From contig NC_089431.1 of assembly GCF_026210795.1 (NCBI RefSeq), positions 5,208,001-5,272,000 of the forward strand: a DNA stretch of 64,000 nt, given 5' to 3'. How positions within the stretch are numbered: position 1 is the first letter of the stretch; each line of letters begins with the position of its first letter. A program made the translations under genes and the position numbers. The notes beneath the pieces are model-generated. The model had not been told where the DNA came from and ran no database searches. It saw only the letters and a list, made by a program, of their open reading frames with translations. This document shows, in pieces, positions 1 through 64,000 of this stretch. The DNA is from Rhizophagus irregularis. Lineage: Eukaryota.

Positions 1-301
1 AAAAAAAAAAGGAAAAACAATAGCGATAAAAGTATAAAAGTAAACCCGGCCAGTGCTATTCAAGAATTTGAGTGTGACATTAATAGAGTGACAAATAGGA
101 TTTGTCTCTCAGATAAATAAACATGGTGGTAGTGAAGCATGTGGTAAATAAAAAAATAGATCACATGATCGAAGAAATATTGTGGCTACGTTAATTTGTG
201 TCCAAATGATTTTCATGTACCTATTAAATAAAGTTTAAAACTAGTATATTTTAGATTTTTTCTTTTTTTCTCATTTTCTCAATTTTTATTTAAAAATTGT
301 A

Positions 302-1797
302 ATGGTTGATAATAAACTTCTGCCAAAATTATCTCAAAATTTACTCGAAACTTTAGGCGATGAAGAATATTATGATATTACAATTGAAGTTGGAAAAGAC
401 CCTGACGTAAAAATATTTCGTGCTCATAGGGTTATTTTAAATTATCGTTCGTCATATTTACGAAGAGTCTTATCAACCAATAAAAAGAAAAATGACGGCA
501 TTTTGACACATATCAGTTTACCAAATATTTTACCAGAAATTTTTCAAATAATATTAAGGTAATAAAAATATTTATTCAAAACTTCAATGTGTTTTTAATA
601 AATAATACTTCGATGTGTTTTAATAAATAATTTCTAACATTATTTTTACTTACTAGATATATCTATGGGGGAATAATTCCATTGGAAGAATATGATATTT
701 TGAATATTGTTAAAATTTTGATTGCTGCTAATGAGCTTAGCCTTCAAGAATTAATACCTTATTTAGAAACCTTCTTGCTTGAAAATAAAGAAAATTGGGT
801 GGAACAAAATTTTGATTTAATATATCAAATAAGCTATGAAAATGATTCTTTCTTAGAACTTCGAAGATATTGTATTGATATAATTTCCAAAAAGCCAAAT
901 AAATTATTTAATTCGCCAAATTTTTCTTCAATTCAAGAAGAACTATTAATTGCGACCATTCAAAATAATAATCTTCAAATGAGCGAAATTCAAATTTGGG
1001 AACATATGATTAAATGGGGACTTGCTCAACATCCGGAACTTTCATCTGATCTTACAAGCTTTTCAAAAGATAATTTTGATATCCTAAAGAATACTTTACA
1101 ACAATGTATTCCTTATATCAAATTCCATAATTTAAGTTCAAAGGAATTTTTGCATAATATATTTCCCTATAGAGAAATTCTACCCAAGAAATTATTCATG
1201 GAACTATTAGAATTTTTTTTGAATAGTGATTACAGACCTTCTGAAAAATTTAGTTCAGAAAGCGTTGATTCAGTTTTTATTTCAAATCAACATGCCGAAA
1301 TAATCTCAAAATGGATTAATAAATTAGAAATTACAGACGAGTTACCAAGTTCGTGCGAATTCAAATTATTATATCGTGATTCTCGTGATAGGTCTAGTGA
1401 ATTGAATTGTAAATTTAACAAATTCCGAGAAATTTGTAAAAATCAATCTCACACCATAACAGTTATTAAAGCGAAGGATAGTAACAAAATTCTCGGAGGA
1501 TATAATCCGATTGAATGGAAGTTTGATGATCACTATGGAAATACTAAGGATAGTTTTATATTCTCCTTTAGTAATAATAGTATCGAGAACTACATTTTAA
1601 GTCATGTAAAGGATAAAGAGAAAGCTATATATAGTGGGACATACAGTGTTAGTATAGCATTTGATTTTGACTTACAATTATACAGTGATGCTTCTGACCA
1701 ATTAAGAGTTAGTTGTGAGAAAAGTTCTTATGAAAAACACATCGGAGAAATCAATGATTTATATATAGAAGAATTTGAAGTATTTCAAATTGTGTAA
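302..1797 (+). CDS. BTB/POZ-BACK-TLDc protein, copy 1 (exons 302-558, 657-1797)
   Basis: BTB motif (DITIEVG..KIFRAHRVIL..RS.Y), GT-AG intron 559-656 joining ILR|YIYGG, BACK-like EIQIWEHMIKWG, TLDc motifs FKLLYRDSRD, ILGGYNPIEW, DSFIFSF, EEFEVFQI. Confidence 0.92.
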
Positions 1798-3236
1798 GAT
1801 TTATATTAAATCCAAAAATTATATTATTTCATATTATTTGTAGCGATAATTTGCCTTTATATCATAATGGTTTATTTCATCCATATTTTATTTACTCTTT
1901 TCTGGATCTTTTATTTTCATAAAATATGTTAAACATTTCACTGATAGATGGCGTTTATATATTTAATATATTAAATTTATGTAATATTTTTGTAATATCA
2001 ATGGGCATATAGACGGAATAGCTTTATGATATTTCTAATATATTCCAAATTACCAACGATTTACGATTTAGCAAATATTTTTGTAATATAAATAACATAT
2101 TTTTGGAATATTTCTATTATATACTGAAATACTACTAATAAAATATATATATTATAGATATATGCAAAAAATATAGACTGTTACATTTGTATGTATTTCT
2201 TAATTTGTATATTTTGCAATGCTTAGTATTTGATGCAATTAAAGTTTGTTTTGAAACCTTTCGCTATTTATGTTAAATTAGTCATTACGTGCGATTAATA
2301 TTAAACTCTGCATTCAATAAAATTTTAAACTATCGTAATTTTTCCCCCTTTTGAAATTTAAACTTTATCGAAACATTTCCCCTTTTAGAATTTTAAACTT
2401 TTAATTATTCTTGGTATTGATGAATGAAAAGAAAGGACTTATAAAATGTTTTTCTTTGTGCGATTCGACGGGTGGTGAAACAAATTGGCAAAAAAGAAGA
2501 AAATTAAATTCGAAACTTAAAAAAAAAAAATATAAATTCAATTCTATGAAACTAATGACGTGAAAGGGATCATCAAACTTTTCCCCTTTCCTTCGTACTT
2601 TCTCCTTTTCCCTAGTCCTTATGCCCGTATATACAATTTCCTTTAACAGATAATTCCCTATCCATCGCTAATGAAAAAAAAATTTACCACTTCAAATTTT
2701 TTTTCACCCGCGATAATTTAATTTCTTTCATTATTCACGCTTTGGAGAAAGTTTGCATTATAAATCATTTTCATTAGAAATCAAAAATAACTTAACCATC
2801 ACAAATTTAACATCATACTTAAACACTATTATAAACCATTAAATTCATCGAATAAGTTATACGTGATTTATTTTTATTTAAAAAAAAAAGAAAAAGCAAT
2901 AGTGATAAAAGTATAAAGTAAACTCGACAAGTGCTATTCACTGGCACGTATTGAAGAATTTTGGTGATGACATTAATAGAGTATTTCACCTGCTCGAAAA
3001 AAAACCAAGTTTCTCAGATAAATAAACGTGGTGGTTGTGAAACGTGGTAAATAAAAAAAAAAAAGATCACATGACCGAAGAAATTTTCTGATTAGTATGA
3101 CAACGTTTTGTTACGTTAATTTGTGTCCAAATGATTTTCATGTGCTTATTAAATAAAGTTCAAAACTAGTATATTTTGGATTTTTTCTTTTTTTTGCCTT
3201 TTTTCTCATTTTCTCAATTTTTATTTAAAAATTGTG

Positions 3237-4723
3237 ATGGTTGATAATAAACTTCTGCCAAAATTATCTCAAAATTTACTCGAAACTTTAGGCGATGAAG
3301 AATATTATGATATTACAATTGAAGTTGGAAAAGACCCTGACGTAAAAATATTTCGTGCTCATAGGGTTATTTTAAATTATCGTTCACCATATTTGCGAAG
3401 AGTTCTATCAACTAACAAAAAGAAAAGTGATGGAACTTTGACGAATATTAAGTTACCAAATATTTTACCAGAAATTTTTCAAATAATATTAAGGTAATAA
3501 AAATATGTTAATTTAAAATTTTAAAAATTTATGTATTTTTAGTAAATAATTTCTAATATTAATTATCATTTTCAATTAGATATATTTATGGAGGAATAAT
3601 TCCATTGGAAGAATATAATATTTTTGATATTCTCAAAATTTTGGTTGCAGTTAATGAGCTTAGTCTTCAAGAATTAATACCTTTTTTGGAATCCTTTTTA
3701 CTTGAAAATAAAGAAAATTGGGTGGAACAACATTTTGATTTAATATATCAAATAAGCTATGAAAATGATTCTTTCTTAGAAATTCGGAAATGTTGTATTG
3801 ATTTAATTTCCAAAGAGCCAAATAAAATATTTAATTCGCCAAATTTCTCTTCGATTTCAGAAAAACTATTAATCGCGACTATTCAAAATAATAATCTTCG
3901 AATGAGCGAAATTCGAACTTGGGAACATGTGATAAAATGGGGACTTGCACAAAATCCAGAACTTCCTCCTGAATATACAAGCTTTTCGAAGGATGATATT
4001 AACACATTAAAAAATACTTTACAACAATGTATTCCTCATATTAGATTCCAAAATTTAACTTCAAAAGAATTTTTGCATAATATATTTCCTCATAGAGAAA
4101 TACTGCCCAAAGGATTATATATAGATTTATTGAAATTTTTTTTGAATAGTGATTATAGACCGTCTGATAAATCCAGTTCAAAAGGCGTTGATTCCGTGAT
4201 TATTTCAAATCAACATGTTGAATTGATATCAAAGTGGGTTAATAAATTAGAAATTACAGACGAGTTAACAACTTCAAATAAATTCAAATTATTATATCGC
4301 GAATCTCGTGATGGGTCTGGTAAACAAAATAATAGTTTTAATAAATTTCGAGAGATTTGCAAAAATCGATCTCACACTATAATAGTTATTAAAGTGAAAA
4401 ACAGTAATGGAATTCTTGGAGGGTATAATCCGATAGAATGGAAATTTGATGGTAATTATGGTATCACTAAAGATAGTTTTATATTCTTTTTTAAAAATAG
4501 TATTGAAAATTATGTTTTAAGTCGTGTAAAGAATGAAAAGAAAGCGATATATAATGGAACATATTATCATTTCGGTCCATCATTTGATGCTGACTTATAT
4601 GTATACAGAGATATTTTTGATGAATTAAGAATTGGTTGTGAAAAAAATTCCTATGAAGAAAATATTGAAAAAATCAATTATTCATATGTAGAAGAATTTG
4701 AAGTATTTCAGATTGATGTTTAA
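3237..4723 (+). CDS. BTB-BACK-TLDc protein, copy 2 (exons 3237-3493, 3580-4723)
   Basis: Same domain motifs and same intron position; upstream region 2880-3236 homologous to 1-301. Confidence 0.92.
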
Positions 4724-5164
4724 ATCCTAAAGATTTGTATGTTTTTCGTAATTTGTCTCTATAAAATAATGATTTTATTTACATTCATATCTTTTTTGTA
4801 TTAATTTCTATATATTAAATTAATAAATTCTTCATTAGAAATTACTCTCTTTAATTATTTTAATTAAATGAATTTAATAAAAAATAAATAATGGCAACTT
4901 TTTTTAGAGAGAGCTTTGAATATTAATAAAAATTTAAATCAATAACTTGCTATGAAAAGTGACAAAAAAAAAAACCTTTTGACGCAAAATCCTACCAGGA
5001 CATTTTCTTATTGTTACCATAACAAGGTATGTAATTGTATCTCATTTTCGCCAAGTTTACTGCCGTAAAAAAGCCTTACATTAATGACCAAAATATTAAT
5101 AAACTTTTTTTTTTTCCTTGCTTCCGAGATTTACGTGAAACCTAAAAAGATGGGTTCGCATACA

Positions 5165-5400
5165 TTCATTTCACCGACAATTATTTCACCGACGAATTCC
5201 ACCGACAGGGCCATTTCATGGTAAGGGCTTAACTGCTGTCATCTTTATTCACAGACAAATGTTTCGCCAACAATCATCTCACCGACTGGGAATTTATGAT
5301 TAGAGTTAGGGTTACTAGGATAAGGTTAGGATAAGTGGATTAGAATTTCAAAACTGTGAAATGACTATCGGTAAAACGATCTCAATGGATTTGATGGTAG
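5165..5400. repeat. Small degenerate interspersed repeat/MITE-like insertion
   Basis: Repeated TTTCACCGAC units, inverted GTGAAATGA / ATCGGTAAAA near the right end, telomere-like GTTAGG tract at ~5304-5333. Confidence 0.45.
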
Positions 5401-5416
5401 TTTTGAATTACTAAAC

Positions 5417-5640
5417 TAGTTTTATGTTCCTTTTTAGTAATAATATTGAAAATTACATCTTAAGTCGTGTAATCTTTATTAGTGGAACATCATGAGGTAT
5501 CGGCCCATCTTTTAATGTTGACCTAAATTTATACGTTAGCGGTTTCGGAGAATTAGTAATTGAATGTAAAAACAAAAAATATTCTTTGAGAAACATATCA
5601 GAGAAATCAATGATTTTTTGAAGTATTTCAAGTTGTATAA
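5417..5640 (+). pseudogene. Remnant of TLDc C-terminus of a deleted BTB-BACK-TLDc gene
   Basis: Translates in pieces as SFMFLFSNNIENYILSRV..IGPSFNVDLNLY..EKHIREIND..FEVFQVV* with a stop and frameshifts. Confidence 0.85.
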
Positions 5641-6144
5641 TGTATTTATATTAATTCAAAATAACATTTGTATCGCCTAATGTAAAAAATAAAATAAAGA
5701 TAAAATAAAAATAAACAAATAATTGAATGAGTTTTGATCTGCGATAGAAACTATAATTAAATCCTTTAATACAATAAAAAAAACTATTATTTAAATATTA
5801 CAAAAAAAGTTAATTTTTTTAAAAAATTCGCGTAATTTATTTTTATTAATCAAAATTCATTCAAATAACCCTATTTAAAGCCGATTGAAGTTAAGGAAAT
5901 TAGAAAATTAGACGTTATTTTTTTTTTTGAGAAATATAATAATTAATAGAAATTTTAAAATTTAAGTCACGAACTTGCATTATTATTTCTATTTTACTAT
6001 GAAAAGTGACGAAAATAATCAAACCGGTTAACGTAAAATTTTACCAAACCATTTTCATTGTTTATTTCCATTGGTTTTTTTTCTCTTACCAAATTCACGT
6101 GAAATCCGAAAGATGATCATTTCCTTTTGTGAAACTTGATTGAG

Positions 6145-6182
6145 CATACATGAAATCACGTGTATGTTACACCTCTATAAAA
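6145..6182 (+). promoter_or_regulatory. Conserved E-box (TCACGTG) + TATA promoter module
   Basis: CATGAAATCACGTG followed by TATAAAA upstream of ATG 6248; same module at 8199-8238 and 11811-11850. Confidence 0.55.
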
Positions 6183-6247
6183 TAAGGTTTAAAACTAAGA
6201 TTTTTTTGGATTCATTCTCATAACTCTCTTCTCATTTAAAAATTATA

Positions 6248-7740
6248 ATGATCGGTGATAAACTTTTGCCAAAATTATCACAAAATTTACTTGAAATTTT
6301 AAACGATGAAGAATATTATGATATTACTATTGAAGTTGGTAATGACCCTTACGTGAAAGTATTTCGTGCTCATGTAATTATTTTAATTCATCGTTCCCCA
6401 TATTTGAGAAGAATTTTGTCAACTAATAAAAAGAAATCCGATGAAATGTTGATAAATATTAAATTACCAAATATTTCACCTGAAATTTTTCAAATAATAT
6501 TATGGTATAAAAGAATAAAATATATTATTCGTATTTTGATTTTAACAAATAATTTTTTTAACTTATTTTTTGTTTAAATAGGTATATCTATGGAGGAAAA
6601 ATTTCTTTGGAAGAGTATGATATTTTGGATATCGTTAAAATCATGGTCGCTGCTAATGAACTAAATCTTCAAGAGTTAATCCCCTATTTGGAATCGTTTT
6701 TGATTGAAAATAAAGCAAATTGGATGGACCAAAATTTTAATTTGATATATCATATAAGTTTTGAAAATGATTCTTTCCCAAAACTTCAGAAGCACTGTAA
6801 AGATTTAATTTCTAAAGAACCAAATAAGATATTCAATTTGCCAAATTTCTCTACAATTCCAGAAAAACTTTTAATCACGCTTATTCAAAATGATAATCTT
6901 CGAATGGGTGAAATTCAAATTTGGGAATATGTAATTAAATGGGGACTCGCTCAAAACCCGGAACTTCCTTCTGACCTTACAAGCTTTTCAAAAGATGATT
7001 TCAATACTTTAAAGAATACATTACAGCAATGTATTCCATTTATTAGATTTCATAATTTAGCTTCAAAAGAGTTTTTAAAGAAAGTATTACCTTACAAGAA
7101 AATATTACCAAAAGAGTTATATAAAGGTTTACTAGAATATTTCTTGGATAATGATAGTAAAAAAGCAGTACTTCGCATATCTAAAGAATATAAAGAGATT
7201 CATATTGATTCTAAAATAATTACATTTCAACATGTTGAATTAATCTCAAAATGGATTGATAGATTAGAAATTGCAGACAGGTTACAAAATTCATACGAAT
7301 TCAAATTATTATATCGCGATTCTCGTGATGGGTCTAGTGAATTGATTAGTAGATTTGACAAACTTCGAATGATTTGTAAAAATCAATCTCGCACAGTTAT
7401 AGTTAGTAAAGTGAAAGGCAACAACGAAATTCTTGGAGGATATAATCCTATTGAATGGAAGTTCGACAATAGCTATGGAATTACTAAAGATAGTTTTATA
7501 TTTTCTTTTAGTAATGATAGTATCGAAAATTACACTTTAAGTCGTGTAAAGAATGAAGAGAAAGCTATATATAATGGAACATGCAGTACTGGCCTAGCAT
7601 TTGATGTTGACTTGGAATTATATAGAGATTTAATTAATGAATTAAGAATTGGGTGTAATAAGAGTTCTTATAAAAAGAAGATCGGAGAAATCAACCATTC
7701 ATATATAGAAGAATTTGAAGTATTTCAAATTAACGTTTAA
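6248..7740 (+). CDS. BTB-BACK-TLDc protein, copy 3 (exons 6248-6504, 6582-7740)
   Basis: Domain motifs; intron 6505-6581 joining ILW|YIYGG. Confidence 0.92.
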
Positions 7741-8198
7741 ATCTTAAGGAACCGTAATATTTTTAATACTATTCGTAATTTGTCTCTATAAAATAGTGAT
7801 TTGTTTTTATTCATATTTTATTTGTATTGTTGTTAAAATCTGGGTCGTTAAACAGTTCCCTCCCTCAAAAAAAAAAAGAAAAATAACAAATGATTTATGA
7901 TGAAAATATAATTAAAAAAAAATAATACAAATTTTTTAATTAGTTTAACTGATCCAATTGAATGAATTTTGAATAAATTGATAAAAAATAAATAACGTCT
8001 CGTTTTTATTTTATGATATTATGCACTGTAAAAGACAAACTCATTTAACGCAAAATTTTACCGTATCTCATTTCCGCCACGTTTACTGATATATAGAGAT
8101 TTACATTAATGAACATAATATTAATAAAACTTTTTTTTTTTTTTTTGGAGAGATTTACGTGAAACCTAAAAGATGATCATTTCTTTTGACAAAATGCA

Positions 8199-8238
8199 GT
8201 GACACATGAAATCACGTGTAAGTTACGCCTCTATAAAA
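8199..8238 (+). promoter_or_regulatory. E-box pair (CACATG, TCACGTG) + TATA promoter module
   Basis: GTGACACATGAAATCACGTG..TATAAAA upstream of ATG 8294. Confidence 0.55.
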
Positions 8239-8293
8239 TAATGTTCAAACCGACTTTTCCCATCATTCATTTCTTTTTTATTTGAAAATCAAT

Positions 8294-9768
8294 ATGATTG
8301 GTGATAAACTCTTGCCAAAATTATCACAAAATTTACTTGAAATTTTAAACGATGAAGAATATTATGATATTACAATTGAAGTTGGTAATGACCCCTATAT
8401 AAAAGTATTCCGTGCTCACATGGTTATTTTAAACTATCGCTCTCCATATTTACGAAGAATGTTATCAACTAATAAAAAGAAAAATGACGGAACTTTAACG
8501 AATATTAAATTAACAAATATTTTTCCAGAAATTTTTGGAATTATCTTAAGGTATATAAATAAATATAAATAAAAAAGAATTAATTATAATATTCATATTT
8601 TTATCTTATTTTAACTTAATTATCATTTATTAGGTATATTTATGGAGGAAAAATTTCTTTGGAAGAATATAATATTTCAGATATTGTTAAAATTATGATC
8701 GCTGCCAAAGAACTGAGTCTTAAAGAATTAATATCCTATTTAGAATCTTTTTTAATTGAATATAAAGCAAATTGGTTGGAACAAAATTTTGATTTGATAT
8801 ACCAAATAAGTTTTGAAGATAATACTTTCTTAGAACTTCAAAAATATTGTGAAGTTTTAATTTCTAAAGAACCAAACAAGATATTTAATTCACCAAATTT
8901 CCCTTCAATTTCAGAAAAACTTTTAATTACGCTTATTCAAAATGATAATTTTCAAATGAACGAAATTCAAGTTTGGGAGCATGTGATTAAATGGGGACTC
9001 GCTCAAAATCCGGAACTTTCTTCTGACCTTATAAGCCTTTCAAAAGATAATTTTGATACCCTAAGGAATACCTTACAACAATGTATTCCTTATATCAGAT
9101 TCCGTAATTTGACTTCAAAGGAATTTTTGCATAATATATTTCCTTTTAGAGAAATTCTACCCAAGAAATTATACGTGGAATTATTAAAATTTTTTTTGAA
9201 TAGTAATTATAGGCCGTCTGAAAAATTTAGTTCAGAAAGCGTTGATTCAGTGATTATTTCAAATCAACATGTTGAACTAATTTCAAAATGGATTAATAAA
9301 ACAGGCGAGTTATCAAGTTCGTGCAAATTCAAATTATTATATCGTGATTCTCGTGATAGGCCTAGTGAATTGAATAGTAATTTTAACAAATTCCGAGAAA
9401 TTTGTAAAAATAAATCTCGCACGGTAGTGGTTAGTAAAGTGAGAGACAGCAACAAAATTCTCGGAGGATATAATCCGATAGTATGGAAATTTATCTATGG
9501 TACCTATGGAAGTACTAAAGACAGTTTTATATTCTCTTTTGATAATAATAATATTGGAAATTATATTTTAAGTCGTGTAAAGGAGGAAAAGAAAGCTATA
9601 TATAATGGATCATGTAGTATCGGTCCATCATTTAATAATGACTTGTATTTATATAAAGATATTTTTAATCAATTAAGAATTTGCTGTAAACAATGTTCTT
9701 ATGAAAAACATATCGGAGAAATCAATCATCTATATATAGAAGAATTTGAAGTATTTCAAATTGTGTAA
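8294..9768 (+). CDS. BTB-BACK-TLDc protein, copy 4 (exons 8294-8550, 8634-9768)
   Basis: Domain motifs; intron 8551-8633. Confidence 0.92.
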
Positions 9769-10362
9769 AATTGATGTTTAACCTAAAGATTTATATTATT
9801 TTTAAACTATTCGTATAATAGTGGTTTTATTTTCATTTTCATATTTTATTTTATTTGTATTGATTCCCATAGATTATTAAATAAAAAATCTTGGTTGCCA
9901 AACAGTTTTTAATAAACAAATAAATAATCGTTTCAAGTATGAATTATTTTAAATATCATAAAAGTTAGCTTAATTTCTTTAATTTGTTTAAATTGAATAA
10001 ACTTTAAATAAATTAATAAAATAAACTAATATGAAATTTTTTAATAATTAAAAGAATTAAGAGAATTAATATTATAGACGTTATTTATTAAAATATTAAT
10101 TAGTAGGAAAACGGTAACTGTTAAAGTCCTTCGCGTTTATTTTACTTAGGATCTTTTTTAATTACAACAAACAAAAAAAATTGATTACGGAAAACAACAA
10201 ATTATCAGTGCTATAAAAGAAAGGAATATTATTGAAGATTCTTTAAAACATATAGAAAATCATTGTTTAAAATTGAGTGTTAAAATTTCTCTAACGTGCT
10301 AGTCCTAAGAATGTTATTACGGAAAAACTTTGCACAATAATTCAAAACATGTAATTATTATT

Positions 10363-10439
10363 TGTTGCTGACTTAGCCAAGACTTTAAAAATTTGTTGTC
10401 ACCTGATCACCACGTTGAGGTGCAACAACATTGATCAGG
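10363..10439 (-). ncRNA. HDV-like ribozyme candidate, copy A
   Basis: Reverse strand reads CCUGAUC AA UGUUGUUGC ACC UCAACGU GGU GAUCAGG UG ACAA CAA..UUG GCUAA GUCAGCAACA; P1, P1.1, P2, P3, P4 and J4/2 C can all be assigned. Confidence 0.6.
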
Positions 10440-10860
10440 GGGAAAGTGAAAGGGAAAGGGGAAGACGAAAGGGAAAGGAAGACGAAAAGGAAAGGGAAGA
10501 CGAAAGGAAAGTGGAAACGAAAGGGAAAGGGAAACGAAGGGAAAGTGGAAAATGGAAATGGAAGAGAAAGGGAACAAAACTGAAAGGGAAAGGGTAAACG
10601 AAAGGGAAAGGGAAAACGAAAGGGAAAGAGCAAGAAAATACACAAACATACATACAAGAGCAAGGAAATACACGAACACACACCGCCCACACACAATCCC
10701 ACACATAAACCTACACACAACAACTCACATACCTAAAAGGAGACATAAAGAAAAGGACCTAAGAATAAAGAGAAGACCTAGACAGAGAAAAAACAGACCA
10801 AAAAAAAGAAGATAAAGACTTAAAAAAAAGAAGACAAAGAAAAAAAAAGATAAAGAAAAC
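10440..10860. repeat. Simple-repeat tract: (GGGAAA/CGAAA)n, then CA-rich, then A/G-rich
   Basis: Directly visible low-complexity sequence; explains the spurious overlapping ORFs. Confidence 0.9.
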
Positions 10861-11182
10861 TGACATATTTATATTATTTAAATAATATACTTATGATGAG
10901 TAATTTTTTTCGCATAACCGGACAAACGGTCATTTTAGGATAGAAATTATATACTGTAGTCCTTCGTTTCGGACAAATAGTAAATTATCAGTGATAAAAA
11001 AAAGGAAGTATATAATCAAAAAAGGAAAGGAATATTACGTTGATTAACTATCAAATCGTTTAGTGCATAACAAAGAATGTCCTTCGTTACGCTCCGGATA
11101 ATAAGTAAAATACGTTCTAGAAAGACTTTCCCAGGCAAAATTGATAACGGGACTGCAAAATTGAGTTATTTGCAATAAAACT

Positions 11183-11335
11183 TTAAAATTGCTGTTATTA
11201 ATTTCAGTGATTTTCCAGTTCGATTGATCATCGCATGAGCACTTTCAACATTAATATCAAATGGTGTTGTTTGCCAGGCTTCATATGACATAAAGGAGTG
11301 TTAATGAACCAAGAATCCATGGTATTTGATGATAC
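11183..11335 (-). pseudogene. Transposase-like (possibly Mutator/MULE) coding remnant
   Basis: Reverse translation YHQIPWILGSL / MSYEAWQTTPFDINVESAHAMINRTGKSLKLITAILK with a frameshift; resembles the TN..ES.H catalytic-Glu region of MULE-like transposases. Confidence 0.4.
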
Positions 11336-11810
11336 TAAAGTAAATAAAAAGATATATAAATATTATTTCTAATTTAATTTAAAATTTATTGTATAGGTCT
11401 TTCGGTATGCTTCTTTTGGTGTTATAATGAACTTTAAAAATAATAAATTTTTGGTGTGTGATAATTTGTAGTCGTAACCAAAGAAAAAAAAATACAAAAA
11501 AAAAATCATACTCTTATTGTCTTTTCTAAACAAGAAAGACATTATACGGTATTTCTCATTGTTATTTTATTGTGAATAGTTGATATCATGCACTACAAAA
11601 AATAAAACCAATTAACGCTAACGCAAAATTTTACCAGGATATTCTGTTATTATCATAACAAGATATATAATGAATTTCTAAGTTTCACAAATTTTACCAA
11701 AGCATTAATAAAACTCGAGTATAAACTTTATAGATTCACGAGAGTAAAGTTGAAACATAATTATTTCTTTATGAAACTCTGAAGTTGATGGCGTAGCAGA
11801 TGAAAAAAAT

Positions 11811-11850
11811 GTGACACATGAAGTCACGTGAAATGATACTCGCATTTAAA
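11811..11850 (+). promoter_or_regulatory. E-box pair promoter module
   Basis: GTGACACATGAAGTCACGTGA upstream of ATG 11938. Confidence 0.5.
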
Positions 11851-11937
11851 TAAGGTTTTAAAACTAAGACTTTTTTGGACTTTTTTTCTCATTTCCTTGA
11901 AATTTTTTTTTCTTTTTTTTTTATCTACAGAATTATA

Positions 11938-13429
11938 ATGATTGATAATAAACTTTTACCAAAATTATCACAAAATTTACTTGAAATTTTAAACGATGAA
12001 GAATATTATGATATTACAATTGAAGTTGGTAGTGACCCTTACGTAAAAGTATTCCGTGCTCATATGGTTATTCTAAATTATCGTTCATCATATTTTCGTA
12101 GAATTTTGTCAACTAATAAAAAGAAAAATGATGAAACTTTGACGAATATTAAGTTACCAAATATTTTACCCGAAATTTTTCAAATAGTATTGAGGTATAA
12201 AATATTAGATTTTAATATTCAAATTTTATTTTTAAAAAGTACATTTATAACTTATTATCTCTTACTTTAATAGGTATATTTATGGCGGAAAAATTTCTTT
12301 GGAGGAATATGATATCTTGGATATTGTAAAAGTCTTAGTTGCTGCTAATGAACTAAATCTTCAAGAATTAATACCCTATTTAGAATCCTTTTTGCTTAAT
12401 AAAGCGAATTGGATGGAACAACATTTTGATTTGATATATCAAATAAGTTTTGAAAATGATGCTTTCTTAAAACTTCAAAAATATTGCAAAGATTTAATTT
12501 CTAAAGAACCAAGCAAAATATTCAATTCTCCAAATTACTCTTCAATTCCAGAGAAACTTTTGATCACGCTTATTCAAAATGATAATCTTCAAATAGAAGA
12601 AATTCAAGTTTGGGAATATGTAATTAAATGGGGACTTGCACGGAATCCAGAACTTTCTTCTGACCCTACAAGCTTTTCAAAAGACGATTTCAATACTTTA
12701 AAGAATACTGTACAACAATGTATTCCATTTATTAGATTCCATAATGTAGCTTCAAAAGAATTTTTGAAAAAAGTAAAACCTTATAAAAAAATTTTACCAA
12801 AGGAATTATATAATAATTTGTTAGAATATTTTTTGGATAATGATAGCAAAAAGTCAGTACTTCGTATAACTAAAGAAAATAAAGTTCATTCAAAAAATAT
12901 TGGTTCTAAAATAATTACATTTCAACATGCTGAATTAATTTCAAAATGGATTGATAGGTTAGAAATTACAGACAAATTAACGACCTTATACGAGTTTAAA
13001 TTGTTATATCGCTATTCTCGTGATGAGCGGAATAATAGCTTTAATAAATTCCGAGAGATTTGCAATAATCGATCTCGCACCATAACAGTTATTAAAGTGA
13101 AAGACAGTAATGAAATTCTTGGAGGATATAATCCGATTGAATGGAAATTTAATGGTAACTATGGTACCTTTGGAAATACTAAAGATAGTTTTATATTCTC
13201 TTTTGGTAATAATAATATTAGAAATTACATTTTAAGTCGTGTAAAGGAGGAAACGAAAGCTATATACAATGGATGTTATTGCGGTCCATCATTTAATAAT
13301 GACTTGTATTTATACATAAATATACATAATGAATTAAAAATTGGATGTATAAAAAGTTCCTATGAAAAAGATTTCAAAGAAATCAATAATTCATGTATAG
13401 AAGAATATGAAGTATTTCAAATTGTGTAA
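11938..13429 (+). CDS. BTB-BACK-TLDc protein, copy 5 (exons 11938-12194, 12274-13429)
   Basis: Domain motifs; intron 12195-12273. Confidence 0.92.
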
Positions 13430-13871
13430 GATTGATATTTACTTGTATTATTTTCGCAATTTACTTCTATAAATTAATGATTTTATTTCATTCTTTTTTG
13501 ATTTGTATTTATTCCTATTGATTATTAAATAAATAAAAAAAAATGCGTCTTTACATAGTTTTCAGAAAAAAAAATAAATTAATTAATGATCGTTATGCTT
13601 TTGATATTTATATAATAAACCTTTAGAAATACGAGAAATACGGTAACAAAAAATATTATTGCTGAAGTTTAAATTAATTAAATTCGTTCGGTTAATGAAA
13701 ATAATCATATTTTTATTGTTTATGTTTTAATTACAATTTTTTTTACAATTTTATAAATAAATATTTATAAATAAGATATTATTAGAAAATAATAATCTAC
13801 ATTTTTTTTTAATGAAAAAAAATTTTGATATTTTTTTTTTCCTCAGAGAATACGTCATATACAACTTTTAA

Positions 13872-15324
13872 TTATTCACTACCAATATATAATGAGCGAA
13901 TGTCTCGATTCGTAGTTGGAACAGAATAATTATCATTAGAATTTGTATGAGAATAATTAGAATAATTGGAATAATGAGATGGTTGACTATTAATGTTATT
14001 ATGACCGAGAGTATAAGGAAATAATCCTTGATTATTTTTAGCTTTTTTGATATATTTTTTATATATTAAGAAAAATCCACCAATCATGATGAGACCACCA
14101 CCGACAATTCCACCTAAAGCAGAAGCTACTATAATCCCAACATTAGACGAAGAATTTTCGACAGGAATAGGTTTAGGACTTTCAGAAGGACTTGAAGGAG
14201 GTTTGGTTGAAATAACAGAAGGTGATGGTGATGGTAAAGGAACTGTAGGATTTCCCTCAGGCGTTATTTGAATATTTGGTGGTATGAGAACATTATTAAT
14301 AACATGTAATACACCATTGTAAGTTATTAAATCCGCTTGAATAATTTTAGCTTTTGTGATAGCATTTCCAACGTATAATTCACCATTATCTCTCGTAAAT
14401 GTAATTATTTCATCTTTTAAAGTTTTTGCCGTTACAACATTTTCAACAGAACCGGAATAAATTATTTGTTTTGGTATGATATGATAAGAAAATATGGGAT
14501 TAATAAGGCTTAAATTCTTTGCAATTTCCTTTGGAGCGCTATTAAAAATGACTTCATCTGTTAGAGCCAATATTGTTACGCCTACATCATTGACTTTTGC
14601 TATTTCATCAGCTAAATTACCATAATTTTCACTTTGAAGAATTTTAGCCATTGATTTAAACCGATCACTTTGTAACAGTGTTTGCATTGGTGTCTTTGGA
14701 AGCTCCAAGACTACATAATACGAAAGAAGGGATCGTTAATTTTTAAAGTAAAAACAACTAAGAAAAAAAAAAAGATAAATAAAATTCCTTACTTTTGTCT
14801 ACGATATGAATGACACCATTACTCGCAACTTGATCAACCACTAACACATTAGCAGATGTCAACCCACTCCTAATTCCTATTCCACCAGCAGGCAATTTCT
14901 CTACAACTATAGGTTGGCCTGTACCCACATTAGCTCCTTTTGCCTCTTTAGCTCCTGTAGCCGGTGGTGCCATGACAAACATAGATTTTGGATATGATAT
15001 CGAAGGGAAGTCTTTTAAAAGAAATTTTCCGGGTATTAAATGATAGTTTAAAATTTGTTCAATTTCATCTGGTGTCGCATTTATACTTTCGAATGCATTG
15101 TTACTAGGAGCAAAGAATGTGTATGGACCAACTGATTTTAATGTCGTAACGAATTTTGGTATAGTATTTAAAACTGCACCTAAAGCTAATAATTGTGGTC
15201 CATCCGCCACTATATTATCATAAAGATTTTTTGTTACATCCTGAGCTGTTATTATTGATATTAATAAAGTTTGAAGAAAAAATATAATAACTGAAATTTT
15301 TGTCAAAAATTTTAATATCATCAT
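13872..15324 (-). CDS. Type I membrane fasciclin (two FAS1 domains) protein (exons 15324-14793, 14710-13872)
   Basis: Signal peptide, YTFFAPSNNAF/ILNYHLIPG/ASNGVIHIVD and TILALTDE/SYHIIP/TYNGVLHVINNVL motifs, Pro/Ser stalk, TM helix GIIVASALGGIVGGGLIMIGGFFLIY, cytoplasmic tail. Confidence 0.9.
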
Positions 15325-16520
15325 GATATAAAATAGATAATTAATATAATTTTTTTTTTTGTCATAAATATATATATATATGTATATTACAAATTTTTTT
15401 TTTAAGAAATTGTCAATATTTATTTTTAAAGGTTACTATAAATATCAAACCTTGTGTATTTTTTGATTTTAGTTATTCCACAAGTTGATTTATCTATAAA
15501 AGAATTTTCTATTTTTCATCATCAAGACAATCTTTACGAAATTTAGGAATCCATTTATTCTAGTTTATTTATCCATTTTCACTTTTTACGTGACTAAATA
15601 TTTTGTTTTTTTTAACGCACTGTAAAATGTAAATCGCATAAAATAGGATAAATGCCATATAAATAACGCTAGCAAATGTGACGATCATATGATGGATGCG
15701 TAATCGGACTTCGGGAACATTTGTTTGTCGTGTGTATCGTGTGTAACCTTTAACGTCTTTAGGCGTTTTTTGAAAATCAAAATATTATGCGCAGCCACAC
15801 GGTGTAAAACTTTTTTACAGGATACAGGATACAGTGAACCAATGCATAATATAGTTATTATCATATTAATATGGTTATCTAACTAACACAAATTTCAACT
15901 CTAAAAACATTGTAATATAACGTCATGAACAGAATTTAACATATTCGAATATGTTTTTTTTAATTCTTCCATAATGAATGTAAATTTGGATAAATAAATT
16001 TTCAGAATATTTCCATAATTTATTATTTTTATCGATAAAAAAGCAAAAAGATAAATATTTTCCGAACCGCAGTCAGTTTAATACTTCGAAAAAAAAAAAT
16101 TTAACTCGAGTTGACTCGCCGAGTCCAACAACCAATTTCAGGAAACCGTATTGATTTTATACATTTGCATCGTAGTTTAAATTCTTTATTAAATAAAGTT
16201 AATAATTAGCTGTACAAAAAATTATAAAACGAATAATTAACAATATACAAAAGTAATAATAAAAAAAAATAATTAAAATGTACAAATAAAAATGTGTTGG
16301 TTAAATGCTTAGAAAAAATGCGATAAAATATTTATTTATCGTGAGCTTCAGCGGTTGACTTTTTCTGTTCAATGAAAATTAAGTATTGAATTTAAATACC
16401 TAAAGATGGTTTGAATATACCGGTTATATGAACTTACATAAATGTGCCGCTGCAGAGCCCAATTCATTTGACTTATAAGTTATGACGCATCAGGTAAGTA
16501 GCCTGCGTTGTAATTTATTA

Positions 16521-18239
16521 TTACGTTATATTGTTTATATCAAGCTCATACTCCCTTGTAACATATTCTAAAAGTTGGAGATTAAAGTTAATAAATAATA
16601 AAATAACAAATACATAAAATTTATTACATACCTTCGTTACCTTGTTCTATCAAAGATAATCCGTTAGAATATAAACTTAATGATCTCCTCATATAAAATG
16701 CTTTTGGATGAGGTTTTTCAGGACCAAGTTTTTTTAATTCAATTAATTCTAATCTTTTCTGATCGGCTTTATTAAATTCTTCATTTCTAATGTCTGATAA
16801 AGTTTCGTGTATTTCATCCATAGAAGGTCTTCTTCCTGGATCAGGGTCCCAACATCTTTCCATTAATTTTTTAACACACTCAGGTGTGTCCTCTGTAATT
16901 TTAGGTCGACCTCCATCAAGAATTTTAAAAATGATACAATGTGGATGTTTAACATCGGCAAAAGGTTTACGTCCTGTTGTAATTTCCCACATAATCATCC
17001 CCATGCTATATACATCAGATGCCTTTGAAAATTCGAGACCATTAACTAATTCTGGAGCCATATAAGGCAATACACCGTATTTTTGATCACTAGGGATATT
17101 TTCGGGTTGTGCCAATCCTAAATCTGCAATTTGAAACCTTTTTTTAAGATTCGGTTCAAGATGCAGTATATTTCCACTATGTAAATCTCGATGTGTAAAA
17201 TTTACGTCGTGAATTCTTTTAACTCTAAAATAGATAAATTTAAATAATTTAATTTGATATAAATATACGATGTGAATTACTTAAAATAAAAGCTTTGGAT
17301 CAAATCAAAATAACATTAATAATTCATTAAAACATAAGCCCTGTTCAATTCTATCATAAATTTGCACCCTTAGATAATTGGTTGCTGATTCGGTCAGCGA
17401 TCAGTCAAATATATCTATAAAAATTGGTGTTCATTCAGATTGATTTATAAATAAACAACACGTCTGCGTGTTTTTGCCCTATAACATATTAAGAATAACG
17501 ATCAATCAAAGTACTGTGCTCAATTGTAACTATGATCTAATTGGTTATACATTTTTTCGGTCAATTCAAGAATTGAACAGGGCTATAGTTTAGTCCAGGA
17601 TTAAATATTTGGCCAGAGAGTATTAAATTTAAAATAAAAAAACTTAATTCTGACGAAAGGATTAATGTTGTACTGGCTCAAATTATGTTTAATGGTTGTC
17701 TAGGTTAATAAACTGGTTTATTTTTAATGCATATATTTACCCCATTGATATTTGATAAAAGATTTCAATCTTTTCCTTCCATGTAATATTGACAAAATTA
17801 GTCTGTAAATATTCATGTAAATTTCCTCCTTTTGCATACTGTAGCACTAACATATATTCTTTGGTTTCAGGATCCATAGTAATACCGTAGCACCTATTAA
17901 TACATCCGCAGCCACAGCACTTACAATGTGATCTTAACTAATAATTTTAATAATTATTATAAATTTTCAAGAAATTACTAAAAAAAACTTAGAGAAAAAA
18001 AATTGCATCGGCAGTACATTCAAAAAATATTTATCAAAATATTTTGGGTTCGAGAATTTCTTTATAGCAACCGGCTTATCTTCCCAAATAGCTTGGTATA
18101 TAATGCCAAAATTGCCTCTTGCTATTTCTTTTAAATATGTTATTCGAGAAAATGAGATCCATTTTATTTGTGTTTTTGAATAAAAAAATGTTTTAATAAA
18201 ATAATAAATCAAAATCACAATTAAAATAATTCTTATCAT
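16521..18239 (-). CDS. Tyrosine-kinase-like protein kinase K1 (exons 18239-18018, 17937-17741, 17224-16632, 16567-16521)
   Basis: ARGNFG, VAIK, HRDLHSGNIL, DLG, YMAPE, SDVYSMGMIMWE, CWDPDP..RP; GT-AG introns in frame. Confidence 0.85.
17337..17584. mobile_element. MITE (PIF/Harbinger-like) in intron 2 of K1
   Basis: 16-bp TIR AGCCCTGTTCAATTCT/AGAATTGAACAGGGCT, 3-bp TSD ATA; the paralogous K2 intron lacks it. Confidence 0.85.
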
Positions 18240-19120
18240 TTTAATTAATATTTTTATTTGTGTTTATTTTATATTTTAAGAAATATCCATGACTTATATT
18301 TATAATTATAAAGATCATATAATCTTTATCTAACGTTTTATGGGTAATTTCCAAATATTTCGAAGCGTTTAATCCGAAGAGTTGTACGGAGTTTCATCAA
18401 ATTTTTATCATTCATGTTGAAAGTACTCCTTTGTACATTTTCCAAAGAATAAATTAGTATGATTTTTTTTCTTAGATTCCATTTTATTCTATTTCATTCT
18501 ATCAAAAATAATTGGATGTTTCATCTCGTATGATGTTGATCAAAAAAATAAAAATCGTCCGATACTTGCATACATTATTGCGTGATTTATTTTATGGTAC
18601 CAATGTGCATCTAAACGGCAACTATATAAAGACTTATGTTAAAAAGGCTGAAGTTACAAAAGGCGCATAAATATATAATATGTACTAATTTGTATAACAT
18701 TTACTTGTTATGATATCAATTAATCCATACGGAGGGACAGTGTGACAATGATTGACAGTCAATAATTCGTAAAAAGTAAAATGTCCTCCGCTTCGCTCCG
18801 GACAAAAGGACAAAAAGAAAAACAGAGCAAATAACTAAAACAAATAGATTAAAGAAAATATATAAGATTACGAGGTAAAGGTGAACAAATAGGCTAAAAT
18901 TTCGAAAAATCAATTCTATACTGGTAAATGAATTTCACCTTTCCGAACGGAATTGTATAAATACCGTCTACCACCGTATAAAATAAAATAGTTAAATATC
19001 CCAATTCATACAAAAAATCTATATCTTGTAAGAAACCTGTGTATTATATACAGAATTAAGCGTAAATATCTAATAAAATACTGGATCTTTGAAGCGGAAG
19101 ATACTATGTGCAATAATGTT

Positions 19121-19246
19121 TTGTCCGGAGTGTAACGAAGGGAATATATATATTATTGCGCATAGTAATCATTAATTAGATCACGTGCGAAGAATGTTTG
19201 TGAAATATTTGCACTCCGGACTCTACAACAGTTTTCCGTTTTTTAG
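19121..19246 (+). mobile_element. Short Helitron2/Helentron-like non-autonomous element
   Basis: Inverted repeat GTCCGGAGTG/CACTCCGGAC, 3' hairpin AACAGTTTTCCGTT, ends TTAG; inverted homolog of 21761-21915. Confidence 0.65.
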
Positions 19247-19289
19247 TTTAATAATAAATTTACAATAAAAATAATTACAGCTGTACACA

Positions 19290-19420
19290 CCTTAATTAAA
19301 AAAATCCTTTGAGTTTGAAAATTTCTTTAAAAGAAATAACTTTACGGCATCATTTGGAGAAATAAAACGGTTGTGTAAATATTATTTTGAGAAAATGGAA
19401 TCCACTTTTATTTGCGAAAA
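19290..19420 (-). pseudogene. Relic of kinase exon 1 (K1/K2 family)
   Basis: Reverse strand QIK/WIPFSQ...KKFSNSKDF with frameshifts; adjacent 19420-19520 resembles the K1 promoter 18255-18335. Confidence 0.55.
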
Positions 19421-20281
19421 TTTTTTGTATGTGTTTATTTTACGGTATATTTTAAGAAATATTGATAATAAGAATCCATAAGTTATGCGTTTTTATTATA
19501 AAAGATCATATGTTATTTATCCTTTCGTGAGTGTTTCGATGTTTCGATCCGTGCGACCGTGACCAACCTGGATAATTTTTTTCCGGATAATTTATCTGGA
19601 TAACGGTTTCTATCCGGATAAGTCATATTCATAACCTCCGAATAATATCAAAATTTAAGCGTGACGACATTCATCGAATTTTCATGAAAAATAAAACAAA
19701 AAAGATAAATAGTCGTTTACAGTATTATGACGTGCGTATATTTGTCAAATGAAAAGGTGGTATAGTTTTTCTTTACATGCGTAAAGATTTCACGTGACTT
19801 CATATAATTTGTCACCCCATTTTCAAATATTATTTGTCGCTTCCTTTAAAAGTACCATAAAAATTGGCCAATAATTTTAGGTTGGCTGATGTAAATCACG
19901 TATCACGCCGTTTCTCAAAATTATTTCATTATCTTAAATTAATATAGACACAAGTTTATAATATGGTATTTATAAAGTATATAAATTAATTGATCATATG
20001 ATCAATTATAATCATGAGTCATCTTTTGTGTAAATTTACGCAATTTTTAATACTCATATGTTGATTCATGACTTACGATTGATAAAGAATATATAAATGT
20101 TACATTCATTTATTAAATAGGAAATTGTAATAATTGAATCCAAAAATCAGTATGACAATTAAGGAGTTGTGGCATGTTATAATATTAGTCATAACTTATG
20201 ACTCATGACTAATCAATTTCATTCACGTACATCTCAAAAAAAAAATATATATATAAATACCTTTACCTTTCCCTCGTTCTT

Positions 20282-20425
20282 TGTGGTGTGGTGGTGTGGG
20301 TGGGTGTGTGTGTGGTGTGGTGGTGTGGTGGTGTGGGTGTGTGTGTGTGTGTGGTGTGTGTGCGTGGGTGTGTGTGTGGTGTATGTGGGAGGCTGTGTGG
20401 TGGTGGTGTGGGTGGCGTGTGGCGT
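20282..20425. repeat. GT/GGT microsatellite tract
   Basis: Directly visible (GT)n/(GTG)n sequence. Confidence 0.95.
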
Positions 20426-20473
20426 ATGTTTTGTTTCCCCTCGCTCTTTTCCCTTACCCCTTTTTTTCGAGGT

Positions 20474-20552
20474 CCTGATCAATGTTGCTGCACCTCAACG
20501 TTGGTGATCAGGTGACAACAAGCTTTTTAAAGACTTGGCTAAGTCAGCAACA
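20474..20552 (+). ncRNA. HDV-like ribozyme candidate, copy B (best preserved)
   Basis: P1 CCUGAUC/GAUCAGG, P2 UGUUGCUGC/G(U)CAGCAACA, P3 ACC/GGU, L3 UCAACGUU, P1.1 CA/UG, ACAA, P4 CAAG..CUUG, J4/2 GCUAA (putative catalytic C at 20539). Confidence 0.65.
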
Positions 20553-21760
20553 ATATAAGCCGCCATTAATCTGATCATTTTTTATCAAATAATTATAATA
20601 AATTGTCAATCATTATACAGTACAATTCTCGTCATTTGATTGAAAGAATTTTTTGCATGTATTTGTTTAAAGATATGTTTTAAAAAATATTGATAATAAT
20701 CCATTGAGTTGTGCGCTTATAAAAGATTATGATTCATAAATTATTTATCCTAATGCTTCGGTCATATTCATAACTTCCGAATAATAAAAAATTTTAGCGT
20801 CTATTATTGTAAATTCGTGTCATTCATCGAATTTCTATGAGAAATAAAAATAAATAAATATCATGTAGATCTTTCTTCGCTATAAAAATTACCAAATAAA
20901 ATTATTAATCATAATTAACAATCATGAAAACGGGAACAAAATCAGCAATTACAAATTACAATAATAACTTCTTTGGGAACGTAATGTTGTGAAAATTAAT
21001 AAAAAAGAGAAAATAAGCAAATAACTGAAATAAGTAAAAACTAAATATTTGATTGTAGGATTATTATTTTTACCACACAAATTTAAAAATTCTGAATGTT
21101 TGGTTTTTATATTCTATTATTACCAATCCAGCTTGTAAATATCAATATTGTCCAGTAATTATCCTTTGATTCGATCATTTTTTTATCAAGTAATTTTTTT
21201 AAAAAAACTATTATAACCTTTTTTTTTAAAGTGTTAACTCTTAAGATGGTTTATATGAATAAAAGCTTATTAAAAATTAAATTATGAAGTTAGTTTAATT
21301 CTAGATGCTCTAAAAAAATGTGGAAATAGAATAAACTATAATCTTACTAGTAAATGTTTAATTAAATACAAAGTATCCTACATTCCTACATATATAATTA
21401 TCGTAATAATAGATATCATTTAATCTACTTTGCTAAAAATATGTACTAGAATTATTAAGGATTATCTTTCTGAACTAAATTTCGAAAATGAAATACAAAT
21501 TTATTTCGATGGTAATAAAAGTATATTTAAATGTTAAATTATTTAAAAATGACATTTTAAAAAACATTAATTGGTTAAATGTTTATATAAACCTAATTCA
21601 GGCTAGCATTAAATAATTTGGCAGAGTTATCTTATCTTTTAGTAAATTTTCTTAGAGCTAAATTCTCATTTCTCACAAGATTTATACATTATTACAGAAT
21701 TTTTTATCTATTTGTTACCTTTATATGTCACACAAAATTTACGTGAAGTTTCGAATATTA

Positions 21761-21915
21761 CTAGGAAACGGGAACCGTTGTAAGTCCGGAGCGAAAAATT
21801 AAAATTTGTGATTTCATTGGGTAACGATCACATGGCGGACAGAGAAATTCACGTGATCGATTTTTTTTTCATAGTGCGTAGACATATATTTTGTCCTTCG
21901 CTTCGCTCCGGACAA
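21761..21915 (-). mobile_element. Short Helitron2/Helentron-like non-autonomous element
   Basis: 12-bp asymmetric inverted repeat GTCCGGAGCGAA (21784)/TTCGCTCCGGAC (21902), terminal hairpin TTGTCC..GGACAA, opposite-end hairpin AACGG-GAA-CCGTT next to CTAG. Confidence 0.7.
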
Positions 21916-21927
21916 CAATAATAAAGT

Positions 21928-23311
21928 TTATATGTCAAACTCGTATTCTCTTGTAATGTATCCTAAAAAATTGAAATCAAAAGTCAATAATAAATTAACT
22001 ATTTAAATTTTAAATTTTATAATTTATACCTTGTCTATCTTGTTTCGTTAATGATATAAACTTATTAGAATATGAACTTAATGATCTACTAGTATAAATT
22101 GCTTTTGAATGAGGTTTTTCGTTATATTCAGGTCCAAGTTTTTTTAAACCAATTAATTCTAATCTTTTCTGATCGGCCCCATTAAACTCTTCATTTTTCA
22201 TTTTAGATAAAAGTTTATGTATTTCATCCATAGAAGGCCTTTTTCCTGGGTCAGAATCCCAACATCTTATCATTAAACCTGCAATGCATTCAGGGGTATC
22301 CTCTGTAATTTTAGGTCGTTTCCCATCAATAATCTCATAAATAAGCTTATAATCATGTTCGACATTAGAAAAAGGTTTACATCCTGTTGTAATTTCCCAC
22401 ATAATCATCCCCATACTGTATACGTCAGATGCCTTTGAAAATTTTGAACCTATAAATATTTCTGGAGCCATATAAGGTATTACACCATTTATTTCATTAT
22501 TAGAGATATTTTCCGATTGTGCCAATCCCAAATCTGCAACTTGAAAACTTTTATAAAGATTTGATTCGAAATGTAATATATTTCCACTATGTAAATCTCG
22601 ATGCGTAAAATCTATTTTATGAATGTTTCTAAGCCTAAAATAAAACAAAATAAAATTAATTTTTCTAATTTTGTATTAGGTATTTATAACAAATTAATAA
22701 ATTTTGGATTAGCAAATTAATTCATTAAACTTGGTTTAGGCTAAGTCAAATATATTTTGTACTTACCCCATTGATATTTGTTGTAAAATGTTAAGCTTTT
22801 CCTTCCATGTAATGTTGGAAAAATTATTTTTTAAGTATTCATGTAAATTTCCTCCATCAGCGAACTGCAGTACTAACATGTATTCTTCAGTTGTTGGATC
22901 TTTCGTGATCCCGTAACATTTATTTATGCACCCACAATCACAACATTTGCAATGCGTTCTTAACTAATAATTTATAATAAATTACTGAGTATTTAATTAG
23001 TTATTATGACAAAAACATTTTAGGTAAGAAACATTTATATACTTCATTTAAAAAGTATGTATTTGAATTTTCAGATCTTGCGAACTTCTTTACAGCGACC
23101 TTTTTATTTCTCCAAATAGCTTGATATACTATACCAAATCCTCCTAAGAATTTTTTTTAAAGTGACTATAATTAGTAATTATTTGTAGCTAAAAGGTTAA
23201 TTCTATAAATTTACCTTCGGCTATTTCTTCTAAATTTATTATTTGAGGAAATGGAATCCACTCTATTTTTGTTTTTGAATTCAGAGTTAATGCAATTGAT
23301 ACGAAACTCAT
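21928..23311 (-). CDS. Tyrosine-kinase-like protein kinase K2 (exons 23311-23215, 23143-23043, 22963-22767, 22634-22030, 21962-21928)
   Basis: AEGGFG, VAVK, HRDLHSGNIL, DLG, YMAPE; tandem paralog of K1. Confidence 0.87.
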
Positions 23312-23974
23312 AATTTGATTAGTTGATTAATGATTATTGTATTTATTAAAAAATCCCAATATAAAAAATACCTTTATTTGAGTCATATTACTCTCATATT
23401 TATATTTGTTGATTCGAAGAGTTTGCGTCATTACTGTATCCATTGAGAAAATAGTTATAGAAACACTTATTATATAATTATTTCTTTATTTTTATTTTAT
23501 CGAAAATAATTGGATAATTTCATCTCGTATGATGATATGATGACTTGTCATTATTCATTCAAGTGTCGATCTTCTTTATTTTATTTTATTTTATCGAAAA
23601 CAATTGGATAATTTCATCTCGTATGATTACTTGTCATTTTTCATTCAAGCGTCGATCCTAAAGATCTGCACGCATCACCCAGTATCACCGGGCTATACTA
23701 ATTTTCATCCCTTGAATATGATGTGTAATTATCTTACGGAAGACATGGGTCCGGATGATTTGTTACAAACAAAAAATTCCAGATGTTGATCAGGAGAATC
23801 AATGGAAAAATTAGTATAGTCGTATCCCCGCAGAAAAATTTGATGCAGATCATCTCTAAAAGTGTATACATAAAAATATTTGCAACGTGATTCTGGCTCA
23901 TTCACTGTAGAATTTCTTTAAAATAAAAGTATGCAAACTTTAATCAAACCAAATTTTACTAAATTTACTATTTA

Positions 23975-25280
23975 CCAGTTGTAGATGGTAGGTATTCTCT
24001 CATCAATACTAATACTATTAACATTATTAGTAATAATTAATAATTTATCGTGCCATCCATCAAAATTTTCATATAGTTCTTCAGCTGTTGTTGTTTTGCT
24101 AGGATCAGGATCCCAACACCTTTTCATTAATTTTAAATATTCAACCTCCAAGTCTTCATATTGTTTTGGACCTTGGCATCATCATAAATCTTGGTGACTC
24201 AACAATTCTTGGTCTCAACCTTGGCAAATATTTAAAGCAAGATTAAGATCATGAGGCACATTACTAAGAGCGGGGATTCCAGAATTCATTTCCCACATTA
24301 TAATACTAAAAGAATATATGTGAGCGGCTTTAGTGTATGGTTTGCCACGCAATACTTCTGGAGTAATCTAAGGAAGTACCCATAAACCTCATCTGATTTA
24401 ATAGGTTTATCTGCTGGTTGACTAATCCTAAATCACTTATAAAAGTCCATGTCTGATTTTGTAATAGTAAATTACCACTATGAAAATCACATGAAACAGA
24501 TTACATTTATATAATGCTGAATTAATTTTGCTATTTCTCATAAATTACTATATTTATCATATGGATTATATTTTTTTAATTGCTAAATTTGATCTTAAAT
24601 CACCAAGTTTTATATATTCTATTACGATAATATATTCCATACAATTTAATTGAATAAGATTATATTACTTTTAGATGAACGTACAAAATCTAAATAATTT
24701 TCCACTAAAAAATCAGTTAAATTACATTTATTAATAAATAAATTAGAATAAATATAAATTATTTACCTCATTTAAAAAATTATAATTAATAATTGAGAAA
24801 TTATTTTAACTTTTTAAACAAAATGCCATCCATATTTGTCATTTTCGCTAAGAGGAGATTTAATATTTAATTGTTTTGCATTCTCATAGTCTTCATTCTT
24901 AAGTTTCTTTTCCCTTGTTGTTTTTTATTATCCAATATTTTTGATAAATCCATTTAACAAAATAGCCTTCTAAATCCACCTTGAGCAAGATATTGTATAT
25001 TTCTCAAACGATTATAAGGAATCCATTCTATAACTTCTCTTCGATTTCTCGCTTTTAATTGTACGTCTTGTATAAATTCATCTATATGTTCATTTCCACT
25101 AGTCCATTTATTAAAATCTTTTGAAATTGTTTAGAATTACCAATTTGACAGAGTTTTTAGTTGATTACAATCAGAGCATAGTCCAAATTCCTGATTAATT
25201 ATTTGTTGTTCACACGTACTTAAAGCTTTTTAAATATTATCAGACACTTATTACAAAAAATGTTAAATAAATCCCATGAA
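23975..25280 (-). pseudogene. TKL kinase pseudogene with N-terminal Cys-rich region
   Basis: Fragments GLCSDCNQ, KWTSGN..IDEFIQDVQL, IEWIPYNRL..YLAQGG, FHSGNLL, ISDLGL, PEVLRGKPYTKAAHIYSFSIIMWE, CWDPDP with stops and frameshifts. Confidence 0.85.
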
Positions 25281-26729
25281 AAAATTCTTAATCAACGACA
25301 ACAGTGTATATATAATAGTTTTTGAAAATTTAATTAATATTTATATCTTGACTGATAATCAAATAATAATATGAATTTCTATATTAAGAAATTTCTCGTC
25401 ACAACTGAGTGATGACCAACATAACTTACTTTAACCTGTTTTATCTTCAAATAAAAGTAACAATAAATTATGGAAATTAATGAATTATTGCGCCAAGAAC
25501 ATTAGATCAGGTGATTTTCTTATATATGGTTCTCTCGTAAAATAGTCTACGTACATATTGCATTACCAATCTTTTATGTCACGCGTTACTATTTTAGAAG
25601 TTCATTTTTTTGGACACACTAACAATTTCTGTTTCTAATTTAAAATACTTTATTCCAGTAATTCCAGTACAGCTTTATTCATCTTTTAACTTCTTTTTCA
25701 ATGCAACAAAATACTTCCAAAAAGTAAATAATAAACATAACTTTAATTTAAGAGCTCAATATATCAATAACAATCCTCAAATTTACAATTTGAACGATAC
25801 AACAAAAGCATTTTCGTCTTTCTGGAGCTTTATGTAAATGGTAAAAATTTTGAAATCGCAAGTAGGGAAGATGAGAGTTCCTTGACTTTTGTTATTTTCG
25901 CGTCTTTTTTTTATCTGAGAACGTTATTAACGCTCTTTTTTTTATGAACTGGACTATCCCTAATTCTGAGTCTTATAGTGTAACTGAATAATTAATGTTA
26001 TTGGCATTCCCACCTGAATAGTGAATTAGGTTAGAGTTTATATTTTAGCCATTGTAATTCCTAAGATAATTATGTATGTAATTTTAATATATGAATAAAA
26101 AAAATCTATTAGTAAATTAGAATCAAATATATCCATAATTAATTATAATAAATTTTCATATTTCGTTAAAATATTCGTGATCGTTAATGATAATATCACG
26201 TGATTGGAATTGTAATTTTAGTCTGCATTATTATGGTTTCGTTCCTGCATTAAAATTTGATCGAAATTTGTTCGGGACGTGATTAATTGATATACTAGTG
26301 AGAATATTTTTATAAATTTAGTTCTTCCGTTTTACTTTATTATTGAAAGGGATAATTTTATTACGTTCTTTTAATGTAAATGGACAAAATTCATCGAACA
26401 AATCATACCAATTTTGGCTTAAATATAAAAATTTTAGTCGTGATTTTGACCTGACTTATTAATTGTAAATACATTAAATTACTATTAAACTTTCCACTCC
26501 ATACACAAAATAATTTGTAGTAAGTCAAAAATTTTATATTATCACAAAAGTTAAAATATATATTTATTTAATAAATAAGTTATGACAACAATAATAAAAA
26601 TAATGAATTATTTAAATTACAAACTAAGAATCTTGTAAAAATTTTACCTACTCTATACTTAGTGTTTAAATAATTCAAAATAAAAGAAATGTAAGTAAAC
26701 AAAATATATTCTGTCAGTTACTAAGTAAT

Positions 26730-29111
26730 TTAAAATCCTTCTAAATAAATAAATTAATTAATAAATAAAATTAGTTAAATATAAACATATTTTTCTTACA
26801 AGTATATAAAGCACATATAATAATATAAAAACACTTGCCATCTGGAATTTCTAATTCATCTTGTTCCTCTGAATGAAAATTTTTATCATCATAGATTTCA
26901 TCCTCGTCTGTAAAGAAAAAAAAAATAGAATTATATAATAATAATAATTTAATAGAATCAATTATCATTATCTATACATACCATCAATATTGATATTCTT
27001 TATTTGTTGTTGTTCTACTATTTCTTTTACATAATTAGTTTGATTATCTATAAAAAATATAAAATATGTTATATTTCAAGGCATAAAATTATAATCAAAA
27101 TAGAATGATTTATTTACCGTCATTTGAATTTATTTGTAATTCATTAAATGATTTGGATAATTCTTCATTATCATCTAAAATTATTCAAAGACACATTAAT
27201 AATTATAATTAATTGTCACAACTAAAAATACTAAATGGTTATAAGCTCATAAAAAAAAATAAAAGTTAAATAATTAATAATTAATTACCTTTTAAAATAC
27301 TACTTGCTTTGGATATGCTATCATAACTTTGATTACTTGAACTATTAAAATCATTAACTAAAAATAAAAGGATGGATTAATAAATATATTATATTTATTA
27401 ATTATTAGTATATTATAAATACTCACTATTATCAGGAATATTAAAGTGGTCATATGAGTTATTACTATGAAATGCTATTAAAAATAATAAATCATTAAAA
27501 GTTATATAGTAAATATATCAATTTATATAAAACAAACGTTATAATAATTTTACTTTTTTGCTCTTCTATAATTATTTAAATTAAAAATCAATATCAATAT
27601 ATTATTAAAGAAAACTATTAACTGTCAAATTAATATAATAAATATTAAAATTATACCTTCTGTTGCATTTTTTGGTTCAGGTAAATTTTTAAATTGATAA
27701 ATTTTGCTTGTAAATAACTTGTTACTTTTACAATTTGTTGTTGATTCATTTATTTTATTCATCTCTAAGTTATTTGTTTCTTGTTGAGATATTTCATTTG
27801 ATATATTTTGAAAAGATTGCAGAAGTTCACGAATTTCTTTAAAAAGTGTATTAACATCAAGTCTTTTTGATGGATCAGCATCCCAACATTGTTCCATTAA
27901 ATTTTTGTATTTTAAAGGAGTTCCTGCTATCACTTTTGGTCTCATTCCATTAATTATTTTTAATGCAAGATTATAATCATTTTCGTAATTACTAAAAGGT
28001 GGTTGTCCAGATGAAATTTCCCACATAAGCATTGCAATACTATAAATATCAGATTTTTTTGTAGTTTTCTTTCCAGAAATAACTTCTGGTGCTAAATAAG
28101 GAAGATTACCATATACACTTTCTTGTGCTTTATCAGGAGGGCCACAAAATCCAAGATCACCAATATAACAATCTTGAAATAGTTGTGAAAACAATATATT
28201 TCCAGAATGTAAATCTCTATGAATTGCATTTTCACCATGAATAGCACCTAGTGCAATGATTATATCATAAGCAATTTTTATTTTTTTTTTCCATGAAAGT
28301 TGGTTTTGAGTTCGTTGTAAATATTTTCTTAAATCTATATCCATAATATTCATTACAAGCATATAACTTCCATTTGATGGGTTTTGTGTTAAACCATAAC
28401 ATGAAATGATTTGTGGCCATTTATAACTTATTTTTAAATGTGATTCAGCCTATATAAAAAAAATCTATTATTTACTAGAATTTGAAAGTAATAGTCAAAT
28501 AACATTAAATTACAAACCTCTTCAAACCATCTTCGATTAGCATTTTCAACATTTTCTAATCCTTTAAGTATTACTTTTTTTCCTCCTAATTTTATTAATT
28601 TTTGATTTTTAGAATCCCAGTCTTCATATTTTCCATCAATCCAAACTGCTGTATAAATTTCAGAAAATCCACCTTTTGTTAAATATTCAATATTTTGAAA
28701 ATTATTATATGGGATCCATTCAATTATAGTATCCGGTCTAAGTGTTTCAATTTGACATTTTTGTATTAAATTATCAATATCATTATTTCCAGATGTCCAA
28801 TTTGAAAAGTTTGCTTTTAAATAATTTTGAACACAATATTCACAATATAATGTAGCTAAACATTCTTGGTTACAATTTTCACAAACCCTTCTTGTTCCTG
28901 AATTATGTTTAATTTTATAATTGTCATATACCTTACATATTTCTCTTATTGCAAAAGTTTTTTCATTATTTGTAAGAGATTTATCAGCAAGTATAGTTTG
29001 TTTTTGAAATTCATGTAGTTTGTGTATATCATCACAAATATTATAATCTGCTGATAAATTTGCTCTATTCATTGCAGCATAAACTAATTCATATCGGATA
29101 TCTGCTGACAT
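26730..29111 (-). CDS. TKL kinase K3 with N-terminal CxxC-CxxxxxCxxC region and multi-microexon acidic tail
   Basis: CENCNQECLATLYCEYC, WTSGN, TKGGFS, HRDLHSGNIL, DLG, YLAPE; 3' short exons incl. 27554-27565, GC-AG last intron, ends PDEGF*. Confidence 0.85.
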
Positions 29112-29826
29112 AATGTAATTTTCTTATAAAATGTTAAACTTGCGAAAAAAAAAAAAATTGAAGTTTTTTGTCCGTTTTATGTATTACCAAATGTTTGTAT
29201 GACTATCATGTGACTATAAGTAACAAATGAACAAACGAATTTAGCAATTATCTGCTTTTCGGTTAAATAATTTACCGCTAATCATAATTTTTCTAAATTT
29301 AATAAATTTTTAACGTTAAAATTTTTTTAAATTTTGAATTTTTAATTACAAGATTTAATTTTCTAATTCTAAATTTTTTTAGATAGGACAAAAAATTAAT
29401 TTCTTATAAAATTAGATCACGTGATATATTATGATCGACAACTAGTCACTCACAGAAAGGAATTCTTCTCATAAAAATTTATCATTATCTATATAATTCG
29501 TTGAATAAAATTTTTTTTTTAGAGATGGGTCATAACAATAAAAATAGAAAGAAACACGCTATAGACGAGTTTTTTTAAATAAAGTCACTGATAGTATAGG
29601 TCGACTACTGGAGGCGTTCTTAAAAAACAAGAACTTATAAATTACACACATGAACAAAATCTTCTTGTGCTTATTTGAGGGAAAGTTTCTTGCAAATATG
29701 TGATCAATATATCTAGCTTGCTTAACACCGACCAATTGTAGTCCAAGTAGTTCTTCTTTTCTGCTGTTGGCAAACAGCTAATATACAGCTAAAGGATTCT
29801 TTCAAGAAATGTTAAGGAGACCGCAA

Positions 29827-30353
29827 CCCTATAAAAAGTATTTATATTTAAAATATAATTAAAAACTTTTTAAAATATATTTAAATTATACTTAAAATAT
29901 ATTTAATTTAAAAATTGCGAAATACTTATAATATACTTAAAATGTATTTAAAATTATCTTAAAATATATTTCTAATATATTTAATTTTTGCCAAAATACT
30001 TAAAATATACTTAAATTATACTTAAATCAAAATTTAAGTATATTATAGATATATTTTTTACATACTTAAAATATACTTATAATATATTTTATAATATATT
30101 TTAAGTATATTTTAAATACATAAAAAATATACTTATAATAGTCTTATAATATACTTAAATTTTAATTTAAATATAATTTAAATATATTTTAAGTATATGG
30201 GCAAAAATTAAATATATTAAACATATGTTTTAAGATAATTTTAAGTATATTTTAGATATATTAAAAATATATTTTAAGTATTTTGCAATTTTTAAATTAA
30301 GTATATTTTAAATATATTTTAAATATATTTTAAGTATAATACTTTTTATAGGG
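29827..30353. mobile_element. AT-rich foldback non-autonomous DNA transposon (CMC/CACTA-like)
   Basis: TIR CCCTATAAAAAGTAT/ATACTTTTTATAGGG, 3-bp TSD CAA, internal inverted arrays of ATATACTTAAAA. Confidence 0.85.
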
Positions 30354-30844
30354 CAACTGTGTTCATCGCGTGATAACTGCTTTTTTGGTTAGTAACATAG
30401 CATTAATTAATTAGGACAAATATATTCTGAGCGTTAAAATGGATATCATTATCAGTTATATATAATTAAATAGGTGCAAAATTATCATGTATAACTAGCA
30501 CATAAACTTTTTTCCGCCACACCTCGTGCAGCTGGATGCGAGCGAGTATGGTCAAGTCTTGGTTGGATATATGGCAAAAGAAGGACCCGTTTAGGCTTAA
30601 ATAAAGTTGAAAATATATATAAACTTTCAGCCTATTACTATGCAAATGCGAAAAAAGAATTGCGTTATTATGGTATAGAAAAATTATGAATGAAAATGAT
30701 GATATTAAATGGGATCAGCTGCCGAAACTGATGAAACAATTAATACTATGTAATATTCTAAATTGTAAAGTTGCAATTTATAAATAAATTTTGTTATTTT
30801 GTTTGTTAAACCAGTCATGTATTACAGAAAAATTAATAAAACAT

Positions 30845-31020
30845 GTTTCGCCAAGTTAAGGAAGTTACAGAAGTTTGGGCAAGTTTCGCCAGGTTTCGGA
30901 AATTCCGCCAGGTTTTGAAAGTTTCGCTAGTTTCGGAATTTTGCACTGGTGGCGAAACTAGTTTCGACAAGTTTCAGAAGTTTCGCCAAAAATTTAGTTT
31001 CGGTTTCGCCCGAAACACTA
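30845..31020. mobile_element. Degenerate hAT-like MITE
   Basis: Dense GTTTCG/CGAAAC subterminal repeats; right end CGAAACACTA, left end eroded (TGTTTCG); no clear TSD. Confidence 0.5.
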
Positions 31021-31339
31021 ATAATAATGCTTAAGATAGATGTTTTCTGAAGATGAAGCAGAACTTTAAATTGATTTATATCATACTCGAAAAAATTTTA
31101 TTGTTAAACAGTAGTTAAGAGAAATAGAAATTTAAAATTATAATAAGTAAGTTAGATATTAAAAATATATTATTTTATTAGATAGAAGTTACAAAAATCA
31201 GAAACTGAGATATTATTTTAAATCTTTACTAATTGCTCTCATAATTCATAAATCATAATACATAAGTATATAATTAATGTTTCTAAATTCCATACTATGG
31301 TTAACAAACAGTAGTCTTTTATTAATGTAGTTGAATAAT

Positions 31340-32803
31340 CTACATGTTTATATTTTTAATTACTCCTTCAATTTTATATTTATCGAACAATTTCATATAT
31401 GAATTATTTTTTCGATAAAAACTAATATCCCCTAAATTTATGGAAACTGCAGGTCGTCCTTTCCATTTTTCAAAGAATGTCTCTAAAGTTTTTAAAGAAA
31501 GCTTAATGTCATAAGGAATTCCAATTTCTCTTAGATTTGTTGATGCTTCCCTAATTAACGTATTTAACAAGTAATCTCCATATATAAACTCACTCTCTTC
31601 ATCACAATATGTGTCTTTAACATTTAATGATCGCAATTTTTGACATTTTTTAAGTAATTTTTCAAATTCAATAAATTGATTTTCAAAAAACATAGGGATT
31701 GATAAATATTCAATTAAAAAACAATTTTCACAAATTGTACGAAAAAAATTAAGAGTGACATCATCATAATTATCATAATCCCAGTCAAAATCATCGATCC
31801 TTAATTCTCTAAGACATAAACTAGTATATTTAACCATGCAAGTAACTTGATAAATATCTGCATAATCTATCTTCAGGATCTCAAGGTCACGATAAGCCAC
31901 CATTTCCAATTTTTCATTAAAATCATTATTATTTAAAAATAGATGAGAATTAATTTCTAATATTTTTAAATTATGAAGTTCTAGGAGTGTATATTGTAAA
32001 AATGAATAATCATAAACAATGAGGTCATCATGATCATACTGAATGCTTACTTCAAAATGATTAAGAGTATTTGCATGTTTTTTTAACAAGTTAAAAATTT
32101 CTGTGTAAGGATCTCCTAATTGTTCCCAATCAAAATCATCATCATCTTCTACAAATTCATCTATCCATTTAAAATATTTTAAATTATTTTGAAATTCAAT
32201 TAACTTAGCAGTTCCATGATTAGCATTTAAGTTTTTATTAATAATAATAATTCTTTGTATTTGTTGACAAATATGTGCTAGTCTGTAAAAGTAACTAGAA
32301 CCAATCAACGTGTCAAATGTTAATTCACAAAGTGACTCAAGACGGACCTTTGCTTCCGGAAGGTATACAATCTCATATGTATCACATATATTTAAATACT
32401 TTATTTCTGGACATTTTTTTATCAATAAACTGTAAATTTCCTCTTGTAAAAGAAATTGATTATATTCTGATGATGATCCAATAGAAATTATAGCATCTAT
32501 AGTTCTTATATTTATACTCTTACAGAAAGTCAAATAATCAAATACAAGTGATTGACCAGTAATTTTAACTCCTTTCTTTGTTAAGGATTCTTTAATATCA
32601 TTGGATAAATAAGAAGTAATAATGGAGTATAAAGAATTTTTTTTATAATAATTAATGGCATAGCGCCAGGGGTTCCTCCATAAAATTGGAACCACTGTTT
32701 CACACCAAATTCTATTAACCATTAGGCATGAAAAGAGGAATTTTGAATTATCTTGTAATTCCTCAAATATCAAGAAAAGAATGTCTTTATTAAGTTTGGA
32801 CAT
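31340..32803 (-). CDS. F-box domain protein with degenerate LRR-like region (intronless, 487 aa)
   Basis: MSKLNKDILFLIFEEL..LFSCLMVNRIWCETVVPILWRNPW N-terminus typical of Glomeromycota F-box proteins; LxxLxI repeats. Confidence 0.85.
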   Translation of the reverse strand: MSKLNKDILFLIFEELQDNSKFLFSCLMVNRIWCETVVPILWRNPWRYAINYYKKNSLYSIITSYLSNDIKESLTKKGVKITGQSLVFDYLTFCKSINIRTIDAIISIGSSSEYNQFLLQEEIYSLLIKKCPEIKYLNICDTYEIVYLPEAKVRLESLCELTFDTLIGSSYFYRLAHICQQIQRIIIINKNLNANHGTAKLIEFQNNLKYFKWIDEFVEDDDDFDWEQLGDPYTEIFNLLKKHANTLNHFEVSIQYDHDDLIVYDYSFLQYTLLELHNLKILEINSHLFLNNNDFNEKLEMVAYRDLEILKIDYADIYQVTCMVKYTSLCLRELRIDDFDWDYDNYDDVTLNFFRTICENCFLIEYLSIPMFFENQFIEFEKLLKKCQKLRSLNVKDTYCDEESEFIYGDYLLNTLIREASTNLREIGIPYDIKLSLKTLETFFEKWKGRPAVSINLGDISFYRKNNSYMKLFDKYKIEGVIKNINM

Positions 32804-33948
32804 TTTTTTTCGAAAAAGAAAAAAATAAAAAATATTAATTAGGATAAAATAAATAGTACATAATATATAAAACTCCGATGTACGACACTTGTACGACCAT
32901 AATGCTGATCGATAATGTTTCACCGGAATATACATGGTAAATATAAGTTCATTGGTGCAAATCTAAAATTGGTAGTTTAAATAGTGCATGTAGATCACAA
33001 AATTAATTGATGAAAAATAATTCGGCTGATATCTATTTTTTTCATTAAATGTTAAAAGGTTCAAAAGTAATGTAAAAGCAAATGAAATCTGTAAGAATTA
33101 AAGCGATTTTTTATTTCAGAATCGAATCAAAATTTATAATTGTTCCCATTTTAGATTTACCAAATTGAAGTCTTTTCCAAACAAATTTTATTTTTATCAT
33201 CAATATTTGGTATAGTAATTAATGGCTTGAATTCAAGTTTTGATAAATTTTCAGTAATTGACAATCTTTTAAAATTTTGGAATGTTCGTTCTATGATGGA
33301 AATGAAAATAATTGTTGAACTAATTGACAATTAAGAATGCATGAGCACATTATTGCTTAATATTTGTAAAATTATGCTTTAATAGTATTTCCTTGAATGA
33401 TAGATATCTAAATCATGTGAGTGTATATTAGCAAATTAGTACAATTTTCTTTTCAGAGTTTTAACTAAACTTTAAAATAAAGCGCCCGGCCTGCATTATT
33501 TTTGACCAAATTATAATATTTTTTGCAACATTATATTCAAAAAACGGGTGCTTAATAATACCAAAACAAATCATGCCTAAAAAAGTAACGACCGAAGAGT
33601 AAATCGCTCATATATTGTCATCAACCAAATTCGCTATATTAACATGCTAAAAATGGTATTAAAACAACGAGAGGAGTACTGTATATTAAATAAAACAACG
33701 TGATCTGATGATTGATAATGACTCGTAAACGATATTTGTTATATTTTCTAAATATGGCAACGAGAAATGGAAGTAATAAAATAGTGTAAATGGGTATAAA
33801 AAAAATGTATGATGAGGAAAGATTATAGGATATATCATACTAATTAAACTATGTATATTAAAAGAGTGTTGAGTTTTGCGAGTAAGTCTACCTTGTACTA
33901 TAAAGAATCAGTTTAAAAGCAAAATTAAGGAATACTTAAATTCACATT

Positions 33949-34139
33949 AGCCCTGTTCATTTAGATGATTTCTGTTTACGTGACATTTAAGAAAAAATAT
34001 ATATCAATATAAGGAGTTCGAACTAAATTTCAATCTAAAGCAGTTCAATTTGCGATCGAAAATAAAAAAATTTTATTGGATAATTTTTGTACAACAAAAT
34101 CCGACCGAAAAATGCAACCGACCGGAAATGAACAGGGCT
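33949..34139. mobile_element. MITE (PIF/Harbinger-like), same TIR family as 17337-17584
   Basis: TIR AGCCCTGTTCATTT/AAATGAACAGGGCT, 3-bp TSD ATT. Confidence 0.85.
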
Positions 34140-34830
34140 ATTGTATTTCACTCTCTATTTACAACGAATTTTTATACCGTGAATAACTTGGTATACCAAA
34201 ATAAAGGTCAGATACAGAATCTTTCATGATATAACGTAAATATTAACTAAAGTTTTTTTACCATATCGAGTTAATTTAGTGTTGCTCAAAACCAAGTTCC
34301 TTAGTAATATATCTTGTATCTATAATAAATTAAATATTAAGTTAGAATACCGTATAATAAAGAAATGTAATTAAATAGTAAAAGTAAAGATAATAAATGA
34401 TTAAAAGAGCTTATCTGTTATTACCATTATCAGATGATTTCTTCCTTTTAGTACTTTGACCTAAATATTTAATGAGACGTGAAGTTTTAATACGCTAAAC
34501 ACGAATAGAATGAAGTTAAACACTACCATCGATTAGATTACTTAGATTATTTTCAAGCTTTCTTTTACCTTAAAAAGATAAAAAATCATAAATGACATGA
34601 AGACGCAAAATTATAATAAATATAATTAGTATCAATAATCAAATAATTACCAGTCAATATCTCATCATTTTTCTGATAATAATATAATGAATCTAAACGA
34701 TTAATTAGAAGTAAGTGAAGTGTATACTATGAAGAATAATTGGTAAATTATGTAATAAAATTATTTACTAGATTTAATAGATTCAGAACTAATGGATTGA
34801 CTTCTTGAACTTCTTAAGGATATTGCAGAA

Positions 34831-36159
34831 TTAATCATGGCCACTTAAAGATCTACTCTTATAAGTGGCACTTGGATTATTTATTATTACAGGCCCAATG
34901 TCTGGTGATTTTATAATTTTGGTTGGATTTTTATTCCTATTATTCCATTCCTTCATATACATTTTGTCAATTTTATTACATATACTAGTAGCATTCGGTC
35001 TTCTTTTTGGATCAGGATTCCAACATTCTTTCATTAATCCAGTATAGCCTTCAGGCGCATTAGTTACAATTGGTGGGCGTAAACCATCACAGATTTCAAT
35101 AATAAGATATATATCATGATTTTGATCCCAAAAAGGTCTTCTACCTGTCATTAACTCCCACATAATCATTCCGAAACTATATACATCTGAAGCTTTAGTG
35201 TATTTTTGTCTATCAAAAATCTCTGGTGCTATATAAGGAATATTTCCATAAATCTCGTTACCATCATCTGATGATTCAACTGCAGCTTTGCTTATACCAA
35301 GGTCACTTATTACTGCATCTACTTCATTAAATAAGATATTTCCACTATGAAGATCTCTATGCATAATGTTTACGCTATGCATATTAGCAAGCCCAATTAT
35401 TATTTTTCTCAAGTTTTTCAACTTTTCATACCAACTAGCGTTATAAAAATTATTAGTTATGTAGTATATCAAATCACCCGAATCGTAATAAGGCATTATA
35501 ATAGTGGTATCTTGAGTGATAGGATCTTGGGTAATTCCAAAATATTTGCTGATGTGACTATTATATCCTATCCAGGCCTTCCATTTTGAAGAAAAATTAT
35601 AAAATATTTTGAGCTAAAACAAAAAGAGAGTGTGGTTAATATATCATTTATCTTGTATTAAACAAATTATCATCTGTACCTCATTAAGTTCTTTAGACGT
35701 GATGCTTTTAGAATTATTTAGTTTTTTGAGGACAACTGTATAATTATTTAAACGAATTTCCTTTTTACTATTATAATTTCTATAACTCTTTATTGGGCCG
35801 TCAATCCAAGTAGCTTTATAAATTTTACTAAATCCTCCTTCAGCAATAAATTCTACATTCTTGAATTGTTCATAAGGAACAAATTCCAATTTTCCTTCCA
35901 TTTTAACAAAACTAATTTGTGTTTCTCTAATAAAATCGTCAATAACTTTGTTTCCACTTGGTTTAACCATTTTTTTCACTTTGTAACAAACATGGCATAT
36001 CTGGTGATTTTCTTCTAAAGTTTTCCTTCTTTTATTACATTCTTTACATTTCTTTTTTTTATATTTCGATTTAATATTGTTTTGTTTTGTTCGACTTAAA
36101 GATAAACTGTTTGATATTAATGAACTGTTTTTATTTTTATGATATGTTAGCTGATCCAT
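34831..36159 (-). CDS. TKL kinase K4 (exons 36159-35680, 35613-34831); C-terminal tail cut by a frameshift
   Basis: CKEC..CHVC, AEGGFS, VVLK, HRDLHSGNIL, DLG, YIAPE; further tail exons lie out of frame down to ~34270. Confidence 0.82.
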
Positions 36160-37221
36160 GATTGATTAAATTTTTTTATAAATTTTTGATTGATTAAAAT
36201 TTTTATAAAAAAATAAAAATTTTTCACGTTTAAATTCAAGGAAATTATTCAAATTTATATCTTCTCCTACAATAAAACTGGTCACTAAAGATCAAATTCT
36301 ATAGAAATTCTATGCATAATTTCCGATAGAAGATTCTATAGAAATCTTGGAAAGATTTTCCGAATAATGATGATCATCGGTACTACGAGATCAAATAAAA
36401 ATGTATGGTGTAACATCTAGTGTTTTGAATCAAAGTGGCAGTATTACCAGACTTTCATTTGTGATGTACTGGAGATCTTAAAAATTTTTTCAAATTCTGA
36501 ACTTTTGAAATTTCAAAAAAATCTACGTAGTACATCATACAAATTTTAAAAGTTTTTGCAATTGTTAAAATTTCTTTTAGATAGCACTTGTTTATATGTT
36601 TATGGATAGAGTAATATCTTTTTACATCCATGCAGTAGAATCAGTAATGTTTGATTAATGTTATAAAAAAAAATCATATTTTTATTAGAAATCGAACTTG
36701 ATAACTTCTATTCATTGATTAAATAGAAGTCCTTCCTATATTACTTTATATATCTAATACATACAAGTGATACATCTCAACTTCATTACAACAAATTTGA
36801 TGTAAATCTTATAAAATCGAATATATAAAAAGTTTATTATTTACGTTTATTTTTACTATAATTTTCTGTTTCAATAATTTTATTCTCATTATTACGTTTA
36901 ATATATTCGTATTTTCTTTTTATGTGATAATGAATAAATTAAATGTATTCTTCCAAAATTTAAGTTTTTACTTATTTTACAGTGCAAGGATAAATCAATA
37001 ATGATTTTTCCTAAACTAAACAAAAATACCAACATTTTCCACACGCTAGTAAAACTAAGTTCTTTAAAAATGTGCACACAAAGCATTACTAGTGTTTATA
37101 GCTTGCACCAAATTATGTCATTAGATCATAACCAAAAAAAAATACCCTTTAATATCTTTTTACTGCACCTACAGCAAGACGGAGTTGTAGAAAAAATCGC
37201 TTTTGTATAGTACCTAAGAAT

Positions 37222-38722
37222 TTAGCGTTTATCATCAATCCTATTCAATTTGAATACTTCACATTCTTCTATAGTGAATTGATTTGTAGTTTTTCTAATT
37301 GGTTTTTCATAAAAAACTTTTTTACAATAATTACCATTTAACATGCTCCATATAATAAAATCATCTTTACCAAATGATGGACCATTAAGAAAATTATTAA
37401 TTATTGCATTTCCTTCATTCATTACACGACTTAAGATATAATTTTCATTATTAAAAGAGAATATAAAACTATCTTTAGTAGTTCCATAATATCTATCAGA
37501 TTTCCATTAAATTGGATTGTATCCTCCAAGAATTTCGTTACTACCATTAACCTTAACAATTGTTACTGTGTGAGATTCACCATCACAAATTTCATGAAAT
37601 TTATCTCGTGTAAGTCCATCACGAGATCCACGAAACAATAATTTAAATTTGAAATTAGTGGTTAACTTATCAGTAATTTCTAACCTATTGACCCATTTCA
37701 AGATTAATTCAGCATGTTGATATGTAATAATTTTTGAATCAATAGCTCTTAATTTAGGAGTTTCTCTAAACATATGAGGTTTTGATTCGTTATTTGGTTT
37801 ACTACTAGGATCAGAGAGATTTAAAAAAGTTTCTAATAGGTCTTTATATAATTCTTTTGGTAAAATTCTTTTAAAAGGTAATACTTTATCTGTAAATTCT
37901 TTGGAAGTGAAATTGTAAAAATTAATAAATGGAATACAATGTTGTAAGGTATTCTTTAAAGTATTAAAATCATCTTTTGAATATCTTGTAAAGTCAGAGG
38001 GAAGTTCAGGATTTTGAGCAAGTCCCCATTTAAGAACTTGCTCCCAAATTTGAATTTCACTCATTTGAAGGTTATCACTTTGAATAATTGAAACTAAAAG
38101 TTTTTCTGAAACTGAAGAAAAATTTGTAGATTTGAATATCTTATCCGGTTCCTTTGTAACTAAGTCAGTACAATATTTTTGAAGATTCAAGAACGAATCA
38201 TTTTTAAAACTTGCTTGATAAATGAAATCAAAATTTTGTTCCATCCAACTTGCTTTATTGACTATCAAGAAGGATTGTAAATATGTGATTAATTCCTGAA
38301 GACTAAGTTCATTAGCAGCAATTAAGATTTTAATTATATCCGAAGCATCATATTCTTTCAAAGGAAGTCTTCCTCCATAAATATACCTAAAATATAAAAA
38401 TAAATAAATAAATATTCGTATATTCGTAATAAATCATGTCTACATTTTATAATTTTTATACATACCTCAAAATAATTTGAAAAATTTCGGGTGAAATATT
38501 TGGTAATTTGATATGCGTCAAAGTTTCGTCATTCTTCTTTTTATTAGTTGACAAAATTCTTCGCAAATAAGGAGAACGATAATATAAAACAACTATATGA
38601 GCACGAAAGACTCTTACATAAGGGTCATTACCAACTTCAATTGTAATATCATAATATTCATCATCATTCAAAATTTCAAGTAAATTTTGTGATAACTTTG
38701 GTAAAAACTTATTGTCATCCAT
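37222..38722 (-). pseudogene. BTB-BACK-TLDc copy 6 with in-frame nonsense codon in TLDc
   Basis: Exons 38722-38466 and 38386-37222; GGYNPI-TAA-WK at 37507-37509 where paralogs have GAA; frame continues intact afterwards. Confidence 0.88.
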
Positions 38723-39745
38723 TTTTATAATTTTAAACGTTAACGAAAGGAATGAAGGAAAATTAATCCAAATTTGTATACAGTCAACCGGCTCAGCCCT
38801 TATATAATTTAGTTCTATATTCTGTACAACAATAAATTTAATTGAGACTAAAAATAGCTGATCAGCATAAACAGGACCCAAAATATAAAAATTTTTATTA
38901 CCTTTATTAGATACTGGCTGACATTATCTTTAATTCCGTCCGGCCCTAATAAAATGTATTATTTTAGGGTTCTTTTTAAACTCCCAGTCTCCCATTTTTT
39001 ACAAATGATCGACGTTAAATACTTTATTAGTTATCTGATAGAAATTAATAATCTTGCTGAATGCACAAATATAACGTAACGGTCGTAACGTTGCTATAAA
39101 TTTGAGTTTAAACATTTTGATGAATCGAAATATACCTTTTTACTTTATACGGTACATTCAGTAAATTTTGATTACCATGAGGAAAAATTATTATACGAAC
39201 AGTACAAAAATTAGTGTAGCGCATCGGTTCACTTAAGAATTATTCAATTGATAGTATCTATCAAATGGAATAAACCGTTGGCATTACTGACAACAATTTT
39301 TTTTTTAATTTATTTATTGAATTTAAATTTCTTTTAAGTAACTTTTAATTAATGACTATTAACAAATATATCCTATTATATAATATAAAAAAATAATTTT
39401 TATATAAGTTTTCTCTGTTTGACAACAATATAGTATTAATTCATAATATTGTTCATTTGAAATATTTTCCTAAATTTATCACTTTGATAAATCTATTTCT
39501 TGGAAAAATAATTGTTTCATTATAATTTTCGTTCACTAATGAGATTTGTCTAAGTTCTATAGAAAATGTAATCGGAATATCTAATTTTTTGCAAAATGTC
39601 AATTTCAGTGCTTTTTATCGTTCGCGCCAAAATTTTACTATTGATCATATAATAAATCAAAACGAATATCATGTTTTGTCCTAATTAATATTTATTATAT
39701 AAGAAGTTGTGGGATTTTGGCATATTAACAAATGCAACATAAATC

Positions 39746-41233
39746 CTATACAATTTGAAATACTTCAGATTCTTCCACCGAAAATTTATCTACAGTACTT
39801 CTAATCGGTTTTTCATAATTCTTTTGTTTGCAAACATTACCACAATACTTGCCAAATATATAAAGATCACTTCCAAACGATGGACCACAATTTTTACTAT
39901 TCCATGTAGAATAATTTTCATTCGTTACGCGACTTAAAATATATTTTTCAGTTCCATTATTGTGAAAAGAGAATATAAAACTATCTTCAGTAGTGCTGTT
40001 ACTTTGATTTGATTTCCATTCAATAGGATTATATCCACCAAGAATTTCGTTACTATCTTTCACTTTAACAATTGTTACTGTGCGTGAATGATTATCACAA
40101 ATTTCATGAAATTTATTTGGTGATAGTCCATCTCGAGATCCACGGAATAATAATTTAAATTCATATGAAGAAGTTAACTTGGCTGTAATATCTAATCTAT
40201 CAATCCATTTTAAAATTAATTCAGCATGTTGATACGTTATAACTTTTGAATCAATAGTTTTAGATTTAATTTCTTTAATCATTCGTGGTTCTGATTTATC
40301 AATTGGTTTACTGTTGGGATCCGAAAGATTTAAATAAGTTTTTAATAAATCTTTATATAACTCCTTTGGTAAAATTCTTTTATAAGGTAATACTTTATCT
40401 GTAAATTCTTTAGATGTGAAGTTGTAAAATCTAATAAAAGGAATAAGTTGTTGTAAAGTATTCTTTAAAGTATTAAAGTCATCCTTTAAATAGTTTGTAA
40501 AGTCAGAGGAGAGTTCAGGATTTTGAGCAAGTCCCCAATTAAGTATATATTCCCAAATTTGAATTTCACTTATTTGAAGGTTACCATTTTGAATAATTGA
40601 AATTAAAAGTTTTTCTGAAACTGAAGAGAAATTTGGTGATTTGAATATCTTATCTGGTTCTTTTGCCACTAAATTAGTGCAATATTTTTGAAGTTCCATA
40701 AAAGAATCACTTTCAAAACTGACTTGATAAACGAAATCAAAATTTTGTTCCATCCAATTTGTTTTGTTTTCGATTAAAAAAGATTGTAAATACATGATTA
40801 ATTCCTGAAGACTAAGTTCACTGGCAGCAATTAGGGTTTTAATTATGTCTGAAGTATCATAATCTTTTAAAGAAAGCTTTCCTCCATAAATATACCTAAA
40901 TTAAAAAAATAATAATAATTATTAATAAAATATAATAAAAAACGTCAATAATTTTATATAGTAATCATCATACCTTAAAATAATTTGAAAAATTTCAGGC
41001 AAAATATTTGGTAATTTGATATGTGATAAAATTCCATCATTCTTCTTTTTTTTATTGATTGACAAAGTTCTTTGCAAGTAAGGAGAACGATAATGTAAAA
41101 TAACCATATGAGCACGAAAGACCTTTACGTAAGGGTCATTACCAACTTCAATGGTAACATCATAATATTCTTCATCATTTAAAATTTCAAGTAAATTTTG
41201 TGATAACTTTGGCAAAAACTTGATATCGTCCAT
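39746..41233 (-). CDS. BTB-BACK-TLDc protein, copy 7 (exons 41233-40974, 40895-39746)
   Basis: Domain motifs incl. LLFRGSRDG, ILGGYNP, GPSFGSDL; conserved intron. Confidence 0.92.
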
Positions 41234-42239
41234 TTAATAATTTTTTAAAAAAAAAGAAAAAAAAATCAATCCATATTTGTAAATGTTCAAACCTTATATA
41301 ATTAGTGGTTGTGCTCTGTGCAACATTAAATTCAGCATCGATCGTCAAATGTGCGCAGCAGGACTCTTCATATAAGGCCAAAAAAATTGAATTATAATAA
41401 TGCCAGCCAGTATCTAAAAAAGGAAATAATTCCTAATCTAGAGTTATCAAAAAATATTCGTAAAAGGAAAGAACTACATGATTATTTTGTATGCAGCTAA
41501 TGTAATTTTACGTTGTTTTCAAATGTTGATTGCGTACTTAATATTCTCTAAAAAAAGTCAATCCGTTTTTTATATTCCATCTTTTTTCCTAAAAGGCTCG
41601 TATTTTCAGAATTAATAACCTTATATCATAGAATTTATCAAATTTTACATTTTCCGTGAATGAATCCGGGAAAGGCTCATTTTTACAGAGTTTTTGCAGA
41701 AATAACTGATAAATTTTTTTATAGGGATTTTCCTAACGCGGATTGAGTCGATATTAAACGTTTGGCCAGAGTTAACAAAATCTAGCAAAATTTTTAAAAA
41801 TATTCTTACCGAGATAACCAGATTCTTACCAGTTTATTTTCAAATACCGATATTTAAACAAAATACTGTAAAAATAATTTCATACTTTATGCGTATTTAA
41901 TTATTGGGATCCTATGCTGAAAAGCGATTTCTACAACTACTTCACATATATTTTTAATAGAACTATCCCAAAATTTTTTATGCGGCATGGGCACAAAATA
42001 ATCGCAAAAATGTGCAAAATTTCGTGCATAAAAAAATTGATTTTGCGTACCCCGAAAAAGCGCATTGTCTGCATATTTAGTGATGCACAATTAATTGTTC
42101 AAAGTTTTGTGCATTTTCAACATAATATATTGTAAAAATATAACTTTATTATTTAATATTTTATAAATTAATTGCGTAAATTTAGCATTTTTTGTTTGCA
42201 ATTTGTATTCTAATCTAAAGTACAATAAAACTATAAATA

Positions 42240-43570
42240 ATCAACGAAATCAAAACCCACCAAAACCTAAACACAAAATATAAAAATAAAACCAAATAGA
42301 TTAATAATTAGTAAAATTGAAACTAGCCAAAAATAAATAAAATTGATACCAACCGGAATATAACCCAAGGAAAATTTAGCAATGTGTGAAAATATAAAAT
42401 AACTAAATAAATTTGTTAGTAAACTGAAATGCGTGAAATACAAAAATACCACAATAAAATAATTAACTTAAATGATAAAATAATGAATTAATAAAATTAA
42501 TGCCAACCGAAAATATAAAGATACAATAAATTTATTAGTAAATTTGGAAAAGTGTCACTCTTAATCGTACTAATGAATGTGCAAATAGTAAAGATATTTG
42601 AGCTGCGTTAATAATTGCTTTGCGCGATATTCCTGCAGCTCAGAAATTATGCTGTCATCATTGCGAAAAAAGGCCAACAAATGATGTAACTTTGGTGGCA
42701 TGGTGGACATGGACGAATTATAAATCAAAATGTGCAAAATATAAAAGAACAACCAAAATCAGCAGAAGTGTTGTGACGAATTAGCAAAATTAAACAATAA
42801 ACAATAAATAGTGAAATTGATACCAACCAGAAATAAGAAGTTCCCAAAGAAATATTGGATGTGTGAAAATATAAAAATAACCCAATAAAATTATTAACGA
42901 AATTCCAACTTGAAATAAATATAAAATGATCAAAGTACTTAGTAAAAACCAATAAAAAAACAACAAATTAACCAATCAGGTATATGAAAAAATATTGGCA
43001 AATCAAAACACATGAAAAACCAACCGAAAATATAAAAATAACTCAAGAATAATATAAATGAAACCAGACAATATAGATAGTTCAAGAAAATGTTAACGAA
43101 ATATAGTATTAACGAATCAAACAAAAATCAAGATAGAAATTGATTCAATAAAAATAATATCAATGAAATCAAATCATAAACAGAAATTGAAACAAAAATC
43201 AATATAAAAAGAGATCCGATAGAAATATAAATGAAATCGGAGATCAAAGATAAAAATTTCAATGAAATTGAACCAGAAATCAAAGTAGAAAAGATTCAAA
43301 AATAATATTAACCAGAAACCAAAGATAATAGATCAGTAAAAAATATTAAAATCAAACCAGAAATTAAAATGGAAAATTTCTACTGAAACTAAAGATAGAA
43401 TTTTCCAAGAAAATATTGAAATTGAACTAGAGAATGGCCAAGAAAATATTAACCAAGTCAGATAAAATTTCCAAAAAAATAAATATTGATGAAATCAGCA
43501 GAAATCAAGATAGAGAATAACCTTAGAAAATTTCAAAGAAATATTAATGAACCAAAATCTGAAATCGGAA
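42240..43570. repeat. Degenerate A-rich tandem/dispersed repeats
   Basis: Recurring AAATTGATACCAACC..GTGTGAAAATATAAAA units and GAAATCAAGATAGAA-like units. Confidence 0.55.
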
Positions 43571-45758
43571 ATATACTGTATTTATATAAAATTGCAAAAG
43601 CTTAATTATACTATGGTTGCCTAATTAAAACTTATTAAATTTTGACCGATAATATTTATAGTTTACTGGATAAATAAACCAGATAGGCAGGATCAATCTT
43701 TCATTATATGAATTTCAGTATAGTTTTCAGTATGGATATAAAAATTGGTGGTACAGTTAATGATGACCATATGCCTTGATGTTAATAGTATGGATTTACT
43801 TCGGATTTATGGGTTTGACGTACCGTTCAAAGATCCATATGATCTTTGTTTCATTAATAAAGTGTGGTGCCCTGTTTTGCAAAAAGTTAATGTAGTTAAA
43901 ATTTTAAGCTGTTTAAATAACAGCCATGGGATGTTTAATGGAATCTAATTCGGAAATAGTCTTTTAAAGCTAATAATTATGTAACCGCAGTATATCCGAT
44001 TCTTCATCCTGATAATAGATCTATCTGATGATTGATTTACTATTCACATAACTGATCAGTTTATAATTTTACTACACCATCCGTTTGAACAAAACCCAAA
44101 GTCCTACAAAAAGATGTCCTTATGGTATCACTAACAGGAAAGATCCTTTTAGATTTGAGTTTGTAGAAGGAATACACTTTTTGCAATCAGCCTGAACACA
44201 ATTCACTTTTCAACTAAACAGGAATTAAAATAATCATTATTTAGTTTGTTTCTGCATCAGATGTTTTTACAATTACAAATCTTCTTTAATATTCTGTTTT
44301 CTATTTTATGCACACCTTGTAAAAATAAAAATTGTACTTGACTTCAGTATTAAACTGATCATATGACTGCAATCACGTGATTATTTCATTACAGGATAGT
44401 AAAAGTTAAAAGTAGGGGGTACGAAACTACGAATATCAGCCGCCTAAAATAAATTAGCTTAGTATCACATGATGATGTACGTATAAGTCGAATAATATTT
44501 ATAAAATCTGCAACCAAGTATTATACATGGAATGGCTGGAATGCTTGAATCTGATGCAATGAGATATGAAGAATAGATTTTAAATAATGATATGTTTTTA
44601 AATTGACAAGAAATTAATTACAAAAAAAAATAATATGATATCAGCTGACATAATCTACATAGTTATTAACGTTAATAAAAAAAAATGTTAAGTGTAATTA
44701 GTGTAATTAAATCCAAAATTTCAAAATATGACTATAAGAAATTCTCATAAGAGCAAATGAAAATTAAAGAAAAAATAAAAAAAAAATAACAAATAAAGAA
44801 TTAGAAAGTGATGAAAGTGATGCTTAAGATACAAATTTATAAACTGTTTATTAAAAAGAAAAAATAATTTTATATGATACAATACTTTGCAGTAAATTGT
44901 AAATAATTACTAATTTTTTGTAAAAATGAACATGTGCAAAAAAAATTTCTTAATTTGTACAAATTTAAACAAAATGACGTACAATATTTTGTAAACAAAC
45001 TGTAAAAAAAAATTGTGCAAATATTAAACAAGAATTATATATGCAATATTGCGCAATAAATTGTAAAAAAATAGTAATATTTTTGTGCAAAAATTTAATA
45101 ATTTAAATTTTTTATAATATATGAATTATTGCGCACTAATGTTATTTTATCCAAAAATAATTAAATTATATCACATTTCAGTAATTATGTACTTTTAACT
45201 TTTGCCATGGATTTAGTATACATGTGTATGTTGTGCCCCAGGTGTCGATTTGCATTAGATGAATTGATGCCTGATGCGCGTCACCTGTATCGCACAATCA
45301 AGACTTTCATGATAAAATTACTTTTTATTTTATAAGTAAGTAATTTAGTATATTACAATAAATTATACATATTATGAAAATTTTATACTTACTTGATTTA
45401 TGTATTAAAATAACGTTTTTTTAAAGGGTTGAATTTTTTTTTCCGAAACTTAATTTATAATTTTAAGTGAAATATTTTTCCATGAGTTTTAATCAAATCT
45501 AATATTTTAGGATTACATATTTTTTAATGTGATACTAATAAATTTATTTATAATAAAAAACTGAATTCATTAAGACTAGAAAATTTACATTCAATTATAT
45601 ACTGTAAAAAAAATCGCAAATGAAAAAATAATTTGACAATTCAAAGTCGCTTTCGTGATAATTAAGTACAACTACATATTATGCAATATAAATATAAATC
45701 TCAGCTTATAGAGAATTACATCGTTTATTTATATGTATTACTAACTAAATTGAACATC

Positions 45759-47240
45759 CTATACAATTTGAAATACTTCGAATTCTTCTATAATAAATTG
45801 ATCTGTAGTTTCTCTAATCGATTTTTCATAACAAGTAATTCTACAAACATTACCATTATAATTGCCCAATATAATAAGGTCATTGCTAAACTTTGGGCCA
45901 CTAAGAGATTCATTAAATATAGCTCTATTTTCATTTGTTACACGGCTCAAGATATGATTTTCAATTCTATCATTATTGTTAAAAGAGAATATAAAACTGT
46001 CTTTAGTAACGCTATGACTTTTATCTGATTTCCATTCAGTTGGATTATATCCTCCAAGAATTTCGTTACTATCTTTCACTTTAACAATTATTACTGTGCG
46101 TGAATGATTATCACAAATTTCATGAAATTTTTCTCGTGTAAGTCCATCACGAGATCCACGAAATAATAATTTAAATTCATATTGAGTGATTAACTTATCT
46201 GTAATTTCTAATCTATCAATCCACTTCAAGATTAATTCAACATGCTGATACATTATAATTTTTGAATCAACAGTTCTTAATTTAATTTCCCTTATACGAG
46301 GATTTGATTTATTAATCGGCTTACTATTAGGATCAGAAATACTTAGAAATGTTTTTAATAATTCTGTATCCAATTCTTTGGGTAGAATTTCTCTATAAGG
46401 AAATACTTTTTCTAAAAATTCTTTTGAAGTTAAATTATAAAATCTGATAAATGGAATAAATTGTTGTAAAGTGTTTTTTAAAATTTTAAAATCGTCATTT
46501 GAATGATTTGTAATATCATGGGAAAGTTCAGGATTTTGAGCAAGTCCCCATCTAAGAACTTGTTCCCAAATTTGAACTTCACTCATTTGAAGGTTATCAC
46601 TTTGAATAATTGAAATTAAAAGTTTTTCTGAAACTGAAGAGAAATTTGGAGATTTGAATATCTTATCTGGTTCCTTTGTCATTAAGTCAGTACAATATTT
46701 TTGAAGATCCAAGAACGAATTATTTTCGAAACTTGTTTGATGAATGAAATCAAAATTTTGTTCCATCCAATTTGTTTTATTTTCAATCAAAAAAGATTGT
46801 AAATATATAATTAATTCCTGAAGGCTAAGTTCACTTGCAGCGATTAAGATTTTAATTATATCCGAGGCATCATCATATTCTTTCAAAGAAACTCCTCCTC
46901 CATAAATATATCTAAATTAAAAAAAAAAATGAATATTCGGAAAATTTATTAAACAATGACAATCATTTTACAATTATTTATACCTTAAAATTATTTGAAA
47001 AATCTCAGGTGAAATATTCGGTAATTTGATATGTGATAAAGTTCCATCATTCTTCTTTTTATTAGTTGATAAAATTCTTTGCAAGTAAGGAGAACGGTAG
47101 TGTAAAATAACCATATGAGCACGAAAGACCTTTACATTTGGATCATTACCAACTTCAATAGTAACATCATAATATTCTTCATCATTCAAAATTTCAAGTA
47201 AATTTTGTGATAACTTTGGTAAAAATTTCTTGTCGTCCAT
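45759..47240 (-). CDS. BTB-BACK-TLDc protein, copy 8 (exons 47240-46984, 46911-45759)
   Basis: Domain motifs; conserved intron. Confidence 0.92.
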
Positions 47241-48805
47241 TTTTATAAAATAGTTAACGGAAAGGAAAGAAAAAAAATTAAGCCAAATTTGTAAAAATGA
47301 TCAAACCTTAAACCTTATATTAATTGGTTTGTTGTGCTCTGTGCAACATTAAATTTAATTGACTGTATATGGAATGCGTCGATCGTCAAATGTGCGCAGC
47401 TCATGATGTATTGATGTTTTCCAATTTTGCTTGCGTCAATTTTTATTTTCCTACCATGTTTTTTTGTATTATGTACGTCTAAAATCTTAATTTAAGTCGC
47501 TATTAAATACTTGGCCAGGGTTAACGAAAGCTAGTGAAATTTTTAAAAGTTTTAATTCTCATCGAGATATACGGGTTTTTTAGTACCAATTTATTTATCA
47601 ATACATCATATTTAATCATTAGGGTACTAGTATGCTACTAAAAGGGGATTTCTCCATAACTTCACAATAAAAATAAATTTAGTTCATTCTGATTTAAATT
47701 TTTTCCTGCATTCACATTAATCCAAAAATAACAAATTATCACATTTAACATTTACTATGTATATTCTTTATCTTTTGACGTAATTTTCGAGTAAGTTTAT
47801 TTATCACCTATCATAGCGATGCATAGCCTCTGGGAATAATTACATAATTCTAGCCAAAATTAATACATGTGACATTTAAAGAGTGTGAAAAATAGATTTT
47901 TACAACAAAAAAATTTTTAGGTCCCAAACCGAAATACATATGAAAAATGAAAAAGTGAGGGTGACAAACATATGGGCTAATCCGACTCACCAACCAAATG
48001 TCACATGAGAATAAGTGTGACAATATCGAACCAATCGAATTTAGTGTAACAAACGAAAAAAAAATCAAAAAAAAATATTTCGAACGCTTCTTTTATGTAA
48101 TAAAACCATTATAAAATACCGTCAAAAATAAAGAATAACCCTTAAAAATATGCTGTTTATTATATAAATTATTATAAATACATATAATATACAATAATTA
48201 CAATAATTATTAAACAATAATGCCTAAAAAATAAAAATAAACCTATTAATATATTTAAAAAAAGTTTTACAGCGTAAACTGCTGTTTAAAATGCCTTAAT
48301 AAACGTAATAATGTGCAAATAATGTTATAAAAATAGAGCACATTATACTAACTTTAACATGTCACATATTTACAACATCCAATAGGAAAACGATTCCCGA
48401 CGATTCCCCACCATATTGTTTTTTTGTAGAAAGCTTATCTAAGTTTATTTTATTTGCAGATCATCACAAATTTCATATATATTCCGCAATTATATCACCT
48501 GATCATTAATTAATGAAATGAGTCCATATGAAAGGGTAATAATGACATCGCACGTGCGATGAATAAATTATGTCATTTTTTAATGTAATTTATTACACAT
48601 GTGTATATAAAACATAATAAAAAATTATTATCACAAAAACGACATGGATCACTATTATCAAATCATTTATTTCACTTACAATTTTTAAGTATAAAAATAA
48701 TGTTAAATACAAATCTTATAGCTTGGAAAGAATTTATTTCGATTAATAATATGCGTTAAATACAGTGAACTAATTCTATCATTGTTACGAATTTAAATAC
48801 CAATC

Positions 48806-50301
48806 CTATACAATTTGAAATACTTCGAATTCTTCTATAGTAAATTGATTTGTAGTTCTTCTAATCGGCTTTTCATAATAACTTTTTTTGCAACAATTAC
48901 CACTGTACATGCCCAATATTATAAGATCATTGTTACCAAATTTTGGACCACTATGAGGATCATTAAATATAGCATTTCCTTTATCCTTTACGCGACTTAA
49001 AATATGGTTATCAATTCTATTATTGTGAAATGAGAATATAAAACTATCTTCAGCAGCCATAAAACCACCCTCATATTTCCATTCAATTGGATTATATCCT
49101 CCAAGAATTTCGTTACTATCTTTCACTTTAACGATTGTTACTGTACGTGAATGATTATCACAAATTTTATGAAATCTATCTTGTTTAAATCCATCACGAG
49201 ATCCACGAAATAATAAATTAAATTCATACGAAGAAGTTAACTTATCTGTACTTTCTAACTTATCGACCCACTTTAAAATCAATTCAGCATATTGATACGT
49301 TATAATATTTGAATCGACAGTTATTGATTTAATTCCTTTAGTTATACGAGGTTTTAATTCAACATTTGGTTTACTGTTGGGATCCGAAAGATTCAAGTAA
49401 GTTTTTAATAAATCTTTATATAATTCCTTTGGTAAAATTCTTTTATAAGGTAATACTCTATCTGTAAATTCTTTAGATGTGAAATCGTAAAATCTAATAA
49501 AAGGAATAACTTGTTGCAAAGTATTTTTTAAAGTATTAAAATCATCCTTTGAATAATTTGTAAAGCTAGATGGAAGTTCAGGATTTTGAGCAAGTCCCCA
49601 ATTAAGTATATGTTCCCAAATTTGAATTTCACTTAATTGGAGGTTATCATTTTGAATAATTGAAATTAAAAGTTTTTCTGGAATTGAAGAAAATTTCGGT
49701 GATTTGAAAATTATATCTGGTTCTTTGGTCATTAAATCAGTGCAATATTTTTGAAGTTCCATTAATGAATCATTTTCAAAACTCGTTTGATAAACGAAAT
49801 CAAAATTTTTCTCCATCCAATTTGCTTCATTTTCGATCAAAAAGGATTGTAAGTAAATGATTAATTCCTGAAGATTAAGTTCACTGGCAGCAATAATGGT
49901 TCTAATTATGTCTGAAGTATCATAATCTTTCAAGGAAAGTCTTCCCCCATAAATATACCTAAATTAAAAACAAAATAATAATAAATATTAATAAAATATA
50001 ATAAAAAAAAACGTCAAATTATTTTATAAAGTAATTCTTCATACCTTAAAATAATTTGAAAGATTTCAGGCAAAATATTTGGTAATTTGATATGTGATAA
50101 GGTTCCATCATTCTCCTTTTTATTAGTTGACAAAATTCTTTGCAAGTAAGGAGAACGATGATGTAAAATAACCATATGAGCACGAAAGACCTTTACATTT
50201 GGATCATTACCAACTTCAATTGTAACGTCGTAATATTCTTCATCATTCAAAATTTCAAGTAAATTTTGTGATAACTTTGGCAAAAACTTGATATCGTCCA
50301 T
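48806..50301 (-). CDS. BTB-BACK-TLDc protein, copy 9 (exons 50301-50045, 49958-48806)
   Basis: Domain motifs; conserved intron. Confidence 0.92.
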
Positions 50302-50587
50302 TTAATAATTTTAAACGTTAAAAAAAAAAAAGAAAAAAAATCAATCCATATTTGTAAATGTTCAAGCCCTTATACATTTATTTTGTTCTGTGCGACTTAA
50401 ATTTCAATAAAGCCAAATCTAGTGTGCATCATGTGCATCATAAATTCGTTACACACAAGATGCAATGCTTATACTTACTACTCTTACTACTTTTACGTCC
50501 CTCTAAGTTTACTCAACTTAATATAATTTTCATTTTTTATTTTTAAAAAAAATTCTTTAACAATTCGTAATAAATTTAACCGAAATA

Positions 50588-51760
50588 ATGGGTAATGTTG
50601 TTGCAGCGCTTTCTGCTATTGATAATGTATTTTGTGATTTGAATTTTTTTTCTTTTTTTTTTGAAATTAACAATTTTATTAACATTATTTGGTTAAGATG
50701 TCTACTTTTTGGATATAGTATCAGTTAGTAATTTATTCATTCATTTATTTTTTTCGAAGAAAAAAAAATAAATTTTTACGATATTAAAATGTTGATCTTT
50801 TTTCTCACATGTTAATGCCATATCTGGAGTTCTTACTATGCCTTATTTTCGTAAAGAATTCCCTAATAATTCCCTTTTGGACCTGCAAAAGAAGAATCAA
50901 TTGTGCCATCGCTTTTAGCAGGATGGTTTTTTGGCATGACAATTGAGGCGCAGTAATTCCGATATGTTCTCTTATTTTTCGTGATTTATAGGAGTTTCAC
51001 TTGCGTCAGGATATTCGTTTGATAAAATTGATAGAAAGTACTCAATTCTTGTCGGATTTTATACTGTGTTTGTTATCGGTGGTATTTTGCAAGCAACTTC
51101 TACGATATTTGCTCAAATGTACGGGGAAGAATTGTTGCTAGTTGGGCGAGTATATGAAGATCCCTACGTAACAAGCATTAGAAATTATATTTTGATATGA
51201 TAAGTAGTAATTGAATTAATGTAGCTACATAGTATTTATTTATTCGTATTTATAAACTAAAAAATGATTTCCTTATAAATTTAAAGCATCAATCCGAAAT
51301 TAACTCAAAAAAAATTTGTGGACGTCTGGTATCTCTTCAACAATAATCGATTACTATAGGGTAATTTTTTATATATATTTTTTATTTTTATATAAATGTA
51401 TTACAACTTTTGTCTTTTTATTTATTTTTAATTTTTCTTTTTTTTTAGGATTGCAATTTCATTTGGATCGATTATGCTACATCCATATCAATAATGAAGA
51501 GTTTATTAATTCTTAGTTAATAAATAATGATTTTTATATTCTTCTCTTTTAATCACATACTTGAAGGTTGTTTTTTTCTTATCATTGTGCTATGTATTTT
51601 CTCATTTAAAAGTTATTATAGGACCATTTTTTTATTCCATTTTCACCACATTGGTTAGTTGTTCAAAGATCGTGATGAAGAAGCATTAATAATATTAGCA
51701 AGCTTACGATCCGAAGGAGATAAAAATGCAACAGCTGTAACAAGAAGAATATAACCAAGC
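50588..51760 (+). pseudogene. MFS sugar-porter (hexose transporter) pseudogene, N-terminal half
   Basis: Fragments ISGVLTMPYFRKEF, SIVPSLLAG, DKIDRKYSILVG, VFVIGGILQA, GRIVA, QSEI..GRLVSLQQ*SITIG, IPFSPHWLV, RDEEALIILASLR with introns, stops and frameshifts. Confidence 0.8.
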
Positions 51761-52360
51761 ACCTTTATACGATCAAACTACCTTTTTATTACAATTATTA
51801 TTATAACTCCCTTAATACAGCAATCAGTAGATTGCGTGCACAATCATTACTATAATTATGTAAGGTACAAAATTATTATAATCCTTTACATCAATAACGT
51901 TTAAGGTATTGTGAAAGACGTATTTATGTAACAATAATAAAGGATTTACGTGATATTATAACTGAATAATAATTATTATTATATGAAAAAGATATTTGCA
52001 ATTTGGATTGGCACTCGTGTAATCAAGTCAAAATTGAGGTTACGTGATCATACTAATTGCTTTGTGTGCTTTTAGTAAAAATTACAGACATTTCTTTTAT
52101 CTTGTACTTTGACTTGAATTCTGATTAAAGTGATCGTTCTCACTCTATTAACTTATGTCTCTTCATATAATTAAAAACAAAGCTTACAATTACTATGTAA
52201 TGCACAATGGTCATATAAAATTTTACTTGTATATAAATGTTTTAGCTATATATATTCAATATAAAAAAAATATTATACCACATCAAAAAGTAGTTGTAAA
52301 TTATGTCACTATTACCTATGCTGTGGCGCAGTAGTCACATGAAAATCTAGGTGATCGCAA

Positions 52361-52730
52361 CTTGGAAAACGGTAACCGTTAAAGTCTGTTGCGTTTATTT
52401 ACTCACGAAAAATAGCAAATTCAGTGTTACAAAAAAAAAAGAGGATTTTAGAAAATTGTTGTTTAAATTTGAATGTTAAAAATTTCTTCAACGTGATAAT
52501 TTTAAGAATGTTATTATGGAAAAGCTTTGCACAAATTATTTATTTAGTTATGTTTATATGAAATCAATTAATAAATTAATAAAGTGAACAAATCGATTTA
52601 TGACTTATCAGTTATGTAATATTTGTTGTTGACTTAGCAAAGTCTTTTAAATAAAATCTTGTTGTCACCTGATCGCCACGTTATGTTGAGGTGCAGCAAC
52701 ATTGATCGGGGGGAAGGGAAAGGGAAAAAT
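52361..52730 (-). mobile_element. Second copy of the composite Helitron2-like/HDV-motif element (far boundary unresolved)
   Basis: CTTGGAAAACGGTAACCGTTAAAGTC terminus with hairpin; colinear with 10103-10445. Confidence 0.6.
52624..52710 (-). ncRNA. HDV-like ribozyme candidate, copy C (decayed)
   Basis: Same motif with mismatches in P1, P2, P3, P4 and a 5-nt insertion in L3. Confidence 0.45.
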
Positions 52731-53094
52731 GAATAAGAAATAACAAATAATACTATCTATTATAATATTTTCCATTCTTTGTAAGTATATATTTATCCCC
52801 ACACACATGGTACCTTATAGAATCCTTACTATAAAACGCTGCACCACAATACCTTAGGTTATTACAAAAATAACTCTTCCACTTGAGACCCCAAAACTAG
52901 CCCTCCATTCCATATCCTCTATGGTCTGCTCATATGTAGGTGGTGGTGCATCTGGTACACCCTCACCGTCATTATTAGTATTACCTATAATTAACAAATA
53001 TTCATAAGTGTCTGCAGCCACCAGTATACATATGTCATCATTGAGAGTTCACCAAATCTATACAACTGGAATGGCAAACTATCAACCTGACTAT

Positions 53095-53312
53095 AACAGT
53101 TTACTATCCGGAAGACTTTCAGCTGTAACCTTGGATGCACCAAGCATGTCTCATGCGAGGCGTGAACCCTGCGGTGCGCACCTACTCATACGTCCATCCA
53201 GCAAACAGTTTACCATCCGGAAGACTTTCAGCTGTAACCTTGAATGCACCAAGCATGTCTCATGCGAGGCGTGAACCCTGCAGTGCGCACCTACTCATAC
53301 GTCCATCCGGCA
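53095..53312. repeat. Tandem duplication of a GC-rich 109-bp unit
   Basis: Copies start at 53095 and 53204 and differ at only a few positions. Confidence 0.95.
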
Positions 53313-53457
53313 AACTAGTTAATTTATACGTACCACATAATGCCCTAAAGTTTTGATAAGCTAGACCTCTATTGTAAATAGCTATCAGATTATCCTGGGA
53401 TTGTCCTTTAGACGATTTCTTATGTCGTGGCATTTGGGTGAAGTTGAATTTTTGTAT

Positions 53458-53553
53458 AATAAAAATTTATTTTGTAAAATTTTTCGTATCATAAAAATTT
53501 ATTTCATAAAATTTTTCGTATCATAAAAATTTATTTCATAAAATTTTTTCGTA
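53458..53553. repeat. ~32-bp tandem repeat x3
   Basis: TAAAAATTTATTTCATAAAATTTTTCGTATCA-like units. Confidence 0.85.
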
Positions 53554-53897
53554 TTGAAAAAATTATTTGGATATTTAAGACCTTTTTATATATTTTTTTG
53601 TTGTACAAACTTTTTATAAATAAATACACGAAAACGCGAAAAATAATCAGTTTTTCGCGCCTATTAAATAAAATCAACTCAGATAGTCTAATCTTCCAGT
53701 TTCCCACGGGTTTACACATGAAACGCAGAAAAAATCTTTAATACACATGAAAATGTGACTCATTATGATTATATTAATAAATATTATGTAATCCATAGTA
53801 AACATACAGTATACAAACTATTTGATTTAATATCAATTGCGCCACACAAGAAAACTTATTAAAGGATTAATCTATAATTTATCAAAATATAGTTGAT

Positions 53898-54678
53898 TAG
53901 TGCTCCGAATGATACGAGTCAACCCGGGTTAATTTGATCCGACTCGACTTTTAAATCGGGTCGGTACTAACGATTTTTAATGACCCGTGATCCGCATGAC
54001 CCGCATGACCTGACCCGCCAGGTCGGGTTATAAATTTCCTTGACCCGGGTTTGACCCGGATCGACCCGGATGTTTTTAATTCTGGGAAAATTATAATTTT
54101 GGCCAAAATTAAGCCAAGAATTAGTTTTAACAAATATTAACATAGCTTAATCAGAAAAATAAAAAAATTAACCTTTGGCTTTAGAGAATAATATTTTTCT
54201 GATAGCTTTAGAATTCCAATTTATCTTTGATTTGAATATCTGCTAATTATTTTGCCTAATTCTTTGACTTTTATTATATTAAACCAGGTTCAAAATTCGT
54301 ATTTTTAATTTTGTTTTATTTAATTAGTCTAGGAGAAAATAAGAGCTAGTGTTACATGTTTTGTATAACCATTCATGATACAAATTTCAGGTGGCTACTA
54401 GTGGTTAATCACTAAGTTGCCTTTTTTTCAAATAAAAAAAATTAATTTTGTTATTATTATAAGAAAATCTCACATAATATAACTGATAAGTTAGTACCCA
54501 TTTTACTTAAATGTTCGGGTCTAACCCAGGTTACACGAGTTAAATTATACTCGGTCGAGTCAAGGGTCAGGTTACGAAAATATGAGACCCGAATAAATAC
54601 GAGTCTTATATTTTTTTATTCAGATCGGGTCGAATATTTCCTCAAAACCCGACCCGACTTGACCCGGTAGGAGCACTA
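53898..54678. mobile_element. Non-autonomous hAT transposon
   Basis: TIR TAGTGCTCC/GGAGCACTA, perfect 8-bp TSD TAGTTGAT, subterminal GACCCG/CGGGTC repeats at both ends. Confidence 0.93.
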
Positions 54679-54921
54679 TAGTTGATCATGATTTATGATT
54701 AACTCGAGTCAAATATATATCATCAGAGAAAATTTTCCTACTTTTCCAAACCTGTACATTCGTGCTTCTCTCCATATAATACTTAACTCACTCATAATAT
54801 AAGTCTCTTATGATTACACTGAATTACCGTTTTCAAAATGATAACATTGTAAAGTGTCTATGCAATATTCTCTAAAATTGTTTAACGAGGCGTTTTACTT
54901 CTATTACAAAGAAAAGAAAAT

Positions 54922-55760
54922 ATGCACTCGTTTAATAACTCCATGACTGAGGAAGAGTTGAAGATGATTTCGACATTTCCCACTTTTCCGCTCTATCCTT
55001 TAATTAAATGCAATCAATGATTCATGGTAAGTTATGGTGTATTTGTCTCATAGCAGGATAATAGAAAAAATTAAAATATTTTTATGGATAGGGGCGAATA
55101 TGGTACGGAAAATGCAAGAAACGAAAACTTGAACCCTTTCCAAAGAACACGTTTAGGACGAAAAGTCGATATGAAGGGAACGATAAAAAATACTCCAAAT
55201 AAATTTGAAACGAAGTATCTGGTGGTATGACATCATTAGCTAGGCGTTTCTTCTTCATCTCGTGAAAAAATTTTGACGAAGTGAAGCTTGGTATTATGAT
55301 TTGAAAGGATGTCGACATGTAGATGACGATCAAAGGAAAAGTTTGGTAGTCTATGGATGGCTCCAAGTGGGTATGTTCACTTTCACATAAACCTAATATA
55401 CAGATTGTTTATCAGGCTTACTAATTGATACAGTTCATTCAACACAGGGTTTGAATTGAGCTTTTATGCGATGAACTGGTTCGGAGGTCTGTATAGGTTC
55501 GGCTTACTTGACCACTGCATATTACCATCTCAAGAAGATGAATGTGAGTTTTTTGAAGATATATATTGCATATTAAAGGAACTCAATGTATGTTATTTTT
55601 GTCTTACTGTTAAAATTAATCCGTGAATTGTTTGATTAATATAATCTTGTGCAGGTAAAATTATCACAAACTGAAAATTCAGTGAAAGAGCTGTATCGTA
55701 GCAATGTGGGAGGAAAGTGTCACGGAATTAAAAGGGAAAATAGTCCAGTTTTTTATACGT
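54922..55760 (+). pseudogene. Pseudogene of a PD-(D/E)xK nuclease-like / Crinkler-toxin-like family
   Basis: Fragments W|GE, GRKVDMKGTIKNTPNKFE..EVSGG, LVVYGWLQ, ELSFYAMNWFGGLYRFGLLDHCILP with introns, stops, frameshifts; family assignment from motif resemblance only. Confidence 0.5.
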
Positions 55761-56431
55761 TGTACATTTCTTTCTAGATAGTCTGTAAAGCCAAAAATTG
55801 AACATACTGATTTGCTAGTATTATGTAATAATTAATTAAATAATGATATTAGGTCTCTATAATTATGATCAAAGGATAATAGTGAGTATATTCAAGTCTT
55901 TAATTCTTCTGTATGTTATCTTATTGATAAAATTTTAAATCAAATTTAAGAAAGTATATTCGATTTGTCAATGATAAGCATTATACAATATACTAATATA
56001 TTTATAACCTAATTGTAAAATTAACTACTTACTGAATTCTTTCTCATCCACCTCTTTAATATCAATAAACTCATCATTCAAATAGTTAGATAAGAATAAA
56101 TAATGACAAAGAACATAGTTTTTGGATTGAACAAAAGATTATATATTATTCAATAATGTAAAATTTATTTTCATAATACAGTATTATTATTTTCGCCTAA
56201 ATTCGAATTATTCGTTATTGCAACAGTTAATATAAATTTTTTATTGATAATTTATAGATTTAATAATTTTAATAACTTTATTATATAGTAATTATTTAAA
56301 TTACAAACTAAGAATCTTGTTAAACATTTTAACTACTCTAATCTTAGTGTTTAAATAACTTAAAATAAAGTATAAATAAATGATAACAATTTGGAATATA
56401 ATATAATATTGTTTTAATTTATAAAGTCAGT

Positions 56432-58722
56432 TTAAAATTCATCTAAAGATAAAAAATTAACAAATTAGTGAATTGATTAGTTTTAATAGCTTTAAAAAGA
56501 AACTTATTTATTTAAGAAATTATCATCAGGAATTTCCAGTTCATCTTGTTCTTTTAAAAGAAAATTTGGATTATTATATATTTCGTCAATCATCTATAAG
56601 AAAATAAACATACTTAAAAAATAGTATAAGGATTATTCGTTATTATGTAAAATTTTCACCTACCATCGACATTAATATTTTGCCCTTTTATTTGTTGTTG
56701 AGTTATTTCTTTTTCATCATCTAAATTTAAATAAAGTCGCGTTCAATAATAAATAAATGAAATTAATATAATAATGAATTTTATTTGTTAGTAATTTATT
56801 ACTATTCTTACCATTTGAATTTATTTGCAACTTTTTAAATAATTTAGATAATTTTTTATTACTATCTAAAATTTAAGATATTGATTTAATATAAAAATTC
56901 AATCTTGATTTGACAAAAAAACAATAATTAAAATACATTACCTCTAAAAATGGTAACTATTTTTGATGATTTGTTATTATTCTGCTTATTTGATTTATCA
57001 AACTCGTTAACTAAAATAAATATCAATTATTAAACATCATTAAATGGTATTACTATTGTTAGAAATGTTAAAATCATACAATTTACTATGAAACGCTATT
57101 AGTAGTAATAACGAAAGTAAATTATTATAGTAACAAAAAAAATGGTAGAAATTATTGGTTATACCTTCTTGTTCTTCTATTATAATATAAATTCAAAAAA
57201 AGATCATTAATAATGTATTTTAAAATAAATACATTCGTTAATAAAATATTACCTTCTGTTGCATTTCTTGGTTCAGGTAGATTTTCAAAGTTGTGAATTT
57301 TACTTGTAAATAATTTGCTACTCGTATAATTTTCTTCTACCTTATTCCTTTCTAAATTATCTATTTCTGATTTTAATAATTCATCTGGTATATTTTGATA
57401 ATCTAAATTAATTTTATTCATTTTGGTATCAAGTGCATCAGCGTCAGGTCTTTTTAATGGATCAGCATCCCAACATTCTTTCATTAAATTTTTATATTCT
57501 AATGGAGTTTCTGACACAATTTCTGGCCTTATACCGTTAATAATATTCATTACAATATCATTTTCATTTTCATAATTTATAAATGGTGGTTGTCCTGATG
57601 AAATTTCCCACATAAGAATTGCAATACTATAAATATCAGATGCAAAAGTATATTCTTTTCCAACAATAACTTCGGGCGCTATGTAAGGAAGACTTCCATA
57701 TATACTTGTTGAAGATTTATCAGCAGGTCCACAAAATCCAAGATCACTAATACACCAACGACCATTAAGTTGTGAATATAATATATTTCCGGAATGCAAA
57801 TCTTTATGAATTGCTTTCTCAAAATGAATATAATAAAGCGCACGAGTTATTTGATTAATAATTTTCATTCTATCTTTCCATGTAAGTTTATTATGATTTT
57901 GTTGTAAATAATTTCTTAAATCTATATCCATTTTCATCATTACAAGCATATAATTTCCATTTGATGGATTTTGTGTTAAACCATAACATTGAACAATATC
58001 TACCCATTTATTACTTATAGTTAAATGTGATTTAGCCTAAATGACAACATACTATTGTTAATATAAAAAACATGATTTTATAAATAAATTTCAAATAAAA
58101 TTATACAAACCTCTTCAAACCAACTTTGATTTGCACTTTCAACATTTTCTAACGTTTTAAGTACTACTTTTGCCACTATGTTTTGTATTCCAGGTCTTTC
58201 AATTCTTTTAATTGTTTTTTTTTCAGAATCCCATTCTTCATAATTTCCATTAATCCAGTCTGCGGTATAGATTTCAGAGAATCTACCTTTTGTTAAATAA
58301 TTAATATTTTCCAAATTGTTATATGGAATCCATTCAACTATCATTTGTGGATTAAGTGATTCCATTTGACATTTCTGTATTAAATTGTCAATATCATTAT
58401 TCCCAGATGTCCAATTTGAAAATTTTTCTTTTAAATAATTTTGTACACAACATTCACAATATAATGTGGCCAAACATTCTTGGTTACAATTTTCACAAAT
58501 TCTTTTTGTTCCCGAATTAAAACTAATTTTATATCGATCATAATTTTTAGTCAATAATCTTATTGCTTCAGTTTTTTCATCATCTGTAAGAATTTTATCA
58601 GCAAGGACTGTTTGCTTTCGAAATTCAAATTGTTTGTGTATATCATTGTAAATACTAGTATCAATTGACATTGTTGCTCTTTTATTTGTTGCGTTAATTA
58701 ATTTATATCGAAGAGTGGACAT
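56432..58722 (-). CDS. TKL kinase K5, paralog of K3 with microexon tail (may end at 56504 because the last donor is lost)
   Basis: CENCNQECLATLYCECC, WTSGN, TKGRFS, VVLK, HKDLHSGNIL, DLG, YIAPE; 12-nt exon 57165-57176. Confidence 0.83.
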
Positions 58723-60239
58723 AATGTAATTTATAAATTGAGGGAGGAGAAAGAATTATTTTAACTTCGTTCATTCAAACCCGTAATAAATTAATAAAAA
58801 TGAATGCAAATTGCTGATCAAACTTCATGTTGTGCCCATATAAATTTGTGACCTTAAGGAGTAGTATTTGACGCCTCATGACCAAAAAAAGAAAACAATA
58901 TAATATGTTTCTACTAATAAATATTATCGTACTTTCTAATTTTTGTGTTTAATAAATTTGGTGTAATAAATAGATAGCCTTGTCAATCAATACCATTAAT
59001 ACCGTATTACCTAAGTGGTAAAAGAATAGAAAAAATTTTTTAAAAAAGCCAAAACCAGGGGGAAAAATTTTTTTTTTAGTTTGAAAAAAGGACCAAACCG
59101 AAAAAAGAAAAGGTTAAAATATTTATAAAAAAAATTTTCAAAAAGAAAAAAAAAAATCGAAAAAAATTTTAGAAAAAAATACCGACAAGGAAAAATTAAA
59201 AATATTCTGCGGTCGATTGTATCACTTCAAGAGAACGGGAAAGGAAAATAATTAATAAGAAAACAACATTAACTGCACGACAAGATTGGTCATTGGAACA
59301 TACAAATGACCATACTGCCAATCAAATTTTCTAACTATGATAATGAATCAGGCGCAGGTACATAATTCAAATTACTTATATAGAGCTTAATCTAAATATC
59401 TCCTAATATTTTTAATTATATAGATTGTCTGGTTTAACGAAAAAAATAATTAAATAAATTTAGTTGGTTTAACCATTAAATGAGAAACCAAAAGGAAAAA
59501 GGAAAAAAGTTCGTTCTATATTGCGCCGATCGCATTAACATGACTTTTTTTGCAAAAAAAAAATATATATATATTCATTCATGCAAATCATTTCGATGTA
59601 TTCGTCGTAACGTAATAAAAAAAAAATAATAAATCATTTTTTATTATAAATTCATGGTAACATACAGTATGTAATAATATGGTTAAACAAGTATTACTTA
59701 TCTCCTGGCTAATTAGGAATAAGTAAAATTTTACTATTCCAACTAGACCGGGATATAATTGATTTAAGCTTACGCCAACATCATTAGATAAAATGAAGAA
59801 CAGGATAAGAATATAAATTATTTATTAGTCATTTAACGTTTAACATTATATCTGTCATTTATTTAGTGAAATTAGCTAGCTGAATTGTCACTATCGCGTA
59901 ATTTGAAGGAATGTGTTTTCTAATATTATTGTATCCGGACACAAATTCTATATTTTATAAAATTTTCGTATTATAAGATCCGTAATATAATTTATATGAA
60001 GTATCCGATAAAATTGGATGCAATTATTAAATTAGAAGTTTTCGTGGTAATCAATCGTGGTAATAATATGTATAAATAACAAAGAATCTTTTTTAGTAAC
60101 CTTATAGAATTGTAACTTAATTCAGTAAACTTTATAATAATCGCTGATTTGGTTAGAATCATTATATAGGATATTCAATGAAGTTTACTTTTTTATTAAT
60201 TTTAGGTAGCTAATTAATTATACATTTAAAGGTGGACAT

Positions 60240-60400
60240 GATAACTAACTATGATTAATATAGCAACATACTTTAATCCACTACACGACTTAAACGTAAT
60301 TTTTCATTAGAAGACTATAAAATTGTCTTTAGCAGTACAATGATTAAACTTCCATTTAATTATGTTATATCCTTCAATAATTTAGCTATTTTTATTATAA
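60240..60400 (-). pseudogene. Orphaned TLDc remnant downstream of the BTB-MIF4G chimera
   Basis: IIEGYNIIKWKFNHCTAKDNFIVF..NENY..LSRVV matches ILGGYNPIEWK..TKDSFIF..NYILSRV of paralogs, with disruptions. Confidence 0.75.
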
Positions 60401-60428
60401 TATCTTATAATTTGTGTTGTGTGATCGT

Positions 60429-62467
60429 CTATAACTGAATCATTCCTAAAGTCAGCTCATTTATCAAAGCATCAATATTTCGTTGAGGATTCCAATCATT
60501 TTTTCGTAAATTTATAATATCCTAAAAAAAAAAAAAATTTATTAGATATTTTATTAATAAACATAATAAGAAAAATTCAAAAATATTTAACAAAATTTAC
60601 CATTAACATAAATTTAATGCGGTTTGACAAACTTGGAAGCTTTGATATTTTCTCTAAGCGATTGAAATAAGAATTCATACCTTTTTCTTTTGTTTTCTTA
60701 ATCTGTTTTTGTTTGACATGATCAAGTTGTTTCCCTACCGTATTCAATAATATACATAAACTTTCCATTTCTTCTTCTTTAGGTGAGTCTTTAAATATTG
60801 ATAATTCCGATATACAATTATGCATGATATTTTCTGTGAGCATGTTTAATTTAAACATTTCACCAATGAAACATATTAAACCCAGACCTTTTCTTTTAGC
60901 TTTTGCAGCCGCATAATATTTGTCTGATGTCAGATCACTTTCATTGGAAGACGATGGGATGTTAATTTTCCAACCTTTCTCAAAATCTTCTTGACAGTGA
61001 TTAATAAGATACTTTCTAAATAATGTACCACCTTGAACAGATTTACCATCGGTATTTTTGATACTTTCATCAACTATTTCAGGGTCAACTCTTTCCATCA
61101 TCTTACGACAAAGATAAGCATAAATTGCACAAAATTTTGAGTCATTACAAGATCTCTCAAATATTAGTCGAATAATTTCTCTTAATATACGTCCATCTCT
61201 TTCACCTCTTGACTTGTTACCATAAATAATAATTTGATCTGATAAAGATTCAAAATTTTTCAACGTTAATTTATTTAATAACGCATTAACTTTACGTTGC
61301 ACCATGTCAAGATGACCTGAACTTTCCGAAGTTAGTAATAATGTGCTTCCACTTCCAGTACGACCAAGTGCAGCTCGTCCAAAGATGCTTGAAGTAGTTG
61401 GTATTTCATTTCTCTTTGTCGAAGCAATAATACTTTCTTCACTTGTTTTCAAGGGGAAGAATTCAAATTCGTTCATTTGATTGAATTGAGACTGATTCGA
61501 ACTAATACGAGGCCTTGATTTATCACTTGACTTGCTATCAGGGTCCAAAAGACTTAAAAACGTTTTTAATAAATCTTTATATAATTCCTTCGGTAAAATT
61601 CTTTTATAAGGTAATACACTATCCATAAATTCTTTGGAAGATAAATTGTAAAATCTAATAAATGGAATACATTGTTGTGGAGTATTCTTTAAAGTATTGA
61701 AATCATCCTTTGAATATTTTTTAAAGTCAGTGGGAAGTTCCGGATTTTGAGCAAGTCCCCATTTAAGTAAATATTCCCAAATTTGAATTTCACTCATTTG
61801 AAGATTATCACTTTGAATAATTGTAATTAAAAGTTTTTCTGAAATTAAAGAAAAATTTGGAGATTTGAATATTTTATCAGGTTCCTTTGTAATTAAGTCA
61901 GTACAATATTTTTGAAGGTCCAAGAATGAATCATTTTTGAAACTTGTTTGATAAACGAAATCAAAATTTTGCTCCATCCAATTTGTCTTGTTTTTGACCA
62001 AAAATGATTGCAAATATACGATTAATTCTTGTAAACTAAGTTCACTAGCAGCAATCATTACATTAATTATGTCCAAGGTATCATATTCTTTCAAAGAGAG
62101 TCTTCCTCCATAAATATATCTACAAAAAAAAATCATCTATTCAGTATTTGCAAAATATCAATCATTTACAGTGTGTATTAAGAAAAAATAAAAACCATTT
62201 AAGTTCGTACCTTAAAATTATTGGAAATATCTCTGGTAAAATATTTGGTAATTTAATATGTGTCAAAGTTCCATTATTTTTCTTTTTATTCGTTGACAAT
62301 ATTCTTCGTAAATAAGGAGAACGATAATATAAAATAATAATGTGAGAACGGAAAATTTTTACGTCAGGATCATTACCAACTTCAATAGTAATATCATAAT
62401 ATTCTTCATCATTTAAAATTTCAAGTAAATTATGTGATAATTTTGGTAAAAAATTATCATCATCCAT
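60429..62467 (-). CDS. Chimeric BTB-BACK-MIF4G (eIF4G-derived) protein (exons 62467-62211, 62119-60601, 60521-60429)
   Basis: BTB/BACK as in paralogs, then VQRKVNALLNKLT, FCAIYAYLC, LFRKYLINHCQEDFE, RKGLGLICFIGEMFKLNML, EEMESLCILLNTVGKQLD, SNRIKFMLM|DIINLRKNDW. Confidence 0.9.
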
Positions 62468-62601
62468 TTTTAATAAATTTTAAATCGTTAACGAAAGGAA
62501 TAAGGAAGTAATTAACCCTAATTTATAAATAGTTTACCTTATAATTAACTTTCATATTCTGTGCAACAATTTAAATAATGATTAACAAAGCAAGTTCTTA
62601 A

Positions 62602-62914
62602 TAGAGGTTGGAACCGTCCAAAAAAACCTTAACCGGTTAATTAACCGGTTAATATAAAAATTTTTTGCTCCGATTTTTGATTTTACTAACACATTTAGTT
62701 GAAAGAAGAATATTTTTCATCAATACCATTATTAATAAATAGGAAAAAATTTGGTATTAAAACTTCGAGTTTGGGAACACATGACTGAAATTACCAAGTC
62801 TCTGAGCCGCATTAACTAAATCTGACCAGAATTACGGATTTATGGTCAAAATAGTTTTAACCGGTTAACCGATGTCTTAACCGGTCTTAACCGGTTCAAA
62901 CCTTCAAACCTCTA
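62602..62914. mobile_element. Non-autonomous hAT MITE upstream of the chimeric gene
   Basis: TIR TAGAGGTTGGAA/TTCAAACCTCTA, perfect 8-bp TSD GTTCTTAA, subterminal AACCGGTT repeats. Confidence 0.93.
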
Positions 62915-64000
62915 GTTCTTAAATCATCCGTCATACAATAAAAGTATGATTTCCAAAATTTAACATTTTACAATAAAATTAATAAAATTTTAATAATATA
63001 TCTAAATTTAATTTATTAAATTTATTAAAAACTGAGTGCTATATCCATATTTATTTCTTAGATATCAACATATCATAGATCTTCTAATAAATATTTGACT
63101 AAGGAAATTTTTGCAAATTTGAAATGATTTGTATCCCTAAATTGAAAGTATAATATCGATAATCATTCGATATAAAGTATTTTACTACACTTCAATAATA
63201 ATTACGACAATCTTTCAAAAATATTAAAAATCGAATATAGCTAAATAAAGTAAATTTAAAATGGAATAACTTTTATTTAATAATTTAAACGAAAGTTATT
63301 CTTGGATAGAAAAAAAAATATGATCCAATTAGAATTATTCTTATGAAATCTTTAAAAAATTTTTTTATTAATATAAACAGGATATTAAACTCGCTGCCGA
63401 AAAAATTATTTTAGTGTTTTCTGATGATGTAATTTGGAATATGTAACATGAAATGACATACATATATCATTTATCATACGAAAATAATAGTGTTTTGAGG
63501 TGCAGAAGTTGCAGGTTAATAATGGATTTATTCAATAACTATTCAATATGTTTCGATTGACAACATAGAAATTTATGCCTCATCATTACATTAGATGTCC
63601 ATAGAAGTGTGAAATCATTGGTAATTTAGAATATTCTATAAGATTGTTTAATTCATGTGATCCACGAGTCAACTGCAAACGATCTGCAGAAAATGGCGTC
63701 AAATAAAAGTGAAAATCATGTGAAAAAATTATGTAAAAAACAAACTATTTGGATAAATATTATGTATTAAAATATGTTGGTGTTGAATGGGTTTACATAA
63801 AAAGCATTATTTAAGGAACGAAAATCGGGTATCAGAAAAAAATTACTAATGTTCGACATAAATTTGCACCGAAATCATAAATGAATTTTTTGCAGTTGAC
63901 TCACGGATCACGAATTAATATTTTTTTGTCGAAAGTTTAGAGGAAACCTGTATGAATAATTTCAGTTTGTGATGATTTAATGCTTTTTGGTAATAATTCA

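Follow-up and report, generated by a model that had tools for sequence, protein, structure and literature searches.

A family of short repeats in the genome of the AM fungus Rhizophagus irregularis appears to encode an HDV-like self-cleaving ribozyme, and we estimate at roughly 55% the probability that this ribozyme resides on a small non-coding mobile unit, which is copied through RNA by means of a borrowed reverse transcriptase. The parts of this interpretation differ in strength: judging from the sequence, self-cleaving activity of the family is highly likely, and copying of its carrier through RNA has somewhat better than even odds. We are probably dealing with a real and active HDV-like family, i.e. 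with a known class in a lineage for which we found no report of it; the ribozyme chemistry itself is no surprise, and the carrier is the more interesting point. The family is represented by three copies, designated A, B and C, in the window, i.e. in the whole stretch of 64,000 nucleotides that was analysed (contig NC_089431.1, positions 5,208,001 to 5,272,000). One of the proteins encoded in the window has 99% identity to a protein assigned to R. irregularis, in support of an AM-fungal host.

All three copies proposed in a sequence-only reading of the window were found at the same positions and on the same strands (Table 1). Pair-by-pair audit of copy B gave complete P1 (7/7), P2 (8/8) and P3 (3/3), a P1.1 consisting of C-G and A-U, which agrees with the CA/UG assigned to it before, and a P4 of four pairs followed by a C.A mismatch. 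Copy A also has complete P1 (7/7), P2 (8/8) and P3 (3/3), a 7-nt L3 and the catalytic-position C10376, and its P4 is limited to three pairs, with A.C and U.U next. It departs from the family majority at 10425 (P2 C-G to U-G, the pairing-neutral change noticed earlier and now confirmed), 10392 and 10382 (P4 shortened). Copy C carries mismatches in P1 (C.A), P2 (C.A), P3 (A.C) and P4 (C.U and A.A, two of its first five positions), i.e. five broken pairs among those audited, as well as a 12-nt L3; C52637 is kept, and the copy is probably inactive. Thus, the nested double pseudoknot with P1, P1.1, P2, P3 and P4 in order is complete in B, has a short P4 in A and is broken in C, so that the expectation of every HDV element being present came true for B, nearly so for A, and failed for C with its broken pairs and L3 insertion. 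The J4/2 catalytic C with the A next to it, the U and C opening L3 and the NCAA joiner occur in all three copies. By its position in the pair audit, C20539 is the cytosine expected in J4/2 of copy B and would be equivalent to C75 of HDV.

Table 1. Ribozyme copies, structural parts of copy B and adjacent tracts (window coordinates)
Feature	Position	Strand	Basis or remark
Copy B, intact HDV-like ribozyme	20474..20552	+	pair audit, Rfam, descriptor
Copy A, core intact	10363..10439	-	pair audit, Rfam
Copy C, decayed	52624..52710	-	pair audit
Copy B, predicted cut	between 20473 and 20474		
Copy B, P1	20474-80/20506-12	+	
Copy B, J1/2	20481-82	+	
Copy B, P2	20483-90/20545-52	+	
Copy B, extra C between P2 and P3	C20491	+	can pair with G20543, leaving U20544 bulged
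Copy B, P3	20492-94/20503-05	+	
Copy B, L3	20495-502	+	
Copy B, P1.1	20496-97/20513-14	+	
Copy B, J1.1/4	20515-18	+	
Copy B, P4	20519-22/20534-37	+	
Copy B, J4/2	20538-42	+	
Copy B, catalytic-position cytosine of J4/2	20539	+	pair audit
Leader of copy B, nearly A-free	20262..20473	+	GT-rich tract, then pyrimidine tract
Leader of copy A, nearly A-free	10440..10860	-	T-rich, next GT-rich, ending in a (CCCTTT)-type tract
Short pyrimidine tract upstream of copy C	52711..52740	-	
AT-rich downstream flank common to A and C (~260 nt)	10100..10362 (A); ~52350-52620 (C)	-	

Our own HDV descriptor found copy B as the sole match in the window (copy A breaks its P4 rule), and 100 block-wise dinucleotide shuffles of the window yielded no strict and three relaxed matches. 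Together with the complete pairing of B and the covarying relatives described below, this supports the predicted HDV-like fold. In a search with HDV models, as recommended in the sequence-only reading, the top Rfam family for copy A (34.3 bits, E 0.013) and copy B (30.5 bits, E 0.1) was RF02682 (HDV, F. prausnitzii); both scores are below the gathering score of 44, and copy C was absent from the Rfam matches. RF02682 was also the best match for 13 of the 14 relative loci scanned, four of which reach the gathering score, and hammerhead families did not appear among the Rfam matches of the window copies and of these loci. RF02682 shares with the window family the NCAA joiner, the GCUAA of J4/2 and the bulged P2 base; its consensus differs in a G-C first pair and a C-G/U-A P1.1, and, according to the available part of its description, it represents a single bacterial locus upstream of glmM. 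A model built from the family, with the three window copies in its training set, revealed no fourth copy in the window, the next match scoring 12.5 bits. Nested folding alone gave no signal for copy B (z −1.25), as is expected of a pseudoknot.

The C-G pair at the cleavage site had been regarded as atypical. This view did not survive comparison with known systems: C-G is typical of the fungal HDV variants, for which Li and Breaker demonstrated cleavage in 2017 (PMC5640933, in the text available), and it is found in L1TcRz, which cleaves at C1 with G37 closing P1 (PMC3185411, in the part available). Since ribozymes of both kinds cleave, a C-G first pair is no bar to the HDV class. As far as the available text of PMC5640933 describes them, the fungal variants resemble the window family also in the extra C between P2 and P3 (here C20491), in the fungal host and in having no fixed gene association. 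They differ in that loop E replaces a part of P4, while the window family has a plain P4 hairpin, and because loop E is absent we did not file it under their subgroup. Moreover, 230 members in 26 species are reported there, versus perhaps 100–300 in one genome here; ascomycetes are among the species listed, AM fungi are possibly among the rest, and the word “Rhizophagus” is absent from the main text of that paper.

Relatives were collected using a pattern, in which L3, P1.1, J1.1/4 and J4/2 were fixed and P1, P2 and P4 left free. An exact pattern based on the window had found no metagenome loci, and the loop-only one gave 30 database matches (28 metagenome loci, one viral and one archaeal), several of which are re-assemblies of the same DNA. 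P1 is complete (7/7) and P2 has at least 7 pairs in 25 of these 30. Twelve relatives are AT-rich and possess the P1 of the window; we refer to them as the AM-fungal lineage, and the F-box gene checked in one of them had named matches in Funneliformis, Glomus and Rhizophagus (34–47%). Another 14 form an apparently eukaryotic soil lineage with a different P1, and one archaeal genome has a third P1. Two loci (L001 and L008) are broken, having lost the 5' strand of P1, and the sole viral match to the relaxed pattern (L029) was rejected as chance-like with a poor fit. The alignment of 25 rows was made without L001 and L008, near-duplicates (L007, L014, L024 and L025), poorly fitting loci (L004, L018 and L029) and second copies in L009 and L024.

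In this alignment 96.6% of cells are paired, and both sides have changed in 17 of 27 pairs, compared with 3–6 in slid controls. The rows are related and a part of the P2 signal may be slide (the between-lineage change in P2 may be largely a shift by one base), therefore pairs were recounted within lineages, copy C being left out of alignment A2 and L028 out of A3. Both-side changes persisted in 6 of 25 pairs of the soil lineage alone, two of them in P1, and in 2 of 26 pairs of AM fungi alone, both in P2, with P1 invariant. Thus, the covariation proposed earlier as a check was registered as double changes in P1, P2 and P4 and one in P3; P1.1 has none, and its invariance, like that of the catalytic C, is uninformative because the search pattern fixed both. 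The first pair is C-G in all 25 rows, in place of the purine-pyrimidine pair of the general HDV consensus, and all rows have the plain P4 hairpin, without loop E.

The abundance of the family was estimated from assembled contigs of three R. irregularis runs. Summed depth over the ribozyme is ~130–290 times that of a single-copy flank, and on copy B it rises sharply only within 20472–20553, while the A-type downstream flank reached 7–42 times the single-copy level in the same contig sets, i.e. about one-tenth of the ribozyme's. Summed contig depth is not equal to copy number and was taken as an order of magnitude, which suggests perhaps 100–300 copies in R. irregularis. Loose contig ends lead upstream into pyrimidine tracts and downstream into several AT-rich subfamilies. 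Since the rise in depth is limited to the ribozyme and the loose ends are diverse, what the family conserves as its core is the ribozyme. The predicted repeat family is supported by three window copies, many more suggested by contig depth and relatives in databases. RNA was assessed in raw reads of four runs from poly(A) libraries, with roughly one-quarter to one-third of every run covered. They gave 28, 27, 25 and 62 reads, nearly all of them from other copies, and DNA carry-over is possible. Many reads cross the predicted cut uncut and unspliced into the pyrimidine tract; no pile-up of starts or ends and no joints were detected in these four small sets, and the strand bias was inconsistent. 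These reads neither show nor exclude cleavage.

The surroundings of relatives indicate what else belongs to the repeat. In the other AM fungus shared DNA runs 100–400 nt upstream of the ribozyme and mostly stops at about +86; L012 and L019, for instance, have 99.6% identity between −415 and +86, beyond which they diverge. The left edge of the repeat unit is a conserved 50-nt hairpin located 250–410 nt upstream in 8 of 12 AM-fungal loci (L001, L002, L003, L012, L014, L019, L021 and L022); it contains an A.A mismatch and an invariant inner motif, shows what appear to be compensating changes, had no Rfam match and is absent from the window. Behind the ribozyme different broken host genes follow in sense orientation: RPN1 in L003, L012 and L013 (+120 to +300, in L012 to about +2000, with an E-value of 2e-18) and HSP70 in L002 and L019 (+150 to +470). 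RPN1 shows intron-like breaks, which pull towards shuffling at the DNA level. Farther on, L003 and L013 contain a piece reminiscent, by eye, of the zinc-binding region of a Gypsy integrase.

The upstream hairpin, the abrupt parting of L012 and L019 and the variety of captured genes would all suit an active ribozyme on a unit that moves or multiplies as DNA, whether by a Helitron-like route, by Pack-type capture or because tandem gene arrays underwent segmental duplication; the ribozyme would cut read-through transcripts or be a passenger. We consider this scenario unlikely. It leaves unexplained why the 80 nt alone are high-copy and well kept in R. irregularis, and it gives no reason for the double changes; besides, no transposase, Rep or helicase domain lies near the window copies, where the hairpin itself is missing.

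Upstream of the window copies the leaders are nearly free of A. In copy A the (CCCTTT)-type tract abuts the ribozyme directly, and reads and contigs of other copies likewise pass from the ribozyme into pyrimidine-rich tracts. The leaders of A and B are alike in order, their alignment scoring 73.5 when the best of 100 local shuffles reached 63.5, a modest margin. No alignment above shuffles was obtained for the upstream DNA of C with that of A or B, nor for the downstream DNA of A with that of B. By eye the leader of B also looked like that of the other AM fungus, but this likeness was rejected because the alignment did not exceed shuffles. The leader of copy B ends in AG two bases ahead of the predicted cut, and a pyrimidine tract with AG 2–3 nt before this point, similar to a 3' splice site, is visible at 20466–20473 of the window and at −12 to −1 in AM-fungal relatives; this AG is absent in A and C, and no spliced reads were found.

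Such a site might belong to a processing module kept by the host. The ribozyme would then fix the 3' end of an mRNA or non-coding RNA, possibly by being spliced on as the last exon. The conserved upstream module with its structured hairpin would fit, as would the widely variable gene associations of fungal variants (PMC5640933, in the text available) and a small open frame that ends ~150 nt ahead of copy C on the same strand. We nevertheless find this explanation hardly probable: copies A and C have no such AG, RNA reads enter the tract unspliced and show no joints, and one of three window copies, as well as L001 and L008, is broken. The copies sit between BTB/BACK-TLDc and kinase gene arrays, and their orientation to neighbouring genes is not fixed. 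The small frame (52857–53048, minus strand), which ends ~150 nt upstream of copy C, contains a PPPTYE motif and had no Pfam match, and further upstream of this copy there is a 109-bp two-copy tandem with 95% identity (53095–53320).

The sequence-only reading placed the ribozyme at the 5' end of a non-LTR retrotransposon, and precedents for this exist. As far as the available parts of the sources go, HDV ribozymes head R2, L1Tc, RTE and other elements, intergenic copies having downstream DNA in common have been recorded in the hundreds (PMC6765202), and LINEs are present in R. irregularis. L1TcRz, or Pr77, of L1Tc, ingi, NARTc and SIDER (PMC3185411, PMC4035085 and PMC4748587, in the parts available) is likewise cut before C1 with G37 closing P1, has similar letters in P3/L3 and J4/2, a length of ~77–80 nt and many copies; L1Tc has the same CCACC at 16–20 and CGTG at 25–28 and, judging by its primers, also U38 and the J4/2 letters. 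Its P1.1 is described as having one pair (PMC3185411), versus two possible in the window family, and Pr77 forms the extreme 5' terminus of a LINE or SINE, a placement not seen here. The ~260 nt common to A and C could be taken for the body of a LINE or of its short L1Tc/NARTc/SIDER-like derivatives, inserted into pyrimidine-rich targets, with the ribozyme possibly serving also as an internal promoter. These AT-rich sequences, however, are a subfamily flank with about one-tenth of the ribozyme's depth, and show by eye no poly(A) tail or target duplication. No reverse transcriptase frame follows the window copies, the AM-fungal loci, inspected over up to 6 kb, contain no LINE frame, no microsatellite remnant marks the far end, and relatives share upstream rather than downstream DNA. 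Among 59 frames of at least 48 residues around the copies no transposon domain (including transposase, Rep, helicase and reverse transcriptase) was detected, low-complexity frames across the leaders had no Pfam match, and the one Pfam match was a weak intergenic sugar-transporter fragment (50985–51197, plus strand, E 0.0006, below the cut-off). The only LINE fragment, in L010 of the soil lineage, was rejected as a carrier, being antisense and without match to other loci. The 5'-end context is not supported here, and a ribozyme heading a LINE or its short derivatives appears to us quite improbable.

The activity of the ribozyme is subject to two risks. J1/2 has 2 nt in this family, and in the Agam-2-1 ribozyme a one-nt J1/2 allowed little activity and three nt more; a rival helix between the 5' strand of P2 and L3 is 4–6 kcal/mol better than P3 before the 3' strand of P2 is made. 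That the family is a mere fossil or DNA motif with no member still cleaving, as these risks, RNA reads devoid of a cleavage signal and the sub-threshold Rfam scores of A and B might imply, is very improbable in view of the changes, double or G.U-tolerant, that P1, P2 and P4 show within lineages and of the four relatives among 14 that reach the gathering score.

The preferred reading, a small non-autonomous unit copied through RNA, is in line with the helices and with double changes by which they are preserved, with the many copies, the decay of single ones and the lack of a coding body behind. Sharing of upstream DNA, tandem ribozymes and no LINE behind make such a unit preferable to a LINE 5' end, and RNA-level copying is suggested by selective conservation of the ribozyme and by tandems in a relative. 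The latter were found in the soil lineage, where ribozymes stand 236 nt (L026, 1094–1401) or 288 nt (L009, 1239–1620, and L024, 700–1080) apart, the spacer of L026 holding GT-rich repeats; by sequence these are candidate HDV-type retrozymes. By analogy with the HDV class, the transcript would fold into the nested double pseudoknot, and C20539 together with Mg2+ would drive the predicted cut, so that the upstream product would end in a 2',3'-cyclic phosphate and the ribozyme would begin with a 5'-OH, as the class is cut before the first base of P1 with just these ends (PMC5640933 and PMC4908430, in the parts available). More speculatively, this cut may set the ends of the copied RNA, so that only units with a working ribozyme would be copied. 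Such selection would keep the 80 nt far better conserved than their flanks, while inserted copies (C, partly A) would rot. The unit would include the pyrimidine-rich leader, as a partial tandem of the retrozyme or pLTR type, rather than a LINE-like start at the ribozyme.

Non-LTR retrozymes and Penelope pLTRs, as described in the available parts of PMC7229834, PMC8557442 and bioRxiv 10.64898/2026.07.22.740005, are likewise small non-coding units bounded by ribozymes. The tandems of the soil relative fit the 150–450 bp given for retrozymes (PMC7229834), and C-rich repeats beside the ribozyme recall the ends of Athena and Coprina. Both systems use hammerheads, in contrast to the HDV-type family of the window, and for the window copies no tandem, circle or Penelope partner was found, the RNA libraries being poly(A); tandem ribozymes of R. 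irregularis were absent from the window and contig joints, and the window copies had no poly(A) tail, target duplication or partner reverse transcriptase that we could find. The available parts of the sources on Glomhopper and Fanzor disclosed no link to the repeat. We tentatively imagine, as a rather doubtful extension, retrozymes in an HDV-based version. An HDV-type ribozyme, instead of a hammerhead, would set the ends of a non-coding unit, monomers would be released from tandem or read-through transcripts, and a reverse transcriptase taken from another element would copy them to hundreds of sites both in AM fungi and in a further soil eukaryote, with fragments of host genes being shuffled behind.

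No report of HDV ribozymes in AM fungi was found among the papers listed in searches of the openly readable literature, to which extent the family may be called undescribed there. Fungal HDV ribozymes are known to cut. With perhaps 100–300 copies, intact beside decayed, in a model AM fungus having public long-read assemblies and RNA data, their biological role becomes directly testable, since the carrier, the RNA ends, selection acting on pairs and insertion polymorphism are all measurable in one genome. The family would also name a part of the unclassified repeats, which fill 32% of the R. irregularis genome (PMC8647823, in the part available).

Several minor observations deserve mention. A looser pattern gave 42 matches in the viral collection, none above 22.3 bits, and the matches found there with the upstream hairpin (6) and with the letters from P1 to J1.1/4 (10) included no model match. 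Four phage contigs (L040, L063, L067 and L069) contain a possible HDV-like core with the same L3 and a different P1, at 19–22 bits. The Thermoplasmatales genome (L030) may carry two HDV-like ribozymes ~690 nt apart (2990–3063 and 3682–3749), the first with the C-G first pair and the L3 of the fungal family. L015 has at positions 1–100 a ribozyme near-identical to that of the window, followed at 230–3264 by bacterial-looking genes, and is probably a chimeric assembly. Finally, the BTB/BACK-type frame at 60577–62136 of the window (minus strand) is without a TLDc end, and the stretch continuing it resembles by eye what we take to be the MIF4G domain of eIF4G, so that this may be a chimeric gene.

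What the first reader, a model, noticed from the sequence alone, without database searches (positions are those of the whole stretch)
60429..62467. BTB-BACK-MIF4G chimera: a Cullin-3 adaptor scaffold fused to the eIF4A-binding domain of eIF4G
Seen: BACK runs in frame (junction near KSRPRI, ~61505) into an eIF4G-like linker and a complete MIF4G HEAT domain; ORF intact, including an intron-split last helix. Known: BTB-BACK recruits Cul3; eIF4G MIF4G binds eIF4A-type DEAD-box helicases. Inference: a new adaptor that could ubiquitinate or sequester eIF4A or related factors, i.e. translation control by a recruited decoy domain.
Basis: partly seen in the sequence, partly recalled or inferred. Interest (0 to 1): 0.85.

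Follow-up and report, generated by a model that had tools for sequence, protein, structure and literature searches.

The report
Ubiquitin-adaptor gene captures eIF4G, twice
In a mycorrhizal fungus, one copy of a large BTB-BACK adaptor gene family swapped its usual end domain for the helicase-binding core of translation factor eIF4G and has been kept by selection; a similar fusion arose separately in another fungal order, and the protein likely tethers eIF4G's partners to a predicted ubiquitin-ligase scaffold (binding and expression untested).

Summary
The chimera is real. Three exons give a stop-free 622-aa BTB-BACK-MIF4G protein identical to a Rhizophagus irregularis database protein; the junction is in four separate gene-model sets. 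It is the last of 10 BTB-BACK genes in the window. A genomic piece of eIF4G, with its ancestral intron, sits between BACK and a TLDc domain whose remnant has decayed (50-55% DNA identity, many stops), while BACK keeps dN/dS about 0.25 and MIF4G changed 11 of 82 conserved sites against about 23 expected, with no stop against about 5. R. clarus has an orthologue. Diversispora epigaea has three BTB-BACK-MIF4G-MA3 genes from an independent fusion (AU p=1.6e-5). Expression and binding were not shown. Verdict: a real, selected, recurrent domain capture not found in my literature searches; function likely but unproven.

The parts
62211..62467 (-). Exon 1, from the ATG; first part of BTB
62120..62210 (-). 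Intron 1 (91 nt, GT..AG); a GT donor lies at the same place in the four minus-strand sister BTB genes
60601..62119 (-). Exon 2: rest of BTB, BACK, junction, eIF4G linker and most of MIF4G in one open frame
61504..61989 (-). BACK region (residues 130-291), 84-86% DNA identity to array sisters over the exon-2 part compared, dN/dS about 0.25
61498..61505 (-). 5' fusion junction: similarity to sister genes stops, eIF4G similarity starts
60468..61497 (-). Captured eIF4G segment (about residues 869-1260 of the 1645-aa eIF4G P0143), with a 63-residue linker deletion that removes the Trp anchor motif
60498..61299 (-). MIF4G/HEAT1 domain, 70% identical to R. irregularis eIF4G
60522..60600 (-). Intron 2 (79 nt, phase 0), at the same position as an intron in two other fungal eIF4G loci
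   Evidence: L001, L002
60429..60521 (-). Exon 3: last MIF4G helix (D842 equivalent is its first codon), then a 12-residue tail read mostly from the TLDc remnant, and the stop
60070..60463 (-). Decayed remnant of the host gene's TLDc domain (10-18 stops per frame; 50-55% identity to sisters)
62602..62914 (.). 313-bp MITE-like element 135 bp upstream of the ATG, with terminal inverted repeats and an 8-bp target duplication (hAT-like, recalled)

Best explanation
A BTB-BACK-TLDc gene in a tandem array took up a genomic piece of eIF4G in place of its TLDc domain and has since been kept under purifying selection in both halves; the product likely acts as a BTB-dimerised, predicted Cul3-type adaptor whose MIF4G domain likely binds eIF4A or other eIF4G-HEAT1 partners weakly, holding them off cap-dependent initiation or marking them for ubiquitination. 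Shown: structure, origin by DNA-level capture, selection, an orthologue in R. clarus, an independent fusion in Diversispora (confidence about 0.9). Inferred: expression; dimerisation (from BTB family knowledge); eIF4A binding through the retained helix-1 core and the R835/D842 equivalents; Cul3 recruitment. Because it has no eIF4E site and no MA3, it could not bridge cap to ribosome, so any binding would be non-productive.
For: Open 622-aa frame. TLDc remnant decayed to 50-55% identity while BACK stayed at 84-86% and sister TLDc at 75-82%; intact sisters show 0 stops and 0 frameshifts in 6 of 6 control alignments. BACK dN/dS 0.21-0.29 in 4 of 4 pairs with sisters. MIF4G: 11 of 82 highly conserved sites changed, against 19 of 72 and 38 of 91 at less conserved sites (Fisher p=0.0003); neutral simulations expect 22.5-23.7 such changes (0 of 300 runs reached 11 or fewer under each of 6 models) and 4.9-5.9 stops (P(0 stops) 0.01 or less). 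Ancestral eIF4G intron kept. BTB-BACK is sister to the R. clarus chimera P0006 (95/93), with 3 shared derived MIF4G residues absent from 15 canonical eIF4Gs. The same BACK-TLDc slot was filled by eIF4G independently in D. epigaea. R835 and D842 equivalents, which form the secondary eIF4A interface (PMC3064780, passages), are kept. The Cul3-clamping loop aligns without gaps to that of gigaxonin.
Against: No expression or binding data. Trp579-equivalent motif deleted; it matters for eIF4G-eIF4A binding (PMC9177959, passages). MIF4G branch 0.34-0.37 against 0.014-0.018 for eIF4G, and the 11 changed conserved sites include K655, D658, E659 and S834 equivalents. The acidic Cul3 motif of KBTBD2-type loops is absent (motif recalled). 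All named records of the intact gene carry the DAOM 197198/181602 label or continue its RefSeq entry, whereas eIF4G and the BTB-less copies occur in many strains. One of four gene-model sets splits the gene by a 29-nt gap in the linker. The R. clarus model stops 48 residues into MIF4G. Three other R. irregularis descendants kept MIF4G but lost BTB. BTB-BACK genes also carry EF1G, DnaJ zinc-finger and NBR1 domains, so capture is frequent.
Confidence: 0.42

Rival explanations
1. An accessory chimera under relaxed, fold-only constraint: it is translated, so stops and destabilising changes are purged, but it no longer has a specific partner and is being lost strain by strain.
For: MIF4G evolves about 20 times faster than eIF4G; anchor motif and MA3 deleted and eIF4A-side residues changed; apparently isolate-restricted, like its array neighbours; one neighbour has a stop in TLDc; R. 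clarus model truncated; BTB/POZ genes belong to strain-specific accessory sets (PMC8647823, passages).
Against: Survived a species split and long enough for the adjacent TLDc to fall to about 52% identity; BACK dN/dS equals that of intact sisters (0.25 against 0.18-0.35); the same architecture arose and triplicated in Diversispora.
Confidence: 0.3
2. What selection favours is an eIF4E-independent eIF4G fragment (DAP5-like); the BTB gene only supplied promoter and start codon, and BTB-BACK is a passenger.
For: At least three R. irregularis genes (P0013/P0126, P0076/P0137, P0414) and one in R. diaphanus (P0022) start with BTB-family N-terminal remnants and keep MIF4G, mostly with MA3, across many strains.
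Against: In this copy BTB-BACK is whole and constrained while MA3 is lost; the BTB-less copies show no excess conservation at conserved sites (p 0.5-1), unlike this copy; all three Diversispora genes keep BTB.
Confidence: 0.12
3. An integrated bait: MIF4G mimics eIF4G to catch viral or other foreign proteins or RNAs that target HEAT1 and hands them to Cul3; changes on the eIF4A face would then avoid poisoning host translation.
For: Fold kept while eIF4A-side residues drift; fast evolution, presence-absence among strains, repeated capture of housekeeping domains by the same scaffold. Viral proteins are known to bind eIF4G HEAT-1 (PMC4703368, search listing only).
Against: No foreign ligand known for these fungi; no test of positive selection was possible without eIF4G DNA; the pattern fits relaxation equally.
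Confidence: 0.13
4. Assembly or gene-calling artefact.
For: One gene-model set splits the locus; no read-level check was available.
Against: Junction lies inside one exon and is present in all four gene-model sets; the MIF4G is 30% diverged from eIF4G, so it is not a mis-joined copy; orthologue in R. clarus.
Confidence: 0.03

Closest known systems
BTB-BACK-Kelch Cul3 substrate adaptors (KLHL11, gigaxonin, KBTBD2, KEAP1)
   Same: BTB followed by BACK, with another domain in the C-terminal substrate slot; gigaxonin and KBTBD2 are the best PDB sequence matches of residues 41-209.
   Different: MIF4G instead of a Kelch propeller; similarity is weak (E 4e-4 to 5e-3); Cul3 binding of the fungal family untested.
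Expanded BTB/POZ (BTB-BACK-TLDc) family of arbuscular mycorrhizal fungi
   Same: Direct parent: 77-83% protein identity to four array sisters and shared intron 1; the expansion is described in PMC3886924 and PMC8647823 (passages).
   Different: TLDc replaced by an eIF4G segment and left as a dead remnant.
Fungal eIF4G (R. irregularis P0143/P0453; yeast Tif4631, PDB 2VSO)
   Same: MIF4G 70% identical to the same species' eIF4G; best sequence and fold match 2VSO; intron shared.
   Different: No eIF4E-binding region, no Trp579 anchor, no MA3; about 20-fold faster evolution.
DAP5/eIF4G2 and other eIF4E-free MIF4G proteins (PAIP1, CWC22, Sgd1)
   Same: MIF4G without an eIF4E site; such domains can stimulate or inhibit eIF4A-type helicases (PMC7237134, passages).
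   Different: Recent derivative of eIF4G itself, lacks MA3 and W2, and is fused to BTB-BACK.
Diversispora epigaea Glove_271g17, g30, g40 (database proteins, P0259, P0158, P0155)
   Same: BTB(-BACK)-MIF4G with the insert at the BACK-TLDc boundary; two end in TLDc-like residues.
   Different: Different BTB subfamily (39-40% identity), junction about 95 residues further into eIF4G, keep the Trp motif region and MA3; MIF4G groups with Diversispora eIF4G.

Membership tests
BTB-BACK Cul3 adaptor | BTB domain | tested here: met
   PF00651 56.2 bits, cut-off 20.5
BTB-BACK Cul3 adaptor | BACK domain / 3-box after BTB | tested here: met
   PF07707 28.0 bits, cut-off 20.9; KBTBD2 aligns through this region at E 0.005; 3-box role from PMC3597819 (passages)
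BTB-BACK Cul3 adaptor | alpha3-beta4 loop able to clamp Cul3 | tested here: inconclusive
   Basic loop without the acidic residue seen in KBTBD2, but gap-free match to gigaxonin's loop; that gigaxonin binds Cul3 and the phi-x-E motif are recalled
BTB-BACK Cul3 adaptor | Binds Cul3 and promotes substrate ubiquitination | not testable with these tools
BTB-BACK-Kelch (KLHL/KBTBD) | Kelch repeats | tested here: not met
   No Kelch hit
AMF BTB-BACK-TLDc family | BTB-BACK nested in the Rhizophagus/Glomus expansion | tested here: met
AMF BTB-BACK-TLDc family | Intact TLDc domain | tested here: not met
   Only a decayed remnant downstream of the stop
eIF4G | MIF4G/HEAT1 fold | tested here: met
eIF4G | eIF4E-binding region (PF12152) | tested here: not met
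   Present in P0143 at 769-831, absent from P0123
eIF4G | Trp579-type eIF4A anchor motif | tested here: not met
   W974 of P0143 aligns with the 2VSO tryptophan and falls in the 63-residue deletion
eIF4G | Secondary eIF4A interface (R835, D842) | tested here: met
   Both kept; S834 equivalent is N
eIF4G / DAP5 | MA3 domain after MIF4G | tested here: not met
   No PF02847 hit and no tblastn match of eIF4G residues beyond MIF4G in the window
eIF4G / DAP5 | Binds and stimulates eIF4A | not testable with these tools
   No eIF4A sequence available; no assay

The most novel reading that the evidence does not exclude
Arbuscular mycorrhizal fungi have, at least twice independently, plugged the eIF4A-binding core of eIF4G into the substrate slot of a Cul3-type BTB-BACK adaptor, creating E3 adaptors that degrade or trap eIF4A or foreign factors aimed at eIF4G; the huge BTB-BACK family would then be a platform that captures housekeeping domains (eIF4G, eEF1B-gamma, NBR1, DnaJ) as baits, much as plant NLRs integrate decoy domains.
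Probability: 0.25. Interest if true: 0.85.

Novelty: new variant of a known kind. Interest (0 to 1): 0.58.

Why it matters
The BTB/POZ expansion is one of the largest unexplained features of AM fungal genomes. This locus records, with an internal neutral clock (the dead TLDc), how such a gene swaps its C-terminal module and is then kept by selection, and the same swap recurred in another order. It gives a concrete, cheap test of what the family does (Cul3 and eIF4A binding in vitro or in yeast). If binding holds, it would be an undescribed link between cullin-3 ubiquitination and translation initiation built from eIF4G's own domain.

Tried and rejected
No whole genome was held, so eIF4G DNA, copy number and dN/dS for MIF4G could not be obtained; I used site conservation and simulation instead. 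No RNA or read evidence was obtained. The metagenome scan gave 6 loci of 86 candidate stretches, all distant eIF4G-like genes at 27-48% identity and no chimera; two served for the intron test, two others (L004, L006) showed no intron there, and L003 and L005 were not examined. A single-sequence fold of the whole protein failed (pLDDT 37) and was discarded. No complex was predicted: neither eIF4A nor Cul3 was in hand, and a BTB dimer would pass by likeness alone. Whether this copy and the BTB-less copies form one clade is unresolved (AU p=0.53). CpG content was uninformative. Literature: BTB+MIF4G+Rhizophagus 0 papers; BTB+eIF4G+R. irregularis 0; OCT59+Rhizophagus 0; W579A query 0; a six-term fusion query gave 2 papers that look unrelated by title and abstract start; searches listed no paper on this fusion. 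Eight supplementary files of PMC8647823 had no hit for four terms (file 1 not searched); the supplement of PMC10234402 could not be read and might hold expression data. Earlier scan findings: none. Rejected: retrocopy origin (intron kept); single ancient fusion shared with Diversispora (plus different junction and BTB subfamily); canonical eIF4G paralogue (no eIF4E site, no MA3).

Full report
Observation. The gene lies on the minus strand in three exons (62467-62211, 62119-60601, 60521-60429) with canonical introns of 91 and 79 nt; spliced, it gives 622 residues and no internal stop. Pfam finds BTB, BACK and MIF4G above curated cut-offs. The product is identical to P0123, which NCBI names OCT59_021288 of Rhizophagus irregularis. 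Four accession series model the locus: one exactly as here, two with extra predicted skips (P0002, P0003), and one split in two by a 29-nt gap in the linker (P0122, P0124; gap length counted by hand). All four contain the BACK-to-eIF4G junction, which lies within exon 2 at about 61500.

Context and origin. The window holds 10 BTB-BACK genes; 8 of the other 9 have a Pfam TLDc hit. In this one, eIF4G residues of about 869-1260 occupy 61497-60468. Directly after, 60463 to about 60070 aligns with the TLDc DNA of four sisters (scores 94-146 against shuffle maxima of 79-106). The remnant is dead: 50-55% identity to sisters that are 75-82% alike among themselves, 10-18 stops per frame, and only a 44-codon stretch with a stop still aligns as protein. 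So an eIF4G piece entered a BTB-BACK-TLDc gene between BACK and TLDc. Intron 2 is phase 0 at the same codon as introns in two other fungal eIF4G loci, L001 and L002 (2 of 4 loci examined; the other two have no intron there), so the piece was captured as genomic DNA, not from mRNA, and the splice is credible.

Selection. Over about 195 codons of exon 2 the BTB-BACK part is 84-86% identical to four sisters with dN/dS 0.21-0.29; its own branch estimate (0.25) lies within that of the sisters (0.18-0.35). For MIF4G no parent DNA was available. Using 104 fungal eIF4G orthologues to rank sites, the chimera differs from R. irregularis eIF4G at 11 of 82 highly conserved, 19 of 72 intermediate and 38 of 91 variable sites (p=0.0003). 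Neutral simulations to the same 68 changes give 22.5-23.7 changes at conserved sites and 4.9-5.9 stops; observed are 11 and 0 (6 models, 300 runs each). The simulation treats today's eIF4G as the ancestor, which its short branch supports. Constraint is nevertheless relaxed: branch length 0.34-0.37 against 0.014-0.018. These tests show past selection, not present function.

Relatives. R. clarus P0006 is BTB-BACK plus eIF4G linker plus the first 48 residues of MIF4G; its BTB-BACK is sister to this gene among 35 rows (95/93, bootstrap not fully settled) and the two share 3 derived residues absent from 15 canonical eIF4Gs. The fusion thus predates the species split. Several MIF4G proteins start with a BTB-family N-terminal stub: P0414 (E 2.5e-10), P0022, P0015, P0076 and kin (E 2e-5 to 2e-4); P0013 and kin score only E about 1 with that profile but are near-identical at the N-terminus to P0128, which scores. 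P0015 shares this gene's junction sequence. These look like descendants that deleted BTB-BACK; they occur in many strains and show no excess conservation at conserved sites. D. epigaea has three BTB-MIF4G-MA3 genes on one scaffold, two with a BACK hit. Their MIF4G groups with Diversispora eIF4G (97/91; 99/99) while this one groups with Rhizophagus and Glomus eIF4G (98/97); forcing the four together is rejected (p-AU 1.6e-5, 22 of the 45 rows kept, LG+G4; the group was defined by architecture but tested after I had seen). Their BTB-BACK is 64-66% identical to other D. epigaea BTB genes and about 40% to this one, and their junction falls about 95 residues later in eIF4G. Gene conversion by resident eIF4G could mimic the tree but not the junction and BTB differences. 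I could not see their DNA. Recurrence must be weighed against base rates: eIF4G fragments are duplicated often in these fungi and BTB-BACK genes also carry EF1G, DnaJ zinc-finger and NBR1 domains.

Can it bind eIF4A? The MIF4G folds confidently with a 50-row alignment (pLDDT 88) and matches 2VSO best. Yeast numbering was set from the 2VSO alignment and fits K831, S834, R835 and D842 as named in PMC3064780 (passages). The helix-1 core and the R835 and D842 equivalents are kept. But a 63-residue deletion removes the Trp579-equivalent motif, which contributes significantly to binding in eIF4G though not necessarily in DAP5 (PMC9177959, passages), and the K611, E620, K655, D658, E659 and S834 equivalents are changed; that the first five face eIF4A is recalled, not checked. 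The R. clarus and two Diversispora proteins keep the motif exactly, the third keeps a tryptophan there. Binding is plausible but probably weakened.

Can it bind Cul3? BTB plus BACK is the layout of Cul3 adaptors, where the alpha3-beta4 loop and 3-box grip Cul3 (PMC3597819, passages). Here the loop is basic and lacks the acidic residue of KBTBD2, yet aligns without gaps to gigaxonin's. Inconclusive.

Distribution and expression. The 90% cluster has 5 members; the 4 named ones and P0003 carry the DAOM 197198/181602 label or continue its RefSeq entry, and none comes from the accession series of other strains that do supply eIF4G and the BTB-less copies. One UniRef entry counts two sequences at species level, so a second strain is not excluded. 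Three array neighbours (P0014, P0016, P0029) show the same narrow pattern, so the region looks accessory, as described for BTB/POZ genes in PMC8647823 (passages, section 7). Expression is unknown. A chromosome-level annotation of this isolate used RNA evidence (PMC10234402, abstract and section 8), but I could not tie P0123 to that paper nor read its supplement.

Mechanism and verdict. Origin and selection are well supported (about 0.9). For function I put 0.42 on a BTB-scaffolded, non-productive binder of eIF4A or other HEAT1 partners, possibly a Cul3 adaptor; 0.30 on a relaxed accessory gene; 0.13 on bait for foreign factors; 0.12 on an eIF4E-free eIF4G with a passenger BTB; 0.03 on artefact. 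It works like a BTB-BACK adaptor with a swapped substrate module; it is not a member of eIF4G, DAP5 or the Kelch adaptors. The proteins sit unstudied in databases, and my searches of the held library found no description of the architecture (subscription journals largely not covered). New variant of a known kind; interest 0.58.

Noticed in passing
window 62602-62914: 313-bp MITE-like element with terminal inverted repeats and an exact 8-bp target duplication, 135 bp upstream of the chimera's ATG; single copy in the window. Could affect its promoter.
   Followed up: partly
window 302-13426 (+) and 37240-50301 (-): Nine further BTB-BACK genes in two tandem groups, 8 with a TLDc hit, interleaved with kinase-like open frames.
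   Followed up: partly
window 37510-37512: The sister gene starting at 38722 has one in-frame stop in the middle of an otherwise intact TLDc: a recent truncation.
   Followed up: partly
proteins P0013, P0076, P0022, P0015, P0414: MIF4G(-MA3) proteins that begin with a BTB-family stub and lack the eIF4E site, widespread in Rhizophagus strains; frames are kept but substitutions ignore eIF4G conservation. DAP5-like layout in a fungus; unexplained.
   Followed up: partly
proteins P0119 (cluster of 7), P0021, P0068: BTB-BACK fused to an NBR1 Ig-like domain (several strains and R. diaphanus), and single models with EF1G or a DnaJ zinc finger: more captured housekeeping domains.
   Followed up: no
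proteins P0280, P0142, P0258, P0260, P0390, P0391, P0393: Other eIF4G fragment genes in Glomeromycota: a ubiquitin-like stub fused to MIF4G (Ambispora, below Pfam cut-off), tandem MIF4G repeats (Entrophospora), and an N-terminally replaced eIF4G family shared by Glomus and Rhizophagus.
   Followed up: no
window 13875-15432 (-): Two adjacent fasciclin-domain open frames, probably one gene with a signal-peptide-like start.
   Followed up: no
window 31343-32962 (-): 540-codon open frame without a Pfam hit; its start looks F-box-like by eye (recalled motif).
   Followed up: no
window 57152-58755 (-): Tyrosine-kinase-like gene immediately downstream of the chimera.
   Followed up: no
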